Shown here piece after piece: positions 1-64,000 of a DNA stretch of 64,000 nucleotides (within the stretch, counting starts at the first letter, position 1; the number at the start of each line of letters is the position of its first letter). The DNA comes from Phapecoctavirus DIJ07P1. The stretch lies in sequence record OZ035743.1, one strand, 5' to 3'. Below the pieces are notes generated by a model, which searched no databases, was not told where the DNA came from, and saw nothing but the letters and a program-made list of their open reading frames with translations. The translations under genes were made by a program, and so were the position numbers.

Positions 1-7
1 GAGATAA

Positions 8-2032
8 ATGAATTTAACAAGACCTAATAGTGCGATAGCCGATCTAGTAGAAGCTACTTATCGAAAACGTCGCAGTTTTGAGGCAGGTTTTACATTACGT
101 AATTCCCGTGAAGTTTTGCTGTTAGCGGCAGAAGGGAATTATTACCAATGGAAAGGAACTTTTCCTAAAGTAGTTCCAGCAAACTCTACGCCAGCCACCA
201 CAGGTGGTATTTCTTCCCTTGCATGGCAAAGTGTTGGGACCGCTGATGATATAGCAATTATCAATGCCAAGTTTACGGCAATGCAGCAACAGATTGATGA
301 TCTGTCGGAAACAATACCTGAAGCTGGTAAATCGGCTTATCAGATCGCACTTGATAATGGTTTTGTTGGAACAGAAGCACAATGGCTTGCTTCTTTGAAA
401 GGGGATACTGGTGCTCAACTTAATATTAAAGGATCGTTAGCAAGCACTAGTGAACTACCATCTACAGGTAACGTTGCAGGGGATGGTTATATCGTAGGCG
501 ATGTGATTTACGCTTGGGACGGTTCTGTTTGGAAACTTATTTCTTCTCTTGGACCAGAAGGGAAATCAGCTTACGAGGTATGGTTGGCAGATGGTAATAC
601 AGGATCTGTTTATGACTTTCTTGCCTCTATAAAAGGTGATAAAGGAGACGTTGGTCCTACAGGTCCACAGGGTGCACCTGGTGTCAACGCTAATGGTTTT
701 GATTACCGTGGAGATTTGCCTTCTACAAGTAACTTACCACAACCCAACTCTGAAAACGTAAGCCAAGCTTATTCTATTAATGGTAATCTTTATGTCTCTA
801 ATGGGACAGCTTGGGTCAACATGGGTAATATTGTTGGTCCTCAAGGTCCACAAGGTGAGGCAGGTAAAGACGGTCTAGATGGAACAGATGGAGACGAAGG
901 GAAATCTGCATATCAAAGTTGGCTGGACGCTGGTAATGAAGGGACAGAAGTAGATTTTATTGCCTCGCTTAAAGGTCCAAAAGGAGACAAGGGAGAGCAA
1001 GGAGAACGAGGACCACAAGGCGAATTAGGTCCACAAGGACCAGTGGGTGCAACAGGATCAGGTTTAGAGATTATCGGGGTTCTGAACAGCGAAGCTGAAC
1101 TTCCTCCGACTGGAGAAGTAGGTGATGCATATAAAATTAATAATGATTTGTATGTTTGGGTTCAAGATGCTACAGAATGGATGAATGTTGGCAGTCTTGG
1201 AGGAACATCAATTACAGCCAAAGGTCATGTTCCGAACAGCGAGGCTCTCCCTGTTTATAATAACTATGGTGATGCCTACTTAACTGAGGACACTAGTAAT
1301 CTTTACATCTATACCTACGATCAAGACACCAATTCCGCATCTTTTGTTGACATGGGGAGTATTAAAGGTGACAAAGGTGAAAAAGGGGATAAAGGAGATA
1401 AGGGTGATCCTGGAACAAACGGAACCAACGGTACTGATGGAACCAACGGTAAGGACGGCGCACAGTGGTTTGTAGCAACAACTAATCCAGTCACAGGAGA
1501 TGGTGTTATCAATGATTACGCCTTCAATACTACCACTGGGGCAGTGTTTAAGAAAACAGATTCTTCTACGTGGACACTTATAGGAACTCTTCCTAGTATA
1601 CCAGAAGCCCCTCAAGATGGCTTGACGTATGGTCGTTCTGATGGAAACTGGATCGAAATATCAGGATCAGATCCTACGGAAGCTATAACACCAACTAGAG
1701 TTACAGCAGGTTTCATGGAACTTGAAACAACTACTGCCAACTCTGGAGCATCTTGGACTCCTTCTGGAACTTCCAATATGTATGTTGTTACAGTAACTGA
1801 CGCTTTGACAGTTGGAGCATGGCCTGGTGTCACTGGCTCTACAAAACCTAAAGCGTTTTCAGCAATGATTTATTTGATTCAAGATACAACGGGACACACG
1901 GTTACACTAGATGCGTCTTATGGAGCACTAAATGATACAGAAATAGCAACTACTGCTAACGCAGTAACAATTTTGCAATTAACGTATCCTGGTGTGGGCG
2001 ATATCGTGGACATGGTTGTTGTAACACGATAA
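8..2032 (+). CDS. Tail-fibre-like structural protein with collagen-like Gly-X-Y tracts
   Basis: 674-aa ORF; Gly-X-Y runs (GPKGDKGEQGERGPQGELGPQGPVGATG; KGDKGEKGDKGDKGDPGTNGTNGTDGTNGKDG) alternating with repeated GKSAYQ/GKSAYEVWL modules; terminator follows. Confidence 0.75.
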   Translation: MNLTRPNSAIADLVEATYRKRRSFEAGFTLRNSREVLLLAAEGNYYQWKGTFPKVVPANSTPATTGGISSLAWQSVGTADDIAIINAKFTAMQQQIDDLSETIPEAGKSAYQIALDNGFVGTEAQWLASLKGDTGAQLNIKGSLASTSELPSTGNVAGDGYIVGDVIYAWDGSVWKLISSLGPEGKSAYEVWLADGNTGSVYDFLASIKGDKGDVGPTGPQGAPGVNANGFDYRGDLPSTSNLPQPNSENVSQAYSINGNLYVSNGTAWVNMGNIVGPQGPQGEAGKDGLDGTDGDEGKSAYQSWLDAGNEGTEVDFIASLKGPKGDKGEQGERGPQGELGPQGPVGATGSGLEIIGVLNSEAELPPTGEVGDAYKINNDLYVWVQDATEWMNVGSLGGTSITAKGHVPNSEALPVYNNYGDAYLTEDTSNLYIYTYDQDTNSASFVDMGSIKGDKGEKGDKGDKGDPGTNGTNGTDGTNGKDGAQWFVATTNPVTGDGVINDYAFNTTTGAVFKKTDSSTWTLIGTLPSIPEAPQDGLTYGRSDGNWIEISGSDPTEAITPTRVTAGFMELETTTANSGASWTPSGTSNMYVVTVTDALTVGAWPGVTGSTKPKAFSAMIYLIQDTTGHTVTLDASYGALNDTEIATTANAVTILQLTYPGVGDIVDMVVVTR

Positions 2033-2035
2033 CAG

Positions 2036-2058
2036 AAGCCCCGAAAGGGGCTTTCTTT
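2036..2058 (+). terminator. Rho-independent terminator
   Basis: agccccgaaaggggct hairpin followed by T-run. Confidence 0.7.
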
Positions 2059-2073
2059 TTATGGAGGGTTTAA

Positions 2074-3840
2074 ATGTTTCCAATTCCAATATTTACTATT
2101 ATGACCAGCACTGGTGTCGTTCCTCTGCCAGCAGGTATTGTTAAAAAAGTAATCACTTTAGATTACCCAGATAATGCTGGTAATTCTAACAGCAGTTTAG
2201 CAATTTTGCTTAATGATGGTAGATTGTTTACTCAAGGCGCAAACCTTTTTGGTGAGATTGCAGATGGAACTCGTAGTGCACGATTCAATAATTTCCACTT
2301 AGCTTCTACTGTAGTAGCGGATGTGTTTACCGCAGATCGTTGTTTTGTTATTAAAACTAACAGTGGGGGATGGCAATATTCAGGATTGACAGCAGGGTTG
2401 GTAGGATCTATAGCAGCAGGTGGTACGGATGCATGTGTAACTACCTGGACCAGCTTTCCATCTGTAATAACAGGGACTATTTCTTTAGCCAATCTTAAAG
2501 AGGTTAAAGGAGGGTATAACAATACTCTCTGGTTAATGAATAGTGGTGTTCTTTATGGATCGGGTCAAAACACAGTGGGTAGTTTAGGTGCAAGCACTAC
2601 TAACGAAGTTTCTACTCCTCGTCAGATAACAAGCGCAGCAGTTGCTTTTGATGCAGGTTACAACCAATGCTCTTATGTCAACAATGTGGGAACCTTGCGT
2701 GTTTGTGGAGCTAGTAAAGGTTTAGCAGGTAATAATAACACAACAACAGCTTTTGTCAATGCCACAATATCCGCTACTGAAACAGTGTATGTCAAAGATT
2801 ACATCAATACAGTTTCCCAGACAATAGTTGTAGGAGATACCTCCGGTGGCACGGGTACAGTAAACTACTTATATGTTAGATCTAATACAGAAACAACCTA
2901 CACTAAACTGGATACCTTTGCAGCAGGTTTCTCAACATGGAAGTTTCCACCAAGCCGCCACTCTTTTTTCGTTGGGATCAATAATTCCTTGTGGGCTATT
3001 GGTAAGAACTACACTGCAAACTTAGGTTTGGGGTATGATTCTGCGAGCGGAGATCCACTCCAAGTGGGAAAACCAGTTAAACCTGAAGGAGTGGGTTCTT
3101 GGGATATAAACAAGCTCACAAGCGTTCATACGCTGAATATGGATGTTACTAACCAATTAGGTTATCAAGGAACCTTTTTCGTTTATAATGGAGATATGTA
3201 TTATTCCGGTATTTGGAAAGATGGGAAAGCCTCGTATCTGTTCAATAGTGGTCTAAACTATAATAAATTCACACCAATAGCAAGCTCCGTGATTACGGGC
3301 GATATTCTGGCAACTGGCTTAACTACAGATTCTTTAGGAATTTGTATTGTAGGTGGAACTAAACAGTTGACACATTCTGTTAGCCCAGAAGGAGGTAAAC
3401 TTTTCAATATTAAATACACTTCTTCTGCCCCTGCAAACATGACAATATCATCTACTGGTTTAATGACTTTCCATGCAGAAGGTGGTTTTGATGCAGGTAT
3501 GACAGCCTTAAACGCTGAAGGAACAACTTTATCAGATACCTCTGGAGGATATGCTTCAACATTGAGTGTTTACACCCCTAGCTTATCTGCGATGGATGTA
3601 GGAACAACACAAACAATGGTAGCAGAAATAACGCCAACAGGAGCAGCAAGCTTACCTGGTATGGTTGTTGAGTATTTCTCTAATGACCCTACGGTAGCAA
3701 CAGTTGACCCCGTTACAGGCGTTATTACAGCGGTTGCTGATGGAGGTTGTCGTATCGGTTGTAGAGCAACTTATCAAGGTGTGGTAACTGCCGAAGATAG
3801 TTCTTATCTCACAGTGAATGCTGTGGTGATTATGATTTGA
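2074..3840 (+). CDS. Tail fibre / structural protein with C-terminal Ig-like (Big_2-like) region
   Basis: 588-aa ORF, Gly/Thr/Ser/Asn-rich; C-terminal segment resembles bacterial Ig-like domain; RBS GGAGGG upstream. Confidence 0.65.
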   Translation: MFPIPIFTIMTSTGVVPLPAGIVKKVITLDYPDNAGNSNSSLAILLNDGRLFTQGANLFGEIADGTRSARFNNFHLASTVVADVFTADRCFVIKTNSGGWQYSGLTAGLVGSIAAGGTDACVTTWTSFPSVITGTISLANLKEVKGGYNNTLWLMNSGVLYGSGQNTVGSLGASTTNEVSTPRQITSAAVAFDAGYNQCSYVNNVGTLRVCGASKGLAGNNNTTTAFVNATISATETVYVKDYINTVSQTIVVGDTSGGTGTVNYLYVRSNTETTYTKLDTFAAGFSTWKFPPSRHSFFVGINNSLWAIGKNYTANLGLGYDSASGDPLQVGKPVKPEGVGSWDINKLTSVHTLNMDVTNQLGYQGTFFVYNGDMYYSGIWKDGKASYLFNSGLNYNKFTPIASSVITGDILATGLTTDSLGICIVGGTKQLTHSVSPEGGKLFNIKYTSSAPANMTISSTGLMTFHAEGGFDAGMTALNAEGTTLSDTSGGYASTLSVYTPSLSAMDVGTTQTMVAEITPTGAASLPGMVVEYFSNDPTVATVDPVTGVITAVADGGCRIGCRATYQGVVTAEDSSYLTVNAVVIMI

Positions 3841-3912
3841 CGCAAGAAACTATTCCGGCGGATTGGGGATCGAAGTTCATTACAGGTTTGAAATATTACG
3901 ACTAATAAAAAA

Positions 3913-3932
3913 GGGAACCCGCAAAGGTTCCC
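3913..3932. terminator. Bidirectional terminator between convergent genes
   Basis: gggaacc-cgcaaa-ggttccc hairpin flanked by A-run upstream and T-run downstream. Confidence 0.7.
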
Positions 3933-3968
3933 TTTTCTTTTATAAAAACTCTTTATAAATCAATAAGA

Positions 3969-4856
3969 TCAGAACGGAATATCATCGTCGAAGTCCATTG
4001 GAGGTTCTTCTTGATTACTTGGAGTTGGTTCTGGTTGTGGTTCAGGTTTCTTAACTTCTTTCTTCTCTTCTTTCTTAGGCTGTTCTGCGGAACCACGAAT
4101 GGCAGCAGCAACTTTATCAGACAGAGCCAGAACTTTACGAGCAGAGTCGATCAGATCTTCTACAGATACAGTCTTAATGGTATGGTCTTTACAAGCATTG
4201 AGGATAGCGTGACCAACAGATGCCCCAAGATCATAATCATTAATATCAACACCACGAGATTCAGCAATTTCCGATTTCAGTGTGACAGTTGCAGATTGAA
4301 CAACCCCAGCGATATCGAAAGCATCGCCTTTAACACCATTACGAATCAGTTCCAGTGCACCATTTACTGCGTGACCAGTTTCCAGACCTACAGTATCACG
4401 TTTTTTATAGGACTGCTTAGGAGCAGCATCGTTGGAACCTTTATTACCAGAAGATTTGTTAGACTTCTGAACACCATCGGTAGACAATACTGTAATACGA
4501 GATTTTTTAGTATTGTAGTAAGTTTTACCGCCTTTATTATCAACGCGATCAATATCAATACTTACTTCTACACCTTTTTCAATAGTGATCCAATTATCAC
4601 CTTCTTTGACTTGCAGGTTTTCATAACCTTCTTTCAGTTCAATGTCACCAAGAGAAATCCAAACACCTTTCTCATCTGGTTTAGCACCTTTCTCTTTCAG
4701 AACAAGAGAGGCTCGGTGAGTTGAAACAATCGTTTTTCCTTCCCAATGAAAAGTTTTAGGTTCAGCGAATTTATCCAGTTTAACGTAGTCTACGATACCA
4801 GTTGCATAAGTTACGGTTTTGCCTTTACGATCAGTTTCAGTATTAATTACGGACAT
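3969..4856 (-). CDS. ssb: Single-stranded DNA-binding protein
   Basis: 295 aa; C-terminus PMDFDDDIPF matches the acidic SSB tail (DDDIPF); Gly/Lys-rich linker before tail. Confidence 0.75.
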   Translation of the reverse strand: MSVINTETDRKGKTVTYATGIVDYVKLDKFAEPKTFHWEGKTIVSTHRASLVLKEKGAKPDEKGVWISLGDIELKEGYENLQVKEGDNWITIEKGVEVSIDIDRVDNKGGKTYYNTKKSRITVLSTDGVQKSNKSSGNKGSNDAAPKQSYKKRDTVGLETGHAVNGALELIRNGVKGDAFDIAGVVQSATVTLKSEIAESRGVDINDYDLGASVGHAILNACKDHTIKTVSVEDLIDSARKVLALSDKVAAAIRGSAEQPKKEEKKEVKKPEPQPEPTPSNQEEPPMDFDDDIPF

Positions 4857-4872
4857 TATTATCTCCTCTACA

Positions 4873-5265
4873 TTACATTAATTTTGCACAGAAAGAGCGG
4901 AGTCTTTCCATATCATCTTGCTCTAACAGGTATTTACCTTTACCTATTCCAACTCCAATTTCACCATTAGGAAAATGAACTATTTGCACTGGGAAACCTC
5001 CGAGTTTAATTGTGGCAGCTTTGCCTTCTTCGTCTATAACGTTTCGGATTGTATCTTGCAGTGAAATGAATTCTTTGTTTGTAACAGTGGTTTCAATTAT
5101 TTCAGATGTTTCGACACGAGCAGTTAGCTTCTTGTTTCCACCTTGAATAACCAAAATTTGAAAATAAAAAGAGTTGTCAAGACCTACAACATTTTTCTCA
5201 ACTAGTGTCAAACTGGTGTAGTTTCCATAAACAGTTTCAACAGCTATCTTAGAACGTTCAGTCAT
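4873..5265 (-). CDS. Hypothetical protein
   Basis: 130-aa ORF in compact minus-strand operon; no motif recognised. Confidence 0.55.
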   Translation of the reverse strand: MTERSKIAVETVYGNYTSLTLVEKNVVGLDNSFYFQILVIQGGNKKLTARVETSEIIETTVTNKEFISLQDTIRNVIDEEGKAATIKLGGFPVQIVHFPNGEIGVGIGKGKYLLEQDDMERLRSFCAKLM

Positions 5266-5310
5266 TGAATGCTATCCTATCATAAAATGTTTAATATTGT
5301 CAAGCTTTAA

Positions 5311-5904
5311 TTACCAAGGAATATCATCTTCTTCCAATCTGGTATCTACTTGAGGTGGACGTGGAACCTTAACCTCTTTCACAAAACGAAGATATGGGAA
5401 ACGTGTAGCAATTTTAATAACGTGTTTGGCATCTTCTCTAACATCTTTGTGCAAGAAGCAGATCCCTGTTTCCAAAGTTGTTTCAAAATCTTTAGAGTAA
5501 TAACAATCCTTCCCATCAAATGCAGCCTGGCAGATGGACAGATCAAACTCATTTAGAAAGGTTGTCATTACGCTTGGTTCCATAATCATAAGGTTGCAAA
5601 GCTGACCATCACGTTCAAACTCAAAAACGTGTTTAAGACCAGTAACACCCTCGTAGTTATCCGAAGCTTCTTTGTTTCCTAATTTACGAACATTAGTTCC
5701 CATCAAAGCAGATGCAATCAATTCTTGTATTTGCTCTTCTGATCGATGTGCAGGAAGAGACGTGTAAAAATCCAGATCACGTCCAGCAATATCAAGAATA
5801 CGCCAATCACGAACAGCGCCGCCAGCCAAGACAGAATTAGGATCAGCAATCTTTAATACGGTAAGAATTTCTTTGGCAATATTGATTTGTTTTGATTTAG
5901 TCAT
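5311..5904 (-). CDS. Pol-beta-type nucleotidyltransferase (CCA-adding-enzyme head-domain-like)
   Basis: 197 aa; LAGGAVRDW...DLD matches the GGxVRD plus DxD signature of tRNA nucleotidyltransferase head domains. Confidence 0.55.
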   Translation of the reverse strand: MTKSKQINIAKEILTVLKIADPNSVLAGGAVRDWRILDIAGRDLDFYTSLPAHRSEEQIQELIASALMGTNVRKLGNKEASDNYEGVTGLKHVFEFERDGQLCNLMIMEPSVMTTFLNEFDLSICQAAFDGKDCYYSKDFETTLETGICFLHKDVREDAKHVIKIATRFPYLRFVKEVKVPRPPQVDTRLEEDDIPW

Positions 5905-6115
5905 GGATACGCCCCACAGTTACTTTTACAACATCGTCCATATTAATCTCATCCCCCAAGACCTCAATAACACCTTCCTCATAAAGTCGAGCACATTCTT
6001 CCCACACTTCAGCTTCCGTCATTCCACCTGCAATCTTATTTGCAAGACCTTTAATAACATCTTCATTTTGTTCATCAACAAGAATTGAAACATTAAAGCT
6101 CACTAATTTACGCAT
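5897..6115 (-). CDS. Hypothetical protein
   Basis: 72-aa ORF, 8-nt overlap with upstream gene; RBS present. Confidence 0.5.
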   Translation of the reverse strand: MRKLVSFNVSILVDEQNEDVIKGLANKIAGGMTEAEVWEECARLYEEGVIEVLGDEINMDDVVKVTVGRIHD

Positions 6116-6125
6116 TGTTTTCTCC

Positions 6126-6293
6126 TTATACTTCTAAACGGAAAGTTTCTTTAGATACAAAATCGTATCCACCTTTTTCAAGCCAGTCATTGTAAACCTC
6201 ATCGGCTTGAGACTCTATCATAAAATACCGAGTGATAACTTCGTCTCCGACAATACGCACAATTTTATAGCAAATCATGATACCATTTCCCAT
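6126..6293 (-). CDS. Hypothetical small protein (below ORF-track cutoff)
   Basis: about 55-aa ORF read manually; ATG overlaps stop of upstream gene (TAATG); boundaries approximate. Confidence 0.35.
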   Translation of the reverse strand: MGNGIMICYKIVRIVGDEVITRYFMIESQADEVYNDWLEKGGYDFVSKETFRLEV

Positions 6294-6484
6294 TAATCTT
6301 CCTCCAGATCAATTTCATTATAACAATGTATGCAGAAACCATCATTGTGCATATGTTGTTCATAGGACATATCTTTACCACAAGACCAACAACGGATATC
6401 CCCATCGTCCCATTCACGTTCTTCTTCACCTTCAAATTCATCTGGTAGATAAGGCATACCAAGACAATCTAAATCGTAATGCAT
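6293..6484 (-). CDS. Small acidic zinc-ribbon protein
   Basis: 63 aa; CWSCG...CIHC Cys pairs; GGAGG RBS upstream; preferred over overlapping 6265..6462 frame. Confidence 0.6.
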   Translation of the reverse strand: MHYDLDCLGMPYLPDEFEGEEEREWDDGDIRCWSCGKDMSYEQHMHNDGFCIHCYNEIDLEED

Positions 6485-6500
6485 ATCTCCTCCTATAAAG

Positions 6501-6522
6501 GGGCAGAAGCCCCTTATAAAAC
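6501..6522 (-). terminator. Hairpin downstream of DNA polymerase gene
   Basis: aaggggc-aga-gcccctt stem-loop; weak T-tract. Confidence 0.45.
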
Positions 6523-6532
6523 AATGAGTTAA

Positions 6533-9130
6533 CTAGTGACAGGACGCCCAGGAGTTACCCACATCATATCCGGCAGTAAGCTGAACATTAAGATTGTAAA
6601 ATTCTCCAGCCTTAGTAACAGCTAAAGCAGCAAGTTCACCTGCCCGACTATAGGCTGTAAACCATCCACCTTTGGGAGATTCATGAATGTTAGCCCAAAT
6701 TTGCCCTGTCTCTTTTTCCTTATTATGCTTCCATTCTTCAACTTTAGCAAGGCATTCTTTATCAATTTTCTTTTGTTCTTCAGGATCGTCTACTTTCTTC
6801 CAACCTAATGATTCAGGTGAAAACCATTTAAATTCTACAAGGTTACGAGAAACTTCAAGCTGGGCTTCATCGTGATATGCAATCATTTGTTGCACGAAGT
6901 CTTTATTCTTCCAGTCATCTTTAAAGAAGTCAACACTTAGCCCTTCTTCTTCGATCATGTCGTCATAAATAACCATTGCACGTTTAGCACAGATAACCCC
7001 ACCACTTTGGAACAGAGAGTTAAGAATCGCGTGAGCAGAACGAGTAGGAACCTTACGACCGTCAATACCCAAAACATACTGTTTACCAGTCTTAACCCAG
7101 AAATCGTTTAAACGTTCTTTAAGACGCGCCAGTGGGAATGCAGCTTCCCAGAAAGCATCGAACACCAGTTGCCCTGTGTATTTATCGCTACCAATTGTTT
7201 TAGCAACCTTGTCTGCTTGTGCACCATAAGTGATCCCGTATTTAACAGATTTCGCCGGACTACGTTCAAATTTACGCCCAATAGTATCTGTAATACGTTT
7301 TGCCATCATGGTATGAACATCGTTAGGCTTCTCTAACAAGAGAGCGTTACAGTATTCATGAGGCTCCGGTTCGTAGCGCCAACAATAATGCGACTCAATC
7401 TTTGCTTCCAAAGAGTCGAAGTCATAACCGATCTGGAAGTATTTAGGAACTTCTACACCAAACAAGTTACGCATCTCCCATCCAAACAAAGATGTGACAC
7501 GAGGGATATTGGCTACAGACCTATGCTTCATACGAGAGGTTGCAGCATCACATGTAGCGGCTGGTGTAGGAATACGCCCATCCGCCCTTACTGCGGCTAA
7601 GAAACCTTTATCGTATTCTTGATCTTCTTCATCTTCTTCCCAATCAGCACCGCCACCTAAAATAGAGTTCCTACGATGCTTATACGTTAAGTATTCTACA
7701 ATCTGAGTAGCATAAGGAAATTTCTCACCCAAAGCTTGCAGGTTAGGACAAATTTCTTTTTCCTGGCCTTTGGTAAAACATGGGTTAGTCAATACTTTAA
7801 GACCGCGACCTTTACCTTTTGCTATACGCTCTTGAATCTTCCTTTCCAAGGTTTCCGGTGTGCACTCCAGATGATCACAACGATCCTGACAAAAATTAGA
7901 AGATAGAGTTTGCTCAACGTAAGCTCGAATACCTTTCTGAAGTTCTTCCTCGCTCTTTTTAATCTTGGTGCCAGATTTAAGAGTCAAGTCTTTATCTTTA
8001 TATTCAGACGGTACCCAACCTAATCCTACAAGCCAGTTTTTAATATGGGTTGTATCGTTCAATGTTGCAGGGATGTTAGGATCACATAGAGGTTCATCTG
8101 CTGCAACTGGCAGTTTCCACTCTTTCCCCAACATAACTAACCACCAATCGCCATCCCTCTCTTCCAAATGACCATCATGTTTCTTAGCAAAATTAATCAT
8201 ATGGTTAGTTGGCTCTAAGTTCTTTTTAATTTGCAACTTAGGTGGAATAAAAGCCTTAAGATAACCTTTTGTTGCTGGTTTAGGTGGCAAAATAGGCTCA
8301 ACGAGTAAACGAAGACGCTCCATTTCTGCATCCAAAAAAGCAAGGTTCTCTTCTGCTTGCTTCATGTTAAAAGCAAACCCACGGTGTTCCTGGCGTGTAA
8401 TAATGTCTGCTACACGTTGTTCAAGTTCAAATGGACCTTCCCATTTATCATAATCGCCCCATTCTTCCATAAGGTAATTATATACGCTCGTATTGGCTTT
8501 GTTGTCATAGATACAGTAATAAAGCATATCCGCAGCAAAAGTCTTAAATCGATCTTCTTCTGGAATCTCTTTACGGAAATCTATTTTTACATCACCACCT
8601 GCCTTTCGAGAAAGTGCTGCCAAACTATGTCCTGATTTGCCCTCAATCTTTCGATCTGGGTTTAACACTTTACTCAAAATCAAGGAGTCAATAAGTTTTA
8701 CCTTATTTTTGCCCCACGTATTATATTTAACACTGTAATCTAAGCCATAAAACAGTTTTGTAGCCAACCAGTCATAGTTGATACCGTTGTGAGCCACAGC
8801 CATTTCAACTAGATATTCAGGCTTATCTTTAAAATAACCTTCATGATTAATAAAATCTGGGAAATCTTTTAGTTGAAAATGTGTGTAATCTTGCGCCACA
8901 TATTCTTTAAGAACATATGTGTATTTACCATCTGACTCTTCATAAGGACGCCCATCAAAGATGTATTTAGGGCCATCGTGGAAAGCTACTATTTCTCCTG
9001 TTTCATGGTTCTCTAAGACAATACAGTGCATTTGAAATGTGTCTTTGAGACGATAAGGACTAGCTAAATAATCGATAGTGTCATTATTCAACAATCCGTT
9101 TGCTTCAATATCCCATGTAAACTTACTCAC
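6533..9130 (-). CDS. DNA polymerase, family A, with N-terminal 3'-5' exonuclease
   Basis: 865 aa; DIEANGL (Exo I); GYDFDSLEAKI (motif A); RSPAKSVKYGITYGAQ (motif B); YHDEAQLEV (motif C). Confidence 0.9.
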   Translation of the reverse strand: MSKFTWDIEANGLLNNDTIDYLASPYRLKDTFQMHCIVLENHETGEIVAFHDGPKYIFDGRPYEESDGKYTYVLKEYVAQDYTHFQLKDFPDFINHEGYFKDKPEYLVEMAVAHNGINYDWLATKLFYGLDYSVKYNTWGKNKVKLIDSLILSKVLNPDRKIEGKSGHSLAALSRKAGGDVKIDFRKEIPEEDRFKTFAADMLYYCIYDNKANTSVYNYLMEEWGDYDKWEGPFELEQRVADIITRQEHRGFAFNMKQAEENLAFLDAEMERLRLLVEPILPPKPATKGYLKAFIPPKLQIKKNLEPTNHMINFAKKHDGHLEERDGDWWLVMLGKEWKLPVAADEPLCDPNIPATLNDTTHIKNWLVGLGWVPSEYKDKDLTLKSGTKIKKSEEELQKGIRAYVEQTLSSNFCQDRCDHLECTPETLERKIQERIAKGKGRGLKVLTNPCFTKGQEKEICPNLQALGEKFPYATQIVEYLTYKHRRNSILGGGADWEEDEEDQEYDKGFLAAVRADGRIPTPAATCDAATSRMKHRSVANIPRVTSLFGWEMRNLFGVEVPKYFQIGYDFDSLEAKIESHYCWRYEPEPHEYCNALLLEKPNDVHTMMAKRITDTIGRKFERSPAKSVKYGITYGAQADKVAKTIGSDKYTGQLVFDAFWEAAFPLARLKERLNDFWVKTGKQYVLGIDGRKVPTRSAHAILNSLFQSGGVICAKRAMVIYDDMIEEEGLSVDFFKDDWKNKDFVQQMIAYHDEAQLEVSRNLVEFKWFSPESLGWKKVDDPEEQKKIDKECLAKVEEWKHNKEKETGQIWANIHESPKGGWFTAYSRAGELAALAVTKAGEFYNLNVQLTAGYDVGNSWASCH

Positions 9131-9924
9131 TATTCCTCCTTTCTAATGTTCTCCAGAACCCACTGAAGTTCTTTTAAACTTAAACTTCTTACTCCCGCAG
9201 TTTTACTAGCTTCAGCTTTAAGTAACGGGTAAGCCTCAATGATACGCGTTTTAAGATCAGAAGTCAAGGCTTTTAAAAAATAGGTAGATGCTTCAGATAA
9301 AGAATCTTCTTCTGATAACACTTTACCTGCACTTGCTCCCGCTCTCCTAACGGCTATATCGTAGTCTTTACTGTTACCTAATACGAATAGTCGATTCTCT
9401 CCTAAAACAACGGGAGAACGCTTCTCGTTGCGTTTAATCCATATCTGGAATACACAAGGAACATCCCAAGGTTCTCCATGAAGAATAAAAGATCCTTTTG
9501 GACATTCTTCTTCGTAAAGAAGATGCATATGGGGATTTAGTTTGTGTGCAAAAAAGATTTTTTGAAATGTGCGAGGCAAGATAAAACAAATACCACCTTC
9601 GTTATCCAGCATTTCAGCACAATGGTTAAAGAATTTAATGGCAAGACTAGCATTTTTTCCAAATGGAGGATTACCGACAAAAGCAGTTACACTACCAACA
9701 GACTCAACAGATTGAGCTAAAAAATCTGCCTCAATACAATCTTCAAACTTAGGGTCAATATCAAAAGAAGTTATGTTTTTAAAACAAGAAGAGAAAGCTC
9801 CTTCTCCCGCAGATGGTTCTACGTAGTTAGCTTCCTCTCCAAAAATTTCTTTGATCTTATCACATAAGAACCCCGCATAAGCGGGGTTAGTGTAATATTG
9901 ATCAAGTGTGTTCAACTTGCTCAA
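9130..9924 (-). CDS. DNA N6-adenine methyltransferase (orphan, no adjacent nuclease recognised)
   Basis: 264 aa; VEPSAGEGAF (AdoMet motif I) and FVGNPPFGK (NPPF catalytic motif). Confidence 0.75.
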   Translation of the reverse strand: MSKLNTLDQYYTNPAYAGFLCDKIKEIFGEEANYVEPSAGEGAFSSCFKNITSFDIDPKFEDCIEADFLAQSVESVGSVTAFVGNPPFGKNASLAIKFFNHCAEMLDNEGGICFILPRTFQKIFFAHKLNPHMHLLYEEECPKGSFILHGEPWDVPCVFQIWIKRNEKRSPVVLGENRLFVLGNSKDYDIAVRRAGASAGKVLSEEDSLSEASTYFLKALTSDLKTRIIEAYPLLKAEASKTAGVRSLSLKELQWVLENIRKEE

Positions 9925-9933
9925 TAGTCCTCC

Positions 9934-10365
9934 TTAGTTGTTAGCGAACTCAATAGTGAGGTCCACTTTACCATCATCAGAAATAACCATGTTTTTGGTA
10001 TTTTTAAAGATGATATCTACTTTACCTTCACTTACACGACAGAATGCAACACCATCTGCAACTTTATCAATATAATATTTGTAAGAAAGAATACCCACTT
10101 TACTACGACCAGCACCTTTTGTGAAAGAAGGGCTTACATCGAAACGGAAACCTTTAGAAGAAACAACACGGTAAGAACGTCCAGTTGGGATATGTTCAAT
10201 AACAGAGACATTGTTCTCAACAACTTTTACAGCAAACTCTTCAGGATGATCCTCAACAATCATGTGCGGAATGGCAAATGCCAACGCTTGTTTGTGTTTA
10301 ATAACACCAGCACCCAGAGCACCAGCAGCTTTAACTTTTGCATTCAGATCGATTGTCATACGCAT
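9934..10365 (-). CDS. Hypothetical protein
   Basis: 143-aa ORF between methyltransferase and primase-helicase. Confidence 0.6.
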   Translation of the reverse strand: MRMTIDLNAKVKAAGALGAGVIKHKQALAFAIPHMIVEDHPEEFAVKVVENNVSVIEHIPTGRSYRVVSSKGFRFDVSPSFTKGAGRSKVGILSYKYYIDKVADGVAFCRVSEGKVDIIFKNTKNMVISDDGKVDLTIEFANN

Positions 10366-10440
10366 TTTTACTTCTCCTCTTGTTTGGTTGATGAGACAAG
10401 TATAAGTCCCTTCCGCAAAGTTGTCAACAGGTATTTTTAA

Positions 10441-10459
10441 TAAAAGGGCCGAAGCCCTT
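10441..10459 (-). terminator. Terminator after primase-helicase
   Basis: gggcttcggccc hairpin followed by TTTTATT on minus strand. Confidence 0.6.
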
Positions 10460-12236
10460 AATAGTTGCTATCCGTAGGCAAATTAGCAGGATTGTTGAAA
10501 TACTGCTCTTTGTCATGCAGAGTTGCAGTTCTAATATCATAGTAAAACTGCCCTGCTGGACCAGTCTCTGAGAACTCACGGTTTTTTAGGATAAAGCAAT
10601 GAGTCGTATTTCGTTCTACAGGGTCTTCAGCGGCTTTATCTCGTTCCAAAGCCAAGGTAATACCAGCACCTTTAGCCAAGAAACTACTACCCATTGCATC
10701 GTCCTCTGTTAAGTGTTCATTGCCACCATTAGCCGATTTCTTAACGTGTGAGATGACGATAATAGTTATAGCATACTCTTTCATGATGCGCTTCAACCAT
10801 GTTGCTAACTCTTCCTGGGCTTGAACATCCATACCAGAAAGCAAATCAGAATAAGGGTCGATAACAAGAATTGTTACTCCAAAATAGATGATCATCTCCA
10901 AAACTTTTTCTTTGATAGACTCCACATCTGCTCCACGATCATCACACACATAAAAACGTGGTGATCCATCTTCTCTTTCGTAAAAATCTAGAATTTTTTC
11001 TTTATTCTCTTCCAGGATTTGAAATTTCTCTTCCGGTGTTTTCCTATGTAGAGGAATGTGCAGGAAAGAGGACAACAGGTTACGAGAATATTTCTTATAG
11101 GTTGCTTCCAATGACAGAATACCGAGGGTATGTTCTGGGTGTGCAACGATAATATGTTTGGTGATCTCGTTCACCATCAAAGTTTTACCGATACTGGTCT
11201 TTGCCAGGATAACTGTAATCTCTTCCTCTACTAAACCACCACCCAGCATATTTGCAGCAACACGCATAAAAGGAGGCAAGGTAATCATCTTGGATTCCAA
11301 GCATTCTAATGCAGCTTCATACAAGACATTAGAAGCATAAACACCTGCTGGGGTGTATAGACGAGCACTCCAAAAAGCTTTTACGAAATCTTTTGCACGA
11401 CCTTCTTCCAGATACTGATTGGCATCCTTAAGATCCATCTGCATACGGTAGACTTTGTTACGAGGCAGCACCTTAACAATATTTTCAAATGCCTCATTAC
11501 CCGCTTTGTCATTATCCATGCAAACAATAATCTTCTTAAATTTTTCAAAGAAAGGATATTGTGCCTGAACTTGTTTATACATACTGGTTTCACCAGTTGT
11601 GCCACTAACTACTGCTGGAAGTTCATATTTGTTGTCCAAGTTTTCAGACAGCATCTGATAAGCTGCCAGAGCATCGTGTTCACCACCTGTAATTACAACA
11701 GTATGAGAACGGTCTGCAAAACGAATTTGTCCAAAAAGATCTACATCTTTACCTACTTGACCAATAGGTTTACTGAAATCTTTAGGATGAATACGACGCT
11801 TAAAACCAACCAATTCTTTACCGATAGTAGTCGGATATAAACAACTTTCTACTACCATCTGATCCCCTTCCTGACGGTATTCATAACGAACACCATAGAA
11901 AGATGAAACTTTTTCTTTAATACCTCGATAACCACGTGGGTTGGTTGATGTTTCTTGAACAATTTTACGATGAATCTGTTTATTAAATTCCGAACCCACA
12001 ATCTCCTCCTCTTCTTCTAAAACTTCACCATTTTCTCGTAACCATTCTACGCTAGGAATAGTGTATTCACACGCAAAGCACTTAGCACCTTTATGCTCTC
12101 CATTAGAATCTAATCCATAAACCATCAGGTTATTACGAGAGCGATCCTTGCCATTTTTCATGCAGCGCGGACAACCTGTATGCCCTTCCTTGCTAAGATC
12201 AACATCAAATCCATATTTAGTTATAATGTGCGACAC
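10458..12236 (-). CDS. Primase-helicase (T7 gp4-like: zinc ribbon, TOPRIM, DnaB-like helicase)
   Basis: 592 aa; N-terminal CPRC...CFAC zinc ribbon; central VVITGGEHDALAAYQ; C-terminal Walker A AKTSIGKT. Confidence 0.85.
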   Translation of the reverse strand: MSHIITKYGFDVDLSKEGHTGCPRCMKNGKDRSRNNLMVYGLDSNGEHKGAKCFACEYTIPSVEWLRENGEVLEEEEEIVGSEFNKQIHRKIVQETSTNPRGYRGIKEKVSSFYGVRYEYRQEGDQMVVESCLYPTTIGKELVGFKRRIHPKDFSKPIGQVGKDVDLFGQIRFADRSHTVVITGGEHDALAAYQMLSENLDNKYELPAVVSGTTGETSMYKQVQAQYPFFEKFKKIIVCMDNDKAGNEAFENIVKVLPRNKVYRMQMDLKDANQYLEEGRAKDFVKAFWSARLYTPAGVYASNVLYEAALECLESKMITLPPFMRVAANMLGGGLVEEEITVILAKTSIGKTLMVNEITKHIIVAHPEHTLGILSLEATYKKYSRNLLSSFLHIPLHRKTPEEKFQILEENKEKILDFYEREDGSPRFYVCDDRGADVESIKEKVLEMIIYFGVTILVIDPYSDLLSGMDVQAQEELATWLKRIMKEYAITIIVISHVKKSANGGNEHLTEDDAMGSSFLAKGAGITLALERDKAAEDPVERNTTHCFILKNREFSETGPAGQFYYDIRTATLHDKEQYFNNPANLPTDSNY

Positions 12237-12248
12237 TTTGTTCTCCTG

Positions 12249-12527
12249 TTAAAATGGTTCGTTAGTCTCCATCATATATTCTGCTTCTAGTTCTTCCATA
12301 TGCTTTCTAAATTGGAAAGCAATTTCTGCTACAGTTACATTTAAATCTTTTTCAAAAACTTCTGTAGAGCCTTCATAAAAACGAATACCGTCAATTAAAA
12401 GCCCTCCGTGGTAATCCCAATCACTTTCACGAGAAAGCGGGTTAGGCTCTTCATAATAGTAATCCACCTCCACAACTAAGGCTTTCCCGTTACGAGTGGT
12501 GTATTCAAAATCAAAAGTGTTAATCAT
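12249..12527 (-). CDS. Hypothetical protein
   Basis: 92-aa ORF. Confidence 0.55.
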   Translation of the reverse strand: MINTFDFEYTTRNGKALVVEVDYYYEEPNPLSRESDWDYHGGLLIDGIRFYEGSTEVFEKDLNVTVAEIAFQFRKHMEELEAEYMMETNEPF

Positions 12528-13471
12528 TATAGCTCCTCAAATAAAAGTCTACGACGCTCATTCAACACATCAATGTGATAATGAGTCCTGACATACTTAG
12601 CTAATGCTAATCCTTTCTCCATGCAAACATTAGGAGCACTTAATAAGTATTCCGTAATATCTTTCCACTCGGAAGGTGTTTCAGCAAAGAATAACAAATC
12701 TTTAAACTCTTGTGTATGATAATTCTCACGAGGAGAACAGATCAAAGGTAAACCCTTAGCACCTGCCTCAAGAATTTTAAGATTGCTTTTTGCATTATTA
12801 AACACGTTATCAATCAATGGCGCAAGACTGATTTGATGACCATCGTAAGATTCCATGTAGTTGGCATATGGTCTTACACCTTCATAAACACAAGTTGGTG
12901 CGACATTTTCTCTGATTACAGACCATTCACGACTACTTAAAACTTCAGAATCCCTACGAAAACCACATATTGTAAGATCTTTACCAAAATCAGGCAAGAT
13001 AGCCAAATCTTGTTTATGTGTTTCACTTCCAGCCCAGACTAATGGAGTTTTGGAGTAGCGATCACGGGTCAACACAAATTGACCTTCATCGTAAGGAAGT
13101 CCATTAGGGATTATGTGCACATTATCATTGTATTGTGAAAGTTCAACTTGCAAGGCAGGTGTCGTAGTTGTAACAAGGTCACTGTGCTCTAAAAACCATT
13201 TTAAATGTTCACGAATACCTGATTCAAAAATACCTTCTAACATGTGTCCTTTTGGAATAACTAAAGAGTCATCCAAATCCATAACCATTTTAAAGCCTAG
13301 GTTTTTAAGGGCTAAAAAGCCCTCTTTACCTTTTGTTGGCACTCCGTTAAAAACGAAAACGTTGTGTTTAGGTTGTGAAGAGAACTGCCTTGAGTAAGGC
13401 AGCACTACCCTATGGAAATCGCAGACACTATAATTGATTCCGTTACGATTGTCAAGAATTATTTGTCCCAT
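12527..13471 (-). CDS. Glycosyltransferase, GT-B-like (paralogue 1)
   Basis: 314 aa; C-terminal KSNLKILEAGAKGLPLICS resembles GT1 motif; paralogous to next gene. Confidence 0.6.
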   Translation of the reverse strand: MGQIILDNRNGINYSVCDFHRVVLPYSRQFSSQPKHNVFVFNGVPTKGKEGFLALKNLGFKMVMDLDDSLVIPKGHMLEGIFESGIREHLKWFLEHSDLVTTTTPALQVELSQYNDNVHIIPNGLPYDEGQFVLTRDRYSKTPLVWAGSETHKQDLAILPDFGKDLTICGFRRDSEVLSSREWSVIRENVAPTCVYEGVRPYANYMESYDGHQISLAPLIDNVFNNAKSNLKILEAGAKGLPLICSPRENYHTQEFKDLLFFAETPSEWKDITEYLLSAPNVCMEKGLALAKYVRTHYHIDVLNERRRLLFEEL

Positions 13472-13478
13472 ACTTCAC

Positions 13479-14426
13479 CTACAAACTTTCAATAACCTGG
13501 CGTCGCAATTCGTTTGCATCTGCTAGATTATAGTGTGTTCGAACATGTTCCGCTAAGAACAAGCCACGATCTTCCCGATAGTTTGGATTGCGAAGAAGCT
13601 TAACAATTTCGTAATGCCATTCTGCTTTGTTCTCTGCGTAAGCAACAGCACGAGCATCTACAGGGTTAAAATAAGGTAATACCTTAGAACAAACAATCGG
13701 AATACCCTTTGCTCCAGCTTCCAGGATTTTGAGATTACTTTTACAATTATTAAAATCATTATCTACCAAAGGAGCTATAGCAATAGCATGACTTTCGTAA
13801 ACACTCATGTAATTATCTAAATCTTTTACAGCAGCTTTATATTTAGCGTTTGGTAAATTTCTGCGAATCTTAATCCACTCTTGTCCCGTGATGCTCTGTG
13901 ATGCTTCATATCCCGCAATAGTAAGAAGTTCATCATCGAAAGTATTAGAGACTAGTCGTAAGTCGGGTTCGTGACTAGCACCGCCAGCCCATACAACAGG
14001 GGTACCGGATGAACGATCATTTGACAAAGTGAATTGTCCACTATCAAAAGGAAGTGCATTTCGGATCACAACAACATTCCTATTTAAGTGACGGATCTTA
14101 TATGCCAAGTATTCCGTAGTCACAATAACCACATCAGCAAGCTTAACCATAGCCACAATAGCATGAGTGTTTGACTCGTATAAACTTGCCAAATAATGCT
14201 CTGGATTAAGTTGGTAAAAATCATCTAAGTCTACAACAATCTTAACACCTTGACGTTTCAAAGATAAAACGTATTCTGCACCTTTAGAGTGGATACGGTT
14301 AAACACAACAACATCTTTCTTAGGTTGAATATTATTGTTGTTAAATGGCATAACAATACGATGATAGTCACAACCGCTGTGAGGTTTTGCATCAATTTTT
14401 AGTTTAGACCATTTTTTATTTGACAT
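13479..14426 (-). CDS. Glycosyltransferase, GT-B-like (paralogue 2)
   Basis: 315 aa; KSNLKILEAGAKGIPIVCS; shares VVDLDD / ILEAGAKG blocks with 12527..13471. Confidence 0.6.
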   Translation of the reverse strand: MSNKKWSKLKIDAKPHSGCDYHRIVMPFNNNNIQPKKDVVVFNRIHSKGAEYVLSLKRQGVKIVVDLDDFYQLNPEHYLASLYESNTHAIVAMVKLADVVIVTTEYLAYKIRHLNRNVVVIRNALPFDSGQFTLSNDRSSGTPVVWAGGASHEPDLRLVSNTFDDELLTIAGYEASQSITGQEWIKIRRNLPNAKYKAAVKDLDNYMSVYESHAIAIAPLVDNDFNNCKSNLKILEAGAKGIPIVCSKVLPYFNPVDARAVAYAENKAEWHYEIVKLLRNPNYREDRGLFLAEHVRTHYNLADANELRRQVIESL

Positions 14427-15099
14427 GTGCTAGTGCCTCCTCATAGGAAATTCGGATTTTCCCATTTTTAATATCCTCTAAAGATGCTTTATATTCTTCC
14501 CAGTTAATCCCAATAGCAGCTTCTTTCTCTTCTTTTGTCAGATTAGCAAAAGGCATAGGATTGTTTCCAAAAACATCGTCTGGGTGGATATAAGCCATGA
14601 TACGAAGTGGACAAGGTGTTGCCTGAATACCATGATTCAAACCAGCAGCTTTCAAACGGTGTCCCCATTCGGCATCTTCAAAACCATAACCGTGAGTGTA
14701 AGGGCGGAAATAACCCATCTTCTCAACAACGGCACGAGAATACATTGCAAATTGACACATTGCAAGTTCCCAGAGAATAACTTCTCCTTTGCTTCCAACA
14801 ACTTTATCTTTGAAGTACTCCGGCATACCAAAAAAATCCCATCCTCCAGAAACAGCTTGATCTACAAAGTATGTTTCCCATCCTTCCATGACTGGGTAGC
14901 AATCATCATCAAAAATAAACCAATAATCATAACCTTCTTCATAAAACTGGTGCATAAGTTCATTCCTGGCGTAAGCTACACCTTTACGATCTGGATCGTT
15001 GAATACTCGAAAATCTGCATGTGGATCTGTTACAAGATAGTCTTTAAGTGGACGGACACCTACAGTGATAACACCCACTCCGATTTTAATATTTTCCAT
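14416..15099 (-). CDS. Glycosyltransferase, GT-A fold (DxD)
   Basis: 227 aa; FIFDDDCYP DxD motif and YGFEDAEWG block. Confidence 0.6.
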   Translation of the reverse strand: MENIKIGVGVITVGVRPLKDYLVTDPHADFRVFNDPDRKGVAYARNELMHQFYEEGYDYWFIFDDDCYPVMEGWETYFVDQAVSGGWDFFGMPEYFKDKVVGSKGEVILWELAMCQFAMYSRAVVEKMGYFRPYTHGYGFEDAEWGHRLKAAGLNHGIQATPCPLRIMAYIHPDDVFGNNPMPFANLTKEEKEAAIGINWEEYKASLEDIKNGKIRISYEEALAHVK

Positions 15100-15107
15100 T
15101 TTCTCTC

Positions 15108-15671
15108 CTAGATAGTTTTACTGTGATCGTGACAGTGTAATAAATGATGTATAGACCGTTGAGGATTTGTTTGACCTAATCTGTAAATGTGAAACAGATA
15201 CATTCCCCGCATCAATCCTAACCTCTTTCCTTTTTCATGTAAAGTGCGAGAGAAAATTAGGTCGAATTGGATAGATTTTTCTTCGAAAGGAATTTCATTC
15301 CACAATGATTTTCTAAAAAGCAAAAAGAAACCTGCCAGAGGTGTTCCGAAAGGAACTTCTTCAACACTCACTTTATGATATTCTCTTGCAATCTTAGCAT
15401 ATTCTATATGGTTTAGAATATCTGGATCATCGTTAATTTGGTTAGAGAAAAGCTGATAACCACTACCTAACCTGTTACAAGTTGCACCTATTACATCAAA
15501 AGGCGGGTTTGACATAACAAGCTCTTCAAGCATAGATGGTTGATCAGGCAGGAGGAACATTGTATCGGTATCTCTTAAGCACACCCAACTATCATCTGGA
15601 AGAACGGCAATAGCTTCATTGATAGCCTTGCCGATATTTCCTGTCAGATAGGGAGTAATATAATAAATCAT
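15108..15671 (-). CDS. Putative GT-A-like glycosyltransferase
   Basis: 187 aa; VCLRDTDTMF DxD-like motif. Confidence 0.45.
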   Translation of the reverse strand: MIYYITPYLTGNIGKAINEAIAVLPDDSWVCLRDTDTMFLLPDQPSMLEELVMSNPPFDVIGATCNRLGSGYQLFSNQINDDPDILNHIEYAKIAREYHKVSVEEVPFGTPLAGFFLLFRKSLWNEIPFEEKSIQFDLIFSRTLHEKGKRLGLMRGMYLFHIYRLGQTNPQRSIHHLLHCHDHSKTI

Positions 15672-15687
15672 TCTCCCCTCCGTTATA

Positions 15688-15879
15688 TTAACTGTCAGCT
15701 ACAATCCCACGTTTAATCATTTCTTGTTGGATTTGGATGACACGATCTCGTGCTTCCATATATTCTTTAAAAGATTCTTGGAGATGGTCACGAGCTACAT
15801 CCCGTAGTTTAATCAGCTTGTCGTTTGTCACTTCTTGAAGAGAGATCTCGCCAGTTTCATTGGTCCCAAGCGTTTTCAT
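15688..15879 (-). CDS. Hypothetical protein
   Basis: 63-aa ORF. Confidence 0.5.
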   Translation of the reverse strand: MKTLGTNETGEISLQEVTNDKLIKLRDVARDHLQESFKEYMEARDRVIQIQQEMIKRGIVADS

Positions 15880-16087
15880 TTACAACCTCCTTAATAGCTA
15901 CTGCACAGTTCTTACAAATACATTGACCTTTGTTCTTAGAAATTTCAATGTAAGGTTCATTTTCGTTTTCTCCGCGTCGTGAATCGTATATTACAGTATT
16001 GAAGCAGACAACGCAAATGTTTTTAATAACGACATATTTTTGCACTTTTTGTTTAGTGCGAAAATTGACTTCAATAACTTCTCCCAT
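15857..16087 (-). CDS. Small zinc-ribbon protein
   Basis: CVVC...CICKNC Cys pairs; start moved to internal Met (MGEVIEV) to avoid long overlap. Confidence 0.5.
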   Translation of the reverse strand: MGEVIEVNFRTKQKVQKYVVIKNICVVCFNTVIYDSRRGENENEPYIEISKNKGQCICKNCAVAIKEVVNENAWDQ

Positions 16088-16371
16088 CAGTGAATCTCCC
16101 CTAAAATGTTGTTTTGAGACATTACTGCGGAGCATTCTACAGCATCATGAGTCCTTGCAAAACGCTCCCACAACACAACATCTACTTTAAGAACCATACA
16201 AGGATAAATACTGTCGTTGATCATATCAATACTGTATTTATCTACATCCTTTTCATCTTCCATAAACAAAGTAGCGTATGCTTCCAAATGCTTACGGGTG
16301 TAGTATACGTCCTCTTCGGTAAGACCGACAACCAGGTAACTTGCTACAACAACAGTATTATCTTCTTGCAT
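16087..16371 (-). CDS. Hypothetical protein
   Basis: Start moved to internal Met (MQEDNT) preceded by GGGGAG RBS. Confidence 0.5.
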   Translation of the reverse strand: MQEDNTVVVASYLVVGLTEEDVYYTRKHLEAYATLFMEDEKDVDKYSIDMINDSIYPCMVLKVDVVLWERFARTHDAVECSAVMSQNNILGEIH

Positions 16372-16372
16372 T

Positions 16373-16894
16373 TTAACTCCCCTTTGGTAGATAGAAACCA
16401 TGCACTTTATCTCGATAAACAAGACGCATATCACGCTCCCAGTGTGTCTTTATATTCCGCTTCTTGAAGTATAGAGCACCTTTAGTAACATCTAAAACAG
16501 ACCGCAATTCAGGAAAATGTTTCTCTAAATAAAGTAAACGCTCCGCTATTGCTTTTGCTTCCTGCCACTTATCTTTCTCTGTTACGTTAAAAGTTTTCGC
16601 ATATGAGAATTGCCCTTTCTGGAACAAGACTCCTCTGACTGTGTTAGGAAAGTAGGCATCATTTCTTCTATTGATTACCACATTCCCAACGGCATTCATT
16701 CCTTTTTTACCCAGACCGCGACCTTCTGCGTAAATTGCACAAGCTAATAGAATTTTATCATTATATTGTTTTGTACATTTGTGAACTACTTTAGCGGTTT
16801 TTACGTTTGCAGCTTCGGCTTTCGCCACAACAGGTGTAAATGTAAAAGCAGTTAAGGATAGTAACGCAACTGTTACAAAGTTTTTTATCAGCAA
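16373..16894 (-). CDS. SleB-like cell-wall hydrolase with signal peptide (lysis-enzyme candidate)
   Basis: 173 aa; N-terminal hydrophobic signal ending AKA; resembles SleB/Hydrolase_2 family; own TTGCAA-17-TATACT promoter upstream. Confidence 0.65.
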   Translation of the reverse strand: MLIKNFVTVALLSLTAFTFTPVVAKAEAANVKTAKVVHKCTKQYNDKILLACAIYAEGRGLGKKGMNAVGNVVINRRNDAYFPNTVRGVLFQKGQFSYAKTFNVTEKDKWQEAKAIAERLLYLEKHFPELRSVLDVTKGALYFKKRNIKTHWERDMRLVYRDKVHGFYLPKGS

Positions 16895-16955
16895 ATTTTG
16901 CCTCCTTTTTAAGTTAACGAACTTCTAGTATAACACGATAGAGGCTTTATTGCAA

Positions 16956-16975
16956 GAGGGGGATTTCTCCCCCTC
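16956..16975. terminator. GC hairpin between TerD operon and hydrolase gene
   Basis: gagggggatttctccccctc perfect stem-loop. Confidence 0.5.
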
Positions 16976-16993
16976 AAAATCATTTGTTAATTA

Positions 16994-17596
16994 TTATGGA
17001 CATTCATACCATTCTTTTTTACCACCGAAGGCCATCACCACATCGCAAATATCCAGACCAGCTTTACCTACACCATATGCTTTCAGTTTCCATTCCCCAT
17101 CTTCACGAACCAAGGAAGCCACGTGGCAGATTGTGTTGCCAGCTACTTCAGGAGCCAGGAAGTCAAAATCCAGAATTTCCACATTGCGCTCGGAGTCGAA
17201 GATTTTAAGCATACCTTCAGAAGCATGACCAAAACGTTTCAGACCTGTATCATCATCAATGGTCAGAACAAAGGCAATCTCTTGTGCATCAGGAGAGATT
17301 TTAGCCAGAGTAATATCAATCTGCTCCATGCTGCCAGTTCCATCACGAACATCGTCACCAGCGAAGGTAGAACGTTCAGGATCAAACTTGTTAGCATAGC
17401 AAACCAGATGACGTGCAGACAGCATTTCAGGATTGCCAGCGGCATTGTGACGACAAACCAGTGCACTTACATCCAGATCCAGTTTAGAATCAGATTTCCA
17501 AGAGAATTCCAGGCGCAGTTCTTTCAGAGCCGGAGCAACTTTCTTCAGGGAAATTTTTTCGCTAGAGCCTTTTTTCAGGGAAATTTTATCAGTCAT
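16994..17596 (-). CDS. terD: TerD-domain protein
   Basis: 200 aa; N-terminal repeated ISLKKG/ISLKK and overall TerD-family character. Confidence 0.75.
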   Translation of the reverse strand: MTDKISLKKGSSEKISLKKVAPALKELRLEFSWKSDSKLDLDVSALVCRHNAAGNPEMLSARHLVCYANKFDPERSTFAGDDVRDGTGSMEQIDITLAKISPDAQEIAFVLTIDDDTGLKRFGHASEGMLKIFDSERNVEILDFDFLAPEVAGNTICHVASLVREDGEWKLKAYGVGKAGLDICDVVMAFGGKKEWYECP

Positions 17597-17611
17597 CTTT
17601 TGTCTCCTCTA

Positions 17612-17881
17612 TTATTTAAGTGTAATACCAGTTACAGTCAATTCTACTTCCAAAAGCTTAGATGTGTTTTGGATTGATACTAATTGTGCATGATGGTTTA
17701 GTTCTACAGCAGAATAATCGTTTTCCCCATCATCTACTTTTAAATAAACAATGACTTCACTAAGGTCTAAACCATTTTCGTCAAATGCATTTTCATAGAC
17801 GAAAGTATCTCCTACATCCAAATCCTTAATGGTAAGGCATCGTTTATTTATTTTTTGCTCATCAATTTCGAAGTTTAACAC
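17612..17881 (-). CDS. Small protein, paralogue A (immediately upstream of terD)
   Basis: 89 aa; shares FxI..E / DLG..F.Y / EVxLxVTxITLK blocks with 18903..19181. Confidence 0.6.
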   Translation of the reverse strand: MLNFEIDEQKINKRCLTIKDLDVGDTFVYENAFDENGLDLSEVIVYLKVDDGENDYSAVELNHHAQLVSIQNTSKLLEVELTVTGITLK

Positions 17882-18110
17882 TTCTTCCTCCTAATGTTAT
17901 CTCCGGTTTGTATATACGAAGAATTATAGCATTTTCATTTTCTTTGTCAACCCATTCTTCATAATCAGGCCATACATGAATCTCTACTCTACTTACAATA
18001 TCTTCCATTCGCACAGTCCCAATGAAATACTCTTTGAGACTGCGCATAATGAAAGCTTCTCTCTCGCGCCAATAATTTTCTATGACTTGAGAGGCAAGCT
18101 CGTCGATCAT
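17862..18110 (-). CDS. Hypothetical protein
   Basis: 82-aa ORF. Confidence 0.5.
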   Translation of the reverse strand: MIDELASQVIENYWREREAFIMRSLKEYFIGTVRMEDIVSRVEIHVWPDYEEWVDKENENAIILRIYKPEITLGGRSVKLRN

Positions 18111-18901
18111 TTTTTAGCACCTACTTTAACAACCCACTCTCCGAACTCTTCAGATAAGAGTTTGTCATAAAGCTCTGAATCTGTCAAGTCTAAATCTTTA
18201 ATGCCAATAAAACCAACATTATCATAAGCATTTGCCAGTTCTTTCAGGAAGCCAAACTTCTCATTACCAACGCCAACCATGAACCAATAAATAGGTTTAT
18301 TCTTATTCTCTTCAATAAGACGACGAACAGCACTAGGATCACCATTCTCACCATCCGTCTGGAAGAATACAACACCAGGGGTAACGTCAGCACCTGGTTC
18401 AGACACAGCTACAACCTTTTCACGCTCTACAGATACTGTTTCAGTTTTACCAAGCAGACGATTAAAGAAGCCTTTCTTTGGAGCCTCCTCTTGTACCACT
18501 TGTTTAGTGGTAATATATTTGGTAACAGTGCCAAAATACTCATCGTAGATATCTGCCATTACAGGGGCGTAATTTGTTCCACCTCCGATACGAACATTGC
18601 GCATACATTTACCAACATAGTCATCGTAAACGTCTGCTGTTGCTGGAGTAAGCTCTTGGGAACTCGTATTGAAGGCCCACATATCAATTTGTTGATTATC
18701 GTCGAACAGCATACCAAAAGGAAGCAGTTTACCTACAAAATCACTCACTACCCCACTAGAATATAGACCATGCATACTACCAGAAATATCTAGAGCACAT
18801 GCTACACGAAGAACAATCTTACCTTCATTCAGGTTCTTATTCTTTTTCAGAGAGAAAGCAAGGTTTTCTTGACGTTTTTTCAGGCTGATTTTCTCGGACA
18901 T
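18107..18901 (-). CDS. vWA-domain protein with TerD-like N-terminus (TerY/TerF-like)
   Basis: 264 aa; N-terminal MSEKISLKK...SLKK; MIDAS motif DISGSM (DxSxS). Confidence 0.75.
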   Translation of the reverse strand: MSEKISLKKRQENLAFSLKKNKNLNEGKIVLRVACALDISGSMHGLYSSGVVSDFVGKLLPFGMLFDDNQQIDMWAFNTSSQELTPATADVYDDYVGKCMRNVRIGGGTNYAPVMADIYDEYFGTVTKYITTKQVVQEEAPKKGFFNRLLGKTETVSVEREKVVAVSEPGADVTPGVVFFQTDGENGDPSAVRRLIEENKNKPIYWFMVGVGNEKFGFLKELANAYDNVGFIGIKDLDLTDSELYDKLLSEEFGEWVVKVGAKK

Positions 18902-18902
18902 A

Positions 18903-19181
18903 TTATTTCTCCTTCTTAAGTGTAATATTGGTAACTTCTAAATCTACTTCCACCATATTTGTATCTGGCGGGATGCAATGAGTATAGCCTCGTTGTGCTA
19001 GTGATCCATTAATACAGATCGCACTGTTTGTGGAATTTTTAATGAACACCAAGTTACGGTAGGTATCCAACCCTGCGTCTTCATAGGCATCATAATACAT
19101 GAATGTGGCCCCTATGCCAAGATCTTCGAAAGCAATAGGTAAATCCTGACTTTTTTCTTCTTGAATATTGAATCTAAACAC
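18903..19181 (-). CDS. Small protein, paralogue B (immediately upstream of vWA gene)
   Basis: Paralogous to 17612..17881; start set at GTG after GGAGG RBS (ORF-track ATG at 19247 would overlap upstream gene by 74 nt). Confidence 0.55.
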   Translation of the reverse strand: MFRFNIQEEKSQDLPIAFEDLGIGATFMYYDAYEDAGLDTYRNLVFIKNSTNSAICINGSLAQRGYTHCIPPDTNMVEVDLEVTNITLKKEK

Positions 19182-19737
19182 GCATACCTCCTCTACCAAT
19201 TTTGAAGCCCAAATCGTAAGCTTCCTTAGTGATCTTTTGTAACTCACTTATAGGAAGTGTTACAAGAGGATCATCTTCTTCAATTTCCATCTTGTCATCT
19301 TCTGTTTCAATGAGAGTATTATGCACTTTGTGATAAGGGTTGTCAACACGTTTAAACTTATTCTTTTCTGTGCTGAAAAAACAATCTGGATCTTCTTCAC
19401 CATCACCCCAACCTTGGTTAGGATCTCCGTCAGATTGTTCTGTAGGGATTTCACCTGTAAAATACTCTTCCAGCACCATAGCGATACCGTCCCTTGGATT
19501 TGAGGAATGCATCAAATCACAAACCTTACTCCAATCCATAGCCCATTCGAATCGTTCGCGAACACCATTTTCATCCTCCTTTCCAGAGAAAACACAACCA
19601 TAACTATCATAGTTGCCATACATCTCTTCAATAACAACACCGTCCTTCAAAAGAAAGAGGTAGCAAGGTGATCCGTCGAAAGAAGTAGAAAGGGCAGCTT
19701 TGCCCGATTCTTTGCACAAAAAACTAAAACAACCCAT
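19174..19737 (-). CDS. Hypothetical acidic protein
   Basis: 187-aa ORF. Confidence 0.6.
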   Translation of the reverse strand: MGCFSFLCKESGKAALSTSFDGSPCYLFLLKDGVVIEEMYGNYDSYGCVFSGKEDENGVRERFEWAMDWSKVCDLMHSSNPRDGIAMVLEEYFTGEIPTEQSDGDPNQGWGDGEEDPDCFFSTEKNKFKRVDNPYHKVHNTLIETEDDKMEIEEDDPLVTLPISELQKITKEAYDLGFKIGRGGMRV

Positions 19738-19940
19738 TACAAACCCTCCTTCAGATTATCAAGAGCTACAGTGGTTTCACAAAATTCTCCATAAGCTTTA
19801 TGATGTTCCAGAAAAGCTTCGGGTCCACCCCAGTCATTATCTTGTGTATTCCAACCATCAATAAAAGCATCTTCAATGATTGTGATCAGTTCTTGTCGGG
19901 TTAACTGGATAATATTAGGATCGTTATCGTAGTTAAACAT
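19737..19940 (-). CDS. Hypothetical protein
   Basis: 67-aa ORF. Confidence 0.55.
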   Translation of the reverse strand: MFNYDNDPNIIQLTRQELITIIEDAFIDGWNTQDNDWGGPEAFLEHHKAYGEFCETTVALDNLKEGL

Positions 19941-20106
19941 CTTCTTCCTCCTCTAAAATATGAAACCCGTAATTACAATAGTCCTGAAAGGTTTCGTGCG
20001 CAAGATCTTCTATATCCTCTTGAGACATATCATCTTCAATTTCGATATCCACAACCTCATTGCATCCACACCAAGCAGTTTCAATATTCACTCGTAATAT
20101 TTTCAT
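19936..20106 (-). CDS. Hypothetical small protein (below ORF-track cutoff)
   Basis: about 56-aa ORF read manually (MKILRVNIETAWCGCNEVVD...); ATG overlaps upstream stop. Confidence 0.35.
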
Positions 20107-20303
20107 TACTCCTCCTCCTCATTGAAGTCAATATCTGCAAGGAGTTGGAATTTACGGAAGTTACGACAACCTTCATAAATATAACAATCACGACAAACTG
20201 CTAGAACACTTGGGGGATATATGCCTCCCATCGGTGCGAATCGTTTTTCGTCATCATAACGGACACCAATGTCTTCATCAATTATATAGATACGGATTCT
20301 CAT
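20106..20303 (-). CDS. Hypothetical Cys-containing small protein
   Basis: 65-aa ORF. Confidence 0.5.
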   Translation of the reverse strand: MRIRIYIIDEDIGVRYDDEKRFAPMGGIYPPSVLAVCRDCYIYEGCRNFRKFQLLADIDFNEEEE

Positions 20304-21412
20304 TTACCAAGCCCTCGTTTCACAGCAGCTACCATCCCGTCTTCCAAAGATTGAACTTCATTAATATAATCAACACGAGCAGCACGGGCTTCCGTATTGA
20401 TGCGGTTAGTTTCTTCCAACATCTTAACCAAGTTTTCCTGATCGTGACGCAGAGTTTCAATATCCAACACTTGACGGTTAGCCAGTGCTGCTGCTTCGAT
20501 CTGATTCTGTGTGGCAAGATCGCTACCCAGTTTAATTGCCAGGTTAAATTCATCAAGAACGTTATTCTGCGTCTCTGCTGCTTTCATTTGACGTAAGCTC
20601 TCGATATACATTGAGAAGTTAGCAGAGTAAGCAGGAATAACATTATTTACTATGTTACGCGCAGATCGCATTAAGCTTGCAGAAACTTTTTGCATACCTT
20701 GTACACGCGGTCCCATTTGGACACACAGTAGGCGCAATGCTTTTAAATCTGCAATACGAATCTCCAGAAGATCCAAAGTATCTCGGATCACTTGTCGCTG
20801 TTCTACTGCATCTTCTGGAAGAGCAGCCAAAGCTTGTTCTTCTTTTTCATAGGTTGCTGTTAGAAGCTGCATATCTCGGTTCAAACTTGCAGCATATTGT
20901 CCAATAGCTTGATGTAGCTTTTCAAGATATACCAAGGAATCTTCTTCTTTGCGAATATCCATTTGAAGGTTTTTTACCAACTCTTCAATACGGTTATTAA
21001 CATTATCAAACTCCCCAAACAGATCTTCTTTCATACCCATAACTTTTTTAATGAGTTTAGTAATACCCTTGCTTTGTTTAATAGAGTTTGGATCAAGTTG
21101 TTTTGCCTGTTTAATCAAAGCTGTGAGTCGTTCACTCATCTGATCGCCTTGATTACTACGTTGATGTTTTAATACCTCGGCATTCAAGGAACGCAAGGTT
21201 GTTCCTGCCTCTGCTCCAATCTCTTCGATCTCCTGTCGGGTCATAGAAGGCAAAACTGGAACTTCTTGCGGTGCCGCTGGTGCATAAACAGGACTGGCAT
21301 CTAACACGCTTGGAGCGAATACAGATTTACTTGCATCTGTTGTTGCAGCAAATACGCTCATTTCAGGTTTCTTCTGACAGCCAGTAGCTGCTTTTAAAAA
21401 TGGACTTGTCAT
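20300..21412 (-). CDS. Coiled-coil protein, possibly TelA-like
   Basis: 370 aa, helical/coiled-coil composition; TelA assignment rests only on size, composition and Ter context. Confidence 0.6.
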   Translation of the reverse strand: MTSPFLKAATGCQKKPEMSVFAATTDASKSVFAPSVLDASPVYAPAAPQEVPVLPSMTRQEIEEIGAEAGTTLRSLNAEVLKHQRSNQGDQMSERLTALIKQAKQLDPNSIKQSKGITKLIKKVMGMKEDLFGEFDNVNNRIEELVKNLQMDIRKEEDSLVYLEKLHQAIGQYAASLNRDMQLLTATYEKEEQALAALPEDAVEQRQVIRDTLDLLEIRIADLKALRLLCVQMGPRVQGMQKVSASLMRSARNIVNNVIPAYSANFSMYIESLRQMKAAETQNNVLDEFNLAIKLGSDLATQNQIEAAALANRQVLDIETLRHDQENLVKMLEETNRINTEARAARVDYINEVQSLEDGMVAAVKRGLGK

Positions 21413-21999
21413 TCTTCATTCTCCTCTTCTGCATCTCTTATATATGGTGAAACACCGTACTCTTTAGCTACTTTAACCCAATCGTCCCATTTATACAACC
21501 ATAATTTTCCTTCGGTCCCTTCTTTATCTGATTTCAACCACATATTAGGTTGCTTACCTGGGTACATGCGATTAGGTTTACGATTATAACCTCTAACACA
21601 TCTTGTCGCAAACCTATCTACCAGAACAAGAACATATTTATATTCGTGGTTCAACGGCTCTTTGGAAGTGGCTTTAGGATTAGCCCCTAACTCTGCTGCC
21701 AGTTTTTGCCAATGAGCACCGTGTCTACTAAACTTACCCATACAACCATCAATAGCATGAGCAATTTCGTGCTTCATTGTATCCACGATCATATCTCTTG
21801 TAGAGTTCTTATGCAAGTGCCAATTTACAACAACAATTTTATCTCGGTAGTTGCACCAACCGAAAGAGTTATTCACTTTGTTTCTAACACAAGCTTTATA
21901 TCCTGCTTCACGTAACATGTTGTAGTAAACAGGAAAATCTTCTTTTATTTCCTGCATCACTTCCCACCACAAGAGTTGCAAGTCTCTCTCGGTATACAT
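21409..21999 (-). CDS. SprT-like zinc metalloprotease
   Basis: 196 aa; MKHEIAHAIDG HExxH motif. Confidence 0.65.
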   Translation of the reverse strand: MYTERDLQLLWWEVMQEIKEDFPVYYNMLREAGYKACVRNKVNNSFGWCNYRDKIVVVNWHLHKNSTRDMIVDTMKHEIAHAIDGCMGKFSRHGAHWQKLAAELGANPKATSKEPLNHEYKYVLVLVDRFATRCVRGYNRKPNRMYPGKQPNMWLKSDKEGTEGKLWLYKWDDWVKVAKEYGVSPYIRDAEEENEE

Positions 22000-22002
22000 A
22001 AC

Positions 22003-22596
22003 TTACACCTTAAAAGTGAAATGCGTGGTCGTGGTTTCAAAATCAGGACCAGATAAACGTGCACTGAAATCTGAAATATTTGTAATTAAAAAGCTTTTAT
22101 GCATACCTAACACAGCTACGCTTTCAATATCTTCTACTAACATTTCAATCATGTTAGAAACATGGCTGAACGTAGAGTTTTGTTTTTTGATGGTGTAGAA
22201 AGAAAGATTCCCACCTGCTGTATAAGATACCTCTTCAAAATCTTTAATGGTATATTGTGTGCCATCAGTAAAGAAAATGGTAGCTTTATTAGTAGCACGT
22301 TTCTTGTTTTTTGGTCCTTTTTTACGTTTACTGCGAGTAGGCAAACCGTTTGGGAACACCATAGCTACAAATTCTTCAGCAGAAACCTCCTTACCGAAAT
22401 CATAACCATAAGAAACAGCGTCTATAAACTCGTCATCTTCATTTTTAAAATAATGGAAATAGGGCCAATTTGAGAGATTATCGAGCATCTTATGCTCATC
22501 CACAGCAGAGAACGTATCCCTCAAAGCACGTGTGATTTGCAAAGCATTAGGCAAACTTTTAACACCTGTAATGGAAGTACGAATAGAAATTGTCAT
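22003..22596 (-). CDS. Hypothetical protein
   Basis: 197-aa ORF. Confidence 0.6.
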   Translation of the reverse strand: MTISIRTSITGVKSLPNALQITRALRDTFSAVDEHKMLDNLSNWPYFHYFKNEDDEFIDAVSYGYDFGKEVSAEEFVAMVFPNGLPTRSKRKKGPKNKKRATNKATIFFTDGTQYTIKDFEEVSYTAGGNLSFYTIKKQNSTFSHVSNMIEMLVEDIESVAVLGMHKSFLITNISDFSARLSGPDFETTTTHFTFKV

Positions 22597-22610
22597 TGTT
22601 TTTCTCCTTA

Positions 22611-23048
22611 TTAACGTCGCTTGCTACGAGATGAACTCTTTTTACTTAAAGGGCTATTGTAAGATTTACGAGTTGTATAGCTACTATTTGTTTTAAAAGT
22701 TTGTCTCGGCTTTTCATAAGTTTTTATCTCTTGTTTAGGCTTACTATAAAAATTAGTTTTCGGTTTAGGTGTATTATAATGTTTATTAATAATCGTTCTG
22801 TTATCGTTATAATCCCCACTGCTACGATTACTACCGCCACTCATCATATGCCCTAACAACATACCTGTAGCAAACTCACCAACACCGTTACTACTAGAAC
22901 CGCCACCATTGTTGATAATAGTTGTATCTCCGTCAGATCCTTGTTGAGCGTATTGTTGAGGAGGTTGTTGGTATTGTGCAGGATTTGTTTCATCCTCGCA
23001 AGCTGTTAAAAAGATACAACCAATTAAAATCAGGGCTAGTTTTTTCAT
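22611..23048 (-). CDS. Lipoprotein, Gly/Ser/Gln-rich
   Basis: Start set at MKKLALILIGCIFLTAC (lipobox LTAC); low-complexity mature region. Confidence 0.6.
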   Translation of the reverse strand: MKKLALILIGCIFLTACEDETNPAQYQQPPQQYAQQGSDGDTTIINNGGGSSSNGVGEFATGMLLGHMMSGGSNRSSGDYNDNRTIINKHYNTPKPKTNFYSKPKQEIKTYEKPRQTFKTNSSYTTRKSYNSPLSKKSSSRSKRR

Positions 23049-23231
23049 ATTTGCTTTCCTCGTTTTGGCTATTAATACATCTGTGTTTGAAATCTCCAGA
23101 GAAGCAATAAAGTTGCTCTCCATCTCGGTATAAACTCACTTTACTGCCGTTGATTACGCTTGTCAATACAAAAATTACAACAAACAACCCTATTGCAAAA
23201 CAAATATTTTCAAACACAACCAACAAGTATT

Positions 23232-23582
23232 TCATTTTAAAAATACCTCATCATCAGTTTCATTATCCCAGAAGAACAAGTCCCAACCATTCGGATCATT
23301 CCATTTAGCTGCTGGAGAAGTCCATATTTGCTCGATATCAATATTCAAAACTTCACCGTTTCGTTTTGAAACAGCTTTAGTTAATTCCCAACGGGATACA
23401 GGCTCCACTTCCCCTGAACCACTCCCACAACAAGCTACCACATTAGGAGGCAAATTAATTGGATCTTTGGTCACGATCATAACGCTTACCCCAGGGTAAA
23501 CTTTTGAAAGATAATCTAAAACGTAATCCACATCACCAGATAAATCCCAAACAAGTTCTTGAATTTCATCAAAATTATTCAT
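23232..23582 (-). CDS. Hypothetical protein
   Basis: 116-aa ORF. Confidence 0.6.
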   Translation of the reverse strand: MNNFDEIQELVWDLSGDVDYVLDYLSKVYPGVSVMIVTKDPINLPPNVVACCGSGSGEVEPVSRWELTKAVSKRNGEVLNIDIEQIWTSPAAKWNDPNGWDLFFWDNETDDEVFLK

Positions 23583-23602
23583 AAGTCTCTCCTATAAAAT
23601 AG

Positions 23603-23618
23603 CCTCCCGAAGGAGGCT
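23603..23618 (-). terminator. Hairpin downstream of terC
   Basis: gcctcc-cgaa-ggaggc stem-loop, A/T-rich tail on minus strand. Confidence 0.5.
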
Positions 23619-23624
23619 CATCTA

Positions 23625-24599
23625 TTAAACAGAAGCTTCTTCTTTTTCAGGGAAGATAAAGCTTGCAATAACACCAAGAGATAATGTGCCTAGAACAATC
23701 ATCAGACTTACGTTAGGGGAAATATCATGCGGGAGGAATGACCACTTGGCATGAAGTGTTTCACCGAACGGGTGATACATAAGTTTAGCACCAACAAACA
23801 CCAGAACCACAGCAACAGCTTTCTCTAAGTGAACCAGATATTTCACAGCTACACTTAACACAAAGAAAAGTGCACGTAAACCAAGAACAGCCATCAGCAT
23901 TGCAGAATAAACTAGCAGAGGTTCTTGTGTCACACCGATCACAGCCGGAACTGAATCAAAAGAGAAGACAATATCTGTAAGCTCAATAACAAACACACAA
24001 AGAAGAGCAGGAGTTGCATATTTAATACCATTCTTAATGGTGATGAACTTTTCACCATCCAGTGCATTGTGCACAGGCAGAACTTTACCTACTAAACGAA
24101 CAGCCCAATGTTTAGAGTAATCAATATCCTCTTCTTCGTCACCACCTTTGATGATAGCCACGGCAGACCAAGCTACAATCAAACCGAACAACACTTGGAC
24201 CGACCAATGAAGGTTAAACAAAGCGGTCCCTGCTGCAACAAAAATACCTCGGAAGACAATGGCTCCTGCAATCCCCCAAAGTAGAATCTTATGTTGGAGA
24301 TGTGTGCTCTTAATTCCAAAGCTTGCAAAAATTGCCATGAACACCATTAGGTTATCTACAGAAAGACTCTTTTCCAACACATAGCCACTTAGGAAAAGCG
24401 CGGCAAACTCTTTACCATGTTCTACCCAAATGAATGCGTAATACCCTAAAGCTAAAGCAATCCAAAAAACAGACCAAAGCAAAGCAGATTTAATTCCAAT
24501 TTCTTTATTCTCTTTATGACCAAAGAAATCGATACCAATAGACAATGCCAAAATACCAACTAAAACAACTACATCAATAATTGGGAAACCGAGTTGCAT
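23625..24599 (-). CDS. terC: TerC-family integral membrane protein
   Basis: 324 aa, multiple hydrophobic segments; EKSLSVDN matches TerC signature. Confidence 0.8.
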   Translation of the reverse strand: MQLGFPIIDVVVLVGILALSIGIDFFGHKENKEIGIKSALLWSVFWIALALGYYAFIWVEHGKEFAALFLSGYVLEKSLSVDNLMVFMAIFASFGIKSTHLQHKILLWGIAGAIVFRGIFVAAGTALFNLHWSVQVLFGLIVAWSAVAIIKGGDEEEDIDYSKHWAVRLVGKVLPVHNALDGEKFITIKNGIKYATPALLCVFVIELTDIVFSFDSVPAVIGVTQEPLLVYSAMLMAVLGLRALFFVLSVAVKYLVHLEKAVAVVLVFVGAKLMYHPFGETLHAKWSFLPHDISPNVSLMIVLGTLSLGVIASFIFPEKEEASV

Positions 24600-24616
24600 T
24601 CTTTTCTCCTCTCTCT

Positions 24617-24677
24617 GCGGGGGAACTATTCCCCCGCTTCATGTGATATATCTTACTCTTTTTAAGAACTATGTCAA
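24617..24677 (-). promoter_or_regulatory. Promoter-leader cassette driving terC (TTGACA-16-TAAGAT plus 5' leader hairpin)
   Basis: Minus strand reads TTGACA-tagttcttaaaaagag-TAAGAT-atatcacatgaa-GCGGGGGAATAGTTCCCCCGC-agagagaggagaaaag-ATG; same architecture as the 46.5-52.7 kb array. Confidence 0.7.
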
Positions 24678-24680
24678 CAC

Positions 24681-24902
24681 TTATTTTGTTGAATGAGAGG
24701 AAAAGATTCCTCGTAATACCGCCAGAATAAACGAAACACAAACCACGGTCCAGAAGGTTACTGGGACAGTGATATCTGCATGACCCATAACTTCAGCAAC
24801 ATAGTTGTAAGCCAGCAACAGTAACCAAGCTGGAATCAAACTAAGCATAAAAGCAATAACAAAAAAGCTTACCACTGCAACAATACCTGCAAAAACACCC
24901 AT
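24681..24902 (-). CDS. Small membrane protein
   Basis: 73 aa, two hydrophobic segments. Confidence 0.5.
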   Translation of the reverse strand: MGVFAGIVAVVSFFVIAFMLSLIPAWLLLLAYNYVAEVMGHADITVPVTFWTVVCVSFILAVLRGIFSSHSTK

Positions 24903-24914
24903 ACTAATCTCCTC

Positions 24915-25388
24915 TTAAAGTTTATAAATAGTCACATCGTGACCTGTTTTTACTAAAGTTTCTTCAATCATCACTTGGATGATAGCCCAATTACCTCCAG
25001 CATATCCAGCGCCAATCATAGGTAAGCCGATCTTACATTTTTGGTCACGGAGAAGCAAATCATTAGCCATAGCTATTAGTGCATCGTAAAGTGCATCATA
25101 GTCCAACTGACGACCTTTAGCATTGTATCCGTAACGGTATTGCCCGTATAGATTATATACCAAAGGGTCTGATTGTTCGTCTGGCACCCCTAAACTAAAA
25201 GAACCTAACTTACTTTGATCACCAGCCATTGTGTCTAAATCTGCCGCATATGCATAAGGGAATGCTCGTTTAATTTGCGGAGCAATTCCTGCTCCCATAT
25301 TACACATACAATTGCAACAATGAGCAATAACAGTTACTTCACCTGCTTTAGCGGCATCAATAAGATTACCTGTTTTCATTTTAAGCAT
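24915..25388 (-). CDS. Macro-domain protein (ADP-ribose binding/processing)
   Basis: GNLIDAAKAGEVTVIAHCCNCMCNMGAGIA and IGLPMIGAGYAGG blocks resemble macro-domain motifs; start set at Met after AAGGAG RBS. Confidence 0.65.
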   Translation of the reverse strand: MLKMKTGNLIDAAKAGEVTVIAHCCNCMCNMGAGIAPQIKRAFPYAYAADLDTMAGDQSKLGSFSLGVPDEQSDPLVYNLYGQYRYGYNAKGRQLDYDALYDALIAMANDLLLRDQKCKIGLPMIGAGYAGGNWAIIQVMIEETLVKTGHDVTIYKL

Positions 25389-25401
25389 TTTTAGCTCCTT
25401 A

Positions 25402-26229
25402 TTACAGAATGTGTTGTTTTGTGTAACGATCCAAGAATTCAAAGTTTTCAGCATACTTTGAAATTCGGTTGTAACCTTCTCCCAAACATCCGAAGAAAAG
25501 TTGCTCTACATAGTAGTGTGGCAATTGGCTAAGAATGATTTTGAAGTCTTCGTGATTTTGGCCCATAAGATACTTAATAGGACGAACAAGACACTGTGCA
25601 TCACGTTCTTCATTAATCATTTTAACAAACGCTTCTGGTGTATTGATGTAGTTAAAATTCAGTTTAGCTTCAGTATCTGCTTGATTACCTTCATATTTTG
25701 CAAAATACAAGAAGTAAACATCATTTTTAACTTGATTTTCATCAAGAATCTCAATCAGTTTGTCTTCATGAGTTCCGGTGATATTTACATCATCAATGAA
25801 CACAAGCTTCTTATCACCCCAGAATTCTTTGTTGCAGTAGAATGTATCCCCATCAATAAGTTTCTTACGACTAGCTTTATCCAAGAAACCATAATCGTTG
25901 ATATAGCTAACTTTACGATGAATAATATCCAGTTCTGCTGAACGACCTTGATCATATTGTGCTTGCAACATATTAAAGTAATTAATAAAATGATCTGTCA
26001 TCATTGTTGCAGCATTGTGCACATGGTTATAAGGAGAAGGGATGATAACAAATTGTTCCCCAATATGTTTCATTGCCACTTGAGCAAAAAACTGAAGTGC
26101 CAATTCTTTACCCATACGACGCGCAGCTTGGTTACTACCAAATTTCAATTTTGAATAGTCTTTGATATCAAAAGTAGCAGTTTCCAGGTCATCAAATTTA
26201 TTTGCAAAAATTTGAGTTTGATTACGCAT
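25402..26229 (-). CDS. Phosphoribosyltransferase-like (PRTase) protein
   Basis: 275 aa; KLVFIDDVNITGTHEDKL resembles PRPP-binding loop. Confidence 0.55.
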   Translation of the reverse strand: MRNQTQIFANKFDDLETATFDIKDYSKLKFGSNQAARRMGKELALQFFAQVAMKHIGEQFVIIPSPYNHVHNAATMMTDHFINYFNMLQAQYDQGRSAELDIIHRKVSYINDYGFLDKASRKKLIDGDTFYCNKEFWGDKKLVFIDDVNITGTHEDKLIEILDENQVKNDVYFLYFAKYEGNQADTEAKLNFNYINTPEAFVKMINEERDAQCLVRPIKYLMGQNHEDFKIILSQLPHYYVEQLFFGCLGEGYNRISKYAENFEFLDRYTKQHIL

Positions 26230-26899
26230 TTACAATTTCTCCTCTTTTAAGTTTCTCTAGTAAGTCGTTAGGGTTCTTAATATGACAGAAGTTAATCCCT
26301 ATGTCAACACATTTACCATCAAATTCTTCGCTGTCCCCAACATGTAAAATCTCTTCAGCCTTCAAAGGAATGCTTGAATATGTGGCGGTCCTAACAAAGA
26401 ATCTAGGATCTGGTTTACATAACAGATGTTCGTCTGAAAAATGCATAAATTCAAAACAATTCCAACTGTCGAACATACAAGCACGACGCAAAATATCCCC
26501 AGATATAAAATTAGTATTGCTTTTAATACTAAGATCATATTTACCAGACAAGTATAGCAAACAAACTGGCAAATCTAAAGCGATATGTGGAGGAAATTTA
26601 AGAAACCATTGCTCACACTCAAAACGCATTTGTGCAGATTCTACAGGGGTTAAACCTATCTTTCTTCCCAACATATTCCATGCATATGCTACACCTTCTG
26701 CACACCCATTTAGTGCAGCATTATCCATAATTTCTTTGGCATCTTTATATGCTTCTTTTGCCGCACGTTCAGACATTCTACCATATGTAGCAATAGTGTG
26801 CGTACGTGCATCTGCATAGTTTTGATTGGCAGAAATAAGAGTATTCCATACATCAAAAGAAATATGTTTTATTGTCATACTAGGCCCACCACGCATCAA
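26222..26899 (-). CDS. HAD-like hydrolase (non-canonical motif I)
   Basis: ISFDVWNTLI (DxWxT in place of DxDxT) and ILHVGDSEEFDG (motif IV-like); true start may be Met at 26878. Confidence 0.55.
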   Translation of the reverse strand: MMRGGPSMTIKHISFDVWNTLISANQNYADARTHTIATYGRMSERAAKEAYKDAKEIMDNAALNGCAEGVAYAWNMLGRKIGLTPVESAQMRFECEQWFLKFPPHIALDLPVCLLYLSGKYDLSIKSNTNFISGDILRRACMFDSWNCFEFMHFSDEHLLCKPDPRFFVRTATYSSIPLKAEEILHVGDSEEFDGKCVDIGINFCHIKNPNDLLEKLKRGEIVNA

Positions 26900-27485
26900 G
26901 ATTTAAGTTACTGTCTACCACAACTTGTTCTATGTGGTAGCCTTTTATCTGTATCCCACTGTTCAAGAGCATATCATACGCTTCATTGAAACGCAACTTA
27001 TCTTCTGCGGAATATAAGCGAGCATTATAAAATCGGTAATCAATTTCTTCAGCATTAGAAGAAATACGGAAGAAGTTTGTTTCTACTTCGGGATCACTTG
27101 CTGAAGTCTTAATGTGAACTTCTCCATAATTTTCTTTACTTAGATCCATGAAAAGAACACAGGCAACATGTTTAAACATTCGTTCCAGTTTGTAACGAAC
27201 AACATTGAAACCTGCATTCTCAAGTTTTTCTACACACTGCAACATTAAAGTAGTGTCGAGATCGCTTTGATACTTTGTTAACATACGATCACGTTGAGAC
27301 TTTGTATCCCGATGTAAATCAATTGTTGTGCATTTGGCACCAATAATCTTAGCTGCTTTCATCAACTCTTCAGAACTAACGTTAGATAAAGTAAGATGAA
27401 AATGGGCTTTCCACACTTTTTTAGCAGGGACACCAAAAGATTTATCCCCACTATTCGGCATGTTGACTACTACACTATGTTGCAT
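26880..27485 (-). CDS. Hypothetical protein
   Basis: 201 aa; one HxTx element (HLTL) but no second, so 2H phosphoesterase not supported. Confidence 0.55.
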   Translation of the reverse strand: MQHSVVVNMPNSGDKSFGVPAKKVWKAHFHLTLSNVSSEELMKAAKIIGAKCTTIDLHRDTKSQRDRMLTKYQSDLDTTLMLQCVEKLENAGFNVVRYKLERMFKHVACVLFMDLSKENYGEVHIKTSASDPEVETNFFRISSNAEEIDYRFYNARLYSAEDKLRFNEAYDMLLNSGIQIKGYHIEQVVVDSNLNLDAWWA

Positions 27486-27500
27486 TACTTATCTCCTCAC

Positions 27501-27725
27501 TTAAAATGGAAGTCTTTGAAGTTCATCTCCTCCAATATCAAGTAATTTAGCAACATCTCGATCAGAAAGCAACTCTTTTCTTTGTAAAATATCCACAAGG
27601 GTTGCAAGAATCTCCTTAACGTCCCGATCACTGTTCTTCAACAGTTCTCCTGCCGTCCCTACTCTATCTCCTACAGCAAAATATGTAACCATGAAACCTC
27701 CTAAGTTAATCTGATTGCCAACCAC
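27501..27725 (-). CDS. Hypothetical protein
   Basis: 74-aa ORF. Confidence 0.45.
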   Translation of the reverse strand: MVGNQINLGGFMVTYFAVGDRVGTAGELLKNSDRDVKEILATLVDILQRKELLSDRDVAKLLDIGGDELQRLPF

Positions 27726-28176
27726 TTGCCGTTTTGGTCCATAATCTTTGATTATCTGACCCTCTGAAAGGTTTTGTAGTTGGATTGTTTATTTCGTACT
27801 TTCCGTCTACAATAATGTCAATAAGATTTTTAATATACAAAGGCACTTCCTCAAAAGTATATCCTGTATACACCATTATATCTTTGCTTGACCCATAAAC
27901 GTCTCTAACCTTTTCTATAAGGCTTTTAACATTGTGAATATTCTGCGGATCTAATGGTTCTCCTCCTAAAATTGTTAAACCTTTTACAAATGGTCTTGAC
28001 AAATCTTTTAAAACTTGCTCTACATTTTCGTCAGTAAACGGTTTCCCATAAGAATAAGACCAGGCTTTTTGGTTAAAACAGCCACGACAACCGTGGCTAC
28101 AACCACTAACCCAGAGGGAGCACCTAACTCCCTCACCATTAATAAGATCTACAGGTTCATATCCTGCAAAATTCAA
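27706..28176 (-). CDS. nrdG: Anaerobic ribonucleotide reductase activating protein (radical SAM)
   Basis: 156 aa; CSLWVSGCSHGCRGCFN contains CxxxCxxC; directly downstream of nrdD with 4-nt overlap. Confidence 0.85.
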   Translation of the reverse strand: MNFAGYEPVDLINGEGVRCSLWVSGCSHGCRGCFNQKAWSYSYGKPFTDENVEQVLKDLSRPFVKGLTILGGEPLDPQNIHNVKSLIEKVRDVYGSSKDIMVYTGYTFEEVPLYIKNLIDIIVDGKYEINNPTTKPFRGSDNQRLWTKTASGWQSD

Positions 28177-29987
28177 AGATGTTTCTCCCTTTGCAAAACT
28201 TCCTGCATTTTACCTTTGTTATAAGGCCGTGAATTAGGGGCAGAAAGATACCCTGATACACGCCTAACTACAGAAATAGTTTCTTCTTCATGGTTGCCAC
28301 AATCAGGGCACTCAAACCCTTTAGCCGTTGCCTTAAATTCTCCATGAAAACCACACTTAAAGCATTGATCCACGGGCTGATTAATACCAAAATAGTGAAT
28401 ATGTTCATAAGCGTAGTCTACTAAAGTCTCCAAAGCTTCTAAGTTATTCTTTAAGTTTGGTGTTTCGACATAACTTATGTTACCACCATTGCTAATCTGT
28501 GCAAAACCTGCTTCATAATCCCATTTTTCAAAAGGATTTGTTACCAACCATACAGGTTGGTGAAAAGAGTTGGTAAGATAGTCTCTTTCTACCAAACCTG
28601 GGTATTTTTCATTTAAAGCTGTTGCAAACTTATAGCACAAGGATTCTGCTGGAGTTCCATAGAGACTAAACGCCAACTTAGATCGTTCTTTAAACACAGC
28701 ACACACATCTTTCATATGTTGCAGAACGCTTTTACCAAGTTCCTTTTTATCTTTTTCTTCTGGATAAAGGATTTCCAAAGCTTCGGCAAGACCTACATAA
28801 CCAATACTAATAGAAGCATAACCACCTTCAAACAAAACACCAATTTCATCATTGGCATTTAAACGCGCTAAAGCCCCTTCCATGAAAAGAATAGGGTTTT
28901 CAGATGCTTTGGTATGTTTAATACGGTTTACACGTAACATGTGAGCATCGTAGGCTATCTCCATATGTTTATTAAGGAGGTCGGTGAAAGATTCTCCTTT
29001 ACTTCTCGCTTCCGCAGCAATCAGAGGCAAGTTGATAGAAACTACTCCAAGGTTGAATCGTCCATCATATTTTTCTCCTTGTTCGGTGGCATAGTACGAC
29101 AAAAAGGAACGACAACCCATACTCGTAACAGTACCATCTGCTGATCCCGTAACTTCTTTGTTCAAAGGAACAGAAATAAAATCTGGATAAATGCGATCAG
29201 CACAACATGCCAAAGCTTGTTGCTTAAGGTCATAGTTAGGATCACTAGGTTTCATGTTCACACCTTCTTGTAAAAAGAAAATAACTTTAGGAAATACAGG
29301 TGTTACATGATCTTTGCCTAGACCATTACTATGCACTTTAAGATAGTTAGCTGTGATCATTCTGCCAAAAACAGAGGTATCCAGGCCCATACTGATTGTA
29401 ATAAAAGGAGATTGTCCATTTACACTCATTAAAGTATTAACCTGATACAAGAGAGTTTGCATAGCATCATATACATCTTGTTCGGTCATTTCTAGGGCTT
29501 CTTTCCTTGCATAACAACCGTAGCGACGTTTAGTTATCTCCATGTTTTTAAGGAAACTAGCTTCAACATAAGGACTAAGACCTTTATCAATGTGCGCACA
29601 CGTCTGACCTCCATACTGACTGGAGGCAACAGCTTGGATGATTTGAGTTAGCACTGTAGTAGCTACTCCAATAGATTTTGGTTTTTCTATCTGTGCAGCA
29701 CCGATCTTAAAACCATTCTCTAACATATCTTGATAATTAACAAGACAACAGTTTGTAAGAGGAGAGAGCAGATAATCCAAGTCGTGAATATGTCCAAAAC
29801 CTTCTGTATGCCATTCTGACAAGTTTTTTGGCAGTATCTGTGTCATTGCCATATGTTTGCTTAAAATCCCCGCCAAGAGATCCCTATGCGTGTTAACGAG
29901 GTGGGAAGGTTTGTTTGCATTCTCTCTAGTGTATGTTTCTGAAGTGCGATCTAAAAAAGAAAAAACATCTTGGTACAAATCTTTCAT
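28173..29987 (-). CDS. nrdD: Anaerobic ribonucleoside-triphosphate reductase
   Basis: 604 aa; C-terminal CFKCGFHGEF...CPDCGN zinc site followed by glycyl-radical motif RRVSGYL. Confidence 0.9.
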   Translation of the reverse strand: MKDLYQDVFSFLDRTSETYTRENANKPSHLVNTHRDLLAGILSKHMAMTQILPKNLSEWHTEGFGHIHDLDYLLSPLTNCCLVNYQDMLENGFKIGAAQIEKPKSIGVATTVLTQIIQAVASSQYGGQTCAHIDKGLSPYVEASFLKNMEITKRRYGCYARKEALEMTEQDVYDAMQTLLYQVNTLMSVNGQSPFITISMGLDTSVFGRMITANYLKVHSNGLGKDHVTPVFPKVIFFLQEGVNMKPSDPNYDLKQQALACCADRIYPDFISVPLNKEVTGSADGTVTSMGCRSFLSYYATEQGEKYDGRFNLGVVSINLPLIAAEARSKGESFTDLLNKHMEIAYDAHMLRVNRIKHTKASENPILFMEGALARLNANDEIGVLFEGGYASISIGYVGLAEALEILYPEEKDKKELGKSVLQHMKDVCAVFKERSKLAFSLYGTPAESLCYKFATALNEKYPGLVERDYLTNSFHQPVWLVTNPFEKWDYEAGFAQISNGGNISYVETPNLKNNLEALETLVDYAYEHIHYFGINQPVDQCFKCGFHGEFKATAKGFECPDCGNHEEETISVVRRVSGYLSAPNSRPYNKGKMQEVLQREKHL

Positions 29988-30007
29988 TATTAATCCTTAT
30001 TTTGTGA

Positions 30008-30025
30008 GTAGAACTATTATTCTAC
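30008..30025. promoter_or_regulatory. Inverted repeat upstream of nrdD (possible operator)
   Basis: gtagaa-ctatta-ttctac palindrome in nrdD 5' region. Confidence 0.3.
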
Positions 30026-30061
30026 CTCTTCCAACCGAAAAAAGCTTTGAGGGAAATCAAA

Positions 30062-30080
30062 AAAGGCGCAAAGTGCGCCT
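30062..30080 (-). terminator. Rho-independent terminator
   Basis: aggcgca-aag-tgcgcct hairpin followed by T-run on minus strand. Confidence 0.7.
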
Positions 30081-30090
30081 TTAAGTTTTA

Positions 30091-31476
30091 TCATTTGGAG
30101 AGGAATTGTCTTCCCATGATCTTACCGTTCTTCACAGCGGTCCCATCGTGTCCATTGTAATCCCAGGTTCCATCGATATTACGCAAGAAGCTATCACGAA
30201 CAGTATAGGCTTTACCGTTCTCTACTTTACTTTCTTCCACAATGATTGCCATAACAAGCTTATTTTCAATTTCGGTAGTAACCGATTCTTTGATACCCTC
30301 TGTAACTTCACGATCATATTGGATATAAACTCGCTCCTCGGTTACTTGCACGTCTACCACATTTTTAAATGTGTAGGTCTGTTGCGTAGTGTAGAGGACA
30401 CGAACGACACTCTTCTTACCTACCGGAGGCTTCTTACGAGGCTTACGGTAACGTGGTTTAGGGTTGTTAGTTGGAAGCCAACCAACAATATCCCGATCAT
30501 ATCCAACATGACCCCAAGTGAAATGCGTAGCCGATCCACTATCCGTAGTTCCGTCACGAAAGAGAACTTCTACGTGACCACCACAAGGGCGGTGTCCACC
30601 ATTATTATAGTTGTATTTTGCCGTGCGCGGGAGAATGAAGTATTCTTTAATCGCCCACTCTTCCAGATTGTCGATATTCCAAGTGAATACTGTTCCCTTA
30701 GCAACATCTGTTTGACCATTGTTGAAGCGAACCTGCACGAAATCTTCTGAAGGCATAACACCTGTGTTCGGCAGATATTCAAATGCAGTATCTTCCGCTA
30801 CAAACTGTTCTTCCTCTTGCTCCTCAATACTTGGCACAGGCGCAGCTTCATCGTATTTCGCAGCAAACATATTTTTAAATTCTTGAGCCGTGACTTCTAC
30901 AAGGCCGCGATCACCAGTAGCAGCAGAGTGTGGGCGTGGTAAATCCCCAACTTCAATATGCATTGCATCTAAGCCTGCTTGACGATCAAAGAAGATAACC
31001 TTGCGGAATTGTTTATCTTTATATTGTGGCAGTTCATACATACTTGGATCGATTGTCTTCAAACGTTCAGCATCTTCTGGCTTCCAGAAGCTTTTACCTG
31101 TTGCAAATCTAAAGTCTACCAGTAGTTTAACAACATCTCCTAATGATAAACTATCTGCATCTACGAAAACGTCTTCGATTCCCAATAACCCTGATTTCTT
31201 AAGAATCAGATCTAACATGTAACCTCCTGTGGTTTGTTCTGCATCTGGATAACGATCAACACTGGTGCTGGTTACACCGTTTATTTCACCAGTGGAGGCA
31301 TTGTAGGAAATATATGGGAAGGTCATATCGTTCATTGCAAAATCACCTGAACAGGTTGGATCATCTTCTCCCTCCCAACCATACACCTTCACAATACCTT
31401 CACACAATTTGTCATACACACCAGCGCGACGTGCTGCTTCAGCAACTTCCTGTTTACGGGCAAATTTATTAATCAT
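30091..31476 (-). CDS. Hypothetical protein
   Basis: Start set at MINKFARK after AGGAGG RBS. Confidence 0.6.
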   Translation of the reverse strand: MINKFARKQEVAEAARRAGVYDKLCEGIVKVYGWEGEDDPTCSGDFAMNDMTFPYISYNASTGEINGVTSTSVDRYPDAEQTTGGYMLDLILKKSGLLGIEDVFVDADSLSLGDVVKLLVDFRFATGKSFWKPEDAERLKTIDPSMYELPQYKDKQFRKVIFFDRQAGLDAMHIEVGDLPRPHSAATGDRGLVEVTAQEFKNMFAAKYDEAAPVPSIEEQEEEQFVAEDTAFEYLPNTGVMPSEDFVQVRFNNGQTDVAKGTVFTWNIDNLEEWAIKEYFILPRTAKYNYNNGGHRPCGGHVEVLFRDGTTDSGSATHFTWGHVGYDRDIVGWLPTNNPKPRYRKPRKKPPVGKKSVVRVLYTTQQTYTFKNVVDVQVTEERVYIQYDREVTEGIKESVTTEIENKLVMAIIVEESKVENGKAYTVRDSFLRNIDGTWDYNGHDGTAVKNGKIMGRQFLSK

Positions 31477-32023
31477 GATTCCTCCTGTTAATTGCCATAG
31501 ATGCACGAGGTTCGGCTATGGCTGTTGCATAAATATATGGATGACCTTGTGGGGACAATCTTGTTCCGAATGACCCTAATTCTAAACCATTCATGTCTTC
31601 CACGTCAAGACCAATATCTGTCTCTATGATTTGAGTTTGAACTTTGTAATACGTCCAAAAGAAATAGCGCATAGTTTCGGCATATTCTTTGACGGACGCT
31701 CCTGGATAAAACTCAATAATTTCCAACTTTAAGAAAATGTTAAAATGAGCATCATCCAACTCTTCTTCTGTTCGGTAGCAAGGTGTTAGAGCCATATAAG
31801 GATGATCTGTTGAAAATTCAAACCCATCTTTCTCCATCTGGAGGAAAGACTGCTCTGCACTGGCTACGTAGAACTTACCATTAGGATGCCCCAAGGGGCG
31901 ATCCTCTTTACCTTCTGGTAATGTATATGCAAGGATATCCGCATCTACAAGATAAGGGACTTCCAACATCTCCGCAAATCGCCCGTAGTAATCAATAGCT
32001 TGAGCAATAACAGCTACGTTCAT
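31469..32023 (-). CDS. Hypothetical protein
   Basis: 184-aa ORF. Confidence 0.6.
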   Translation of the reverse strand: MNVAVIAQAIDYYGRFAEMLEVPYLVDADILAYTLPEGKEDRPLGHPNGKFYVASAEQSFLQMEKDGFEFSTDHPYMALTPCYRTEEELDDAHFNIFLKLEIIEFYPGASVKEYAETMRYFFWTYYKVQTQIIETDIGLDVEDMNGLELGSFGTRLSPQGHPYIYATAIAEPRASMAINRRNHD

Positions 32024-32271
32024 GATCTTCCTCCTGTGCGGAAAGCGCGTTTAGTAATGCTGGACATAATGATTAAATCTTGTAAAGTCATATCTGGGAA
32101 CTGTTGTTCTAAAACTCCCTCAACAGCACCTATAATATCTGATAATTCAACAAGTTGCATTATTTTGCAATCCTGTTCAACAGCATCAAAAAGTTCTTCT
32201 ACTTCCTCTTTAATCTTTTCTATGCTGCCATAAGGTTGTTTCTTAATGTCTGTTATGTGATACCCCGCCAT
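32020..32271 (-). CDS. Hypothetical protein
   Basis: 83-aa ORF. Confidence 0.5.
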   Translation of the reverse strand: MAGYHITDIKKQPYGSIEKIKEEVEELFDAVEQDCKIMQLVELSDIIGAVEGVLEQQFPDMTLQDLIIMSSITKRAFRTGGRS

Positions 32272-33864
32272 TTAACGATCCTCTCTGATTTGATTAATCT
32301 TACGAGCAAGGGCAGCTATAAGCTTATCTTCTTCGGATACAGGAGCCGTGCTCTTACCTAAACGATGCATGTCTAGAATCTCTTGAACAGTCCGGTTCCA
32401 TTGTAGACATTTAATACAACGTGTATGTGCAACATACAGAAGATTTCGTTCTGATTCTTCAAGACCTACCCACTCACCCTTCTTATCATAATTAGAAGGA
32501 AAGTCATTTGCAACAATAACCTGATCCCATTCCAAACCTTTTGATTTGTGGGCTGTAGTTAAAGTAACTTTAGCCGTTGGAGAGTTACGGTGCATACGTA
32601 AAGTGTATGCAATATTATTAGCTTTACCAGAAACAACAATGTTTAAAAGTCGTTTTGCATCAGGATCTGATTCTGCACACTCTACAAATTCTTCCCAAGA
32701 AGTGTAAGGTAGAACTGTCTCATGCTTAACTTTGTCCAAATCACCTCTACGTAAAGCATTAACACTATCAACCATAGAAATGAAATCTTTGGTATCTACG
32801 TTAATAATAATCTCTTCTCCGTTAGCGATTCGGTCCATAGCTTCGAGCAACAAAGTCAAATTCTTACGGAAAATAATGGTGTAAGGTTTACTATAATCTA
32901 CCACATCAGAATGAAAACTTCCAGTGACAGTATCATAACCTTTGCCTACCAGCGGATGCTTCAGAGGTGAACGATCAGAAAGGATCGCATTAGCAATGTC
33001 CGCAACTTTAGGACCAAAGCGAAAACAAGCTGTCAGAGGCAACTCAACCCCATATGTAGCCGTTTGCTTCATCATGTTCTGGCTTCCACGGAACTGATAA
33101 ATACTCTGAAATTCATCACCCACAACAACAATACGTTTAGCCGATTTAGCATTGCGAAGGATAGACAGGAATGCAGGGTTAACATCCTGGAATTCATCTC
33201 CAAAAATAATATCGTATCCTAAGTCTTCTTTGCTCAATTCAAAGAGTTTCACATAGGTGTCATGAGTCATAATGGTTTCTGATTTAGGATCGATACGCTC
33301 ACGCCAAAGTTGCTTCGCATATTTAACAACTTCGTTAATAAGTTTTTGTTCGTTGATGTTTTTACGTTTTAGGTCTGACATGTGCACTTTAGGAAAATGT
33401 TTATGTCCGATATGTTCATCGTCAGAAAACTCATATTTAGCTAAAGTTTGTTTTACCATTAACCCGATCATTGCACGAGTCAGTAGCACTTTACCATTCT
33501 TATCGATCAAGTTCTGAATCTTGAATTTCTTGGCAATCTCACTACCAGTGCCAGCTACGTTAACATATTGACCTTCTGGACGAGATAATTTGTGTCGAAG
33601 GTTTTGTGGAAGACGCTGGTAACAGATAGAATGTAGCGTTCGGCACATAACATTGGGCGGCATTTTACGTCGAGCTTCCTCTGCCATACTTTTGTTAAAT
33701 GCTAAGTATAGGATACTATCATTTGTACCATTAGCCAACATATACAGCGTTGACGTTTTACCTGATCCAGATTTAGCTTGAATTGTAACGAAACGATTTT
33801 CTTGATACCCACTTTCAATAGCGTATTGTTCGTCGGTAGGTGTAAAACTCAATTGTGTAGACAC
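32272..33864 (-). CDS. UvrD/Rep-like superfamily 1 DNA helicase
   Basis: 530 aa; Walker A AKSGSGKTS, motif II GDEFQD, motif III-like QSIYQFRGS, motif VI-like TTAHKSKGLEWDQV. Confidence 0.8.
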   Translation of the reverse strand: MSTQLSFTPTDEQYAIESGYQENRFVTIQAKSGSGKTSTLYMLANGTNDSILYLAFNKSMAEEARRKMPPNVMCRTLHSICYQRLPQNLRHKLSRPEGQYVNVAGTGSEIAKKFKIQNLIDKNGKVLLTRAMIGLMVKQTLAKYEFSDDEHIGHKHFPKVHMSDLKRKNINEQKLINEVVKYAKQLWRERIDPKSETIMTHDTYVKLFELSKEDLGYDIIFGDEFQDVNPAFLSILRNAKSAKRIVVVGDEFQSIYQFRGSQNMMKQTATYGVELPLTACFRFGPKVADIANAILSDRSPLKHPLVGKGYDTVTGSFHSDVVDYSKPYTIIFRKNLTLLLEAMDRIANGEEIIINVDTKDFISMVDSVNALRRGDLDKVKHETVLPYTSWEEFVECAESDPDAKRLLNIVVSGKANNIAYTLRMHRNSPTAKVTLTTAHKSKGLEWDQVIVANDFPSNYDKKGEWVGLEESERNLLYVAHTRCIKCLQWNRTVQEILDMHRLGKSTAPVSEEDKLIAALARKINQIREDR

Positions 33865-33878
33865 GTATTTCTCCTCTC

Positions 33879-34394
33879 TTAATAAAAACTCTTGACAATC
33901 CTCATCATTTCCTTAGCTCTGCTGGCGTAAGGTTCTTTTAGATTAGGTGGCAAATGTGCATTAATGTACCCCATTTGTTTTTCCCATGTCCACTTATCTT
34001 TAAATCTTGGCATGGTGTCTCCTGCTAAACTGTTTTCTTTTCGTGTTTGAATAATCCAATTACATGGGAAATGCACACCACCTTTACGGAAGGGAATATA
34101 ATGTCCCAATGTGAATGCCTTATTGTTCTTTAAACGTCCAGCTAAATTAAGATTAACAATAAGACTACGAAACACGTAGTATTGATAAAGATTGTCAACA
34201 GTATATACAGAGTAGTATGCTCTAAGTGCATTATCTCTACTAAGATTACCAACATCCAAACTGCACCAGTTTAAATTACTTGGATCGTAGTTGTGATTAT
34301 CAATCCATTCTTCTCTTTCCTCAAATTCTGCATTAACAGCAGACTGCCCTGCTGTAGATACAAAAAGAGAATTTGCATCAAAGAACATACTCAC
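33879..34394 (-). CDS. Hypothetical protein
   Basis: 171-aa ORF. Confidence 0.55.
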   Translation of the reverse strand: MSMFFDANSLFVSTAGQSAVNAEFEEREEWIDNHNYDPSNLNWCSLDVGNLSRDNALRAYYSVYTVDNLYQYYVFRSLIVNLNLAGRLKNNKAFTLGHYIPFRKGGVHFPCNWIIQTRKENSLAGDTMPRFKDKWTWEKQMGYINAHLPPNLKEPYASRAKEMMRIVKSFY

Positions 34395-34401
34395 TCCCCC
34401 T

Positions 34402-34755
34402 TTAGTTTACATCGTTTAGAGCATTACCAATCTTTAAGATAATAACATCATTAAGAGCTTCTTCTCCATTAAGGCCAGAGAAAGCAGGAGTAACGAAAGT
34501 TACCATATAATAATGGTCTTCTTGTAGGATTGCGATAACACCGTCTAGTTTAACATCTCCTGTGAAACGAAAAACTTTCAACTTTTGTTCTAAAGGAAGA
34601 TCTCCTTCAACATTTAAAACCATATCTCCGACACCAAACTTTTCTGCCCCGATGTAGATGTAAGCTTGGTCCTCTTTTTTATGGTAATACAATGTTGCTT
34701 GTTTGTCTTGTAGTGTTGTGATACCAAACACATCTACATCAATAATATTTTTCAA
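34402..34755 (-). CDS. Hypothetical protein
   Basis: Start set at TTG after GGAGGAG RBS (ORF-track ATG would overlap upstream gene by 61 nt). Confidence 0.45.
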   Translation of the reverse strand: MKNIIDVDVFGITTLQDKQATLYYHKKEDQAYIYIGAEKFGVGDMVLNVEGDLPLEQKLKVFRFTGDVKLDGVIAILQEDHYYMVTFVTPAFSGLNGEEALNDVIILKIGNALNDVN

Positions 34756-35120
34756 AAATTCTCCTCCCAAATCCAATAATTGTCTACATAAGTAGGATGC
34801 CTTTTGTCCCACTCTTTTCTAGCCCAGGCCACGGCTGCTATCAATACATCTCCATGACAAGGTTGAGGGGAGCAGAAGCAAACTAAATCTTTCCCTTCTA
34901 ACTCTAATAAATCTTCGAGAGTGATCTTACCACAACGAATTTGCTCCCACAACCACTCTTTATACCTTTGTATAGTTGATCCTCGTGGTTCATCATCTTT
35001 TAACTTAAAAGGGTTTGCAAACTTAGAGGCTTTTAGTCCCATATGTGGCATTGCTCTACCAATATAAACAGCACCATCTGGGATTGTTTTGCCTAAATGG
35101 TAAAAGTTTAATACCTTCAT
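34752..35120 (-). CDS. Conserved phage protein (possibly DUF4326-like)
   Basis: 122 aa; FANPF...CFCSPQPCHGD block; family name is tentative. Confidence 0.5.
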   Translation of the reverse strand: MKVLNFYHLGKTIPDGAVYIGRAMPHMGLKASKFANPFKLKDDEPRGSTIQRYKEWLWEQIRCGKITLEDLLELEGKDLVCFCSPQPCHGDVLIAAVAWARKEWDKRHPTYVDNYWIWEENF

Positions 35121-35121
35121 A

Positions 35122-35484
35122 TTAACCTAAACACATACGTGCGATCAGACCCTGGATGAGTTTATCTGCTTCTTCACGATCATAGTCGGTATCTTCTATA
35201 CCACCATCTTCATCACGATAAACTTTACCTTCAAGGTAGCCAGCATCGATCAAACCAATAATCAAATCGAACTGCCAGCAAGAGTTACCGAAAGGGCGTT
35301 TTCCACTGAAACTATCTTCTTCTTCCCAAAGTGTAGAGAGCAGTCGTCTGAAATATTCACGCACAGTAACAGTGCCAAGATCATCGTCTTCAAAAACAAC
35401 ATCTAAAGCATCTGGTTCAGCTTTTTCTACAACAGGCACATAACGTTGACCATTAATAACAACATCTACAATCGTTTCTCTCAT
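35122..35484 (-). CDS. Hypothetical acidic protein
   Basis: 120-aa ORF. Confidence 0.55.
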   Translation of the reverse strand: MRETIVDVVINGQRYVPVVEKAEPDALDVVFEDDDLGTVTVREYFRRLLSTLWEEEDSFSGKRPFGNSCWQFDLIIGLIDAGYLEGKVYRDEDGGIEDTDYDREEADKLIQGLIARMCLG

Positions 35485-35843
35485 TTTTCCTCCTTCTTGT
35501 ATTCTAAGAACATGTCAACTTCATAAGCTGTCCGTTCATCAAATTTGCTAGGATCTACTAAAATAAAAAGTTGTTTATTTATATCTTGAAACTCTTTTAC
35601 TACAATGTAAAGGTGTTTCTTACAAGAGAAGCCTGTTGCTCGATAAGCATCGCCCCAATCATCCACACCTTTTAATGTTTCTACATACTTACATTTTATT
35701 TTATCTTTACCATCTTGGTAAAGTGCTTCACCTCCGAACCATGTGAAGAATTTAGTGCGATCTGCCCCAACCTTAAAGCCGTCACGAGCAAAAACACCAG
35801 CAGAGGCTAATAACAGCAAGGCAAACAGCACTTTTCTCATCAC
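35481..35843 (-). CDS. Secreted protein with signal peptide
   Basis: N-terminal MMRKVLFALLLLASAGVFA. Confidence 0.6.
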   Translation of the reverse strand: MMRKVLFALLLLASAGVFARDGFKVGADRTKFFTWFGGEALYQDGKDKIKCKYVETLKGVDDWGDAYRATGFSCKKHLYIVVKEFQDINKQLFILVDPSKFDERTAYEVDMFLEYKKEEK

Positions 35844-36151
35844 ATCTCCTCGTCGGACTTCAAGGCTTTAGAGAATACTACATTAAACATTTCACCGCAA
35901 CCATTATTAACATAATACATGATGTAATTATCATCTTCATCTACAGGCGCACGATACTCCAATTCATAACTATACAAATTAGAATTACTTGTGCAACCTT
36001 GTGGATACCAAAAGTAAAGTTCACCACAAGATTCTACCCATTTAAGACCAGTCCGATCTTCAAATACTAATGTAGATGGATTTTCTGAATCTTTTACAGC
36101 CTCTTCGTAATACTGGTGCACCGTAACTGCTAATGATAATGTACTCATCAC
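35840..36151 (-). CDS. Hypothetical protein
   Basis: 103-aa ORF. Confidence 0.55.
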   Translation of the reverse strand: MMSTLSLAVTVHQYYEEAVKDSENPSTLVFEDRTGLKWVESCGELYFWYPQGCTSNSNLYSYELEYRAPVDEDDNYIMYYVNNGCGEMFNVVFSKALKSDEEM

Positions 36152-36364
36152 GCCTCCAAATAGTGTTTACAAATGACAAAACGCCATGTTTGTTTATAAT
36201 AGTCTCTTTTTTCAAGAGCCTCTTTGTAAGAGGGTATACGTTGCGACAGAAGCATCCATTCACAATCTGCACCCATTCTTCCATAAAGCGCGTAACGGAT
36301 GTTACTTTGTTTATCTCCCATAAATGCCTCCTTAATCTTGTTTACAAGTATACCCTCTAATTAG

Positions 36365-36562
36365 TTACACTTTTTCCCAAGTACCAAAAGCACAGGAAGG
36401 GTAGATTCCAACTTGGGGGTTTCCGTTATCATCTTTGAAAGTAAAACTGTTGTTGTCTTTATCAAGAACTGTAGAATAAATCTTACCAACAGTAACGCAG
36501 TTGGAAGCTTGACCCAGTTCAGTGAGAGTAAGACATTTCATTTTCTGTTTCTTTGTAGCCAT
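36365..36562 (-). CDS. Hypothetical protein
   Basis: 65-aa ORF; TTGACA/TAGAAT promoter-like sequence upstream. Confidence 0.5.
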   Translation of the reverse strand: MATKKQKMKCLTLTELGQASNCVTVGKIYSTVLDKDNNSFTFKDDNGNPQVGIYPSCAFGTWEKV

Positions 36563-36644
36563 TTATAAAATCTCCTTAGTAAGTGAATCTTTATTCTACA
36601 CAAAGAGCTTTGCACATGTCAAGTAACTCTTTGTCAGATTAGTC

Positions 36645-36914
36645 TTAATGATTGGTGATGTTGATCACAATCTTGGTTTCAACTTTAGCCCAACAGGAGT
36701 CTGCTTCATTAAAACGACTATTCACAATGTATTCTCCTGCACGAGAACCTGTTAAACACACTGCACCTGTATCTGTAGCCAAATAGTATTCTCGTTCTTG
36801 TTCATCTACTTCTGCAATGTAATAGTAGAAAACAGACATAGGTTCAATTTCAGATAAACGGTATAACTTTGGAACAGGGGATTTCTCGATAAACTCAACA
36901 GAAGTTTTACTCAT
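36645..36914 (-). CDS. Hypothetical protein
   Basis: 89-aa ORF. Confidence 0.55.
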   Translation of the reverse strand: MSKTSVEFIEKSPVPKLYRLSEIEPMSVFYYYIAEVDEQEREYYLATDTGAVCLTGSRAGEYIVNSRFNEADSCWAKVETKIVINITNH

Positions 36915-37147
36915 TTGTTTTCTCCTAGATCTAAACTAATTAAGAAGTCACGAAGGATGATCATTTGTTCTGTAGACAATGATAATACACCTTCTCCATA
37001 AATATCACCAGACCATTCAGCAGTTAGATCTAGTGTACCAGTACCAGGAAACCAATCAACAGTGATCTGATTACCATTAGAGTCAGGTAGTATTTCACTG
37101 ACTAACATAACACACTCTCCTATTATTGTTCTTGATCTTACGATCAT
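36911..37147 (-). CDS. Hypothetical protein
   Basis: 78-aa ORF. Confidence 0.5.
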   Translation of the reverse strand: MIVRSRTIIGECVMLVSEILPDSNGNQITVDWFPGTGTLDLTAEWSGDIYGEGVLSLSTEQMIILRDFLISLDLGENK

Positions 37148-37284
37148 CTACCGATAAGAACAAGTACTTAAATCTCTGTTCTTCGAACATCTAACGATAG
37201 AGATTAATCTATTACATAATCTATACTCGCTATCGCTCGACCCTTCGGGGTTAGGGTAGCATATTTTTTGAAAAAAGTCAACAC

Positions 37285-37635
37285 TTATTTTTTGGTAAGT
37301 AGATAAATCAATTGTTCACCTGCTTCTGGTGCATATAGTGCTTTAGTATCGAAGTCAAAGAAGTGAGTGACTCCTGTTACTTTGGATGCATGAATAGATA
37401 ATCGTGCAAGCTTAAGCAGATTATCCATTTCCGCAATCTTTGCACGAAATACTGCACGTGTAGCGTCAAAAGCTGCATGTGGCATGTATTTACGATTTAG
37501 ACTACTACGTTTAAATTTACGATAATCTGCAATGATCTTGTTACGTTCTTTGTTCAAGTGCTTTACCAGTGCAGTGTATACATGTGGTTCTTTGTTAGCC
37601 ATTGTTAATCTCCTCTTCATATGTTGGTAGTGCAT
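37285..37635 (-). CDS. Hypothetical basic protein
   Basis: 116-aa ORF. Confidence 0.55.
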   Translation of the reverse strand: MHYQHMKRRLTMANKEPHVYTALVKHLNKERNKIIADYRKFKRSSLNRKYMPHAAFDATRAVFRAKIAEMDNLLKLARLSIHASKVTGVTHFFDFDTKALYAPEAGEQLIYLLTKK

Positions 37636-37807
37636 GGTATGCGATCACAGGTGCCAAGTCAAAATAAAAATGACCATTGATAACAGCTATCGTGCCATTG
37701 CGTGTTTTGTTAACTTCACAGAATCCCTTCTTGCCGTTTGCCATGATTACAAGCCACTCTCCGATAGGAACATCCTCGGTACCAGATACTTTAATCCATC
37801 CACTCAC
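37595..37807 (-). CDS. Hypothetical protein
   Basis: 70-aa ORF. Confidence 0.5.
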   Translation of the reverse strand: MSGWIKVSGTEDVPIGEWLVIMANGKKGFCEVNKTRNGTIAVINGHFYFDLAPVIAYHALPTYEEEINNG

Positions 37808-38061
37808 TTTACTTCCCCTTTGTAATCGGACACTATACCAGGTCTTACTTTTGCCTTAAGATGTTTCAACTCTACCATAGGAGTTGCCACTTGTATAGGG
37901 CTAACTTCAACCTTGTAGATAGTATATTCATAAGTCGCATATTTACCGATGGAATGCAAATACTTAATTGCGTGTTCAGGGGAATCTGCTTCAACATACC
38001 CTAAATCTTTCGTAGTACGACCTTCGGTATCGCCTTCAGTGGTTACGTGATAAAGTGTCAT
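37804..38061 (-). CDS. Hypothetical protein
   Basis: 85-aa ORF. Confidence 0.55.
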   Translation of the reverse strand: MTLYHVTTEGDTEGRTTKDLGYVEADSPEHAIKYLHSIGKYATYEYTIYKVEVSPIQVATPMVELKHLKAKVRPGIVSDYKGEVK

Positions 38062-38381
38062 AAAACCTCCTTCTGGTTGGCTGCTTCAATCATAACGTTA
38101 AGAGTCTCCATACCGCTTTCAACTGCTTGAGCAATCTCTTGGAACACTGTTTTCTTAAAGATGTATAAAGATCCTGCCTGTAAGCGTTGCACACAGCATA
38201 AGAGGGTTTGGTGATCCATAACAAAGTCTCCATAAGCACAATCAATTTTCCCTGTGATTGGGTTGTCTCGTGAGCGAGGATCGTATTCTAATGTGATATG
38301 CGTTACACCAGGTAAAGTAACAAACTGACAACGGATGTTGACACGTGGTGCAATTGACACGCTAAACAAACTGTTTGACAT
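38058..38381 (-). CDS. Hypothetical protein
   Basis: 107-aa ORF. Confidence 0.55.
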   Translation of the reverse strand: MSNSLFSVSIAPRVNIRCQFVTLPGVTHITLEYDPRSRDNPITGKIDCAYGDFVMDHQTLLCCVQRLQAGSLYIFKKTVFQEIAQAVESGMETLNVMIEAANQKEVL

Positions 38382-38528
38382 TTAAACCTCCTCGTAGTAA
38401 GGCAAAGCTTTGATCAGCTGTTCTGAAGTGCCATTCTCTGTCCATGTAACCCCGTTGTCAAGAGAAACATACCCTTTCTTATCGATAAATTTACGGAGAC
38501 AACCAGTGAACTTGTTTTTGTAGATCAT
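38382..38528 (-). CDS. Hypothetical small protein (below ORF-track cutoff)
   Basis: about 48-aa ORF read manually (MIYKNKFTGCLRKF...); ATG overlaps upstream stop. Confidence 0.35.
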   Translation of the reverse strand: MIYKNKFTGCLRKFIDKKGYVSLDNGVTWTENGTSEQLIKALPYYEEV

Positions 38529-38959
38529 TTCTTCTTTCCTTTCTTTAATTTGTTGTGACCTTTACCCTTATAAAGCTTGTGATTACGAGCAGATGGGTTA
38601 TTTTGGTTCTCCAGTCGGCTAACAGGTGTATTCCAAAGATTTCCTGCTACAAAAGATGCTGCCACAAGTTCTTCCAGGTATACAAAATCCAAAGCAGGTA
38701 TCTTTGTTTCCCTCATCTTGCGTTCTACATTAGACAACACGCCTTCTTCCTTACTGTCTTCTTTTTCAATTACAGACCAACCCTCTTCCTGCCAAGCTTC
38801 CCCTCTGAACCAAGTTTCCATGTTATAACCTTGTTCGTCGAGAATAACACCATCTCGCATCTCAAACCATTCACCACCGCAAAAATAACTGTGCTCAACA
38901 CGTCTACCTTCCTTCATTGCTTCTTTAGCTTCGGTCCAAGTCAGTTTGATGTTTTGCAT
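38525..38959 (-). CDS. Hypothetical protein, possibly DUF2829-like N-terminus
   Basis: 144 aa; N-terminal W.EA.EAMKEGRRV...W pattern; basic Lys-rich C-terminus; first gene after minus-strand promoter. Confidence 0.5.
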   Translation of the reverse strand: MQNIKLTWTEAKEAMKEGRRVEHSYFCGGEWFEMRDGVILDEQGYNMETWFRGEAWQEEGWSVIEKEDSKEEGVLSNVERKMRETKIPALDFVYLEELVAASFVAGNLWNTPVSRLENQNNPSARNHKLYKGKGHNKLKKGKKK

Positions 38960-39073
38960 TTGTTTTCTCCTCTTGTTTTGTATGAGTTGATCTTAACAGG
39001 ACTAAAAAGCATGTCAATACTTGATCTGAAATTATTTTCAGGTATCATATATGAACATTAACAAGAGAGGTAG
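38960..39073. promoter_or_regulatory. Divergent promoter region at strand switch
   Basis: Minus: TTGACA-16-TAAGAT; plus: TTGATC / TATCAT-like elements before 39074 ATG. Confidence 0.5.
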
Positions 39074-39367
39074 ATGATGAACATTACTTTAGCAACTAAG
39101 AATATTTCTGAGACAATTAACGGTTTTGGTGTCATTGTAGCCTTACACGGTAACAACGAGAAATGGTTGGCTTCTTTTGAAGAGGATCGTCAGCACAACA
39201 TTATTTTAGATGCTCCTATAAAAGTTATGCATATCGTTGGTGAAAGCAAAGTGCTCACTTCCTCCCGTTCAAAAGAACAAATTACAAATGAATTAGTAAA
39301 ACTGCTTGACAATGTTCTTAACATGTTTGATAATGCACCCATCGATACAAAACGTGTCTTAATGTGA
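39074..39367 (+). CDS. Hypothetical protein
   Basis: 97-aa ORF, RBS GAGAGG. Confidence 0.55.
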   Translation: MMNITLATKNISETINGFGVIVALHGNNEKWLASFEEDRQHNIILDAPIKVMHIVGESKVLTSSRSKEQITNELVKLLDNVLNMFDNAPIDTKRVLM

Positions 39368-39379
39368 GAGGAGAACCAA

Positions 39380-39667
39380 ATGTATTATTCACAAAATGAA
39401 GTAGCAAACATTAAACTGGCAGTTGGCGATCTTATTGTGTCACCTAACTACCATTGGGATAACACAGACTTGGTTGAAGTAGTAACTCATGTTGGGTTTG
39501 AGGGTGTTGTGCTCTACACCCTGGGTGGAGGTGTTGTTGGGGAAATGGAACGTTATACAACGACCAAGAAACTGGTAAGTTCTTATCGTATGTTCTTGCA
39601 TCAAGGCTCAGAAGAGTATGCAACCTTCTTGTTGAAATTGGACGCAGATCGGGAGAAGGCACGATGA
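39380..39667 (+). CDS. Hypothetical protein
   Basis: 95-aa ORF, RBS GAGGAG. Confidence 0.55.
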   Translation: MYYSQNEVANIKLAVGDLIVSPNYHWDNTDLVEVVTHVGFEGVVLYTLGGGVVGEMERYTTTKKLVSSYRMFLHQGSEEYATFLLKLDADREKAR

Positions 39668-40020
39668 AAATTGTACACGATGAAATTCAAATAGAAGAAA
39701 GTGACACGATGGATTTGGATGCAGCTTTGGGGAAGGTAATCTATGCAGGAATTAAAGCCTTCCGTGAGAAGGCAAACAATAGCACGTTTGTCATGATCCC
39801 CACTAAACTGATGCGTGTTTTGTATCCAAATAGAAGTGCGCCGTATACAGATGAAGAAGAGGAGACAGGTAGAAGAGAGTGGTTAAATATTTTAGAAAAG
39901 ATGGAGAATGCTTTTATTGATAGTGGTAATCCAGAAATCGTGTATGCTGAAGATCAAAGGAAGGCACGGTTAGAGGGCCGTCTTTTATTCGCTAGTTATT
40001 TTGATAATCTTTGGAGCTAA
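39664..40020 (+). CDS. Hypothetical protein
   Basis: 118-aa ORF. Confidence 0.55.
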   Translation: MKIVHDEIQIEESDTMDLDAALGKVIYAGIKAFREKANNSTFVMIPTKLMRVLYPNRSAPYTDEEEETGRREWLNILEKMENAFIDSGNPEIVYAEDQRKARLEGRLLFASYFDNLWS

Positions 40021-40199
40021 ATATGTCTGAATTCTTCACAATGGCTTTCTTAGGGATCTATCTGATTATTAGTGCTGTTGGCTTAATCATGTCTCTAATA
40101 GAGGAAATGGGAATTAAGTGGAATTGTGCATTCGGTATAGCTCTTATGCTCACTCCGGTTTGGATCTACATCTGCAAAGCAGTTGAACTCATTGGTTAA
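40011..40199 (+). CDS. Small membrane protein
   Basis: 62 aa, two hydrophobic segments. Confidence 0.5.
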   Translation: MELNMSEFFTMAFLGIYLIISAVGLIMSLIEEMGIKWNCAFGIALMLTPVWIYICKAVELIG

Positions 40200-40209
40200 T
40201 GGAGGTAAT

Positions 40210-40548
40210 ATGTTTAGTAAAGAAATGAGAGAGGTGATCGCTACTCTGGTAGTAGATCATGGTGTTGAAGTTGAGCGTCACGTTTGGAAAGATGAGCCTC
40301 CTTTCTTTGATTTGGCATCACGGGCTAAAAGTCACATGTATCTCCTTGAAGATGATAAGGATTTTATTCTGCGTATGCGTTATGATCGAGAGTTTAGAAT
40401 TCCTCTTGACACAGATCCTGATGATGTAGTATTGTGGTTGGCAGAGCATTTCGCATTTAACGCTCTACATGGAAGAAGTTTTGGTAATGAACGTTGGGAT
40501 ACCATTTGTCGTAAACATAATATTGAACCAGAATACGGGAGTATGTAA
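40210..40548 (+). CDS. Hypothetical protein
   Basis: Start set at Met after GGAGG RBS. Confidence 0.55.
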   Translation: MFSKEMREVIATLVVDHGVEVERHVWKDEPPFFDLASRAKSHMYLLEDDKDFILRMRYDREFRIPLDTDPDDVVLWLAEHFAFNALHGRSFGNERWDTICRKHNIEPEYGSM

Positions 40549-40799
40549 TGTTAAGTATCAAACCTAAAATGATTACTGAAGATCAAAAAGATTACATTTA
40601 TAAATGTGGTCGGGTGTGGAAAGAATACACTAAAGGTAATGAAGTTATTGTAGTTACGGAACATGCTATTTCTTTATCAGATCTTTTTGGTGATTATTTG
40701 CAAGTCATTAAAATTGGTATTGACAGAGGTTTGGTGCAGGTGTTAACATTATCCCAAGTTGAAGCAGAACACTTAGACAAAATCATTGTCGAGTTCTAA
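40548..40799 (+). CDS. Hypothetical protein
   Basis: 83-aa ORF. Confidence 0.5.
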   Translation: MLSIKPKMITEDQKDYIYKCGRVWKEYTKGNEVIVVTEHAISLSDLFGDYLQVIKIGIDRGLVQVLTLSQVEAEHLDKIIVEF

Positions 40800-40812
40800 G
40801 AGGAGAAAGAAT

Positions 40813-40977
40813 ATGATCTCTTTAGAATCAATAGCTTTTAAGAAGGGGTATACCGCAGGGTTCAAGTTTGGTATGTTTAATAAAGTAAATCCATATTGTC
40901 CAATGACACACAAAAAGGAATTCGAAGAATGGGAAGATGGATTTTCTAAAGGCTATCAGGCAAAAGGTTGGTTGTAA
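40813..40977 (+). CDS. Hypothetical small protein
   Basis: Start set at Met after GAGGAG RBS. Confidence 0.45.
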   Translation: MISLESIAFKKGYTAGFKFGMFNKVNPYCPMTHKKEFEEWEDGFSKGYQAKGWL

Positions 40978-40986
40978 GGAGAGAAT

Positions 40987-41151
40987 ATGATTTTAAACTT
41001 CATCATCAACTTGTGTTTGACATTGGGGTTACTCTGTGCAATAGTATCCCCTTTGGTTGGTGAATATTGTTCTGAACTGGCGATGTTTATAGTTCTTGGT
41101 GCGGCTATTGCTAATATGTTTGTCGCTGCGATTTGTATGTTGTGGGAATAG
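40987..41151 (+). CDS. Small hydrophobic membrane peptide (below ORF-track cutoff)
   Basis: about 54 aa (MILNFIINLCLTLGLLCAIVSPLVGEYCSELAMFIVLGAAIANMFVAAICMLWE); AGGAGAG RBS. Confidence 0.4.
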   Translation: MILNFIINLCLTLGLLCAIVSPLVGEYCSELAMFIVLGAAIANMFVAAICMLWE

Positions 41152-41162
41152 GAGGGAAGTTT

Positions 41163-41519
41163 ATGAAAAAACTAATCTTAGCCACATTGCTGGCTACCGT
41201 AAGCTTCACCACTTACGCTCAAAAATTTGTAGCAGTTAAAACAGATATTGGTAAAGATGTTGTGATCACAGGCAACAAGTTTTACTATACACCTGGGAAT
41301 GGTGTTCTAGAAGAGTGTAAAGATGTTGAGGCATATACGGGAAAAGAAGATAACACGGAACGTCCTTTTTATTCGATTATAGCTACTTGCAAAAATGAAA
41401 TAGTAGCTATTAAACAATACAAAGATGCCCCTGGAGGAGAATACTTATTAGTCAAGAATATTAAGAGTGAAAAAACTGCAAAGTTTACAGTAATTATTTT
41501 AAAAGGAGAAACGTTCTAA
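41163..41519 (+). CDS. Secreted protein with signal peptide
   Basis: MKKLILATLLATVSFTTYA signal; GGAGGG RBS. Confidence 0.6.
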   Translation: MKKLILATLLATVSFTTYAQKFVAVKTDIGKDVVITGNKFYYTPGNGVLEECKDVEAYTGKEDNTERPFYSIIATCKNEIVAIKQYKDAPGGEYLLVKNIKSEKTAKFTVIILKGETF

Positions 41520-42658
41520 TGAAATACACTATTTTTGGAGATGTAGCTGTTGTAAATAAGGAATATGGCGTTGAAGCTAATAAACTTCCTGCTGGAGTTT
41601 GGGTTGTCAACTGCGATCCGCACGGTAACTACTCTTTAGTGCGTGGTGAAAGTTTCTCTCTTCCGAACACTCTTTATGGGGAAACTAAAGATCGCGCCGC
41701 ACATGTTATTAAAACATTTGCTCGTCGTAGTAAAGAAGGTAAAAATACTGGGGTGTTACTGACAGGGACAAAAGGCAGTGGTAAGACGATGTTAGCTAAA
41801 CTAATTAGCATGTCTCTAATGTCCACAGAAGGTTTAGGTATTCCAACCATTTTGGTTACACAGCCTTACACAGATGCTGGCTTCTTAGAATTTATGAGTA
41901 AAATTACAGATCGTGCTGTTGTTTTATTTGACGAATTTGATAAAGTGTACGCTAAGAAAGAAGATCAGGAAGCACTGTTGACCTTGTTGGATGGAACAGG
42001 AAGTGGGAATAAACTTTACATCCTCACTAAAAATAGTGGTTATATCTCGGAATATTTTGTAAACCGTCCTAGTCGTATCTACTACAGTTTCAATTACGAT
42101 AAACTGTCTAGTGAAACTATGTTAGATTACTTGGATAAGAACTTGGTAAATAAAAAGCACGTAGATAACTTCCAACGTTTATGGGATGTTAGCACAGAGT
42201 TGTCTTTCGATGTTATTCAAGGCATTGTAGAAGAATTGAATTTCTATCCAAAAATGACTTTTAAAGAATGTCTTGAAATGATGGGTATTTCTTTAGGGAA
42301 CGATGCTAAATGGAATGTGGCTTCTATCGTAGCTAATGGCAAAACCTTGAAGGTGAATTGGATCAATAACTGGCACGACTTCACCCCTACTAAGTTTTTG
42401 TCGGGTGCTTGTTCCCTGAACATCTATCTACAAAGTTTGAAAGATGATGAAGTGGAAGCAATGGAAACCAACAGTTATGTTATCCTGGATGAAGATGGTG
42501 ATCCACATATTGATCTATGTGCAACGGCTGATGGTCTAACTTGTGATCTGATTGAAGGTGGTAAGATTCTGGTTATGAGCACTACACCAGGAAACACTTT
42601 GCGAGTGGTGCTGGAGCCTGTAACACAACGTTCCACTACACTTGGTAGCGTGTTCTAA
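41519..42658 (+). CDS. AAA+ ATPase
   Basis: 379 aa; Walker A GTKGSGKT, Walker B VVLFDEFD. Confidence 0.75.
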   Translation: MKYTIFGDVAVVNKEYGVEANKLPAGVWVVNCDPHGNYSLVRGESFSLPNTLYGETKDRAAHVIKTFARRSKEGKNTGVLLTGTKGSGKTMLAKLISMSLMSTEGLGIPTILVTQPYTDAGFLEFMSKITDRAVVLFDEFDKVYAKKEDQEALLTLLDGTGSGNKLYILTKNSGYISEYFVNRPSRIYYSFNYDKLSSETMLDYLDKNLVNKKHVDNFQRLWDVSTELSFDVIQGIVEELNFYPKMTFKECLEMMGISLGNDAKWNVASIVANGKTLKVNWINNWHDFTPTKFLSGACSLNIYLQSLKDDEVEAMETNSYVILDEDGDPHIDLCATADGLTCDLIEGGKILVMSTTPGNTLRVVLEPVTQRSTTLGSVF

Positions 42659-42663
42659 TAAAG

Positions 42664-42681
42664 ATGCCCCGCAAGGGGCAT
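42664..42681 (+). terminator. Hairpin terminator
   Basis: atgccccgcaaggggcat stem-loop followed by TTGTT. Confidence 0.55.
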
Positions 42682-42746
42682 TTGTTATGGAGGGATTTTA
42701 GTTATTCTTTTGTTGTAGGCTCGCACTAATAGCTAAAGGGGGAGGT

Positions 42747-44207
42747 GTGCCAAAAATAGTCACTTGGGAACAATATAAAACAGATATAAAACAAGCTTAT
42801 CAAGGTAAGTCTTGGACTGTTGTAGATTATATTGAGCCGTGGAACGGCAATAAAACTAAACTTAGATGCATCTGTGCTCTGCATGGAGAATGGAAAACAA
42901 CAAGCATAAATACCGCTAAACTAGGGAGGGGTTGTCCAGAATGCGGTAGGGAGATTATAAGTAAAGCAGTATCTATAAACAAATCAAAAACCTGGGAGCA
43001 ATATAAAGAAGAAGTGCAAACCACTTACAATCAGGCAGGTAAGTTTTGGACTGTTACAGGATGGCACGGAGAATGGAAAGGATGGAATACTAAACTGGTT
43101 TGTTGTTGTGCTTTACATGGGGAGTGGAGGTCTACTTCTATATCTTCTGCGAAAAACGGGAGTGGATGCAGGAAGTGTATGGGAGAAGCAAACAGAGAAA
43201 GAACATCGATTGCATGGGAGAAACATAAAGAAGAAGTAGAAGAAGCTTATAAAGAAAAACCCTGGATTGTTAGAGGCTATGTGGAACCGTGGAACGGTTC
43301 CCGCACTAAGTTGATTTGTGAGTGTAAGGTTCATGGTCAATGGTGCACTACCACTGTAAACAGTGCTAAACAAGGGACTGGATGCTACAGTTGTCAAAGA
43401 GAAATGACGAAACAAAGGAATACAATGGAGGATAAACAACATGTTGAAGATTTTATAAAAGCTTGTCCTGATAATGTAGAGCGTAAATATTATCGTAGCG
43501 ATAGAGTAGATAGATTAGGTCGTCAGGTTTACTGGATTGTAGAATGTCCTATATGTGCAGAGGATGATTATTGTAAAGAAGGCTTATGCGATAATAAATT
43601 TGAGATGAAGATGAGTCATTTGAAAAGGGGTGGCCTTCCTTGCCGTTGTTCTAAATATTATCATTACACTCCTGAACAATGGGCCTACCGTATGACCAAA
43701 GCTTGCCAGGAACGAGGGGATCAATTTATAGGATTCATTGATAAGGTAAGCAATAACAGCAAGTTTAAATATCTATGTAGGGAGCATGGAGAGCAAACGA
43801 TCACACCTACCGATTATCTCAATGGGAAAGGTTGTCCAGGCTGTAAGAACAGAAATATGCAAGAATTTTACATCAATATTATTCTTGATGAGTACGGAGA
43901 AGACACGGGAGCTTACAAGTTGGGGATTGCAAAGGACAGTGATATCAGGATCAAAGGGCAGAATGCAAACAACAATTACTCTATGCGCCGTATAGCATTG
44001 TTCGATCTGCCGTCCTACCAAGCTTGCAGGGCGTTAGAGAGTAAGCTAAAGTCTAAGACTGATCAGATTCTACCGTCTATTGGCTGTGTAGAACGCTTGC
44101 ACATGAAAGATGGTCATAGTGAAACCTTCCTGCGCGAGGATTTGGCTATCGTCTTAAGTGCTATCAACCAAGCAGGTGGAATAATGAGAGAGGAGGAAAC
44201 ATGTTAG
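42747..44207 (+). CDS. Zinc-ribbon tandem-repeat protein with C-terminal GIY-YIG-like region
   Basis: 486 aa; four tandem ~75-aa repeats (W..YK...W.V..Y.EPWNG..TKL.C.C..HGEW.TTS.N.AK.G.GC..C); C-terminal EFYINIIL...GAYKLGIA. Confidence 0.7.
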   Translation: MPKIVTWEQYKTDIKQAYQGKSWTVVDYIEPWNGNKTKLRCICALHGEWKTTSINTAKLGRGCPECGREIISKAVSINKSKTWEQYKEEVQTTYNQAGKFWTVTGWHGEWKGWNTKLVCCCALHGEWRSTSISSAKNGSGCRKCMGEANRERTSIAWEKHKEEVEEAYKEKPWIVRGYVEPWNGSRTKLICECKVHGQWCTTTVNSAKQGTGCYSCQREMTKQRNTMEDKQHVEDFIKACPDNVERKYYRSDRVDRLGRQVYWIVECPICAEDDYCKEGLCDNKFEMKMSHLKRGGLPCRCSKYYHYTPEQWAYRMTKACQERGDQFIGFIDKVSNNSKFKYLCREHGEQTITPTDYLNGKGCPGCKNRNMQEFYINIILDEYGEDTGAYKLGIAKDSDIRIKGQNANNNYSMRRIALFDLPSYQACRALESKLKSKTDQILPSIGCVERLHMKDGHSETFLREDLAIVLSAINQAGGIMREEETC

Positions 44208-44566
44208 TTGACGTTCAAATTATGCGCAACGAAAGAATGGACTTCTTTGAAGCAGTAGAGAAACATCTGATCAGATGGGACTATGAATTTGTTCCTGCTG
44301 GATGTGGACCAGTAGAGCATTTAGCGGAAGACGACGATGTATACATGATCATTCGTCAAGTGTACCAGACAGACCAGTGTGAAGAAACTCCCGAACTGAT
44401 TTTGTTTGAGTGTAAAGATCTTGCAAAATATTTTGACTATGGCGGAAAAGAGGGTCATAATCTCTCCAGATACAATAAACGTCTACTTATCTTAGACTAC
44501 ATGCGGAACAACAAACACAAACTCATCGACGCAGACGCAGTTTATGGCTACTGGTGGATGGACTAA
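44201..44566 (+). CDS. Hypothetical protein
   Basis: 121-aa ORF. Confidence 0.55.
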   Translation: MLVDVQIMRNERMDFFEAVEKHLIRWDYEFVPAGCGPVEHLAEDDDVYMIIRQVYQTDQCEETPELILFECKDLAKYFDYGGKEGHNLSRYNKRLLILDYMRNNKHKLIDADAVYGYWWMD

Positions 44567-44579
44567 CAAAGGAGAAACT

Positions 44580-44759
44580 ATGGCACGTTTAGCAGATCAT
44601 GAAATCTTTAAACCTATTCTGAACCACTATGATGAACTTAAAGCAGTGTTGGATTGTTATAGAGAGGATGAAGAACGTTTGGAAGTCAATCTTAAGATAG
44701 TTCTGATGAAAGCTTTTCAAGACGGGCAAGCTAAAGTTTTAGAAGGCATGAAAAAATGA
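44580..44759 (+). CDS. Hypothetical small protein
   Basis: Start set at Met after GGAGAAA RBS. Confidence 0.45.
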   Translation: MARLADHEIFKPILNHYDELKAVLDCYREDEERLEVNLKIVLMKAFQDGQAKVLEGMKK

Positions 44760-45298
44760 GAATAACTGATGAATATGTATTCTTCTTTTCACATAAAGAT
44801 GTGTTTAGTAATTGGTATATTGCACCCTTTACAGAAACTGAACCAGGTTACAATGAGACTTTCTGTTGTGTTGAGCAATATATGATGTGGCGTAAGGCTT
44901 TGCTGTTCAAGGATCATGCGATTGCAGCAGCTATCCTTGATCACTCAACTATACGTGACAACGAGAGGAAACAAGCATACTACAAACGTATGGGTCGAGC
45001 GGTATCTGGTTTTAATAATGATATGTGGGAAGAGAACCGTGAGCGTATTGTTATGCGAGGCTTATGCTTGAAATATGTACAGAATCCAGATTTGTATGCA
45101 GACTTACACCTTTACCAATACAAAACGTTTGTTGAAGCAAGTCCTTACGATAAGGTTTACGGTATTGGAATGGGAATGTATGAACCAGGGGTGCTAAACC
45201 CTGCTACCTGGAAAGGGCAGAATCTTTTAGGCAAATATCATAATAAACTGATCGAAATACTTTTCCCAGACAAAATACCGCAAAGACGATATTTGTGA
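44756..45298 (+). CDS. NADAR-domain (YbiA-like, DUF1768) protein
   Basis: 180 aa; VFFFSHKDVFSNWY...CCVEQYMMWRKALLF parallels E. coli YbiA INFYS...FSNF...SEHYFQAQKF. Confidence 0.65.
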   Translation: MRITDEYVFFFSHKDVFSNWYIAPFTETEPGYNETFCCVEQYMMWRKALLFKDHAIAAAILDHSTIRDNERKQAYYKRMGRAVSGFNNDMWEENRERIVMRGLCLKYVQNPDLYADLHLYQYKTFVEASPYDKVYGIGMGMYEPGVLNPATWKGQNLLGKYHNKLIEILFPDKIPQRRYL

Positions 45299-45353
45299 TA
45301 TTTTAACTTTTTTCATTTTTAGAACAAAGGTGTCACTTTGTAGCACAGAAATA

Positions 45354-45380
45354 AGGCTCCTACAGCACCGTAGAGAGCCT
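45354..45380 (+). terminator. Rho-independent terminator
   Basis: aggctc-ctacagcaccgtagag-agcct hairpin followed by gttattttgt. Confidence 0.65.
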
Positions 45381-45540
45381 GTTATTTTGTCCTATACAAA
45401 CCCTTGTCTTTTTCAGTTTGCATCACTAGGATTCGATCTGAGTGGGTTCCTGAAGGTTTACCAATAAGATTAAAGGTTATATCAAATTCCCACTATCTTT
45501 TATCTCAAAAATCCCTCAAATTATTTAAACTTTTTAAGAA

Positions 45541-45717
45541 TTTACAAAAATGAAAGTACAAAAGCAAAATTTAAAGTTTAGGAAAATTATCTTAAAATGT
45601 TAGATACAAAACAAAACTCAAAAGTCAAGGAAAATTTTAAAAATTTTGCGCGCCCACAGTATTTAAAGTTTTTTTGCTTTTACAAAAATGAAAGTACAAA
45701 AGCAAAATTTAAAGTTT
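45541..45717. repeat. 40-bp direct repeat pair in AT-rich intergenic region
   Basis: tttacaaaaatgaaagtacaaaagcaaaatttaaagttta at 45541..45580 and 45678..45717. Confidence 0.8.
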
Positions 45718-45740
45718 ACAAAAATTTTTATGCAGGTGAA

Positions 45741-45846
45741 AATGAGAAGAGTTCTCATATGGAAATGCAAATGATAATGATTCGCATTTAAGTTTATAAA
45801 TGAGATTGATTCTTATTTAATAAGGTAAATGACAATCATTCTCATT
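45741..45846. promoter_or_regulatory. Four tandem ~19-bp palindromes resembling the Fur box
   Basis: aatgagaagagttctcat; aatgataatgattcgcatt; aatgagattgattcttatt; aatgacaatcattctcatt at ~28-bp spacing; last copy matches GATAATGATAATCATTATC at 14/16 aligned positions. Confidence 0.45.
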
Positions 45847-46106
45847 TAGAGAATGACGCGCAGGGGCGGTGTTTGTCTCGCGCTCCCGTGTCCCCTCGCC
45901 ATGTAATAAGAATAACAGATCCAGCCAGGAAAGCAAGCGATTATTTTATCTTTACATTTCTTTACAAATATATAGCACCCAGCCTACCGGCGATCAACCT
46001 TCCAACCAGTGCCCCCTGGTATGTTAGCCCCGCCTTTACGCCGTGGGGTGGCGCTTCCTCTTCTGTATGTAAAACAGTATAAGCCCGATCCCTGGGCTTG
46101 TCAAGA

Positions 46107-46373
46107 TTATTTTTTGTTTTCTTGCCAGGATAGGACACCTAACCAAAAATACATATCGCCCCGCGCCCCTGGTGGTATCTTGCTTTCCCCGCCGCCACTG
46201 CAAGCCCATAGATAACCATTTGCGAACGTATCAAAATGATCTATCTCTTCCACCTTATGATCGCCCAGGTTGAGAACGGTTTCAACCTTTAAGCCCGTTG
46301 CGCTTGCTACCTGGTGCACCGTGCCGCCTTGCCAGCCCAATGAGTGCATAAGGTGTAATGTAGTATTTGTCAT
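46107..46373 (-). CDS. Hypothetical protein in GC-rich island
   Basis: 88-aa ORF; competing ORFs on both strands; weak RBS. Confidence 0.35.
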   Translation of the reverse strand: MTNTTLHLMHSLGWQGGTVHQVASATGLKVETVLNLGDHKVEEIDHFDTFANGYLWACSGGGESKIPPGARGDMYFWLGVLSWQENKK

Positions 46374-46482
46374 GATATCGCCCTTTCTTTGTTGTGCGCC
46401 CTGGTTGGCGCGGTAGAAAGATAATAGCCCTTTTCTTTATATATAGCAAGCAAAAAGAAAATAAAAAAGATTGAAAAATGGT

Positions 46483-46540
46483 TGACGTTAACCAGGCGGC
46501 GGCGTAGTATTCATCTTGTAGGGCGGCAATGGTGCCGCTC
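46483..46540 (+). promoter_or_regulatory. Promoter-leader cassette 1
   Basis: TTGACG-spacer-TAGTAT then tagGGCGGCAATGGTGCCGCtc leader hairpin. Confidence 0.6.
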
Positions 46541-46559
46541 ACTATTTGGAGTTAAGATC

Positions 46560-46757
46560 ATGGCAACATTGCACATTGTGGCGAAAGCTGGACAAATCAA
46601 CGTAGTGGTAAACGGTTTTACTGAGTTCAGTCACCCCCAGGATGATCATGAAACGGTTTTATCTTTCATTGATTCCCTGTTAGAAATGGGAGTCATTACA
46701 GAAGACCAGCACGCTACAAAATGCAAGCGCGTTAATCAAATTGCAGGAATAGAATAA
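46560..46757 (+). CDS. Hypothetical small protein
   Basis: Start set at MATLHIVAK after GGAG RBS. Confidence 0.55.
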   Translation: MATLHIVAKAGQINVVVNGFTEFSHPQDDHETVLSFIDSLLEMGVITEDQHATKCKRVNQIAGIE

Positions 46758-46763
46758 AAAGTA

Positions 46764-46823
46764 TTGACAACAAACAACAACCTGATAAGATGTATCACAT
46801 AGGGCGGCGGAATGGTCCACCGC
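46764..46823 (+). promoter_or_regulatory. Promoter-leader cassette 2
   Basis: TTGACA-16-TAAGAT-gtatcacat-aGGGCGGCGGAATGGTCCACCGC; then cacaacagaagagagattatcatc-ATG. Confidence 0.7.
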
Positions 46824-46848
46824 TCACAACAGAAGAGAGATTATCATC

Positions 46849-47121
46849 ATGGCATCATATAGCGCAACAATGATCGTAGCTGGCACCACTGGTAAACCTA
46901 TGCGCGGTGGCGGATCTTTCGCTAATATCAATATTGACGGGCGTTTATCCCTGGACGCAGCGATCACCGTGGCGCGGGAAACATTTAAGAAAGAATGTAA
47001 ATTCAATAAACAAGATTATCTCGGTTTTGCTATTGAAAAAACCGCGCGCTTTGTTGATTATAAAAGCCCGAAAATGGTTGACACTACATTAAAAGCGCAA
47101 GATGTAGCGTTTTTGCTTTAA
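46849..47121 (+). CDS. Hypothetical small protein
   Basis: 90-aa ORF after cassette 2. Confidence 0.6.
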   Translation: MASYSATMIVAGTTGKPMRGGGSFANINIDGRLSLDAAITVARETFKKECKFNKQDYLGFAIEKTARFVDYKSPKMVDTTLKAQDVAFLL

Positions 47122-47124
47122 GGC

Positions 47125-47180
47125 TTGACATTAACGAATAATTTGTTAATATGTTACATAAAGCGGGAATAGTTCCCGCT
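47125..47180 (+). promoter_or_regulatory. Promoter-leader cassette 3
   Basis: TTGACA-16-TAATAT then GCGGGAATAGTTCCCGC hairpin. Confidence 0.65.
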
Positions 47181-47197
47181 ATTTGTAAGGTGGTAGA

Positions 47198-47455
47198 ATG
47201 TTTTACATCAAATTAAAAGGTCACGTGATCGCGTTCAAAGATAACGCTTTTTACAGATTAGCAAAATATGCGTTAATACATCCCCACTATGTTTATATAA
47301 GGGGGCGTGATGAAATAAATATCTTTGATCAAACAACATGCGAGAACATCGAGATCCGCAAGGTTGGCGTACGTGATTATCGTACATCTTTCTACCCTTG
47401 CAAGGATTCAGCAAGTCTTTTTAAAGTATGCCAATTGTTGAAAAAAGGTGGTTAA
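47198..47455 (+). CDS. Hypothetical small protein
   Basis: 85-aa ORF, RBS AAGGTGG. Confidence 0.6.
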   Translation: MFYIKLKGHVIAFKDNAFYRLAKYALIHPHYVYIRGRDEINIFDQTTCENIEIRKVGVRDYRTSFYPCKDSASLFKVCQLLKKGG

Positions 47456-48014
47456 TATGGGCCGCGAATATGTGATCCAGTCTTGGGTAAAACATGAAGC
47501 AGATGATCCGCGCATCATTCCCGATCATCTTATCGATGAATCCACGGGATATAGTGGTGAGCAAATAGGTAACAGATTAGCACGTAGTAACGGCAACGTA
47601 AAAGCGCGTTATGTGCGCCCTGGTTGGCTGGCAAATGGTAACGCTGATTTATCCAGTGCGGAAGATGCGAGCGACGGCGCGAAAGATAATCCTTTGTACA
47701 AAGTTGATCCAGCTTTTCGTGTCCTGGATGAATACCCCAGCAAGATAGCGGCGCTCGATCAGGCCCTGGAAAGTAAGCGCATCACCTGGACCGCTTACAA
47801 CATGGCAAAAAACGTACTTGATGGTAAATTGATTCAAGCTGAAAGAAAATTAGCCAAAATTGCAGCCATAGCCCAGGAGGAAGACGAGGAGACAACGGAA
47901 GAGGAAGAGTACGAAGAGATCCCGCCGTTGTTGTGTGTTGATGCTTTTCCTGATTATCAGCCGACAGAGGAAGAAAAAAGGATCGCACTAGAAAACTTTG
48001 AAAATAGTCTTTGA
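47448..48014 (+). CDS. Hypothetical acidic protein
   Basis: 188-aa ORF co-transcribed with previous; start 47448 or 47456. Confidence 0.6.
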   Translation: MVNMGREYVIQSWVKHEADDPRIIPDHLIDESTGYSGEQIGNRLARSNGNVKARYVRPGWLANGNADLSSAEDASDGAKDNPLYKVDPAFRVLDEYPSKIAALDQALESKRITWTAYNMAKNVLDGKLIQAERKLAKIAAIAQEEDEETTEEEEYEEIPPLLCVDAFPDYQPTEEEKRIALENFENSL

Positions 48015-48068
48015 CATATCGCCGCCACTGGCATAATATTTACCACGTAGGGCGGCAATGGTGCCGCT
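48012..48068 (+). promoter_or_regulatory. Promoter-leader cassette 4
   Basis: TTGACA-16-CATAAT then GCGGCAATGGTGCCGC hairpin. Confidence 0.65.
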
Positions 48069-48096
48069 CATAGTGAAATTATGCAAGAGGCTTACA

Positions 48097-48192
48097 ATGA
48101 TTAATAAAGAAAATAGCTTGACGGTTGGAACGATTAACGCTATCATTCTAGCCGTTCCATTTTGGGTTGTAGTAGCGGCTATTATTTTCTAA
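48097..48192 (+). CDS. 31-aa hydrophobic peptide
   Basis: MINKENSLTVGTINAIILAVPFWVVVAAIIF read manually; RBS AAGAGG; only ORF after cassette 4. Confidence 0.4.
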   Translation: MINKENSLTVGTINAIILAVPFWVVVAAIIF

Positions 48193-48200
48193 AAATATTC

Positions 48201-48261
48201 TTGACAACGTTTTTTAATCTGATAAGATGTATCACATAGGGCGGCGGAATACTTCCCCGCC
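48201..48261 (+). promoter_or_regulatory. Promoter-leader cassette 5
   Basis: TTGACA-16-TAAGAT-gtatcacat-aGGGCGGCGGAATACTTCCCCGCC. Confidence 0.7.
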
Positions 48262-48284
48262 AAAACAAAAAAAAGGGTAACACA

Positions 48285-48647
48285 ATGAGCAAGCAAATCA
48301 ATACTATCATGTTTAATCTGGTATCTTTCCGCGATGATATGAAAAATTTACCACGTGAAACGGTTGATATTCATGTTTCAGCTTATCGCGCCCTTATTGA
48401 CATGTTACCGCTAAAACGTGATCAACATGCCGCTAATATGATGCTTAATGCTATGCTTAAAAAGATGATTCAAACGGATCTTACTCTGGCGTATGAGTAT
48501 CAAGGGCGCTTATATGCGACTTACAACAAAGCGGTACCTGGTCTGGGAAGTACCGAAGAGTTGCACGGCTTAAACCTGGATCAAAACACTTGGGATAGTA
48601 TGCGCCGCGTTATGGTATGGGCCGAAAGCGGTAAAATTTACGAATAA
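48285..48647 (+). CDS. Hypothetical protein
   Basis: 120-aa ORF. Confidence 0.6.
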   Translation: MSKQINTIMFNLVSFRDDMKNLPRETVDIHVSAYRALIDMLPLKRDQHAANMMLNAMLKKMIQTDLTLAYEYQGRLYATYNKAVPGLGSTEELHGLNLDQNTWDSMRRVMVWAESGKIYE

Positions 48648-48654
48648 AAACGGT

Positions 48655-48710
48655 TGACACTGTTTAAACTTCTGGTATAGTTTATCACGTAGGGCGGCAA
48701 TGGTGCCGCC
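48655..48710 (+). promoter_or_regulatory. Promoter-leader cassette 6
   Basis: TTGACA-16-TATAGT-ttatcacgt-aGGGCGGCAATGGTGCCGCC. Confidence 0.7.
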
Positions 48711-48730
48711 AACAATAAAAGGTTAACATC

Positions 48731-48910
48731 ATGGCTATCATTGCAAAAACTGAGATTATAGGTTTAGATTCGATCCTCCTGGCTTATGAGGAAACTTTAA
48801 AAATGTATGTAGTGACCTATGGTGATTATGTGCGTGAATACGAATACATTGATCTTGCTTTCGAATGTTACATTCGCCAGGTCAATAAAGCCTATAATGA
48901 TTATCGTTAA
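48731..48910 (+). CDS. Hypothetical small protein (59 aa, below ORF-track cutoff)
   Basis: MAIIAKTEIIGLDSILLAYEETLKMYVVTYGDYVREYEYIDLAFECYIRQVNKAYNDYR read manually. Confidence 0.5.
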   Translation: MAIIAKTEIIGLDSILLAYEETLKMYVVTYGDYVREYEYIDLAFECYIRQVNKAYNDYR

Positions 48911-48929
48911 AAGTTTTAGTCTTATACTA

Positions 48930-48981
48930 TTGACAATGAGTGATAGTATAAGCATAATAACTTTTATCGGGAATACTTCCC
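48930..48981 (+). promoter_or_regulatory. Promoter-leader cassette 7 (degenerate hairpin)
   Basis: TTGACA-17-CATAAT then CGGGAATACTTCCC. Confidence 0.55.
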
Positions 48982-49007
48982 ACTAACCAAAAAGAGAGAG
49001 TGACACC

Positions 49008-49373
49008 ATGGCTATTAATATCAATGTTTCCGCTTATGCTACCCTGGCTAACACGGCTAAAATTGAATTATCCAGCATTGAGGCGGTGCATATTAGCGCC
49101 CGTCGCTGGTTTCAACAGTCCTACGGTAACACATATTTTTCTTTAATGGTTGACGTTGAGATCGGCGGTAAACTGATCGAGGTGGTTAACGTTCCGTTTC
49201 AATATGGCTATGGTGATCATTTTGATACCGTCGCCCTGGAAGAATTTAGCAAGGTTATCAACCTTGAGGGCAAGGAATTTTCACGCGGCGCGTATCTTTC
49301 CCGTTTTTGCCGTGACAATGGGATCACTGTATACAGTCATGCAAGCGATGTAAAACGTAAAAAAGATTTATAA
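49008..49373 (+). CDS. Hypothetical protein
   Basis: 121-aa ORF. Confidence 0.6.
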   Translation: MAININVSAYATLANTAKIELSSIEAVHISARRWFQQSYGNTYFSLMVDVEIGGKLIEVVNVPFQYGYGDHFDTVALEEFSKVINLEGKEFSRGAYLSRFCRDNGITVYSHASDVKRKKDL

Positions 49374-49379
49374 AAAGCA

Positions 49380-49438
49380 TTGACAGCACGAATAAAAAGA
49401 GTAAACTGTATTACATAGAGAGCGGGAATAGTTCCCGC
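49380..49438 (+). promoter_or_regulatory. Promoter-leader cassette 8
   Basis: TTGACA-16-TAAACT-gtattacatagaga-GCGGGAATAGTTCCCGC. Confidence 0.65.
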
Positions 49439-49462
49439 CTCATTCAAAGAGAGATTATCATC

Positions 49463-49702
49463 ATGGCTATTACTAAAACTTACAACGGTCACAAAAACAA
49501 AACTCACTGGAATGTAAGCCTTTGGATTAATAACGACGAATCATTATATCGGTTGGCGAAAGAATTTATCGCCGCTAATACTAATCGTAATGATGCTGCC
49601 CGTGATATGATGTTATTCCTGGAACAAACTGGACAAGATAAAACTCCAGACGGTTTCAAGTATAGCACTACAGCGATCCGCGCCGCGATGGTTGGAATGT
49701 AA
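49463..49702 (+). CDS. Hypothetical small protein
   Basis: 79-aa ORF. Confidence 0.6.
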   Translation: MAITKTYNGHKNKTHWNVSLWINNDESLYRLAKEFIAANTNRNDAARDMMLFLEQTGQDKTPDGFKYSTTAIRAAMVGM

Positions 49703-49711
49703 TAAAAACAG

Positions 49712-49771
49712 TTGACAACGTTTAAAATTAGTGTAAGATGTATCACATAGGGCGGGAAGTGGTTTCCCGCC
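49712..49771 (+). promoter_or_regulatory. Promoter-leader cassette 9
   Basis: TTGACA-16-TAAGAT-gtatcacat-aGGGCGGGAAGTGGTTTCCCGCC (perfect 8-bp stem). Confidence 0.7.
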
Positions 49772-49793
49772 AACAACAGAGAGATTAAAGATT

Positions 49794-50021
49794 ATGGCTA
49801 TCAATATTGTTCGCGTATCCGGCACCGTTGGCACTTCCCAGGTTATTGCAGTTGTAACAAACAAAAAGATTAATGATGTATGTGAGATCTTGAATAAGTG
49901 GGCTATTGCTAATTTTGGGGAATATGCAAGCGTCGAGTACATCGAATCCTACCAGGTGCCAACCATCAGCCTGACCGATCTCAACGTTGATCGCCTGTTA
50001 TGCCTGGATGAATTAATCTGA
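49794..50021 (+). CDS. Hypothetical small protein
   Basis: 75-aa ORF. Confidence 0.6.
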   Translation: MAINIVRVSGTVGTSQVIAVVTNKKINDVCEILNKWAIANFGEYASVEYIESYQVPTISLTDLNVDRLLCLDELI

Positions 50022-50032
50022 AAAAGATTGTT

Positions 50033-50086
50033 GACACGGGAAAGAAAAAGAGTAAACTGTTACAGGTAGGGCGGGAATAGTGCCGC
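50033..50086 (+). promoter_or_regulatory. Promoter-leader cassette 10 (hybrid hairpin)
   Basis: TTGACA...TAAACT-gttacaggt-aGGGCGGGAATAGTGCCGC; 5' arm of one variant with 3' arm of another. Confidence 0.6.
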
Positions 50087-50111
50087 TCACAACAGAAGAG
50101 AGATTATCACG

Positions 50112-50324
50112 ATGGCTAATATCCGCACACTGTTAAAAAATGCAAGTCAAGTTTTATTTTCTGATCACGATCATTTTAATAAAGATATTACAGGCGTGAA
50201 GAATATCAAAGATGTAAAAAGTGTTATGGGTATATATTGCAATGTTAAACGTGTTGGAACGTTCGGTGATAAAGTATTGTACCAATCAGGTGATTACAAT
50301 TTTACTTTGACGATTATTTCATAA
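50112..50324 (+). CDS. Hypothetical small protein
   Basis: 70-aa ORF. Confidence 0.6.
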   Translation: MANIRTLLKNASQVLFSDHDHFNKDITGVKNIKDVKSVMGIYCNVKRVGTFGDKVLYQSGDYNFTLTIIS

Positions 50325-50329
50325 AACGC

Positions 50330-50391
50330 TTGCAATACTGCAAAAATAAAGTAAACTGTATTACATCAAGGCGGCGGAATGGTCCACCGCC
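50330..50391 (+). promoter_or_regulatory. Promoter-leader cassette 11
   Basis: TTGCAA...TAAACT-gtattacatca-aGGCGGCGGAATGGTCCACCGCC. Confidence 0.6.
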
Positions 50392-50415
50392 TAACAAAGA
50401 GAAGAGGAAAATATT

Positions 50416-50583
50416 ATGATCACTTTCGCTACCCGTGAAGCCGCTCGCAACGTTGCACGTAAAGTTAACGCCGCCAACCTGGGCGCTACGCTTAAAGCCC
50501 CTGTAAAAGATGAATCAGGAAAATGGATCTTCCCTGGTCTACGTCATGCTGACAAGTTAGGTACTTTAAGCCTTAAAAAATAA
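50416..50583 (+). CDS. Hypothetical small basic protein (55 aa, below ORF-track cutoff)
   Basis: MITFATREAARNVARKVNAANLGATLKAPVKDESGKWIFPGLRHADKLGTLSLKK read manually; shares MITFA start with 50836..51057. Confidence 0.5.
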   Translation: MITFATREAARNVARKVNAANLGATLKAPVKDESGKWIFPGLRHADKLGTLSLKK

Positions 50584-50585
50584 TC

Positions 50586-50625
50586 GTTGACTTTTCGTTA
50601 TAGCGCCTTATAATGGGCGCTATAG
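50586..50625 (+). promoter_or_regulatory. Promoter with -10 embedded in a palindrome
   Basis: TTGACT-17-TATAAT with atagcgcc / ggcgctat inverted repeat flanking the -10. Confidence 0.55.
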
Positions 50626-50660
50626 AGAAGAGAAACCAGTCACAACAGAGAGAAAATATC

Positions 50661-50822
50661 ATGACCAATAAAGAAAAAGCCATCATTAAAGCACATTATC
50701 CACATCTAACATTACGTTTTAAAGCCGATGGATCTGTTATGGCCTCCAGTGGGCGCGGGTATGCTTACGGTTTACTTTACACCGCACAACAAGCGCAAGA
50801 TCATTTAAACGCAGTAAAATAA
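50661..50822 (+). CDS. Hypothetical small protein
   Basis: Start set at MTNKEK after GAGAGAAAA RBS (ORF track begins 50613). Confidence 0.5.
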   Translation: MTNKEKAIIKAHYPHLTLRFKADGSVMASSGRGYAYGLLYTAQQAQDHLNAVK

Positions 50823-50835
50823 CAAGGAAACCATT

Positions 50836-51057
50836 ATGATCACTTTCGCTATTGTCGCCGTTGTTGCTGGTCAAGTTTACGTAAATGAGACATTTACTAC
50901 AGAAGACAAGGCAGCAGGAGATATAACCGCCGTTTACAATGAGTGCAAGGCAGTAGAAAGGATGTTAGCGCCTTGTATGCTAATGAGTGAACGCCAGGAC
51001 GGAATAACAGTATTTACTAACATTGGAACAGGGTACCAAATGGTAGTAACAAAATAA
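50836..51057 (+). CDS. Hypothetical small protein with hydrophobic N-terminus
   Basis: 73-aa ORF, RBS AAGGAAA. Confidence 0.55.
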   Translation: MITFAIVAVVAGQVYVNETFTTEDKAAGDITAVYNECKAVERMLAPCMLMSERQDGITVFTNIGTGYQMVVTK

Positions 51058-51060
51058 AGC

Positions 51061-51117
51061 TTGACACCGATTTAATTTTTAGTAAACTGTTACAGGTAGG
51101 GCGGGAATAGTTCCCGC
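51061..51117 (+). promoter_or_regulatory. Promoter-leader cassette 12
   Basis: TTGACA...TAAACT-gttacaggt-aGGGCGGGAATAGTTCCCGC. Confidence 0.7.
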
Positions 51118-51136
51118 TCAAAAAGAGAGAAAGACC

Positions 51137-51490
51137 ATGAAAGCACAAAATGCAATTAAAGAGTACATCCTTGCCGCTATCGATTTTAATGATTACGGTA
51201 TTACAACCGAAAAAGAGAAGATCGCGGAATTGATGCGCCGTTTTAATTCCGAGTACTGGTACCCTGATAACCAATCACGTTTTAATTATAGTATTGTTAA
51301 AGCACTTGCATCATGGTTACAAGGTTTGCCATCAGATATCAATATCGCTTTCGAATATTGGGAAATTGATCGCTTGTTAACATCCTGGGGATACATTAAA
51401 GAGAATAGCAGCGATGATAAAATCCAACGAGAAAGGGAAAATTATTGGCTTTATATTGCAGGCGTGATCCTTGCTTGCTCTTATGAATGA
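51137..51490 (+). CDS. Hypothetical protein
   Basis: 117-aa ORF. Confidence 0.6.
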   Translation: MKAQNAIKEYILAAIDFNDYGITTEKEKIAELMRRFNSEYWYPDNQSRFNYSIVKALASWLQGLPSDINIAFEYWEIDRLLTSWGYIKENSSDDKIQRERENYWLYIAGVILACSYE

Positions 51491-51496
51491 TAAACC

Positions 51497-51549
51497 TTGA
51501 CAATTTTACAAAACAGTTTAAATTAACAATATAGCGGCAATGGTGCCGC
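51497..51549 (+). promoter_or_regulatory. Promoter-leader cassette 13
   Basis: TTGACA-16-TAAATT...ataGCGGCAATGGTGCCGC. Confidence 0.6.
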
Positions 51550-51568
51550 TCATATGAAGAGGAAACAA

Positions 51569-51715
51569 AATGAATACATCTAATCGCGCAGAAAAAATTC
51601 AATCTTCCAAGATCCGCAAGGCCTGGAACGAGGAAGTGATCCGCAAAGGCGACAAGCGTAATAAAACAAAGCGCGGGAAGAGTGACAAATATAATTGGAT
51701 GGATTTAGAGGATTA
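51569..51715 (+). CDS. 48-aa Lys/Arg-rich basic protein (below ORF-track cutoff)
   Basis: MNTSNRAEKIQSSKIRKAWNEEVIRKGDKRNKTKRGKSDKYNWMDLED, codons checked manually; RBS GAGGAAA. Confidence 0.5.
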
Positions 51716-51722
51716 ACATAAC

Positions 51723-51749
51723 AAGGGCGCATCAAGCGCCCTTTCTTTT
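51723..51749 (+). terminator. Rho-independent terminator (copy 1 of a repeated terminator)
   Basis: agggcgcatcaagcgccct followed by ttcttttt. Confidence 0.75.
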
Positions 51750-51771
51750 TACATGTAGAGGATAAACAAAA

Positions 51772-51957
51772 ATGACTTTAAACGAGCTTAAAACAGCCTA
51801 CAACGCAACATTAAAAATAGCCGTGCGTTACCGTGATGCGTATGGTTTTATCGCGCAGGGCGTGATCCTGGGCTTTTCTGACGATGGTTTGATCTATGTT
51901 GATGCACATCACAACAAGGTTAAACCTGAAAACGTCATTAGCATAAAATATCTTTAA
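51772..51957 (+). CDS. Hypothetical small protein
   Basis: 61-aa ORF, RBS AGAGGA. Confidence 0.55.
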   Translation: MTLNELKTAYNATLKIAVRYRDAYGFIAQGVILGFSDDGLIYVDAHHNKVKPENVISIKYL

Positions 51958-51963
51958 AAACGG

Positions 51964-52020
51964 TTGACAGCATAACCAAGTATGATAAGATGTATCACGT
52001 AGGGCGGGAATAGTTCCCGA
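51964..52020 (+). promoter_or_regulatory. Promoter-leader cassette 14
   Basis: TTGACA-16-TAAGAT-gtatcacgt-aGGGCGGGAATAGTTCCCG. Confidence 0.7.
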
Positions 52021-52042
52021 CCACATAAAAGAGAAAAACATT

Positions 52043-52255
52043 ATGACCACTATCACAACAAAACAAGAAAAAATTATTACAGACATTGCCGCAGTAGCCG
52101 CTATTGCTATTATTGGTACCTACTATGACACCGCGCGACCTTCCTCCTTACATGAGATCGCCGCCGTTGCATCAGTTGGCGTACTGTTTTACGTTGGTAA
52201 ACGCTATTTATCACCAATGATTAACAAGCTGACACCGTGGAAAAATAAAGGTTGA
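52043..52255 (+). CDS. Small membrane protein
   Basis: 70 aa, hydrophobic core. Confidence 0.55.
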   Translation: MTTITTKQEKIITDIAAVAAIAIIGTYYDTARPSSLHEIAAVASVGVLFYVGKRYLSPMINKLTPWKNKG

Positions 52256-52261
52256 TCCTGT

Positions 52262-52316
52262 TTTATATTGTGTTATAGTTATCGTGTAGGGCGGCAATGG
52301 TGCCGCGCCCCTTTGA
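52262..52316 (+). promoter_or_regulatory. Promoter-leader cassette 15
   Basis: TTGATC-16-TATAGT-tatcgtgt-aGGGCGGCAATGGTGCCGC. Confidence 0.6.
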
Positions 52317-52326
52317 GGATGCAATC

Positions 52327-52611
52327 ATGCGTAAAGCTAACACCGTGCTAATGTTTTCCCTGATTAATAATGCCGCTTACTTGTCCAACATGACGCAGGA
52401 GGGTAACACATTAACGGCAACATTCACCAATAAGCTTGACCGAGTGATCATAATCTCACTGAAAACAGTTAGTAAAGGCTTTTACTCGTTAGCTTATCAT
52501 TGTATCACTGACACCGACGAGACAAGCCAGGACTATAGCGCCCCTTTCCCTGAATCAATGGCACGGGAGATCATCGCCGCCGTTGTAAATGATGGTTTGT
52601 TTACTGCATAA
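52327..52611 (+). CDS. Hypothetical protein
   Basis: Start set at MRKANT after GAGGATG RBS. Confidence 0.55.
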   Translation: MRKANTVLMFSLINNAAYLSNMTQEGNTLTATFTNKLDRVIIISLKTVSKGFYSLAYHCITDTDETSQDYSAPFPESMAREIIAAVVNDGLFTA

Positions 52612-52627
52612 AATAATTCAGAAAAGG

Positions 52628-52686
52628 CTTGCAATAATTTTCAGACCGTGTATATTTAATTCATAGGGCGGCGGGAATAGTTCCCT
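52628..52686 (+). promoter_or_regulatory. Promoter-leader cassette 16 (degenerate)
   Basis: TTGCAA...TATATT...catagGGCGGCGGGAATAGTTCCC. Confidence 0.55.
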
Positions 52687-52708
52687 AAGCAAACGAGAGG
52701 ATTACACG

Positions 52709-52828
52709 ATGAGCAAGTATACAGTAGAATACACGGTAGAAAATCCGGCAGTATCCGAAGGTAAAAAGATGACATTTGCCATCAGTATAATCGCTTTCGT
52801 TATCACTATCTTATCAATCATCTTATAA
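52709..52828 (+). CDS. 39-aa hydrophobic peptide
   Basis: MSKYTVEYTVENPAVSEGKKMTFAISIIAFVITILSIIL read manually; RBS GAGAGGA. Confidence 0.4.
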   Translation: MSKYTVEYTVENPAVSEGKKMTFAISIIAFVITILSIIL

Positions 52829-52966
52829 GGTGCGTACTATGAAAACAACAGACATTATCAAAGAGATCGCCCTTGCCGCTGACGTTGAGATCGAGGAAGT
52901 GATCGCGCTCAACCTTACAGAAAACGATCTACTCAATCTATGAAGCGTTATAATTGACAACAAAAC

Positions 52967-52993
52967 AAGGGCGCACCAAGCGCCCTTTCTTTT
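52967..52993 (+). terminator. Rho-independent terminator (copy 2, near-identical to 51723..51749)
   Basis: agggcgcaccaagcgccct followed by ttcttttt. Confidence 0.75.
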
Positions 52994-52994
52994 T

Positions 52995-54495
52995 GCCCGA
53001 ACAATGTTGATAGCTTTCGCCTATGAAAAACCGACACAGAACAAAACTGAATAAATCGCGGTATCGAGCTAATCAACCAGCAAACGAATAACCATACCTC
53101 CCAGGGTTACAGGCTGTTAGAGAGCCATTTAGAGCGGTTAAAATCGATCAACAACCAACAACAAACCATCAAAAACACCCTTTTACCTCCTTTCTAGTGC
53201 AATGATAACCATTATCATCTACCCATGATTATCTATGCAATATAAGCGCATAATTATAATGTTGATAATAGTTCGCAACAACTAACCAACAAACAACATA
53301 AAACAATAAGCAAACTAATCATAATCAAAGGAATAATAGCAAGATGATTGATAACGACAAACAATCAAACCATGATGAATACTAAGCAAGATAACGATAA
53401 CACGACAAAACAACCAACTAACGAACAATAACAAACGAAACCATTAAAATAATAACTATTAGCAAAATAGTGCATGAATGAAATCATTACAAAACGAATC
53501 ATTCACAGAGTCATCATTAGCACGCTATGCCGGACACATAGCGAGCTAATAATAAGCCAACTACACCCCAACAATCATAACCATCGGTGACGGTTATTTC
53601 TTGTTACTGCGTAGCTTGCAATAATTGCAAGCGTAATGACGCTTACACTTATTGCGCTGGCTTATTATTAGCATTATATGTAATTACCAAGATCATAACA
53701 TTAGCGCAATAACAATAGTCATTGTGATAATTACAAGATGAGATCATTAGCAAGATGAATAATTGCACGTAGCAACATGAGCGAATAGCGACAGGTTGCA
53801 TAGTGTGCACATAGTGTATAAACATACAAGAAAATAAAGGCTAATCTTTTGGGGGCGAATACTATCGCGTAGCGATATGTTGAGCACCTTCTCTTAAACG
53901 TAAATAAAATCAGAAAATTCTTGATTTATTTTGGCTTTTATGTTAATAAACGTTTAAATAATAATCATTCTCATATAAATAATAGTCTGCTTGTCATGAG
54001 CGGCATTAGTTGACATTGTTCCGTCATATGATGAAGTTGCCAAGCCATTGATAAATAAGTGTTTGTGTGATTTATAATCAGGTGGCCCACCTTGTCGCTA
54101 TGTTGGCATGAGCCTTGCATAAGTCATTGAATACGAATGATAATTATTCTCATTCGCATGATATTTGGGAATTGTCGCTGCGTGGACCTGACGGCCCGAA
54201 AATTCGCGTTAAGCACTTCTTACGTATGCGCCATGATTTTTGCCATATGATATTGATTCTATTAGATATTCTTGCCATTATTGCCATGAAACAGGGTGTG
54301 TCGAAATAATTGCTCCCCGTAGATATTTTGGGTTACTTTTTATACAAGAGTGGGGTGTCAAAAATAATCGGTATATATGGGATAATTGATAGGAATCCCC
54401 TATGATAATTCGATTGTAATTCCCTAAGATTGATCGTATGATGTTGGTGATTGATGATTGCCATGAAAGATGGCTAACGATGAGAGGAGATTGTC
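52995..54495. other. A/C-rich, strand-asymmetric non-coding region (~1.5 kb)
   Basis: No convincing ORF; plus strand dominated by A and C with recurring CAAGATGA / GATAACGA / ATCATTAGC words. Confidence 0.6.
53957..54157. promoter_or_regulatory. Fur-box-like palindromes (second locus)
   Basis: aataataatcattctcat (53957..53974) and cgaatgataattattctcattcg (54135..54157); same motif family as 45741..45846. Confidence 0.45.
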
Positions 54496-54840
54496 ATGCA
54501 AGAGAGTAAAAATGTTCCGTTGAGTAGTTTACGTCTAATGAAGTTTTACAAAGCTTGGCTTGCTGGTGAGGTAGAAGGTCACACAACGAGTGGTTTGTGC
54601 ATATGTTTGATTAAGTATGTAGAGGGAACATATCCTGATAAACTGTTACCTCGTCTACAACAGGAGATGAAATCACAGTTTATTAGTGCAGGATTGGATT
54701 ACAATTTCCCGTTTAATGAAGGTGGTTATGAAGAATACACCTTCGAACATAAAAAACATATTTGCCATAAAAACAAACATCGTATACAATGGGTGTTAGA
54801 TAGAATTCAGGATTATGAAGGAGAGAAAAATGACAAATAG
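54496..54840 (+). CDS. Paralogue family X member 1
   Basis: 114 aa; shares FYKAWL, TSGLC.CL, AGLDYN.PFN, R.QWV.DRI blocks with 54830..55198 and 60255..60569. Confidence 0.65.
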   Translation: MQESKNVPLSSLRLMKFYKAWLAGEVEGHTTSGLCICLIKYVEGTYPDKLLPRLQQEMKSQFISAGLDYNFPFNEGGYEEYTFEHKKHICHKNKHRIQWVLDRIQDYEGEKNDK

Positions 54841-55198
54841 TATTCCGTTGAGCAGTGCAACATTGCTTCGCTTCTACAAAGCATGGATTGCCAACTATCC
54901 TGCAATGAATCGCACAACGAGTGGCTTATGTGGTTGTCTGGTAGATTATGTAGATGATTTTGTTGGTGAGACAACTAGAGAAGAAGATAGAAGATGGCGG
55001 GATAGTTTGTTAGACCGTTTGAAATATGAAATGAGGAAACAATTTACATGTGCAGGGCTGGACTACAATCTTCCGTTTAATGCAGATTGCATGGATTACC
55101 TTTCAGAGTGTATAAACTTGGCGTGTCATACCAACACGTTACGTCTTCAATGGGTGAAAGACAGAATTGAAGATGCAAATAATGCTTGCATTGAATAA
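54830..55198 (+). CDS. Paralogue family X member 2
   Basis: Start set at MTNSIPLSS after GGAGAG RBS. Confidence 0.65.
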   Translation: MTNSIPLSSATLLRFYKAWIANYPAMNRTTSGLCGCLVDYVDDFVGETTREEDRRWRDSLLDRLKYEMRKQFTCAGLDYNLPFNADCMDYLSECINLACHTNTLRLQWVKDRIEDANNACIE

Positions 55199-55247
55199 AA
55201 ATGTCTGTATGATGGATGACATAACAGATAGCCAATGAGGAGATGAA

Positions 55248-55469
55248 ATGAAGAATTTGAAAACTGTCACAATGTTCTTGACTGATCCTACACGTGTGCA
55301 AGCACTGGCTAAAGCCAGCCGTGTAGCTGTAGAATTCCAAAACTTTAAGCCGTCCGTTGTGACAGGCAGTGAAACGTGTGTTATCGATTTCATTAACGAA
55401 TACTTCCGAGGGAATCCGGTTGGTCGTTACTTCATTAAAAACTTGAAGGATGCGGAGCAGGTACAATGA
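55248..55469 (+). CDS. Hypothetical small protein
   Basis: 73-aa ORF, RBS GAGGAG. Confidence 0.55.
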   Translation: MKNLKTVTMFLTDPTRVQALAKASRVAVEFQNFKPSVVTGSETCVIDFINEYFRGNPVGRYFIKNLKDAEQVQ

Positions 55470-55705
55470 TCCTTCCAGTAGATAATGAGATAGCTATGAA
55501 TGTTCTGGATACAGAATACTTCTACAATCACTACTCTGAGACAGAGTGGATGAACACGCAAACTCTAAAAGAGAAGACGCAAGCTTTGATTAAGTGTGAT
55601 CGCTACTTGCAACGTGCCGAGGAAGATAATATAACATTAGCATCTCGCGCACGACGCGTTTCCATTTTCAATAAAATGTTAGCATTATGGGGAGGTAGAA
55701 AATGA
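55466..55705 (+). CDS. Hypothetical small protein
   Basis: 79-aa ORF. Confidence 0.55.
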   Translation: MILPVDNEIAMNVLDTEYFYNHYSETEWMNTQTLKEKTQALIKCDRYLQRAEEDNITLASRARRVSIFNKMLALWGGRK

Positions 55706-56163
55706 GACAACTATCTATACTAGAAGCGCATGTGCAATGTGTTGTAGATTATGTCAAAGAACACTCAAGTTTGTTGAATGTAACCTGTGCAGTGCAAAAC
55801 GATGTAGGTGTTGTCTGTGTGCAACATATCTTATCTGAAACTCGTTATGAAGTATTTCGTGCCACGTTGTTTGGATGTGATCGAGTGCATGTAAACTTCC
55901 TGGACTCCAATTATCGTTATGCTTTAGAAGATATTGATAAGTATTTGCCTTGCTCTCCGACAGGATATGTAATGGTAACAGCAAACGAAGTAACACCGAG
56001 CAACAGTGAACAGGAAGCTTTGTTACGGAAGAAAATACGCCAACTGCAAGTGTTGAATGAACTGAAAGAAGAGATTGAAAAAGAACTGAAAGAAGATTTT
56101 GGTATGCTTCCAAAAGACGCTTTGAAATGGTATGATGAACTAGGAGGAGAAAGTTATGAATAA
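55702..56163 (+). CDS. Hypothetical protein
   Basis: 153-aa ORF, RBS GGGAGG. Confidence 0.6.
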   Translation: MRQLSILEAHVQCVVDYVKEHSSLLNVTCAVQNDVGVVCVQHILSETRYEVFRATLFGCDRVHVNFLDSNYRYALEDIDKYLPCSPTGYVMVTANEVTPSNSEQEALLRKKIRQLQVLNELKEEIEKELKEDFGMLPKDALKWYDELGGESYE

Positions 56164-56350
56164 AGGAACTACTGTATATTTAGTGACTAAGAACACCCCA
56201 GGTTGGAGCCAATGCAGCACTGTTCCTTACAAGATCTGTGCAACATTAGAACTAGCACAACGTGCAGAAGCAGAAGTGAATACCATGCAATACAGCTATG
56301 GTGAAATCATTCCTTTTACTCTTGAACAAGAAGGAGCACATCGTGTTTAA
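56156..56350 (+). CDS. Hypothetical small protein
   Basis: 64-aa ORF. Confidence 0.55.
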   Translation: MNKGTTVYLVTKNTPGWSQCSTVPYKICATLELAQRAEAEVNTMQYSYGEIIPFTLEQEGAHRV

Positions 56351-56798
56351 AGTAGGGTTTACTTATAAATTCAAAAGCGTTGCTGACCAAGGAGATATGG
56401 CAACACATGACAAAGCAAATATTGCTGTTTGCCAAGTGATTGGAAACGAAGTTTTCAAAGTTATGAATACAGATGATAAGTATGGTCATGTTCTTGAGTT
56501 TTATATCAACGGTACCCTCTATACAGCAGGTGTTACCCCAGGGTTTAATTCGTATACTTATTTGATTGATAACGAAGAATTTAAATATTTTGAAGAAGTA
56601 AAGGAGGAAACAATGGGTAAAGCAGAACCACAATGGCATGTTGTGATTGTAGGATCAGAGTGTGTAGATGTTTGTTCTAGTTTTGAAAAAGCTTCTGAAG
56701 TCGCTACAAAAGCTAAGAAGGATTATCCGTCGAAGACGGTTGAGATTTACGCTCGTGTTGCAGTAGCAAACGCCACAATCACTATTGATAAGGAGTAA
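56343..56798 (+). CDS. MFK-family tandem paralogue 1
   Basis: Start set at GTG after AAGGAG RBS, giving (M)FKVGFTYKFKS N-terminus matching paralogues; C-terminal TVEIYARV. Confidence 0.6.
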   Translation: MFKVGFTYKFKSVADQGDMATHDKANIAVCQVIGNEVFKVMNTDDKYGHVLEFYINGTLYTAGVTPGFNSYTYLIDNEEFKYFEEVKEETMGKAEPQWHVVIVGSECVDVCSSFEKASEVATKAKKDYPSKTVEIYARVAVANATITIDKE

Positions 56799-56803
56799 AA
56801 CCA

Positions 56804-57262
56804 ATGTTCAAAGAAGGTCATGTCTACCGTTTCCAGGATGAGGATTATATGCGACTATATTCTACCTTTGATAACAGTATTGCGGCTATCATTGGAGAGA
56901 ATTTTTTCGAGGTGTTGAGCACTGATGCAAATGGTAATATCTTGTCAATGGTTGTAATAGGTATGAGAGATGGTATTATCACTGCTGGTGATGGGGATCG
57001 TTACATAATCAATTCTGCTCATATAGATTATTTTGTTGACGGTGGTGTTCGTGGTGGTCGTGGAAAACCCCAAGAAGAACCTGTTGATACAACAAAAGAA
57101 GAGTGGTATGTTGTAATGACTGATGACACCTGTATTTCTGGATTTGAAAGTTATGAAGAAGCTTTGAAAGAAGCAGCAGAGCATAAAATGGCTAATCCTA
57201 CAGAAGAGGTTGAAGTTTATAAACGTATGGTTGTTGCTACCATCGGCGTATCTTTTGTTTAA
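56804..57262 (+). CDS. MFK-family tandem paralogue 2
   Basis: MFKEGHVYRFQ... EVEVYKRMVV. Confidence 0.65.
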   Translation: MFKEGHVYRFQDEDYMRLYSTFDNSIAAIIGENFFEVLSTDANGNILSMVVIGMRDGIITAGDGDRYIINSAHIDYFVDGGVRGGRGKPQEEPVDTTKEEWYVVMTDDTCISGFESYEEALKEAAEHKMANPTEEVEVYKRMVVATIGVSFV

Positions 57263-57274
57263 AAGGGGAATGTT

Positions 57275-58060
57275 ATGTTTAAAGTAGGTTTTGTTTATAA
57301 TTTCAAATCGGAAGATACCAAAAAGAATTTTGGTAAAGCCAGTATTCGTAACGCTTTCTTTGTAGGTTGCATTCAAGATAGCAAGTTTAAAGTTTTAGAT
57401 GTTGATTTTCTAGGTTCTGTGTCAAAGGTGAAGGTATTAGACACAAATAAGATCATCGAAGGTAGTTCTGGGCTTTTTCCTGAAGGCTATAAGCTTGTAA
57501 GTTGTATAGATTATAGTCGTTTTGAAGAACATCCTCCTGAAGATTATGAGGATTCTCCTACAGGAGGTTGTGTCTTTGTAGAAGGTGGTGTCTATAAGTT
57601 TGCAAGTGAACAAGATCGTAAGCTTTTCGCCAATTATATTGACGGCGGACAAACGACAAACAATGTAAACCGAAAAATTTCCGATCTTATTGGCGATGAT
57701 CCTTTCGTGATCACAAAGATGGTTGGACAAGATGTAACAGCAATCCGTAGGCTTGTATGTAATACAAATCATGTAGCAGGTGAAGGTTGGTTCAAAGAAG
57801 CTTGTGCACTGCTAATCAAAAGCGATAACCCTTACTTTAAAAATATTAAAGATGCTGTTGAGCCTAAACAAGAGGAACCCGCAGCGAATTTTAAACACTA
57901 TGCTATTGTTAAAGGTATGAATGTCCAACTGGTGTCACATTCTTACGAAGAGATCGCCACAGAAGCAAAAAAGATGAAGGAAGAATACCCAATTTCTACT
58001 GTTGAGATCTATGAGCGTATTGGTGTTGTTAGTATTGAGCCTACTGCGGTAATAAAATAA
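57275..58060 (+). CDS. MFK-family tandem paralogue 3 (duplicated N-terminal module)
   Basis: 261 aa; MFKVGFVYNFKS at N-terminus and internal GGVYKFASEQDRKLF repeat; C-terminal TVEIYERIGV. Confidence 0.65.
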   Translation: MFKVGFVYNFKSEDTKKNFGKASIRNAFFVGCIQDSKFKVLDVDFLGSVSKVKVLDTNKIIEGSSGLFPEGYKLVSCIDYSRFEEHPPEDYEDSPTGGCVFVEGGVYKFASEQDRKLFANYIDGGQTTNNVNRKISDLIGDDPFVITKMVGQDVTAIRRLVCNTNHVAGEGWFKEACALLIKSDNPYFKNIKDAVEPKQEEPAANFKHYAIVKGMNVQLVSHSYEEIATEAKKMKEEYPISTVEIYERIGVVSIEPTAVIK

Positions 58061-58069
58061 GGAGCTATT

Positions 58070-58507
58070 ATGTTCAAAGCTAATGCTGTTTACTGTTTCA
58101 AAAGTAAAGCTGCCTGTGAAGCTTTCTCTGTGATCTCGGATGAAAATTTCAAAATGGCAGCTTTGATTGAAGGGTCTTGTTTCCGCGTCGAAGATGTTAG
58201 TGAATCAGGGTCTGTTTGCTCATTGACTTTATTGGACAGCGGGGATATTATTGAAGCTGGACAGTATCCTTTCAGAAGTTGGGAGATATTGTTAGCTCGC
58301 GGAGAGCGTAACTTTTTTATGTGTGTGTCTGCGGGGGAAGTTGTGAAAGAAACTAATGATGTTTCTGTTTACAATTCTGAATTTATAAGTTATAGTGAGT
58401 ATCAACATCTGGAAGGCATTGTTGGTCACTTGTTATCTCTGATTGACGTTGAATGTGACCTGCCTGAATCATTGAAAGAAGAATTGAAAGCATTAGATCT
58501 GTTATAA
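58070..58507 (+). CDS. MFK-family tandem paralogue 4 (divergent)
   Basis: MFKANAVYCFKSKAA... Confidence 0.6.
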   Translation: MFKANAVYCFKSKAACEAFSVISDENFKMAALIEGSCFRVEDVSESGSVCSLTLLDSGDIIEAGQYPFRSWEILLARGERNFFMCVSAGEVVKETNDVSVYNSEFISYSEYQHLEGIVGHLLSLIDVECDLPESLKEELKALDLL

Positions 58508-58534
58508 TGTTTCGCACAACGAAAGGAGAATAAG

Positions 58535-58834
58535 ATGAATCTGACCGAACAGTTACGCCGTATTGCAAAAGAAGCTTCCTTCAACTTCCCTGTTGAAGAA
58601 GTGATCGAGACATGTTTTGCTGAAGCACGAGCGGGAAACTCTTCAAGAAATTTCACGCCATCTGATTTTGGTCTGGATAATTCCCCTACCCACCCAGGGG
58701 CGATCTACAATCAGGTGAAGTGGATGGATGAAGCAGTAGCAATTCTTCGTGAGCGTGGGCTTATTGTTTATAAAGAAATGGATTTGAACGGGGCATACGA
58801 GTGGATCACTATTGATTGGTCGGAGGTGAAATAA
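58535..58834 (+). CDS. Hypothetical protein
   Basis: 99-aa ORF, RBS AAGGAG. Confidence 0.6.
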   Translation: MNLTEQLRRIAKEASFNFPVEEVIETCFAEARAGNSSRNFTPSDFGLDNSPTHPGAIYNQVKWMDEAVAILRERGLIVYKEMDLNGAYEWITIDWSEVK

Positions 58835-59043
58835 TGGTTACTATCACATTGACAGTTACACAAGAGCAAGCAGAAGAATTGCGTGATGCTGTGGCATACA
58901 TGGGACGTTCTTATTATATGCCTCATAAGTCTCAAGATGTTTTTGCTACAGCCGTTGAGAAAGCTCTAAACAAATATCGAGAAACTCATGCCGTTCCTAA
59001 AGTATCAGCAGAAGAGTTTGGCACTTGGCACGAAGTTCACTAA
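58834..59043 (+). CDS. Hypothetical small protein
   Basis: Start set at MVTITLTV after GGAGGTG RBS. Confidence 0.5.
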   Translation: MVTITLTVTQEQAEELRDAVAYMGRSYYMPHKSQDVFATAVEKALNKYRETHAVPKVSAEEFGTWHEVH

Positions 59044-59053
59044 GGAGGTTTCG

Positions 59054-59287
59054 ATGAAAGGTAACAAGATGAAAGTTAATCAGGTACCGAGCGCATACAC
59101 TCTGTGGCTTGCGCGAGCGTTAAACCAGACGATCAAAAATCCTAAGAAGCCAATGAAGAGTGGGAAGAAGTTTATGTCTAAGGGCAAAACAACCTTTGGC
59201 TTCACTCGTATGTCTGTTAAGATGAAAAGGCTGGGGTATAAGCCAAACTACGCTCGTTACCCTTCCGAATACAACTGGTTTGACTAA
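59054..59287 (+). CDS. Hypothetical basic protein
   Basis: Start set at MKGNKMKV after AAGGAGG RBS. Confidence 0.55.
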   Translation: MKGNKMKVNQVPSAYTLWLARALNQTIKNPKKPMKSGKKFMSKGKTTFGFTRMSVKMKRLGYKPNYARYPSEYNWFD

Positions 59288-59302
59288 AGAGGAGAACAAA
59301 AC

Positions 59303-59521
59303 ATGAAAACATCTATTCGCGTGAAACATGATCCGAACAGCAGTTACCCATACGCGTATGTTGAACGTCATGAAGGAGACTATTACACCATAAAACGTAA
59401 AGTCCCAACTGATACAGGGTTTAACTTTGATGTTATTGCGCTGGATGATCAAGGTGTTGATAATCTGGTGAATGCATTACTCGCATTGAAGGAAGTACGA
59501 TATGAAAATCAGACTAATTGA
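59303..59521 (+). CDS. Hypothetical small protein
   Basis: 72-aa ORF, RBS GAGGAG. Confidence 0.55.
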   Translation: MKTSIRVKHDPNSSYPYAYVERHEGDYYTIKRKVPTDTGFNFDVIALDDQGVDNLVNALLALKEVRYENQTN

Positions 59522-59693
59522 AAAGGGTGATACCATCTTCGAAACCCGTAAAGGTGAAATCACAGAGATTCCAGAAGAAAGATCAACAATCCTTGTCGAT
59601 GGTGTTTTGAAATATTGCTGTAGTGTCTATAAATCTTACGAGAAGGATCAGTATGGCGATCCAGAAATCTGGTTTGTAGGAGATGTGTATTAA
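59502..59693 (+). CDS. Hypothetical small protein
   Basis: 63-aa ORF. Confidence 0.5.
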   Translation: MKIRLIEKGDTIFETRKGEITEIPEERSTILVDGVLKYCCSVYKSYEKDQYGDPEIWFVGDVY

Positions 59694-59702
59694 GGGGGTA
59701 AA

Positions 59703-60062
59703 ATGAGCGGAGAATTTCGTAAAGTAAAAGATATCTCCTTGTTTGAAGGAGATGTTGTTAGGATCAACGGAAGATTGTTAAAATTTCACCAGTTGATGCA
59801 TCCAAGCACAACACATAACGTGATGGTGGTCTTCCAGGATGCTTTTGCTGCCAGCGATTACACTCCGTATTCAGCAGAAACTGAAGTATATTTTGAAGGA
59901 TATGTTGATCGACCACTTGCAAAAGAGATGTGGGACAAGTATCATATAAACATTACAGATTCACGGGGTGTCTTCTGGAACTACCCTAGTGAAGGTAAGG
60001 TGGCTTTCGATTCTTGTGATCGTTTAGCCGAAGAGATTGCCGAATGGCGTGATACTCACTAA
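59703..60062 (+). CDS. Hypothetical protein
   Basis: 119-aa ORF, RBS AAGGGGG. Confidence 0.55.
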   Translation: MSGEFRKVKDISLFEGDVVRINGRLLKFHQLMHPSTTHNVMVVFQDAFAASDYTPYSAETEVYFEGYVDRPLAKEMWDKYHINITDSRGVFWNYPSEGKVAFDSCDRLAEEIAEWRDTH

Positions 60063-60077
60063 AACAGGAGAAAGATT

Positions 60078-60254
60078 ATGGCTACTTTTCAACAACTGAA
60101 AGATGTTTCACGTTTAGTAAGAAAAATCCGAGAAGCAGACGCTGCTGTGCGGAATGCATTAACGCCAGCAGAGCGTGAAGATCTTGAAGAGGAGGTGAAA
60201 ACAGCCGAGAATGCTTTTGCTGTGTATCTTTCAACACTGCATACGGGAGGCTAA
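60078..60254 (+). CDS. Hypothetical small protein (58 aa, below ORF-track cutoff)
   Basis: MATFQQLKDVSRLVRKIREADAAVRNALTPAEREDLEEEVKTAENAFAVYLSTLHTGG read manually; RBS AGGAGAAAG. Confidence 0.5.
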   Translation: MATFQQLKDVSRLVRKIREADAAVRNALTPAEREDLEEEVKTAENAFAVYLSTLHTGG

Positions 60255-60569
60255 ATGTCAGAGGAACTTAAAGAATTTTATCAAGCCTATCATAATTGGC
60301 TGTTAGCTGGTGCTCCAGATAATAATCCTTTCTGGCATGATAAAGGTTTGTGCAGTTGCCTCTATCTTTGGTCTGGTGGCTATGATGATCTAAATTATGA
60401 AATGCAAATGCAATTCCGCGAAGCAGGGTTGTCTGAAGAATACCCGTTTGATGACGGAGACTGGTTTAAATATGATTTTGCACAAAGAAACGGGCTATTG
60501 CATTTGAATGCTGCCCGTATAAAATGGGTAAAGGATCATGCTACACAGGAGGATGTGCAATGCCAATAG
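60255..60569 (+). CDS. Paralogue family X member 3
   Basis: FYQAYHNWLLAG...KGLCSCLYLW...AGLSEEYPFDDG...RIKWVKDHA. Confidence 0.6.
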   Translation: MSEELKEFYQAYHNWLLAGAPDNNPFWHDKGLCSCLYLWSGGYDDLNYEMQMQFREAGLSEEYPFDDGDWFKYDFAQRNGLLHLNAARIKWVKDHATQEDVQCQ

Positions 60570-60760
60570 TGTTTAGTTTCTTGGTAATTGTTATGGTTGT
60601 TCTTTTCGCGGCATGGCTTTGGGATTTTGACCCAGGAGCAGCGCAGCAAAGAGCTACAGACTGGAAAGAACAATGTATTGTGCTCAAACATGAACGAAAT
60701 GCGGAGAAATTTCTTGACCTGGAGTGTGATCGCCTTGTAAGATACAAGCAAGATAAATAA
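60560..60760 (+). CDS. Small membrane-anchored protein
   Basis: Start set at MPIVFSFLVIVMVVLFAAWLW. Confidence 0.5.
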   Translation: MPIVFSFLVIVMVVLFAAWLWDFDPGAAQQRATDWKEQCIVLKHERNAEKFLDLECDRLVRYKQDK

Positions 60761-60774
60761 CCTTGAGGTGCAAA

Positions 60775-60963
60775 ATGGTAATTGAGATTAAACTTGAATA
60801 TGCTGGGGCTGTTGCTTTGATCGCACAAATGCTTGGAGCAAAGATTGAAGAAGTGTATATCAATGCCTGGAGCGTAGAGATTGATGTTCCTATGGACAAC
60901 ATTGCTAATCGCTTGCTGGTAGCAGAGTGTGAACGCACCAACATAATCTACAAAGGGGCATAA
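60775..60963 (+). CDS. Hypothetical small protein
   Basis: Start set at MVIEIKLEY after GAGGTG RBS. Confidence 0.5.
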   Translation: MVIEIKLEYAGAVALIAQMLGAKIEEVYINAWSVEIDVPMDNIANRLLVAECERTNIIYKGA

Positions 60964-60964
60964 T

Positions 60965-61186
60965 ATGAAAATTAGAGTTTGTGATGTATTGGGTTATGTT
61001 GGTTTTGAGAATGTTCAGATTCCTTTTGTTGTTGAAGCACATCTTGTTAGTGATGATATGACAACATTCTTTGTTACGATAGAAGAAATGTCCAAAGTTG
61101 AGGGATGGGAGTGGTTTGAAGAAGATGTTTGGGAAGGTTGTGATTACGTATTTTTCTCTGACGAAGTGAATGTTCTTTCGGAGTAG
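60965..61186 (+). CDS. Hypothetical small acidic protein
   Basis: 73-aa ORF. Confidence 0.55.
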   Translation: MKIRVCDVLGYVGFENVQIPFVVEAHLVSDDMTTFFVTIEEMSKVEGWEWFEEDVWEGCDYVFFSDEVNVLSE

Positions 61187-61188
61187 GT

Positions 61189-61395
61189 ATGTCTTGTTTT
61201 ACAAAAGCAGTGTCCATATGTAAGAAACAGTATGAAAGTGATTACGGAATATTTAATATTCCAGCGGATCATGCAGAGTATTGTTCATGTGGTGGCAGAA
61301 TGAAGAAAACAGTGATTTATGCGGATAATGGAGATGAACTTGTTCCGGTTATGGTTTGCAAAGCTTGTCATTCTGTTAAAACATTAAAAGCGTAA
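61189..61395 (+). CDS. Small zinc-ribbon protein
   Basis: CSCGGRMKK...CKACHS Cys pairs. Confidence 0.55.
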   Translation: MSCFTKAVSICKKQYESDYGIFNIPADHAEYCSCGGRMKKTVIYADNGDELVPVMVCKACHSVKTLKA

Positions 61396-61399
61396 GGAG

Positions 61400-61466
61400 T
61401 CGGGACACCCGACGATTGGAGCTAAAAATTTTGCGTACAACCCTTTCCGCCCAACAGGGGGCGCAT
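61400..61466 (+). terminator. Two GC hairpins in intergenic region (terminator/attenuator candidate)
   Basis: gtcggg-aca-cccgac and cgccc-aacag-gggcg stem-loops. Confidence 0.4.
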
Positions 61467-61491
61467 CGGGTAAACAAAGAGGAGAGTTTAT

Positions 61492-61890
61492 ATGAAAAAG
61501 ATTATCGTAGGTTTATTGTTACTCATTGCATCTCTTGGAACAGCAAATGCGTCTCAAGTTTATGAGTGTGTATCAGATGTAGTTGTTAAAAATCTGAAAG
61601 GTGAAGTGATTTCTGGTCCTAAGAAAATGGCTTCTGTTGTCATTAATAAAGATAACTCTTTTATCCTTAAAAATTCGGGTGGTGCTTTGATGAGCGGTAT
61701 TCTTCAAAACACAGGAGGAAAGAGTAAAGATGGAAGTTCTATGTACGGTTCACAGCAGTTTATTGGCACTACCGAAGTTGTGATGATGCGCACAGAGTAT
61801 CGAGACACTTTGGCTTGGTTTGCATTTCTAAAAAATGATAAAACAATAACGAATGTTCTTACTCTAGAAGCTGATTGTACGCAACGATAA
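61492..61890 (+). CDS. Secreted protein with signal peptide
   Basis: MKKIIVGLLLLIASLGTANA signal; RBS GAGGAGAG. Confidence 0.65.
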   Translation: MKKIIVGLLLLIASLGTANASQVYECVSDVVVKNLKGEVISGPKKMASVVINKDNSFILKNSGGALMSGILQNTGGKSKDGSSMYGSQQFIGTTEVVMMRTEYRDTLAWFAFLKNDKTITNVLTLEADCTQR

Positions 61891-61899
61891 GGGGATATT

Positions 61900-62148
61900 A
61901 TGCTGAATGTTTTTACTACTGATCGTGTAGGAACACCGATTACCGAAGAAGAACGTGCAGAGATTACAAAAGAGTTGGAAGATCTTTACCGTGTTTTCTC
62001 TGATGAAGAAAGCATTAAAAAAGATGCTGAAAAGATGACAGATCTGTTGGGTTTTACTTGGTCCCCAGAATGGACCGCTGTTGCTCTTAGTGCAGATATT
62101 TGGGGGTATGAAGAAACCCTACGCACTGGGGTAGTGGCAGCTTGGTAA
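61900..62148 (+). CDS. Hypothetical small acidic protein
   Basis: 82-aa ORF. Confidence 0.55.
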   Translation: MLNVFTTDRVGTPITEEERAEITKELEDLYRVFSDEESIKKDAEKMTDLLGFTWSPEWTAVALSADIWGYEETLRTGVVAAW

Positions 62149-62220
62149 TATGATAGAGACTATCATTTTCATTGTTCTGGCTATTATTTTGGGTTTCTTA
62201 ATATATGAATAGAGGTATTT

Positions 62221-62676
62221 ATGACTAAAGTGCGACATTATGCTGTAAACTGCAACGATGTTTGGCGTTTGTGTCCTGATGATCCGACAGAAGGCACATT
62301 TGTAAGATATGAGGATTATAAAGAGTTATCGGATGCTGTGATCGCATTGTTAACCGATATCCGTTCACGTTATCCAGGACAAGATTTCACTTGCCCTCAC
62401 ATCAAACTTCTTGCTTGTCTGGTAGAAGGTGAGAAAGAAGTGGAAGATGGCTTCAAGCGTGTAGAGTATCAAGGTGAAACTTTAGATGTTCCTGAATTTG
62501 TTAATTATATTGCAACAGATTCAAGTGGCGAGCGTTATGGTTACACTCATAAACCGGAGATTCCAGATTTCGTTTATGCGTGGCGTATTCCTTATGAAGT
62601 TTTTAATGTTGCAGATTGCTGGTATTTAGGAGAAGGAAACAACCTTAATTGGCGTGACTCCTTGGTTCAGGTTTAA
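62221..62676 (+). CDS. Hypothetical protein
   Basis: 151-aa ORF. Confidence 0.6.
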   Translation: MTKVRHYAVNCNDVWRLCPDDPTEGTFVRYEDYKELSDAVIALLTDIRSRYPGQDFTCPHIKLLACLVEGEKEVEDGFKRVEYQGETLDVPEFVNYIATDSSGERYGYTHKPEIPDFVYAWRIPYEVFNVADCWYLGEGNNLNWRDSLVQV

Positions 62677-62941
62677 CAATATGAAAGAAACATTGCCAGC
62701 AGCATATCGTTTGAATGATGAACGTATTTGGGAGTGGACCGACGTTTCTTGTTTTTACCCTGAAATAGTTCAATATTGGCGAGCGAAAGGATGTGTTGTA
62801 GTTATCAACCCTTGTGGACCAGTAGATGAAGATTGCTTGTATCTCGATGGGAAGTGGCACAGTTATTGTCGCTGGCCTTTTGAGTGGATGTGTAAAGAAG
62901 ATCTCCCAGAGGGTTGGGAGTATCCAATTAATGACTCTTAA
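62654..62941 (+). CDS. Hypothetical Cys/Trp-rich protein
   Basis: 95-aa ORF; start uncertain (62654 or 62681). Confidence 0.5.
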   Translation: MTPWFRFNNMKETLPAAYRLNDERIWEWTDVSCFYPEIVQYWRAKGCVVVINPCGPVDEDCLYLDGKWHSYCRWPFEWMCKEDLPEGWEYPINDS

Positions 62942-63075
62942 GCACGGTTCGTTTGAGGTTTGGTTTGATGACATTGATGTAAATGGTTTTCATCCTGGCT
63001 ATAAAATCGCTATGCAGTTATCTTATCGTAGAGAAGTTGTAGCACATTTGGGTTTACATAACTAAGGAGAAAAGA

Positions 63076-63399
63076 ATGCAAGCAGTTGTTAACGAAGCTA
63101 TTATGAACTTATCCTTCTTGTTAGCTGGTTTAGGAGGTGTTCTCATAGGTTTGGCTCTTATCTGGTGTATTCGTCGATTAATCGGGTACCGACAAAAAGG
63201 TGTTTCATGTTTTGTATCTTACAATTTTACAACTGCTTACAGCAATGAGGTTGGATCTGGCAATGCTCAAGCATTTTTACCAACATATCCTCCTACGGTG
63301 GAAGATATTCGAAACTTGGAAGTAGAACTTATGGGACTAGGTGATAACTATACATCTCTAGTTATTCAAAATATTTTTCGACTAAAACAGGGGGCGTGA
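63076..63399 (+). CDS. Membrane protein
   Basis: 107 aa; hydrophobic N-terminal segment; RBS AAGGAGAA. Confidence 0.6.
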   Translation: MQAVVNEAIMNLSFLLAGLGGVLIGLALIWCIRRLIGYRQKGVSCFVSYNFTTAYSNEVGSGNAQAFLPTYPPTVEDIRNLEVELMGLGDNYTSLVIQNIFRLKQGA

Positions 63400-63612
63400 A
63401 TGAAGGTACATTACCCTCATCCATTTGATCCTAAAAACAAAGCCGTAATTCTTCGTCAGTGGCAACGGGTTTGTCGTACTAAATGTCCAATCAATAGCCC
63501 ACACAATGTAGACAAGGACTATCTTGGGACATTTGTTGAATACACTTACATAGACAAAAACAAGCGTAAACAACATGTCGAGGAATACTGCTTAAGAGTA
63601 GAATGGCTGTAA
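63400..63612 (+). CDS. Hypothetical small basic protein
   Basis: 70-aa ORF. Confidence 0.55.
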   Translation: MKVHYPHPFDPKNKAVILRQWQRVCRTKCPINSPHNVDKDYLGTFVEYTYIDKNKRKQHVEEYCLRVEWL

Positions 63613-63672
63613 ATAATAAAGACCTTGACAAGTGTTTATTCGTTTTGTAAAGTGAGAATACAGCAATGGTTT

Positions 63673-64000
63673 AGGAGTGGTTATGAAAAAGTTTGTTGTT
63701 TACAGTCGTCTTTCTAAACAGAAAAAAGGTGAGGCACAATATGGTATGGAGAGCCAAGAGAATGATATCCGTTACTTCTTAGACTCTGTGCCTGATGCGG
63801 AAGTTATTGGTCAATTTTCTGAATACTATTCGGGTAAGGGCGATTGGAAGCAACGTAAGGAACTGGTTAAAGCGGTTGAAATGTGTAAAGCTACCGGAGC
63901 AACTTTATTGGTAGCTAAAGTTGACCGCTTGGGTCGTAACAACGCCTCCGTAGCAACTCTTCTAGAAATGATCGATGTTAAGATAGCCATCATGCCAGAC
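63673..64000 (+). CDS. Serine recombinase (resolvase/invertase), N-terminal part; runs off window
   Basis: MKKFVVYSRLSKQKKGEAQYGMESQENDI...LLVAKVDRLGRN matches catalytic-domain pattern (YxRxS...Q...D...RLxR); RBS AGGAG; TTGACA promoter-like at 63633. Confidence 0.7.

What the first reader, a model, noticed from the sequence alone, without database searches (positions are those of the whole stretch)
44756..45298. NADAR-domain protein as candidate counter-defence against ADP-ribosylation
The N-terminus (VFFFSHKDVFSNWY...VEQYMMWRKALLF) parallels E. coli YbiA/NADAR. NADAR enzymes are reported to hydrolyse ADP-ribose from guanine bases, so this gene, with the macro-domain gene at 24915..25388, may let the phage reverse ADP-ribosylation by host toxins.
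Basis: partly seen in the sequence, partly recalled or inferred. Interest (0 to 1): 0.6.

Follow-up and report, generated by a model that had tools for sequence, protein, structure and literature searches.

The report
Phage NADAR enzyme against DarT1 defence

Summary
The ORF at 44756..45298 (+) is real and encodes a 180-aa NADAR protein. It scores 122 bits against Pfam PF08719 (cut-off 35). The AlphaFold model has pLDDT 95.3, and its only significant PDB neighbours are two NADAR structures.

All residues known to matter for guanine de-ADP-ribosylation are present: E40, K47, K77 and E127.

The window is a Phapecoctavirus (Stephanstirmvirinae). The gene is the syntenic, single-copy counterpart (57% identity) of bas60_0111. 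That is the only NADAR gene in phage Bas60, whose NADAR (AdfN-Bas60) was shown to neutralise DarT1 and rescue phages on DarTG1 hosts, but not on DarTG2 hosts (Johannesman et al., Nat Commun 2025).

The macro gene is real but lies on the minus strand, 19 kb away. It is SCO6735-like and keeps the essential Gln. It sits in a conserved macro–PRTase–HAD trio inside a Ter-like module, so its role as a partner is only possible.

New here:
- A sharply bounded swapped segment (codons 34–90) among Phapecoctavirus alleles.
- A clade-specific variable loop beside K77.

Verdict: new member of a known kind, low to moderate interest.

The parts
44756..45298 (+). NADAR-domain gene, 180 aa; counterpart of AdfN-Bas60. 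Catalytic codons: E40 at 44873-44875, K47 at 44894-44896, K77 at 44984-44986, E127 at 45134-45136.
44742..44759 (+). Translation start region. GAAGG lies 9 nt upstream of the ATG, and the ATG overlaps the TGA of the upstream 71-aa ORF (ATGA), which suggests translational coupling.
   Evidence: Read directly from the sequence and ORF coordinates. The coupling is an inference.
44855..45025 (+). Swapped internal segment (codons 34-90). It is 69% nt identical to the phAPEC8 allele with synonymous sites saturated, while codons 1-33 are 100% and codons 91-149 are 98% identical. It contains the clade-specific variable loop (about residues 62-75) beside K77.
45354..45391 (+). Terminator-like hairpin (45354-45380) followed by a U-rich tract, closing the + strand gene run that ends with the NADAR gene.
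   Evidence: Fold gives -18.1 kcal/mol, z = -4.96. The sequence is identical in phAPEC8 and differs by one base, just after the hairpin, in nepoznato. phAPEC8 annotates a terminator at the equivalent position.
41519..44759 (+). Co-oriented upstream genes that define the synteny with Bas60: AAA ATPase (41519-42658), CapR-repeat endonuclease (42747-44207), and two small ORFs of unknown function (44201-44566, 44544-44759). The two small ORFs are absent between the endonuclease and the NADAR gene in Bas60.
24915..25388 (-). Macrodomain gene (157 aa from the ATG at 25388; the longest ORF runs to 25454). It is SCO6735-like. It is a candidate hydrolase for thymidine-linked ADP-ribose, and is not shown to work with the NADAR.
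25402..26899 (-). ComF-like PRTase (25402-26229) and HAD hydrolase (26222-26899). They are tightly packed with the macro gene, and the trio is conserved in Bas60.

Best explanation
The gene encodes a stand-alone phage NADAR ADP-ribosylglycohydrolase of the AdfN kind (anti-DarT factor NADAR).

Proposed mechanism. In a host that carries DarTG1, infection frees the DarT1 toxin, which ADP-ribosylates guanine in single-stranded phage DNA and blocks replication. The phage enzyme cleaves the bond between ADP-ribose and guanine, releases ADP-ribose and restores the DNA, so replication proceeds. E40 and K47 on the first core helix, together with E127, form the catalytic centre. K77 and the adjacent clade-specific loop probably contact the DNA.

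What is shown here: NADAR family membership, the fold, conservation of the catalytic residues, and orthology and synteny with AdfN-Bas60.
What comes from the literature: the activity of AdfN-Bas60 against DarT1.
What is inferred: that this allele has the same activity and role, and that it is expressed in time to act.
For: - Family and fold: Pfam NADAR 122 bits; 8BAU E=1.2e-12; pLDDT 95.3; the only significant structural neighbours are NADARs.
- Catalytic residues: E40 and K47 are invariant in 53 homologues and align with T4 AdfN E36/K43 and PnNADAR E43/K50. Mutation of those residues abolishes function.
- K77 aligns with E. coli C7 NADAR K115 / PnNADAR K75, which is needed in vivo against DarT1.
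- E127 aligns with PnNADAR E125.
- Orthology: 57% identity to bas60_0111; conserved gene order; one NADAR ORF per genome.
- AdfN-Bas60 neutralises DarT1 without phage, rescues three unrelated phages on DarTG1 hosts and is inactive against DarTG2.
- All NADAR subtypes tested in vitro remove guanosine-linked ADP-ribose.
- Every Phapecoctavirus record found carries the gene (70 records), and 56 Justusliebigvirus-type records carry the Bas60 form.
- DarT1-NADAR systems exist in E. coli strains such as C7 and an ETEC strain.
Against: - No experiment exists on this allele, and 43% of residues differ from the tested protein.
- In vitro activity does not guarantee protection in cells. YbiA and T4 AdfN remove guanosine-linked ADP-ribose in vitro but do not rescue E. 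coli from DarT1.
- The protein lacks the N-terminal DNA-binding extension of DarG1-type NADARs.
- It has Glu where DarT1-linked NADARs use Asp.
- Its nearest cellular relatives stand alone. None has an ADP-ribosyltransferase neighbour, and some sit beside cobalamin-related genes.
- Expression timing is unknown.
- I could not confirm from the paper's supplement that AdfN-Bas60 is bas60_0111, because the file is not held. The identification rests on that being the only NADAR ORF in Bas60.
Confidence: 0.75

Rival explanations
1. The enzyme mainly degrades soluble ADP-ribose derivatives, such as signals or toxic metabolites made by NAD+-based host immunity or during RNA repair, rather than ADP-ribose attached to DNA.
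For: Iyer et al. [quoted passage not shown] A homologue on a 182-kb phage-like metagenomic contig overlaps a NUDIX gene. The macro, PRTase and HAD genes in the same genome suggest nucleotide-metabolite chemistry.
Against: That proposal predates the experiments. Every phage NADAR tested since acts on guanine-ADP-ribosylated DNA and counters DarTG1, including the counterpart of this gene. In this window the NADAR gene is not adjacent to any Nudix, SLOG or RNA-repair gene.
Confidence: 0.1
2. It is a YbiA-type housekeeping N-glycosidase that clears riboflavin-pathway intermediates. This is the reading behind the public labels 'GTP cyclohydrolase II' and 'COG3236'.
For: NCBIfam TIGR02464 (riboflavin biosynthesis intermediates N-glycosidase) scores 114.9 bits against a cut-off of 73.7. 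The third active-site residue is Glu, as in YbiA. Two chromosomal homologues lie beside cobalamin and CobT-like genes.
Against: Direct similarity to YbiA is weak (phmmer E=0.069). The tested counterpart was placed with non-YbiA bacterial NADARs. No riboflavin genes lie nearby. YbiA itself also removes guanosine-linked ADP-ribose in vitro, so a hit to the domain model does not separate the two functions. No GTP cyclohydrolase II domain is present.
Confidence: 0.04
3. Its main target is something other than DarT1. It could reverse guanosine or cytidine ADP-ribosylation of DNA or RNA by other transferases (pierisin/ScARP-like toxins or undiscovered defences), or it could block another defence by binding rather than catalysis, as reported for one phage NADAR and Retron-Eco1.
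For: NADARs also reverse guanosine ADP-ribosylation of RNA and cytidine ADP-ribosylation. Johannesman et al. note that a different phage NADAR acts without catalysis, citing Carabias 2024. The swapped segment and variable loop would fit adaptation to varied partners.
Against: This extends the main explanation rather than excluding it. The catalytic residues are strictly conserved, which argues for an enzymatic role. The Carabias paper could not be read here, so I cannot say whether this protein resembles that NADAR.
Confidence: 0.08

Closest known systems
AdfN-Bas60 (NADAR of Escherichia phage PaulScherrer/Bas60, locus bas60_0111, Justusliebigvirus); Johannesman, Carlson & LeRoux, Nat Commun 2025
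   Same: Same phage subfamily (Stephanstirmvirinae) and same position, after an AAA ATPase and a CapR-repeat endonuclease. 57% identity over 172 residues. Same length class with no N-terminal extension, same E/K/K/E residue set, and the same clade-specific loop before the KRxGR motif.
   Different: 43% of residues differ. Two extra small ORFs separate the gene from the endonuclease here. The loop sequence differs (DHSTIRDNERKQ here, TGDLRYTGEKEQ in Bas60). This allele is untested.
AdfN-T4 (T4 gp30.3)
   Same: A stand-alone phage NADAR that counters DarTG1. The Glu and Lys on the first core helix are conserved, E36/K43 in T4 against E40/K47 here.
   Different: Only 18% identity in the alignment. 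T4-type proteins have His where this protein has E127. AdfN-T4 does not neutralise DarT1 outside T-even infection, whereas the Bas60 type does.
DarG1, the DarT1-associated NADAR antitoxin (E. coli C7; Geobacter lovleyi, PDB 8BAT)
   Same: Same fold and the same chemistry, removal of ADP-ribose from guanine. Equivalents of E88, K95 and K115 are present.
   Different: No adjacent darT1 gene. No N-terminal extension forming the proposed DNA groove. Glu of the YbiA/PnNADAR type rather than the Asp (D171) used by DarT1-linked NADARs.
Phytophthora nicotianae NADAR (PDB 8BAU) and E. coli YbiA (PDB 2B3W)
   Same: These are the closest solved structures: 8BAU at E=1.7e-9 and TM 0.79, 2B3W at E=1.3e-6. 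The ADP-ribose-contacting residues align.
   Different: 28% and 23% identity respectively. YbiA is a chromosomal gene in a LexA-controlled operon with a reported riboflavin-intermediate N-glycosidase role, and it does not protect against DarT1 in cells.
For the macro gene: SCO6735 (PDB 5E3B), the DarG2 macrodomain, and chimallivirus AdfM
   Same: SCO6735 is the best PDB match (E=6e-13). The equivalents of H24, N27, Q85 and G128 are kept as H45, N48, Q105 and G150. SCO6735 removes thymidine-linked ADP-ribose from DNA and neutralises DarT. AdfM shows that phage macrodomains can counter DarTG2.
   Different: K34 and K89 of SCO6735, which are important for DNA substrates, are Ala and Gly here. The protein has Gln rather than the Lys of DarG and AdfM. 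It is embedded in a macro-PRTase-HAD trio within a Ter-like module. It belongs to the very widespread phrog_335 / T4 Tk.4 family, found in 2937 phage records. It is untested.

Membership tests
NADAR superfamily (Pfam PF08719) | Sequence score above the curated family threshold | tested here: met
   122.1 bits against a cut-off of 35.1, E=3.4e-35, covering profile positions 3-154 of 163.
NADAR superfamily (Pfam PF08719) | YbiA-like alpha+beta fold | tested here: met
   AlphaFold2 pLDDT 95.3, pTM 0.89. Foldseek against the PDB finds only 8BAU (TM 0.79) and 2B3W at E<0.001.
NADAR superfamily (Pfam PF08719) | Catalytic Glu and Lys seven residues apart on the first core helix, plus an acidic residue at the PnNADAR E125 position | tested here: met
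   E40, K47 and E127 are invariant in 53 homologues and align with PnNADAR E43/K50/E125 and T4 E36/K43.
NADAR superfamily (Pfam PF08719) | Hydrolysis of guanine-linked ADP-ribose in vitro | not testable with these tools
   Needs purified protein and ADP-ribosylated oligonucleotide. All four E. coli-associated subtypes tested elsewhere were active.
AdfN (phage anti-DarT factor NADAR) | Phage-encoded stand-alone NADAR with no linked toxin gene | tested here: met
   The window is a lytic Phapecoctavirus. The neighbouring genes are an ATPase, an endonuclease and small ORFs with no ADP-ribosyltransferase or defence-model hits. No DNA-level copy exists in 5,426 E. coli genomes.
AdfN (phage anti-DarT factor NADAR) | Orthology to an experimentally validated AdfN | tested here: met
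   57% identity to bas60_0111, conserved gene order, and one NADAR ORF in each genome. That bas60_0111 is the tested AdfN-Bas60 is inferred, because the supplement is not held.
AdfN (phage anti-DarT factor NADAR) | Restores phage growth on DarTG1 hosts or neutralises DarT1, and depends on the catalytic residues | not testable with these tools
   Requires plaque and toxicity assays. Shown for AdfN-T4, AdfN-Bas32 and AdfN-Bas60.
DarG1 (DarT1-linked NADAR antitoxin) | Operon partner darT1 | tested here: not met
   No ADP-ribosyltransferase or PADLOC DarT hit among the neighbours.
DarG1 (DarT1-linked NADAR antitoxin) | N-terminal extension of the core fold, and Asp at the D171 position | tested here: not met
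   The catalytic Glu is residue 40 here against residue 88 in E. coli C7 NADAR, so the extension is absent. The aligned third residue is Glu, of the YbiA/PnNADAR type.
YbiA-type riboflavin-intermediate N-glycosidase | Close relationship to YbiA, or linkage or fusion to ribA/ribD | tested here: not met
   phmmer against YbiA gives E=0.069. There is no GTP cyclohydrolase II domain or rib gene nearby. TIGR02464 does pass its cut-off, but that model works at domain level. The tested counterpart was placed outside the YbiA group.
SCO6735/DarG-like (ALC1-like class) macrodomain, for the gene at 24915..25388 (-) | Macro fold with conserved Asn, Gln (or Lys) and Gly active-site positions | tested here: met
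   5E3B E=6e-13; N48, Q105 and G150 align with N27, Q85 and G128. Only sequence was tested; no structure was predicted.
SCO6735/DarG-like (ALC1-like class) macrodomain, for the gene at 24915..25388 (-) | DNA-substrate features (SCO6735 K34 and K89) and activity on thymidine-linked ADP-ribose | tested here: inconclusive
   K34 and K89 are replaced by A55 and G109. Activity cannot be tested here.

The most novel reading that the evidence does not exclude
The phage may carry a two-enzyme kit that covers both DarT chemistries: the NADAR for guanine-linked ADP-ribose (DarT1) and the Gln-type, SCO6735-like macrodomain for thymidine-linked ADP-ribose (DarT2). In addition, the sharply bounded swapped segment (codons 34-90) and the variable basic loop beside K77 may mark a specificity module that phapecoctaviruses exchange in an arms race with differing DarT1 systems or DNA contexts.
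Probability: 0.2. Interest if true: 0.45.

Novelty: new member of a known kind. Interest (0 to 1): 0.25.

Why it matters
It corrects a widespread misannotation. Public records call this gene 'hypothetical protein' or 'GTP cyclohydrolase II'.

It extends a validated anti-DarTG1 counter-defence from phi92-like phages to the whole Phapecoctavirus genus, which includes many candidate therapeutic phages for APEC, STEC and ESBL-producing E. coli. It predicts that these phages are insensitive to DarTG1.

The allelic segment swap gives a natural experiment on which part of a NADAR sets in-cell specificity. That question is open, because some NADARs are active in vitro yet fail to protect cells.

It does not reveal a new mechanism.

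Tried and rejected
- DarG1 antitoxin membership: rejected. There is no darT1 neighbour and no N-terminal extension, and the third residue is Glu rather than Asp.
- YbiA or GTP cyclohydrolase II reading: rejected as the primary function.
- RNA features: no Rfam family at gathering score in the whole window, only a chance-level miRNA hit in the downstream gap, and no tRNA.
- Origin in the host: blastn of the gene against 5,426 complete E. coli genomes found nothing.
- Toxin-antitoxin origin: five bacterial or metagenomic homologue contexts showed no ADP-ribosyltransferase neighbour.
- Confirming the accession of AdfN-Bas60: the paper's supplements are not held. I replaced this with an HMM scan of the whole Bas60 genome.
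- Retron-Eco1 paper (Carabias 2024): not held, so that rival rests on a one-line citation.
- Scripts: the first dN/dS script failed on a file path. The ungapped identity profile in the second half lost register at an indel and was ignored; only the per-codon-block figures are used.
- Not done: I did not predict or fold-search the macro structure, and I ran no further search on it, because it is secondary to the finding.
- Not done: prevalence of DarT1 in E. coli genomes could not be computed, because I had no DarT1 sequence to query with.

Full report
**Observation.** The ORF at 44756..45298 on the + strand is present as described: ATG to TGA, 180 aa, with both quoted peptides. Its ATG overlaps the stop codon of the upstream 71-aa ORF (ATGA), and GAAGG lies 9 nt upstream. 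A stable hairpin at 45354-45380 followed by a U-rich tract lies 56 nt after the stop (-18.1 kcal/mol, z = -4.96). That sequence is identical in phAPEC8 and differs by one base, just after the hairpin, in nepoznato, and phAPEC8's authors annotated it as a terminator. The gene is therefore the last one of a + strand run that starts near 39.1 kb.

**Family and fold.** Pfam NADAR scores 122.1 bits against a cut-off of 35.1, E=3.4e-35. PHROG 1017 (function unknown) matches at E=4e-51. The only PDB sequence match is the Phytophthora nicotianae NADAR, 8BAU, at E=1.2e-12. An AlphaFold2 model built on 53 homologues has mean pLDDT 95.3. Foldseek against the PDB returns 8BAU (E=1.7e-9, TM 0.79) and E. 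coli YbiA 2B3W (E=1.3e-6), and nothing else below E=1.

**Functional residues.**
- E40 and K47 are invariant in the 53-sequence alignment. They align with PnNADAR E43/K50, E. coli C7 NADAR E88/K95 and T4 AdfN E36/K43. Mutating these residues abolishes function in DarG1 and in AdfN-T4.
- K77 is also invariant. It aligns with PnNADAR K75 and E. coli C7 K115. That lysine is dispensable for catalysis but needed to counter DarT1 in cells.
- E127, in the invariant VEASP motif, aligns with PnNADAR E125. The protein is therefore of the Glu type, not the His type of T4-like AdfN nor the Asp type of DarT1-linked NADARs.
- It lacks the N-terminal extension of DarG1-type NADARs.

**What the window is.** The region is 99.8% identical to Escherichia phages vB_EcoM-Ro121lw and phAPEC8_ev052, genus Phapecoctavirus, subfamily Stephanstirmvirinae. 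The NADAR gene is 100% identical at nucleotide level in at least seven records. It is found in 70 phage records, where it is labelled 'hypothetical protein', 'GTP cyclohydrolase II' or 'COG3236'. The latter labels come from domain-level models such as TIGR02464, which this protein passes. No GTP cyclohydrolase domain is present.

**Link to published experiments.** Johannesman, Carlson and LeRoux (bioRxiv 2024; Nat Commun 2025) showed three things.
- T4 gp30.3 (AdfN) removes DarT1-made ADP-ribose from DNA.
- Two unrelated phage NADARs, AdfN-Bas32 and AdfN-Bas60, neutralise DarT1 in uninfected E. coli.
- Those two also restore plaquing of RB69, T5 and Bas25 on DarTG1 hosts, but give no help against DarTG2.

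Bas60-62 are phi92-like phages, now placed in Justusliebigvirus, the sister genus within the same subfamily. An HMM built from the homologue alignment finds exactly one NADAR ORF in the complete Bas60 genome, bas60_0111, and exactly one in this window. The two proteins are 57% identical over 172 residues. Both lie after an AAA ATPase (64% identical) and a CapR-repeat endonuclease (35% identical). The phapecoctavirus has two extra small ORFs in between. The window gene is therefore the positional counterpart of a validated anti-DarTG1 factor.

**Mechanism I consider most likely (confidence 0.75).** In a DarTG1 host, infection frees DarT1, which ADP-ribosylates guanine in single-stranded phage DNA. 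The phage NADAR hydrolyses that linkage and restores replication. Family, fold, residues and orthology are shown here. The activity is taken from the literature on the counterpart gene. Its transfer to this allele, and early expression, are inferred.

**Reasons for caution.**
- In vitro activity does not guarantee protection in cells. YbiA and AdfN-T4 fail to rescue E. coli from DarT1.
- 43% of residues differ from the tested protein.
- The closest cellular relatives stand alone, with no transferase neighbour. They sit in prophage-like Burkholderia loci, in a phage-like metagenomic contig next to a NUDIX gene, or beside cobalamin genes in myxobacterial-type genomes.

**Rivals.**
- Degradation of soluble ADP-ribose derivatives, as proposed from gene context by Iyer et al. 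2022: 0.10.
- YbiA-like riboflavin housekeeping: 0.04. Direct similarity to YbiA is weak and the tested counterpart groups outside the YbiA clade.
- Other targets or a non-catalytic role: 0.08. NADARs also reverse guanosine ADP-ribosylation of RNA and cytidine ADP-ribosylation. One phage NADAR is reported to act without catalysis against Retron-Eco1, but I could not read that paper.

**New detail in the gene.** Compared with the phAPEC8 and nepoznato alleles, the flanking genes are 97.6-98.9% identical in DNA and 100% identical in protein. The NADAR gene is only 87-89% identical in DNA and 90% in protein. The divergence is confined to one block:

| Codons | nt identity to the phAPEC8 allele |
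|---|---|
| 1-33 | 100% |
| 34-90 | 69% (synonymous sites saturated; dN 0.22) |
| 91-149 | 98% |

This pattern indicates exchange of an internal segment with a much more distant allele. It is not uniform fast evolution. The block spans the catalytic helix, whose key residues are unchanged, and the K77 helix. It also contains an insertion (about residues 62-75) that most distant homologues lack. That insertion is among the more variable stretches in close relatives and is usually basic. I infer that it may contribute to DNA or partner recognition. That is not shown.

**The macro gene.** It exists at 24915..25388, or to 25454 for the longest ORF, but on the minus strand.
- Pfam support is marginal (23 against 22 bits). 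PDB macrodomains match well: SCO6735 5E3B at E=6e-13, BT1257, the Thermus DarG macrodomain and TARG1 at about 2e-6.
- At the position of the catalytic Lys of DarG (K80) and TARG1 (K84) it has Gln (Q105), as SCO6735 does (Q85). The equivalents of H24, N27 and G128 are conserved. K34 and K89, which are important for DNA substrates in SCO6735, are Ala and Gly.
- SCO6735 removes thymidine-linked ADP-ribose from DNA and neutralises DarT. A chimallivirus macrodomain, AdfM, counters DarTG2.
- However, the gene is packed with a ComF-like PRTase and a HAD hydrolase. The block also contains a TerC/Alx membrane protein, TelA, a TerF-like vWA protein and a SprT-like protein.
- The macro-PRTase-HAD trio is conserved in Bas60, at 49% and 64% identity for the macro and PRTase genes. 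Iyer et al. read PRTase plus HAD in phage Ter systems as making a nucleoside-like signal.
- The macro family is very widespread in phages, with 2937 records including T4 Tk.4.

I therefore treat the macro gene as a possible but unproven partner.

**Novelty and score.** The kind (AdfN) and its mechanism are published, and the closest relative in the sister genus has been tested. This is a new, untested member with a corrected annotation, plus two small new observations: the swapped segment and the variable loop. Interest is 0.25. The most novel reading still open is a two-enzyme kit against both DarT chemistries, with the swapped segment acting as a specificity module. I give that probability 0.2 and interest 0.45 if true.

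Noticed in passing
window 45299-46480: About 1.2 kb after the NADAR gene has no + strand gene. It holds an AT-rich stretch (22-28% GC) with direct repeats (72 nt x2 at 45517 and 45655; a 32-nt unit x3) and an inverted repeat with 23-nt arms (45797-45819 / 45826-45848). A GC-richer part follows with an 88-aa minus-strand ORF (46107..46373), which some records annotate. It could be an origin or a regulatory hub. No RNA family matches.
   Followed up: partly
window 18107-27485 (- strand): A fairly complete Ter-like module in a lytic phage: TerF-like vWA protein, TelA, SprT-like protein, TerC/Alx membrane protein, a 73-aa membrane protein, the macrodomain gene, a ComF-like PRTase and a HAD hydrolase. 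The anaerobic ribonucleotide reductase gene follows. The macro-PRTase-HAD trio is conserved in Bas60.
   Followed up: partly
window 44855-45025: Within the NADAR gene, codons 34-90 are 69% identical in DNA to the phAPEC8 allele, while the rest of the gene and the flanking genes are 94-100% identical. This is a sharply bounded swapped segment. At least three loop variants (residues 62-72) exist among close relatives.
   Followed up: partly
window 42747-44207: The 486-aa 'endonuclease' upstream has five CapR-domain repeats. The phAPEC8 and nepoznato versions are shorter (1185 nt), so repeat number appears to vary. It is only 35% identical to the Bas60 gene, although the ATPase beside it is 64% identical.
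   Followed up: no
window 44201-44759: Two small ORFs (121 aa, phrog_24465; 71 aa, phrog_22330; both of unknown function) lie between the endonuclease and the NADAR gene in phapecoctaviruses. They are missing at that position in Bas60 and PHB05.
   Followed up: no
public records matching window 44756-45298: The gene is widely mislabelled 'GTP cyclohydrolase II'. Several near-identical phapecoctavirus or justusliebigvirus genomes are deposited as Campylobacter, Acinetobacter, Pseudomonas, Serratia or Klebsiella phages, so the host labels look doubtful.
   Followed up: no
window 12527-14426 (- strand): Two paralogous glycosyltransferase genes (phrog_7162) sit next to the primase/helicase and DNA polymerase genes. 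Bas60 annotates the equivalents as disaccharide synthases. Whether they modify DNA or a surface glycan is unknown.
   Followed up: no
L021:4001-4991; L011 and L023 around 5001 / 4001: A NADAR homologue on a 182-kb phage-like metagenomic contig overlaps a NUDIX gene. Chromosomal homologues in myxobacterial-type genomes lie beside cobalamin transport and CobT-like genes. None has an ADP-ribosyltransferase neighbour.
   Followed up: partly
L018:19501-20313 (Bas60): Bas60 also encodes a sirtuin-family protein and, elsewhere, a nicotinamide phosphoribosyltransferase and a PRPP synthetase. The subfamily therefore carries several NAD+/ADP-ribose genes besides the NADAR and macro genes. I did not check whether this window's phage has them outside the 64 kb.
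   Followed up: no

Follow-up and report, generated by a model that had tools for sequence, protein, structure and literature searches.

An iteron-like direct-repeat array in a gene-free, AT-rich locus of a phAPEC8-like phage, a candidate replication-origin module

What might a long, perfect direct repeat be doing in phage DNA that carries no gene? The question is raised by the 40-mer TTTACAAAAATGAAAGTACAAAAGCAAAATTTAAAGTTTA, which is found exactly twice, both times on the plus strand, in the window (the whole 64-kb stretch of DNA analysed here, to which all positions refer unless another sequence is named). The two copies lie at 45541-45580 and 45679-45718. No such match was obtained in 100 dinucleotide-preserving shuffles, even with three mismatches allowed, which confirms the two-copy perfect repeat reported in the first-pass annotation. 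Its coordinates required a small correction: the second copy ends at 45718, one base beyond the 45717 given there, and the copies are 138 bp apart from start to start (not 137 bp), with 98 bp between them.

The window comes from a Phapecoctavirus phage (phAPEC8-like, Stephanstirmvirinae). About 125 phage records match the region, and the best matches are Phapecoctavirus coliphages of ~150 kb, with identities of up to 99.5%. The nearest relative, vB_EcoM_3A1_SA_NWU (3A1), was compared with the window base by base over 44200-46740, and its remainder was joined to the 64-kb window to give a composite genome of 144.6 kb. Within-genus variability was counted among four relatives (phAPEC8, ASO2A, tuntematon, and 3A1). 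Several matching records, among them MG065650.1, MG065656.1, and OP562383.1, are labelled as Campylobacter, Acinetobacter, or Pseudomonas phages, are ~96% identical to the coliphage locus, and are probably mislabelled or contaminant genomes. A tRNA search of the window gave no hit, and Rfam, at both gathering and permissive thresholds, returned nothing meaningful.

The repeat is placed in a unique control locus of ~800 bp, which careful annotations leave empty. Its left neighbor is a NADAR-domain gene (44756-45298), whose terminator, a hairpin with a T-run on the plus strand (45354-45389), forms the left boundary of the gene-free region; the hairpin itself (~45354-45380) has a fold z-score of -4.0 and is annotated as a terminator in phAPEC8 and ASO2A. 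On the right, a minus-strand gene of 88 codons (46107-46373) closes the gap. The repeat thus has the AT-rich intergenic setting originally described for it, between this terminator and a cluster of palindromes (45740-45848), and the DNA around it has the lowest GC content of the composite genome. An open reading frame of 64 codons (45597-45791, plus strand) lies across the repeat. It begins with ATG and is called in a few records, and it could in principle encode a real 64-aa protein in which the repeat would be a repeated peptide, a reading that is hardly credible. The frame is shifted by a 2-nt deletion in phAPEC8 and ASO2A, it stops after 23 codons in phiWec190, and no counterpart is found in Justusliebigvirus, Citrobacter phage Tr1, or Klebsiella phage 05F01. 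The sole Pfam match is below the cut-off of its own family and is ascribed to chance. The frame had already been suspected of being spurious, with which these data agree; the region is non-coding, and the ORFs called across it in several records should be removed from the annotation.

The perfect identity of the two copies is a side issue with respect to the longer array described below. Between the window and 3A1, differences over 44200-46740 are found only at 45103 and in one cluster in copy 1 (45550, 45558, 45559, and 45564), and at all four clustered positions copy 1 has taken on the base of copy 2. In none of 70 related records is copy 1 matched at 99% identity or more: copy 1 differs from copy 2 in all of them, and the closest relatives have four mismatches each over copy 1, so the ancestral pair would have been identical at 36 of 40 positions. 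Copy 2 is unchanged in all relatives examined, which marks it as the donor. Since the four bases are nearly the sole differences from the closest relative over 2.5 kb, the perfection appears to be recent and private, and points either to gene conversion, in which copy 2 replaced a short tract of copy 1, or to an artefact of assembly or polishing, in which reads of copy 2 corrected copy 1. The artefact, which would concern the perfection alone and not the array, is possible though somewhat doubtful. It is favored by the confinement of four private differences to 15 bp, all in the direction of copy 2, in DNA that matches the closest relative at all but one other site, and by a state seen in none of the 70 other records. 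On the other side, short-tract conversion between repeats that are ~85% identical and 138 bp apart is biologically plausible, and one of the four changes is also present in the MirsaeidiM_Esher1 record.

The similarity around the 40-mers reaches 72 nt (45517-45588 versus 45655-45726, 88% identical), and a partial third copy is found at 45605-45636. Judged from these alignments, the 40-mers are the cores of ~72-nt units in an iteron-like array of three units of ~70 bp, which spans 210 bp (45517-45726) and is composed, in Phapecoctavirus, of unit 1, a degenerate middle unit, and unit 3, all on the plus strand. Unit 1 (45517-45588) contains box A, TTTAAACTTT, at 45524-45533 and box B, TTTAAAGTTT, at 45570-45579, and unit 3 (45655-45726) has box A at 45662-45671 and box B at 45708-45717; in both cases the two boxes are 46 bp apart. 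The degenerate middle unit (45586-45654) holds the partial copy and a weak box, TCAAAAGTCA, at 45618-45627, which also falls on the ~46-bp lattice. The consensus of box A is TATTTAAAGTTTTT and that of box B is AAAAnCAAAATnTAAAGTTT, and both share the TTTAAAGTTT core. With the middle unit degenerate and units 1 and 3 kept, the distance of 138 bp between the 40-mers corresponds to 2 x 69 bp, and the boxes form a lattice of five (45524, 45570, 45618, 45662, and 45708, the third being the weak one) with spacings of 46, 48, 44, and 46 bp. The pair of binding sites suggested in the first-pass annotation was therefore the right kind of idea and too small, as there are five boxes in three units. The array has the three or more regularly spaced direct repeats of the same orientation by which iteron origins are recognized.

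The three-unit array is kept across the genera of Stephanstirmvirinae. Justusliebigvirus and Tr1 contain three full units, 67-76 bp apart, and 05F01 contains two; the middle position is occupied by a full unit in other genera, whereas it is degenerate in Phapecoctavirus. Box A is nearly invariant in 12 of the 14 units from five lineages. In Justusliebigvirus box B has diverged but is found at the same offset. The distance between box A and box B is exactly 46 bp in the phAPEC8-type, the phiWec190-type (70% identical overall), and Tr1, although the sequence between the boxes differs among them. The last unit carries a signature of its own, CCCAGnTTATTTAAAGTTTTTTTGC, in every genus, so that the units are orthologous by position and the array is older than these genera. 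Units within one genome are 62-80% identical, with the exception of the converted pair of the window (85%), and this is similar to the identity of same-position units across genomes, which indicates that homogenization is not the rule.

The array is also strongly constrained within the genus. Among the four relatives it shows 1.0 variable column per 100 nt, in fact two columns, both at its final two bases, and is 10-16 times less variable than its flanks: the corresponding values are 10.2 for the adjacent spacer, 14.8 for the palindromes, 10.0 from the GC block to the CpxR-like box, 10.9 for the conserved hairpin block, and 16.2 for the NADAR gene. As far as the aligned sequences tell, the constraint is sequence-specific and not a matter of mere AT-richness. 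Variable copy number among related phages, proposed originally as a check, is not observed, as the locus is one colinear piece of 791-802 nt in all 40 relatives listed. A neutral scar of duplication or recombination without a function, the other explanation offered at the outset, would fit a direct repeat in AT-rich non-coding DNA, and the private homogenization shows that the copies are able to recombine. Low variability together with a single colinear match and constant copy number rules it out, and the conservation across genera, the constant box spacing, and the position-specific signatures of the units speak against it as well; with an array that predates the split of the genera and a perfection that alone is recent, a scar is most improbable. 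A CRISPR-like mini-array was also rejected, as the units are only 62-80% identical (bar the converted pair), the DNA between the boxes is invariant within the genus, and no Rfam match is found.

In the 144.6-kb composite genome, pairs of boxes 46 bp apart are present at the array locus only. The 11-mer ATTTAAAGTTT has three exact copies and one copy with a single mismatch at the locus, and elsewhere in the window only scattered, isolated copies with one mismatch. This confinement led us to reject a general promoter or operator motif. A search of IMG/VR with the pattern TATTTAAAGTTTTT-N35-37-TAAAGTTT returned one known relative and chance matches in phages of 27-30% GC. Mimicry of a host site was rejected, as E. 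coli genomes contain no match to the array, plasmids contain none worth noting, and the palindromes have no informative match. The other AT-rich divergent intergenic regions of the genome contain no such repeat array.

The GC content of the array is the lowest of the composite genome at 100, 200, and 300 bp (17, 21, and 23%, respectively, against a mean of 39%), and by nearest-neighbor energy the array contains the least stable 100-bp stretch of the 64-kb window. It thereby offers the kind of AT-rich, easily melted DNA expected of the unwinding element of an iteron origin. The single-strand fold of the array is not significant (z = +0.55), which indicates that it acts as duplex DNA; a structured RNA or single-stranded DNA in the array was rejected on this ground. 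Between 45300 and 46500, neither a DnaA box (TTWTNCACA, or a version with one mismatch) nor the IHF consensus WATCAANNNNTTR is found.

The array is embedded among several conserved elements. On its left, two TTATCTCAAA-like motifs are located on the plus strand at 45477 and 45500 (45477-45509), and a third is found at 45587; in Vequintavirinae, three instances of the same motif or a close variant precede the unrelated repeat array. On its right are the four palindromes (45740-45758, 45763-45789, 45797-45819, and 45826-45848), of the form AATGAGAATCATTCTCATT, which resemble the Fur box, GATAATGATAATCATTATC. In the window, 29 sites match this box at 14 or more of 19 positions, against 6 expected. 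Further Fur-like palindromes are found at 48893-48911, 53198-53222, 53954-53978, and 54133-54158, and, judging by how a close relative is annotated, an iron-dependent class Ia ribonucleotide reductase is encoded by the phage. Homologs of the palindromes occur in both rV5-like and T5-like phages. The T5-like phage saus47N has the family in its left terminal repeat, at 1341-1545 and 1870-1895 of the extracted locus (L013), where a 27-mer is identical to window 45763-45789.

Next to the palindromes is a GC-rich block (45855-45900), conserved across Stephanstirmvirinae and Vequintavirinae. It is followed, on the minus strand at 45951-45965, by GTAAAGAAATGTAAA, an exact match to the CpxR consensus, GTAAA-N5-GTAAA, and the only one in the composite genome. 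This CpxR-like box is kept in nearly all aligned loci of the two subfamilies. A short way downstream of it comes a second leftward promoter (TTGCAA-17-TATATT), weak here and strong in Vequintavirinae. Farther to the right, a nearly invariant, hairpin-forming block of ~100 nt (45975-46072, minus strand), conserved across the two subfamilies, is found downstream of P1(-), a predicted leftward promoter of the sigma-70 type (TTGACA-17-TATACT, 46076-46104, minus strand), which points through the palindromes to the array. The hairpin block is non-coding, since close relatives differ by indels of 1-2 nt in its loops. Covariation is minimal, with one compensatory pair on the minus strand beside an invariant G-U pair, too little to demonstrate an RNA structure; the block may act either as a DNA site or as a structured RNA (a leader or a primer).

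P1(-) is a consensus match with 9-12 of 12 positions. Each of the 22 loci compared, from two subfamilies, has it at the corresponding site, and its spacer contains a GC hairpin. No ORF is found downstream of it for ~730 nt. A promoter directed into AT-rich DNA, as at transcription-primed origins, is therefore present as a consensus match. Tandem sigma-70 promoters inside the units were considered and rejected, as the best matches (9/12) are not kept in relatives; a sigma-70-like match abutting the palindromes (45715-45743) is destroyed by the 2-nt deletion in phAPEC8 and ASO2A. The "PHIRE promoters" of phAPEC8 correspond to a repeated GC hairpin, GTAGGGCGGCAATGGTGCCGCTC, found in the window at ~46513-46540 and in locus L001 at 4309-4328, 4948-4967, and 5837-5856. 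It immediately follows the -10 element of early sigma-70 promoters, so that a stem-loop at the 5' end of early transcripts is more probable than a promoter.

With respect to the physical genome, the locus marks where the early region, a set of small genes with sigma-70 promoters, begins on the left. A direct terminal repeat of 328 bp has been reported for phage Schickermooser (PMC6563267). It maps to window 53883-54211, and the Schickermooser and 3A1 records both begin at window 53883, so the physical end of the genome lies within the window. About 1.5 kb of non-coding DNA flanks the segment 53883-54211, which contains two of the further Fur-like palindromes and at whose start is the 100-bp stretch ranking second in AT content. 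The array is 8.3 kb to the left of the terminal repeat, on account of which a physical terminus, packaging site, or terminal-repeat boundary was rejected. The right physical end is 8.5 kb (~6% of the genome) away from the array here; in Schickermooser the distance is 14.3 kb (9.5%). All genes in the interval are small early ones.

Several known systems resemble the locus in part. As in iteron origins (lambda ori, P1 oriR, and the pSC101/R6K type), repeats of the same orientation and fixed spacing adjoin or occupy the stretch of highest AT content, the genome has a single such site, and the sequence of the repeats varies with the lineage although their position does not. Unlike these origins, which have iterons of 17-22 bp in helical phase, the array consists of ~70-bp units, each with two boxes of 10-14 bp set 46 bp apart, and has no recognized initiator gene beside it and no DnaA or IHF sites. 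The T7 primary origin, T4 oriF/oriG, and ColE1 RNA II share with the locus a conserved promoter that points into an easily unwound AT-rich region, with a conserved, hairpin-forming, G-rich segment in between that here would be transcribed. The distance between promoter and array is 350-550 bp here, and a palindrome cluster is interposed.

Repeat Region 3 of T5 has been described as a candidate injection stop signal in the left terminal repeat, in which palindromes lie beside paired DnaA boxes, with no mention of Fur (Davison, bioRxiv 10.1101/866236). The two regions have in common a large untranslated stretch with direct repeats and the same palindrome family, one 27-mer being identical, and a location near an early-gene block, a few percent of the genome length from the physical end. 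The T5 region, however, marks the boundary of a 10-kb terminal repeat and contains, besides paired DnaA boxes, 22-nt DRD repeats that are unrelated in sequence, whereas here the terminal repeat is short (328 bp) and distant, and DnaA boxes are missing. Thus the array is not located in the untranslated end of a long terminal repeat, and paired DnaA boxes in inverted repeats are absent from it and present in the T5-like locus; BLAST matches to the left terminal repeats of T5-like phages cover the neighboring palindromes and not the direct repeats.

The closest counterpart is the locus of Vequintavirinae (rV5/CR9-like), which has the same architecture: three direct repeats 63-78 bp apart, Fur-like palindromes, the GC block, the CpxR-like box, the hairpin block, and P1(-). 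The 88-aa gene is not adjacent there. At the position of the array, the repeats have an unrelated sequence, GGGTCTCGATCG..TTTTC..ATCGTATT, which contains GATC; the GATC enrichment was set aside as a lead, being just 2-3 fold. Unrelated repeats at the same place between similar flanks are the pattern expected if cis sites co-diverge with a phage-encoded protein that binds them. Together with the specific and exactly spaced lattice, the constraint over 210 bp, the single-copy state, and the location in the most meltable DNA, this replacement of the repeats between subfamilies amid kept flanks is best explained by a cis-acting array that would be bound by a phage-specific protein.

Since the iteron-type and the transcription-activated origins are the closest functional models, we tentatively take a replication-origin module as the most likely function: the array may be the part to which an initiator binds and where the duplex unwinds, with P1(-), the Fur-like palindromes, and the CpxR-like box alongside. 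A phage-specific protein would recognize the boxes, and the array DNA, of 17-23% GC, would open. P1(-) would fire, and its leftward transcript would run through the structured block and the Fur-like palindromes into the array, helping or priming initiation as at T7 primary, T4, and ColE1-type origins, so that replication would start at the array. Several observations stand against this proposal. The adjacent 88-aa protein has a confident helical structure model with no significant match to DNA-binding folds, and the AAA+ ATPase encoded 3 kb upstream is generic. DnaA boxes and the IHF consensus are lacking, and the unit design differs from that of classical iterons, as noted above. A skew-based predictor would place the origin elsewhere, in a different divergent intergenic region (3A1 ~53.9 kb), where the cumulative GC skew has its minimum and the second most AT-rich region is found. 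In T5, moreover, the same palindromes lie in a region that has been argued not to be an origin.

The strong constraint fits any protein-binding array equally well, and the array may instead consist of operators or upstream sites for a phage regulator or architectural protein, controlling read-through from P1(-) or the timing of the early region, with no part in replication. Such a role in transcription is a possibility of lesser weight. The location at the left edge of the early region, in a locus packed with Fur-like palindromes, a CpxR consensus, and a conserved promoter, agrees with it, whereas the box motif is at no other promoter of the genome, no conserved sigma-70 promoter is found in or next to the array (the best match is 9/12, and that at 45715-45743 is lost in two relatives), and P1(-) has no gene downstream for 730 nt. 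A T5-like site of DNA entry, which would pause or anchor the incoming genome so that the terminal early-gene block enters first, is quite improbable. It draws on the homology of the adjoining palindromes to T5 Repeat Region 3 and on the distances of ~6 and 9.5% from the right end, comparable to the 7.9% of first-step transfer in T5; yet the locus neither lies within the terminal repeat nor borders it, the paired DnaA boxes forming the core of the T5 signal according to Davison are missing, the direct repeats have no sequence counterpart in T5, and two-step transfer in these phages is not reported in the literature that could be searched.

A wider reading, more speculative than the origin module and unlikely as it stands, would join some of these elements: the array could be the phage-specific half of an undescribed "sensor" locus shared by large virulent coliphages of the phAPEC8-like and rV5-like groups (T5-like phages have a related palindrome module). 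In such a locus, a leftward transcript gated by clustered host Fur sites and a CpxR site would trigger or license a unique cis function at the repeats, either origin firing or staged DNA entry. If this were true, phage replication or entry would be coupled to the iron and envelope-stress state of the host, or replicating phage DNA would titrate Fur.

In general, the repeat forms the core of a conserved cis element for which no earlier description was found. Iteron-like arrays in AT-rich control regions are a known kind of element, and the replication-origin module is the candidate function here. Literature searches found nothing published on the origin, repeats, or transcription of these phages or on the locus, and no account of a replication origin or other cis control site in either Stephanstirmvirinae or Vequintavirinae. 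Isolates of these phages are widespread, and their therapeutic use against E. coli, Salmonella, Klebsiella, and Cronobacter is under development; the locus offers a concrete, single-copy, strongly constrained candidate site. The more unusual leads are the neighbors of the array, namely the Fur-like sites common to the T5 region and the perfect CpxR consensus, which hint that these phages read or perturb the iron and envelope-stress regulators of their host.

Follow-up and report, generated by a model that had tools for sequence, protein, structure and literature searches.

Fur boxes are textbook features of host promoters and of the cargo genes of temperate phages. In E. coli, 83% of the Fur clusters overlap a promoter, and the classic arrangement of two Fur dimers is a pair of boxes overlapping with a shift of 6 bp (Chen 2007, PMC2189734). 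Fur boxes have also been described on temperate-phage DNA, at sitABCD of lambdoid phages and at the prophage sites nohA and nohB (Chen 2007, Table 4 for the Fur sites). These resemble the palindromes described below in being host Fur sites borne on phage DNA, but they are single operators on cargo or prophage promoters in lysogens, not phased non-coding arrays. At the host locus ftnA, several boxes lying off the core promoter act on silencing and not by occlusion, with Fur displacing H-NS from the upstream sites (anti-silencing); this provides a precedent for a boundary role, and to our knowledge ftnA has no 29-bp phasing.

The other system of particular relevance is the injection stop region of phage T5, with its palindromes E-J and direct repeats C (Heusterspreute 1987; Wang 2005; Davison 2020). 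The shear point of first-step-transfer DNA in T5 has been calculated to lie at about 9618, in a paper that discusses the DnaA boxes of the stop region and never mentions Fur (Davison 2020); according to a 2023 paper, experimental work on the functional role of these T5 sites is lacking, and all that a 2026 preprint says of the region is that it is non-coding and has many repeats and palindromes. In the literature searched, the coverage of which was incomplete, so an earlier description is possible, we found no account of Fur boxes in T5 or other virulent phages, or of Fur boxes serving as decoys, and no searchable paper reports a phased array in the non-coding DNA of a virulent phage. What appears to be new here, then, is the finding of known Fur boxes in a conserved, phage-specific and phased arrangement and context.

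The window analysed is the whole 64,000-nt stretch of the Phapecoctavirus DIJ07P1 record OZ035743.1. Over the 1.2 kb around the array it is 99.7% identical to vB_EcoM_3A1_SA_NWU and Ro121lw and 98.3% identical to ESCO13, all of them Phapecoctavirus members of the Stephanstirmvirinae, phAPEC8-like virulent myoviruses of about 150 kb. The array consists of four palindromes of 21 bp each (Table 1), centred on 45750, 45779, 45808 and 45837, with arms complementary at 7/9, 7/9, 7/9 and 8/9 positions for boxes 1 to 4. The original prediction of four tandem inverted repeats holds, while its spacing of about 28 bp does not: reading of the sequence and a repeat finder both place the starts exactly 29, 29 and 29 bp apart. 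Each box is a 10-1-10 palindrome centred on a single base, and that centre is the M9 model centre of host Fur sites. The match of site 4 to the E. coli Fur box AATGATAATCATTATC at 14 of 16 positions was also correctly stated. The more general pattern AATGANAATNATTNTCATT, allowing up to three mismatches, occurs nine times in the window against 1.64 expected, a count reached in none of 100 shuffles, and three of the additional matches belong to another non-coding region (53.2-54.15 kb).

Since the classic Fur consensus is offset from the true dimer site (the exact 19-mer, allowing up to three mismatches, gave no match), a matrix was built from real sites. It is symmetrised, 21 bp long, and derived from 17 footprinted or gel-shifted E. 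coli K-12 sites, with site coordinates taken from Chen et al. 2007 (PMC2189734, Tables 3 and 4), sequences from NC_000913.3, and the offsets between genome versions corrected by eye. Scored leave-one-out, the 17 real sites lie between 9.4 and 28.7 bits with a mean of 20.7, and the four array boxes, at 20.2-26.6 bits, lie within that range of proven sites; the matrix consensus, AAATGATAATAATTATCATTT, is almost the phage palindrome itself. This position-weight-matrix comparison with known Fur sites had been proposed together with the Fur-box reading and gives it strong support; the reading had in fact been understated, in that all four sites, and not site 4 alone, score like proven operators. 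Sites of at least 20 bits number seven in the whole window, where 200 dinucleotide shuffles predict 0.045 and never gave more than 1, and four in the local 0.8-kb gap, where 2000 shuffles predict 0.001; the eight best matches in the window are the four array boxes and four sites centred on 53210, 53457, 53966 and 54145.

Table 1. Features of the array gap, its right-hand neighbour and the genome end in the DIJ07P1 window (strand "." where none applies; scores in bits are from the E. coli Fur matrix)
Feature	Position	Strand	Details
Terminator-like hairpin with U-tract, end of rightward operon	45354..45390	+	fold of 45299-45400: -26.5 kcal/mol, z = -3.9
AT-rich direct repeats (family D2), left flank of array	45517..45726	.	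two 72-nt copies 138 bp apart, 88% identity
Fur box 1	45740..45760	.	AAATGAGAAGAGTTCTCATAT; 20.2 bits
Fur box 2	45763..45789 (box 45769-45789)	.	AAATGATAATGATTCGCATTT; 26.6 bits
Fur box 3	45798..45818	.	AAATGAGATTGATTCTTATTT; 21.9 bits
Fur box 4	45827..45847	.	AAATGACAATCATTCTCATTT; 24.4 bits
Hairpin overlapping right arm of box 4	45836..45856	-	TCATTCTC-n5-GAGAATGA; terminator scan; -11.4 kcal/mol, z = -3.8
GC-rich conserved element, directly right of array	45858..45903	.	many invariant columns in alignment across two subfamilies
Conserved non-coding core	45950..46053	.	tandem CTTTACAnnnCTTTACAAA (45950-45969) and block CTACCGGCGATC...GTTAGCCCCGCCTTTnCGCCGTGGGGTGGCG
Near-consensus sigma-70 promoter	46076..46104	-	TTGACA-17-TATACT; 11/12 consensus matches; fires toward array
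88-aa gene, PHROG 19316	46107..46373	-	transcribed toward array; annotated in ESCO13 and Ro121lw
Two further Fur boxes, centres 53210 and 53457	53200..53467	.	20.8 and 19.3 bits
Direct terminal repeat, physical genome ends	53883..54211	.	Schickermooser record begins and ends with the same 329 bp; mapped to window

Compared with the E. coli operators of ryhB, gpmA, fhuF, entC and iucA, the boxes have the same 9-1-9 / 7-1-7 palindrome and the same range of scores, and two host sites, AATAATAATCATTCTCATT of ryhB and AATGATAATAATTCTCATT of gpmA, are almost the same as phage boxes; the length of the array is also close to that of the 103-bp iucA footprint. Overlaps in the 6-bp register, known from the host, occur occasionally, at box 2 here (a weaker box of 13.9 bits centred on 45773, shifted by 6 bp from the one at 45779) and at box 4 in ESCO13. 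Box-to-box spacing is predominantly 29 bp. Host boxes overlap in a 3- or 6-bp register and mostly lie on a sigma-70 promoter, whereas in this virulent phage separate boxes follow one another every 29 bp, in a convergent gap poor in promoters. This difference in pitch from the 6-bp register of the host means that another protein, or a higher-order assembly of Fur, may be involved.

The array lies in a non-coding gap of 0.8 kb (45299-46106). To its left is a rightward operon encoding an ATPase, a CapR-domain endonuclease and a NADAR-domain protein, the last gene of which ends at 45298 and is followed by the first hairpin in Table 1; between this hairpin and box 1 lie the direct repeats, and alia, CR8, Mydo and T5 (its DRD repeats) carry non-homologous direct repeats on the same side of their arrays. 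The hairpin that overlaps box 4 is terminator-like for leftward transcripts, and its GAGAAT supplies an extra Fur-type hexamer; an equivalent combination of box and GAGAAT is found in the Vequintavirinae and in T5-like phages. On the right the 88-aa gene is read toward the array. By our own reading, CR8 (TTGACG-17-CATAAT) and Mydo (TTGCAA-17-TATATT) have promoter-like sequences in the same place as the leftward promoter of Table 1, the spacer of which is itself a hairpin (46081-46099), terminator-like in the scan on the minus strand only. The first rightward promoter of the small-gene module is found at 46482. The array thus sits where transcription units converge, and not on the promoters of the downstream module. 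The suggestion that host iron status gates entry into that promoter-array module finds no support in this anatomy, with a terminator hairpin ending the rightward operon upstream, with a conserved element, the hairpin at 46081-46099 and the leftward 88-aa gene all intervening between the array and 46482, and with no conserved rightward promoter found overlapping the boxes.

The same anatomy bears on the broader possibility of one or more classical Fur-repressed promoters, by which iron would switch a transcript starting in or beside the array, whether for gating of the kind just described or for a Fur-controlled small RNA. A weak promoter-like sequence, TTTACA-17-GAAAAT (45715-45743; 9/12 match), does place its -10 on box 1; the box centred on 53966 lies just 3' of TTGATT-17-TAATAA, again by our own reading, and in the jumbo Klebsiella phage Muenster a box directly follows a TTTACA motif. 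But the -10 on box 1 is not conserved, close relatives having GAGAAT or GGGAAT there, and three of the four boxes would fall 20-100 nt within such a transcript. Nor is there a protein gene downstream before a terminator-like hairpin and the opposing gene are reached: the plus-strand ORF at 45873-46082, annotated in one record, has no PHROG or Pfam match, its frame is broken by indels in relatives, and we have rejected it as a gene. Promoter control of this kind therefore seems to us decidedly improbable.

Two further conserved elements lie between the array and the leftward promoter. The stem-loop of the GC-rich element is weakly stable (-16 kcal/mol, z = -0.3), and an IMG/VR scan for this element returned three loci, too few for a substitution-rate test. 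The block within the conserved core is almost invariant across 13 sequences. The core is a candidate for a leftward non-coding RNA or for protein-binding DNA; its RNA fold has z = -1.8 on the minus strand against -0.1 on the plus strand, and the RNA reading is only a lead because the consensus fold is weak, with one compensatory base pair (A-U to G-C, in 6 sequences) and a covariation term of -0.69. Rfam gave no match over 44500-47500 at E values up to 1.

A sensitive BLAST search with the array region found matches beyond the close relatives in T5-like siphoviruses and in Vequintavirinae, specifically over the boxes. The 31-nt stretch gaaatgcaaatgataatgattcgcattta at box 2 is identical in a T5-like phage. 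The position of box 1 is kept in ESCO13, Ro121lw and tuntematon, all three of which have centre-to-centre spacings of 29, 29 and 29 bp; the spacings are 23, 29 and 24 bp in alia (Justusliebigvirus), 38, 29 and 29 bp in CR8, 29 bp in Mydo, 29 bp in the T5-like saus47N, and 30 and 29 bp in phiR2-01. Altogether, 20 of 35 distinct neighbouring pairs of boxes, from four phage groups, are spaced by exactly 29 bp. The sequences of the boxes diverge among relatives, yet they hold or even raise their Fur score: tuntematon has AAATGAGAATGATTATCATTT (29.7 bits) at the position of box 3, and box 4 of ESCO13 is AAATGATAATCATTCTCATTT (29.7 bits). Across 14 related loci the spacing between the last box and the conserved downstream element is constant (-176 to -186), and each locus has 0 to 4 boxes of 15 bits or more; one Justusliebigvirus contig has 5. 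A synthetic query of two boxes at 29 bp matched 581 phage records at 1,443 places, and the hosts of these records are nearly all Enterobacterales (Escherichia, Salmonella, Klebsiella, Cronobacter, Pectobacterium and related genera); the same query found no such array in 5,426 complete E. coli genomes.

As to what binds these sites, the original prediction had offered a phage dimeric repressor as the alternative to Fur, and for this we find no support. A tblastn search with E. coli Fur found no homologue in these phage groups, the proteins neighbouring the array have no match to a DNA-binding family, and we found no adjacent and co-distributed gene for a DNA-binding repressor. The 88-aa protein, for which there are 21 homologues, is modelled as all-alpha (pLDDT 93.4) and has no PDB match, no DNA-binding fold and no significant family match; it is found in 151 phage records, as against the 581 with arrays, and among the 40 of these 151 that were listed none is T5-like and only 2 are Salmonella-named, whereas T5-like phages are among the array records. 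One might still suppose that the boxes are operators for a phage-encoded dimeric DNA-binding protein with a Fur-like specificity arrived at by chance, given the regular pitch of the palindromes, the small gene of uncharacterised function adjoining them, and the leaning of the phage sites to TGAGAAT over TGATAAT. With respect to this last point, the phage sites prefer C/G at the centre and G over T at position -4 (56% as against 26% in real sites), in a set that was itself selected with the Fur matrix, but TGAGAAT/ATTCTCA half-sites are also frequent in the best host sites (ryhB, gpmA, fhuA, exbB). The motif is moreover common to four unrelated phage lineages, for which the host is the common factor. 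We thus consider a phage-encoded binder very improbable. Host Fur is the parsimonious candidate, and judging from the sites themselves it is very likely that Fur does bind the array.

The resemblance to T5 extends to several features. The strong boxes of T5 (AY587007) are centred on 9482 (21.6 bits), 9586 (29.7 bits) and 9621 (24.1 bits); they fall on features annotated as the direct repeats C and as palindromes E, G and I within repeat region 3, the injection stop signal, so that a specific protein identity can now be proposed for these three palindromes. The boxes, homologous or convergent, share up to 31 identical nt and the 29-bp spacing, and both regions are non-coding, with convergent units on either side, direct repeats as flanks and a genome end 8-10 kb away; the hairpin, GAGAAT and box seen here at box 4 also occur together in T5-like phages after the last pre-early gene. 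What is found here, then, is a large non-coding region of repeats and palindromes at convergent units near the genome end, as in T5. Two other T5 features, the paired DnaA boxes and a location inside the terminal repeat, are lacking: the T5 region is within a repeat of 10.1 kb, while ours lies 8 kb from a repeat of 329 bp, and we have accordingly rejected a long terminal repeat as the neighbour of the array. T5 also has a LexA-box-like palindrome, D, that is absent here. Neither Phapecoctavirus non-coding region contains DnaA boxes (TTWTNCACA or relaxed) or LexA patterns, and a scan for IHF patterns in the two regions gave one IHF-like match. In the absence of DnaA boxes, the Fur boxes are the feature common to the regions of the two phages.

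This likeness raises the possibility that the array marks the point at which a first-entering terminal segment pauses, as in T5, with host Fur taking part in the complex that stops or holds the DNA. Palindromes E, G and I surround the T5 shear point; in both phages 8-10 kb of small early-type genes lie between the genome end and the array, with direct repeats flanking; and DnaA boxes, the sites of the factor so far proposed for T5, are absent here while Fur boxes are shared. The shortness of the terminal repeat in our phage does not fit such a pause, however, and T5 itself has no strong box near its left terminus. Furthermore, a cytoplasmic protein on DNA that has already entered has no obvious means of halting the entry of the remainder. 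A role in staged entry accordingly seems quite unlikely to us.

The physical ends of the genome could be located by comparison with the Phapecoctavirus Schickermooser, for which a terminal repeat of 328 bp has been reported (Korf et al. 2019), and they place the array 8.4 kb inside the right end. The repeat itself carries two boxes, centred on 53966 and 54145 (25.2 and 24.6 bits), 84 and 66 nt from the repeat ends, and the pair at 53210 and 53457, which is also present in Schickermooser, lies 3' of the terminator (52967-52987) that closes the small-gene module. In Justusliebigvirus BME3 a terminal repeat of 342 bp was determined with PhageTerm, and the records of BME3 and WPEC1 begin at that same point, with two boxes. 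The WPEC1 record (161 kb) was considered as a sign of duplication and set aside, being rearranged relative to the others. The terminal segment, with its small genes that each have a promoter of their own, is thus bracketed by boxes, four on its inner side and two plus two on its outer side, and all eight boxes of at least 19 bits in the genome of about 150 kb are confined to the two non-coding regions; a matrix scan of the remaining ~86 kb, in the genome of a close relative, found no site of 16 bits or more.

Boxes placed at the genome ends could in principle act through their number. As the phage DNA replicates, they might soak up the Fur of the cell and so derepress host iron uptake, RyhB and nrdHIEF, the alternative reductase, feeding the iron-dependent enzymes of the phage. 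A single Fur box on a multicopy plasmid is enough to titrate Fur, as in the FURTA assay (cited in Chen 2007). Each genome here has several strong boxes, some of them doubled by the terminal repeats, hundreds of copies of phage DNA can be envisaged, and the phage has genes for both subunits (alpha and beta) of an iron-dependent class Ia ribonucleotide reductase and for a glutaredoxin. However, the boxes come to only 8 to 10 per genome, and titration requires neither the exact 29-bp pitch nor a fixed place beside a conserved element at a transcription boundary. T5, which has the same arrays, degrades host DNA within minutes, so that derepressing the host would be pointless there. We therefore regard titration as unlikely; were it true, it would be a route by which a phage could rewire host iron metabolism with DNA only.

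None of these alternatives explains the fixed pitch and the fixed position, taken together, as well as a boundary would. The overall reading, in which the four palindromes would be high-affinity host Fur sites forming an iron-dependent nucleoprotein boundary, strikes us as about evenly poised between right and wrong. Incoming or replicating phage DNA would recruit host Fur, and iron-loaded dimers would then coat about 110 bp (45740-45856), leaving no gaps, since a minimal Fur footprint is roughly as long as one box with its linker (29 bp). Such an iron-dependent block could stop transcription across the convergent junction, for example that of leftward transcripts entering box 4, or might alternatively limit the spread of silencing proteins over the AT-rich DNA. 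That the Fur complex acts in this way as a boundary is a more tentative proposal, to which we would give somewhat less than an even chance. A protein roadblock may be redundant, since intrinsic terminators already flank the junction, and there is no obvious rationale for a boundary that depends on iron status. The preponderance of promoter sites among the E. coli Fur clusters, set beside the finding of no conserved promoter at the boxes here, also speaks against this reading.

Whatever the function, a conserved and precisely phased array of this kind implies that several unrelated large phages would deliberately load a global regulator of the host onto their own DNA, both at their termini and where the early region is bordered. 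A more far-reaching proposal, which we consider rather unlikely, would have phased Fur-box arrays marking the inner border of a terminal early segment in at least four lineages (T5-like, rV5-like, phAPEC8/phi92-like and the Alcyoneusvirus jumbo phages), with host Fur as the host factor of the T5 stop signal and with these myoviruses perhaps staging their entry or early programme on an iron-reading complex of Fur and DNA. The array of Muenster consists of five boxes and lies 0.8 kb from the left end of that phage's genome, inside a terminal repeat of 20 kb.

Right of the array of four predicted Fur boxes, a near-invariant block is preceded by a conserved promoter pointing leftward. The block may encode a non-coding transcript, some 230 nt long, that ends at box 4, the fourth box of the array, or it may be DNA bound by a protein. 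Its minus-strand fold has a z-score of -1.8, with only one compensatory pair, and a search of Rfam gave no match. Within it lies a tandem motif that may be akin to doubled -35 elements or to the tandem TTTACA sites of OmpR type. The motif also occurs in the jumbo Klebsiella phage Muenster, near position 1055 of its record, where it adjoins a predicted Fur box.

Features on either side of the predicted Fur-box array
Feature	Position	Strand	Remarks
Operon ending left of the array	42747-45298		Encodes a 486-aa endonuclease and a 180-aa NADAR-domain protein
AT-rich direct repeats, two, 72 nt	45517-45588, 45655-45726		88% identical; flanking the array
Near-invariant block	45930-46104	minus	Alignment spans two phage subfamilies
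Tandem CTTTACATTT-CTTTACAAAT	45950-45969		10-bp period; kept in Stephanstirmvirinae and Vequintavirinae
Near-consensus promoter, leftward	46104-46076	minus	Conserved; upstream of the near-invariant block
88-aa protein gene	46107-46373	minus	Family N-terminus strongly conserved, TLHLMHSLGWQGGTVHQVASATGL

The 88-aa protein yields a confident five-helix model (pLDDT 93.4), with no significant match in PDB or Pfam. The endonuclease of the operon to the left contains CapR homology domains, and the NADAR domain of its companion is of a kind linked to ADP-ribose metabolism. The direct repeats beside the array look iteron-like; T5-like phages have direct repeats on the same side of their arrays, but of a different sequence (tgtcggattYgcaca), as do CR8 and Mydo, phages of other groups, where the units are ggtctcgatcg.

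The T5 injection-stop region (AY587007) contains a palindrome, designated D, at 9330-9349 (TACTGTATAAATATACAGTA), which agrees at 19 of its 20 positions with the LexA-box consensus, TACTGTATATATATACAGTA, and which adjoins both DnaA boxes and predicted Fur boxes. With a LexA-like palindrome and these neighbors, the region looks, by its motifs, like a cluster of sites for global regulators of the host. LexA is nowhere mentioned in Davison's preprint on T5.

The physical genome ends are formed by a 329-bp direct terminal repeat, mapped to 53883-54211 of the window, which contains two strong predicted Fur boxes, one 84 nt and the other 66 nt from the nearer end; further predicted boxes, at 53210 and 53457, lie between this repeat and the terminator of the module of small rightward genes. 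The E. coli genes nohA and nohB are homologues of the terminase small subunit. In Table 4 of Chen et al. (2007; PMC2189734), the strongest Fur clusters predicted for E. coli K-12 include sites in cryptic prophages: those at ydfK and ynaE, and those upstream of nohB and of nohA, where the nohA site has been gel-shifted. These noh, ydfK and ynaE sites hint at a wider occurrence of Fur sites close to the packaging regions of phages.

The 161-kb record of WPEC1 (PV659873) starts at the position of the terminal repeat, and its first 45000 nt (1-45000) carry blocks of the window in altered order and orientation relative to other Phapecoctavirus genomes; this record may be a misassembly. Four further records (MG065650, MG065656, MG065689 and MG065666) are named "Campylobacter phage" in GenBank, with C. 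jejuni as the stated host. Since they are near-identical to E. coli phages of the Stephanstirmvirinae or Vequintavirinae and carry enterobacterial Fur arrays, these host labels are probably wrong.
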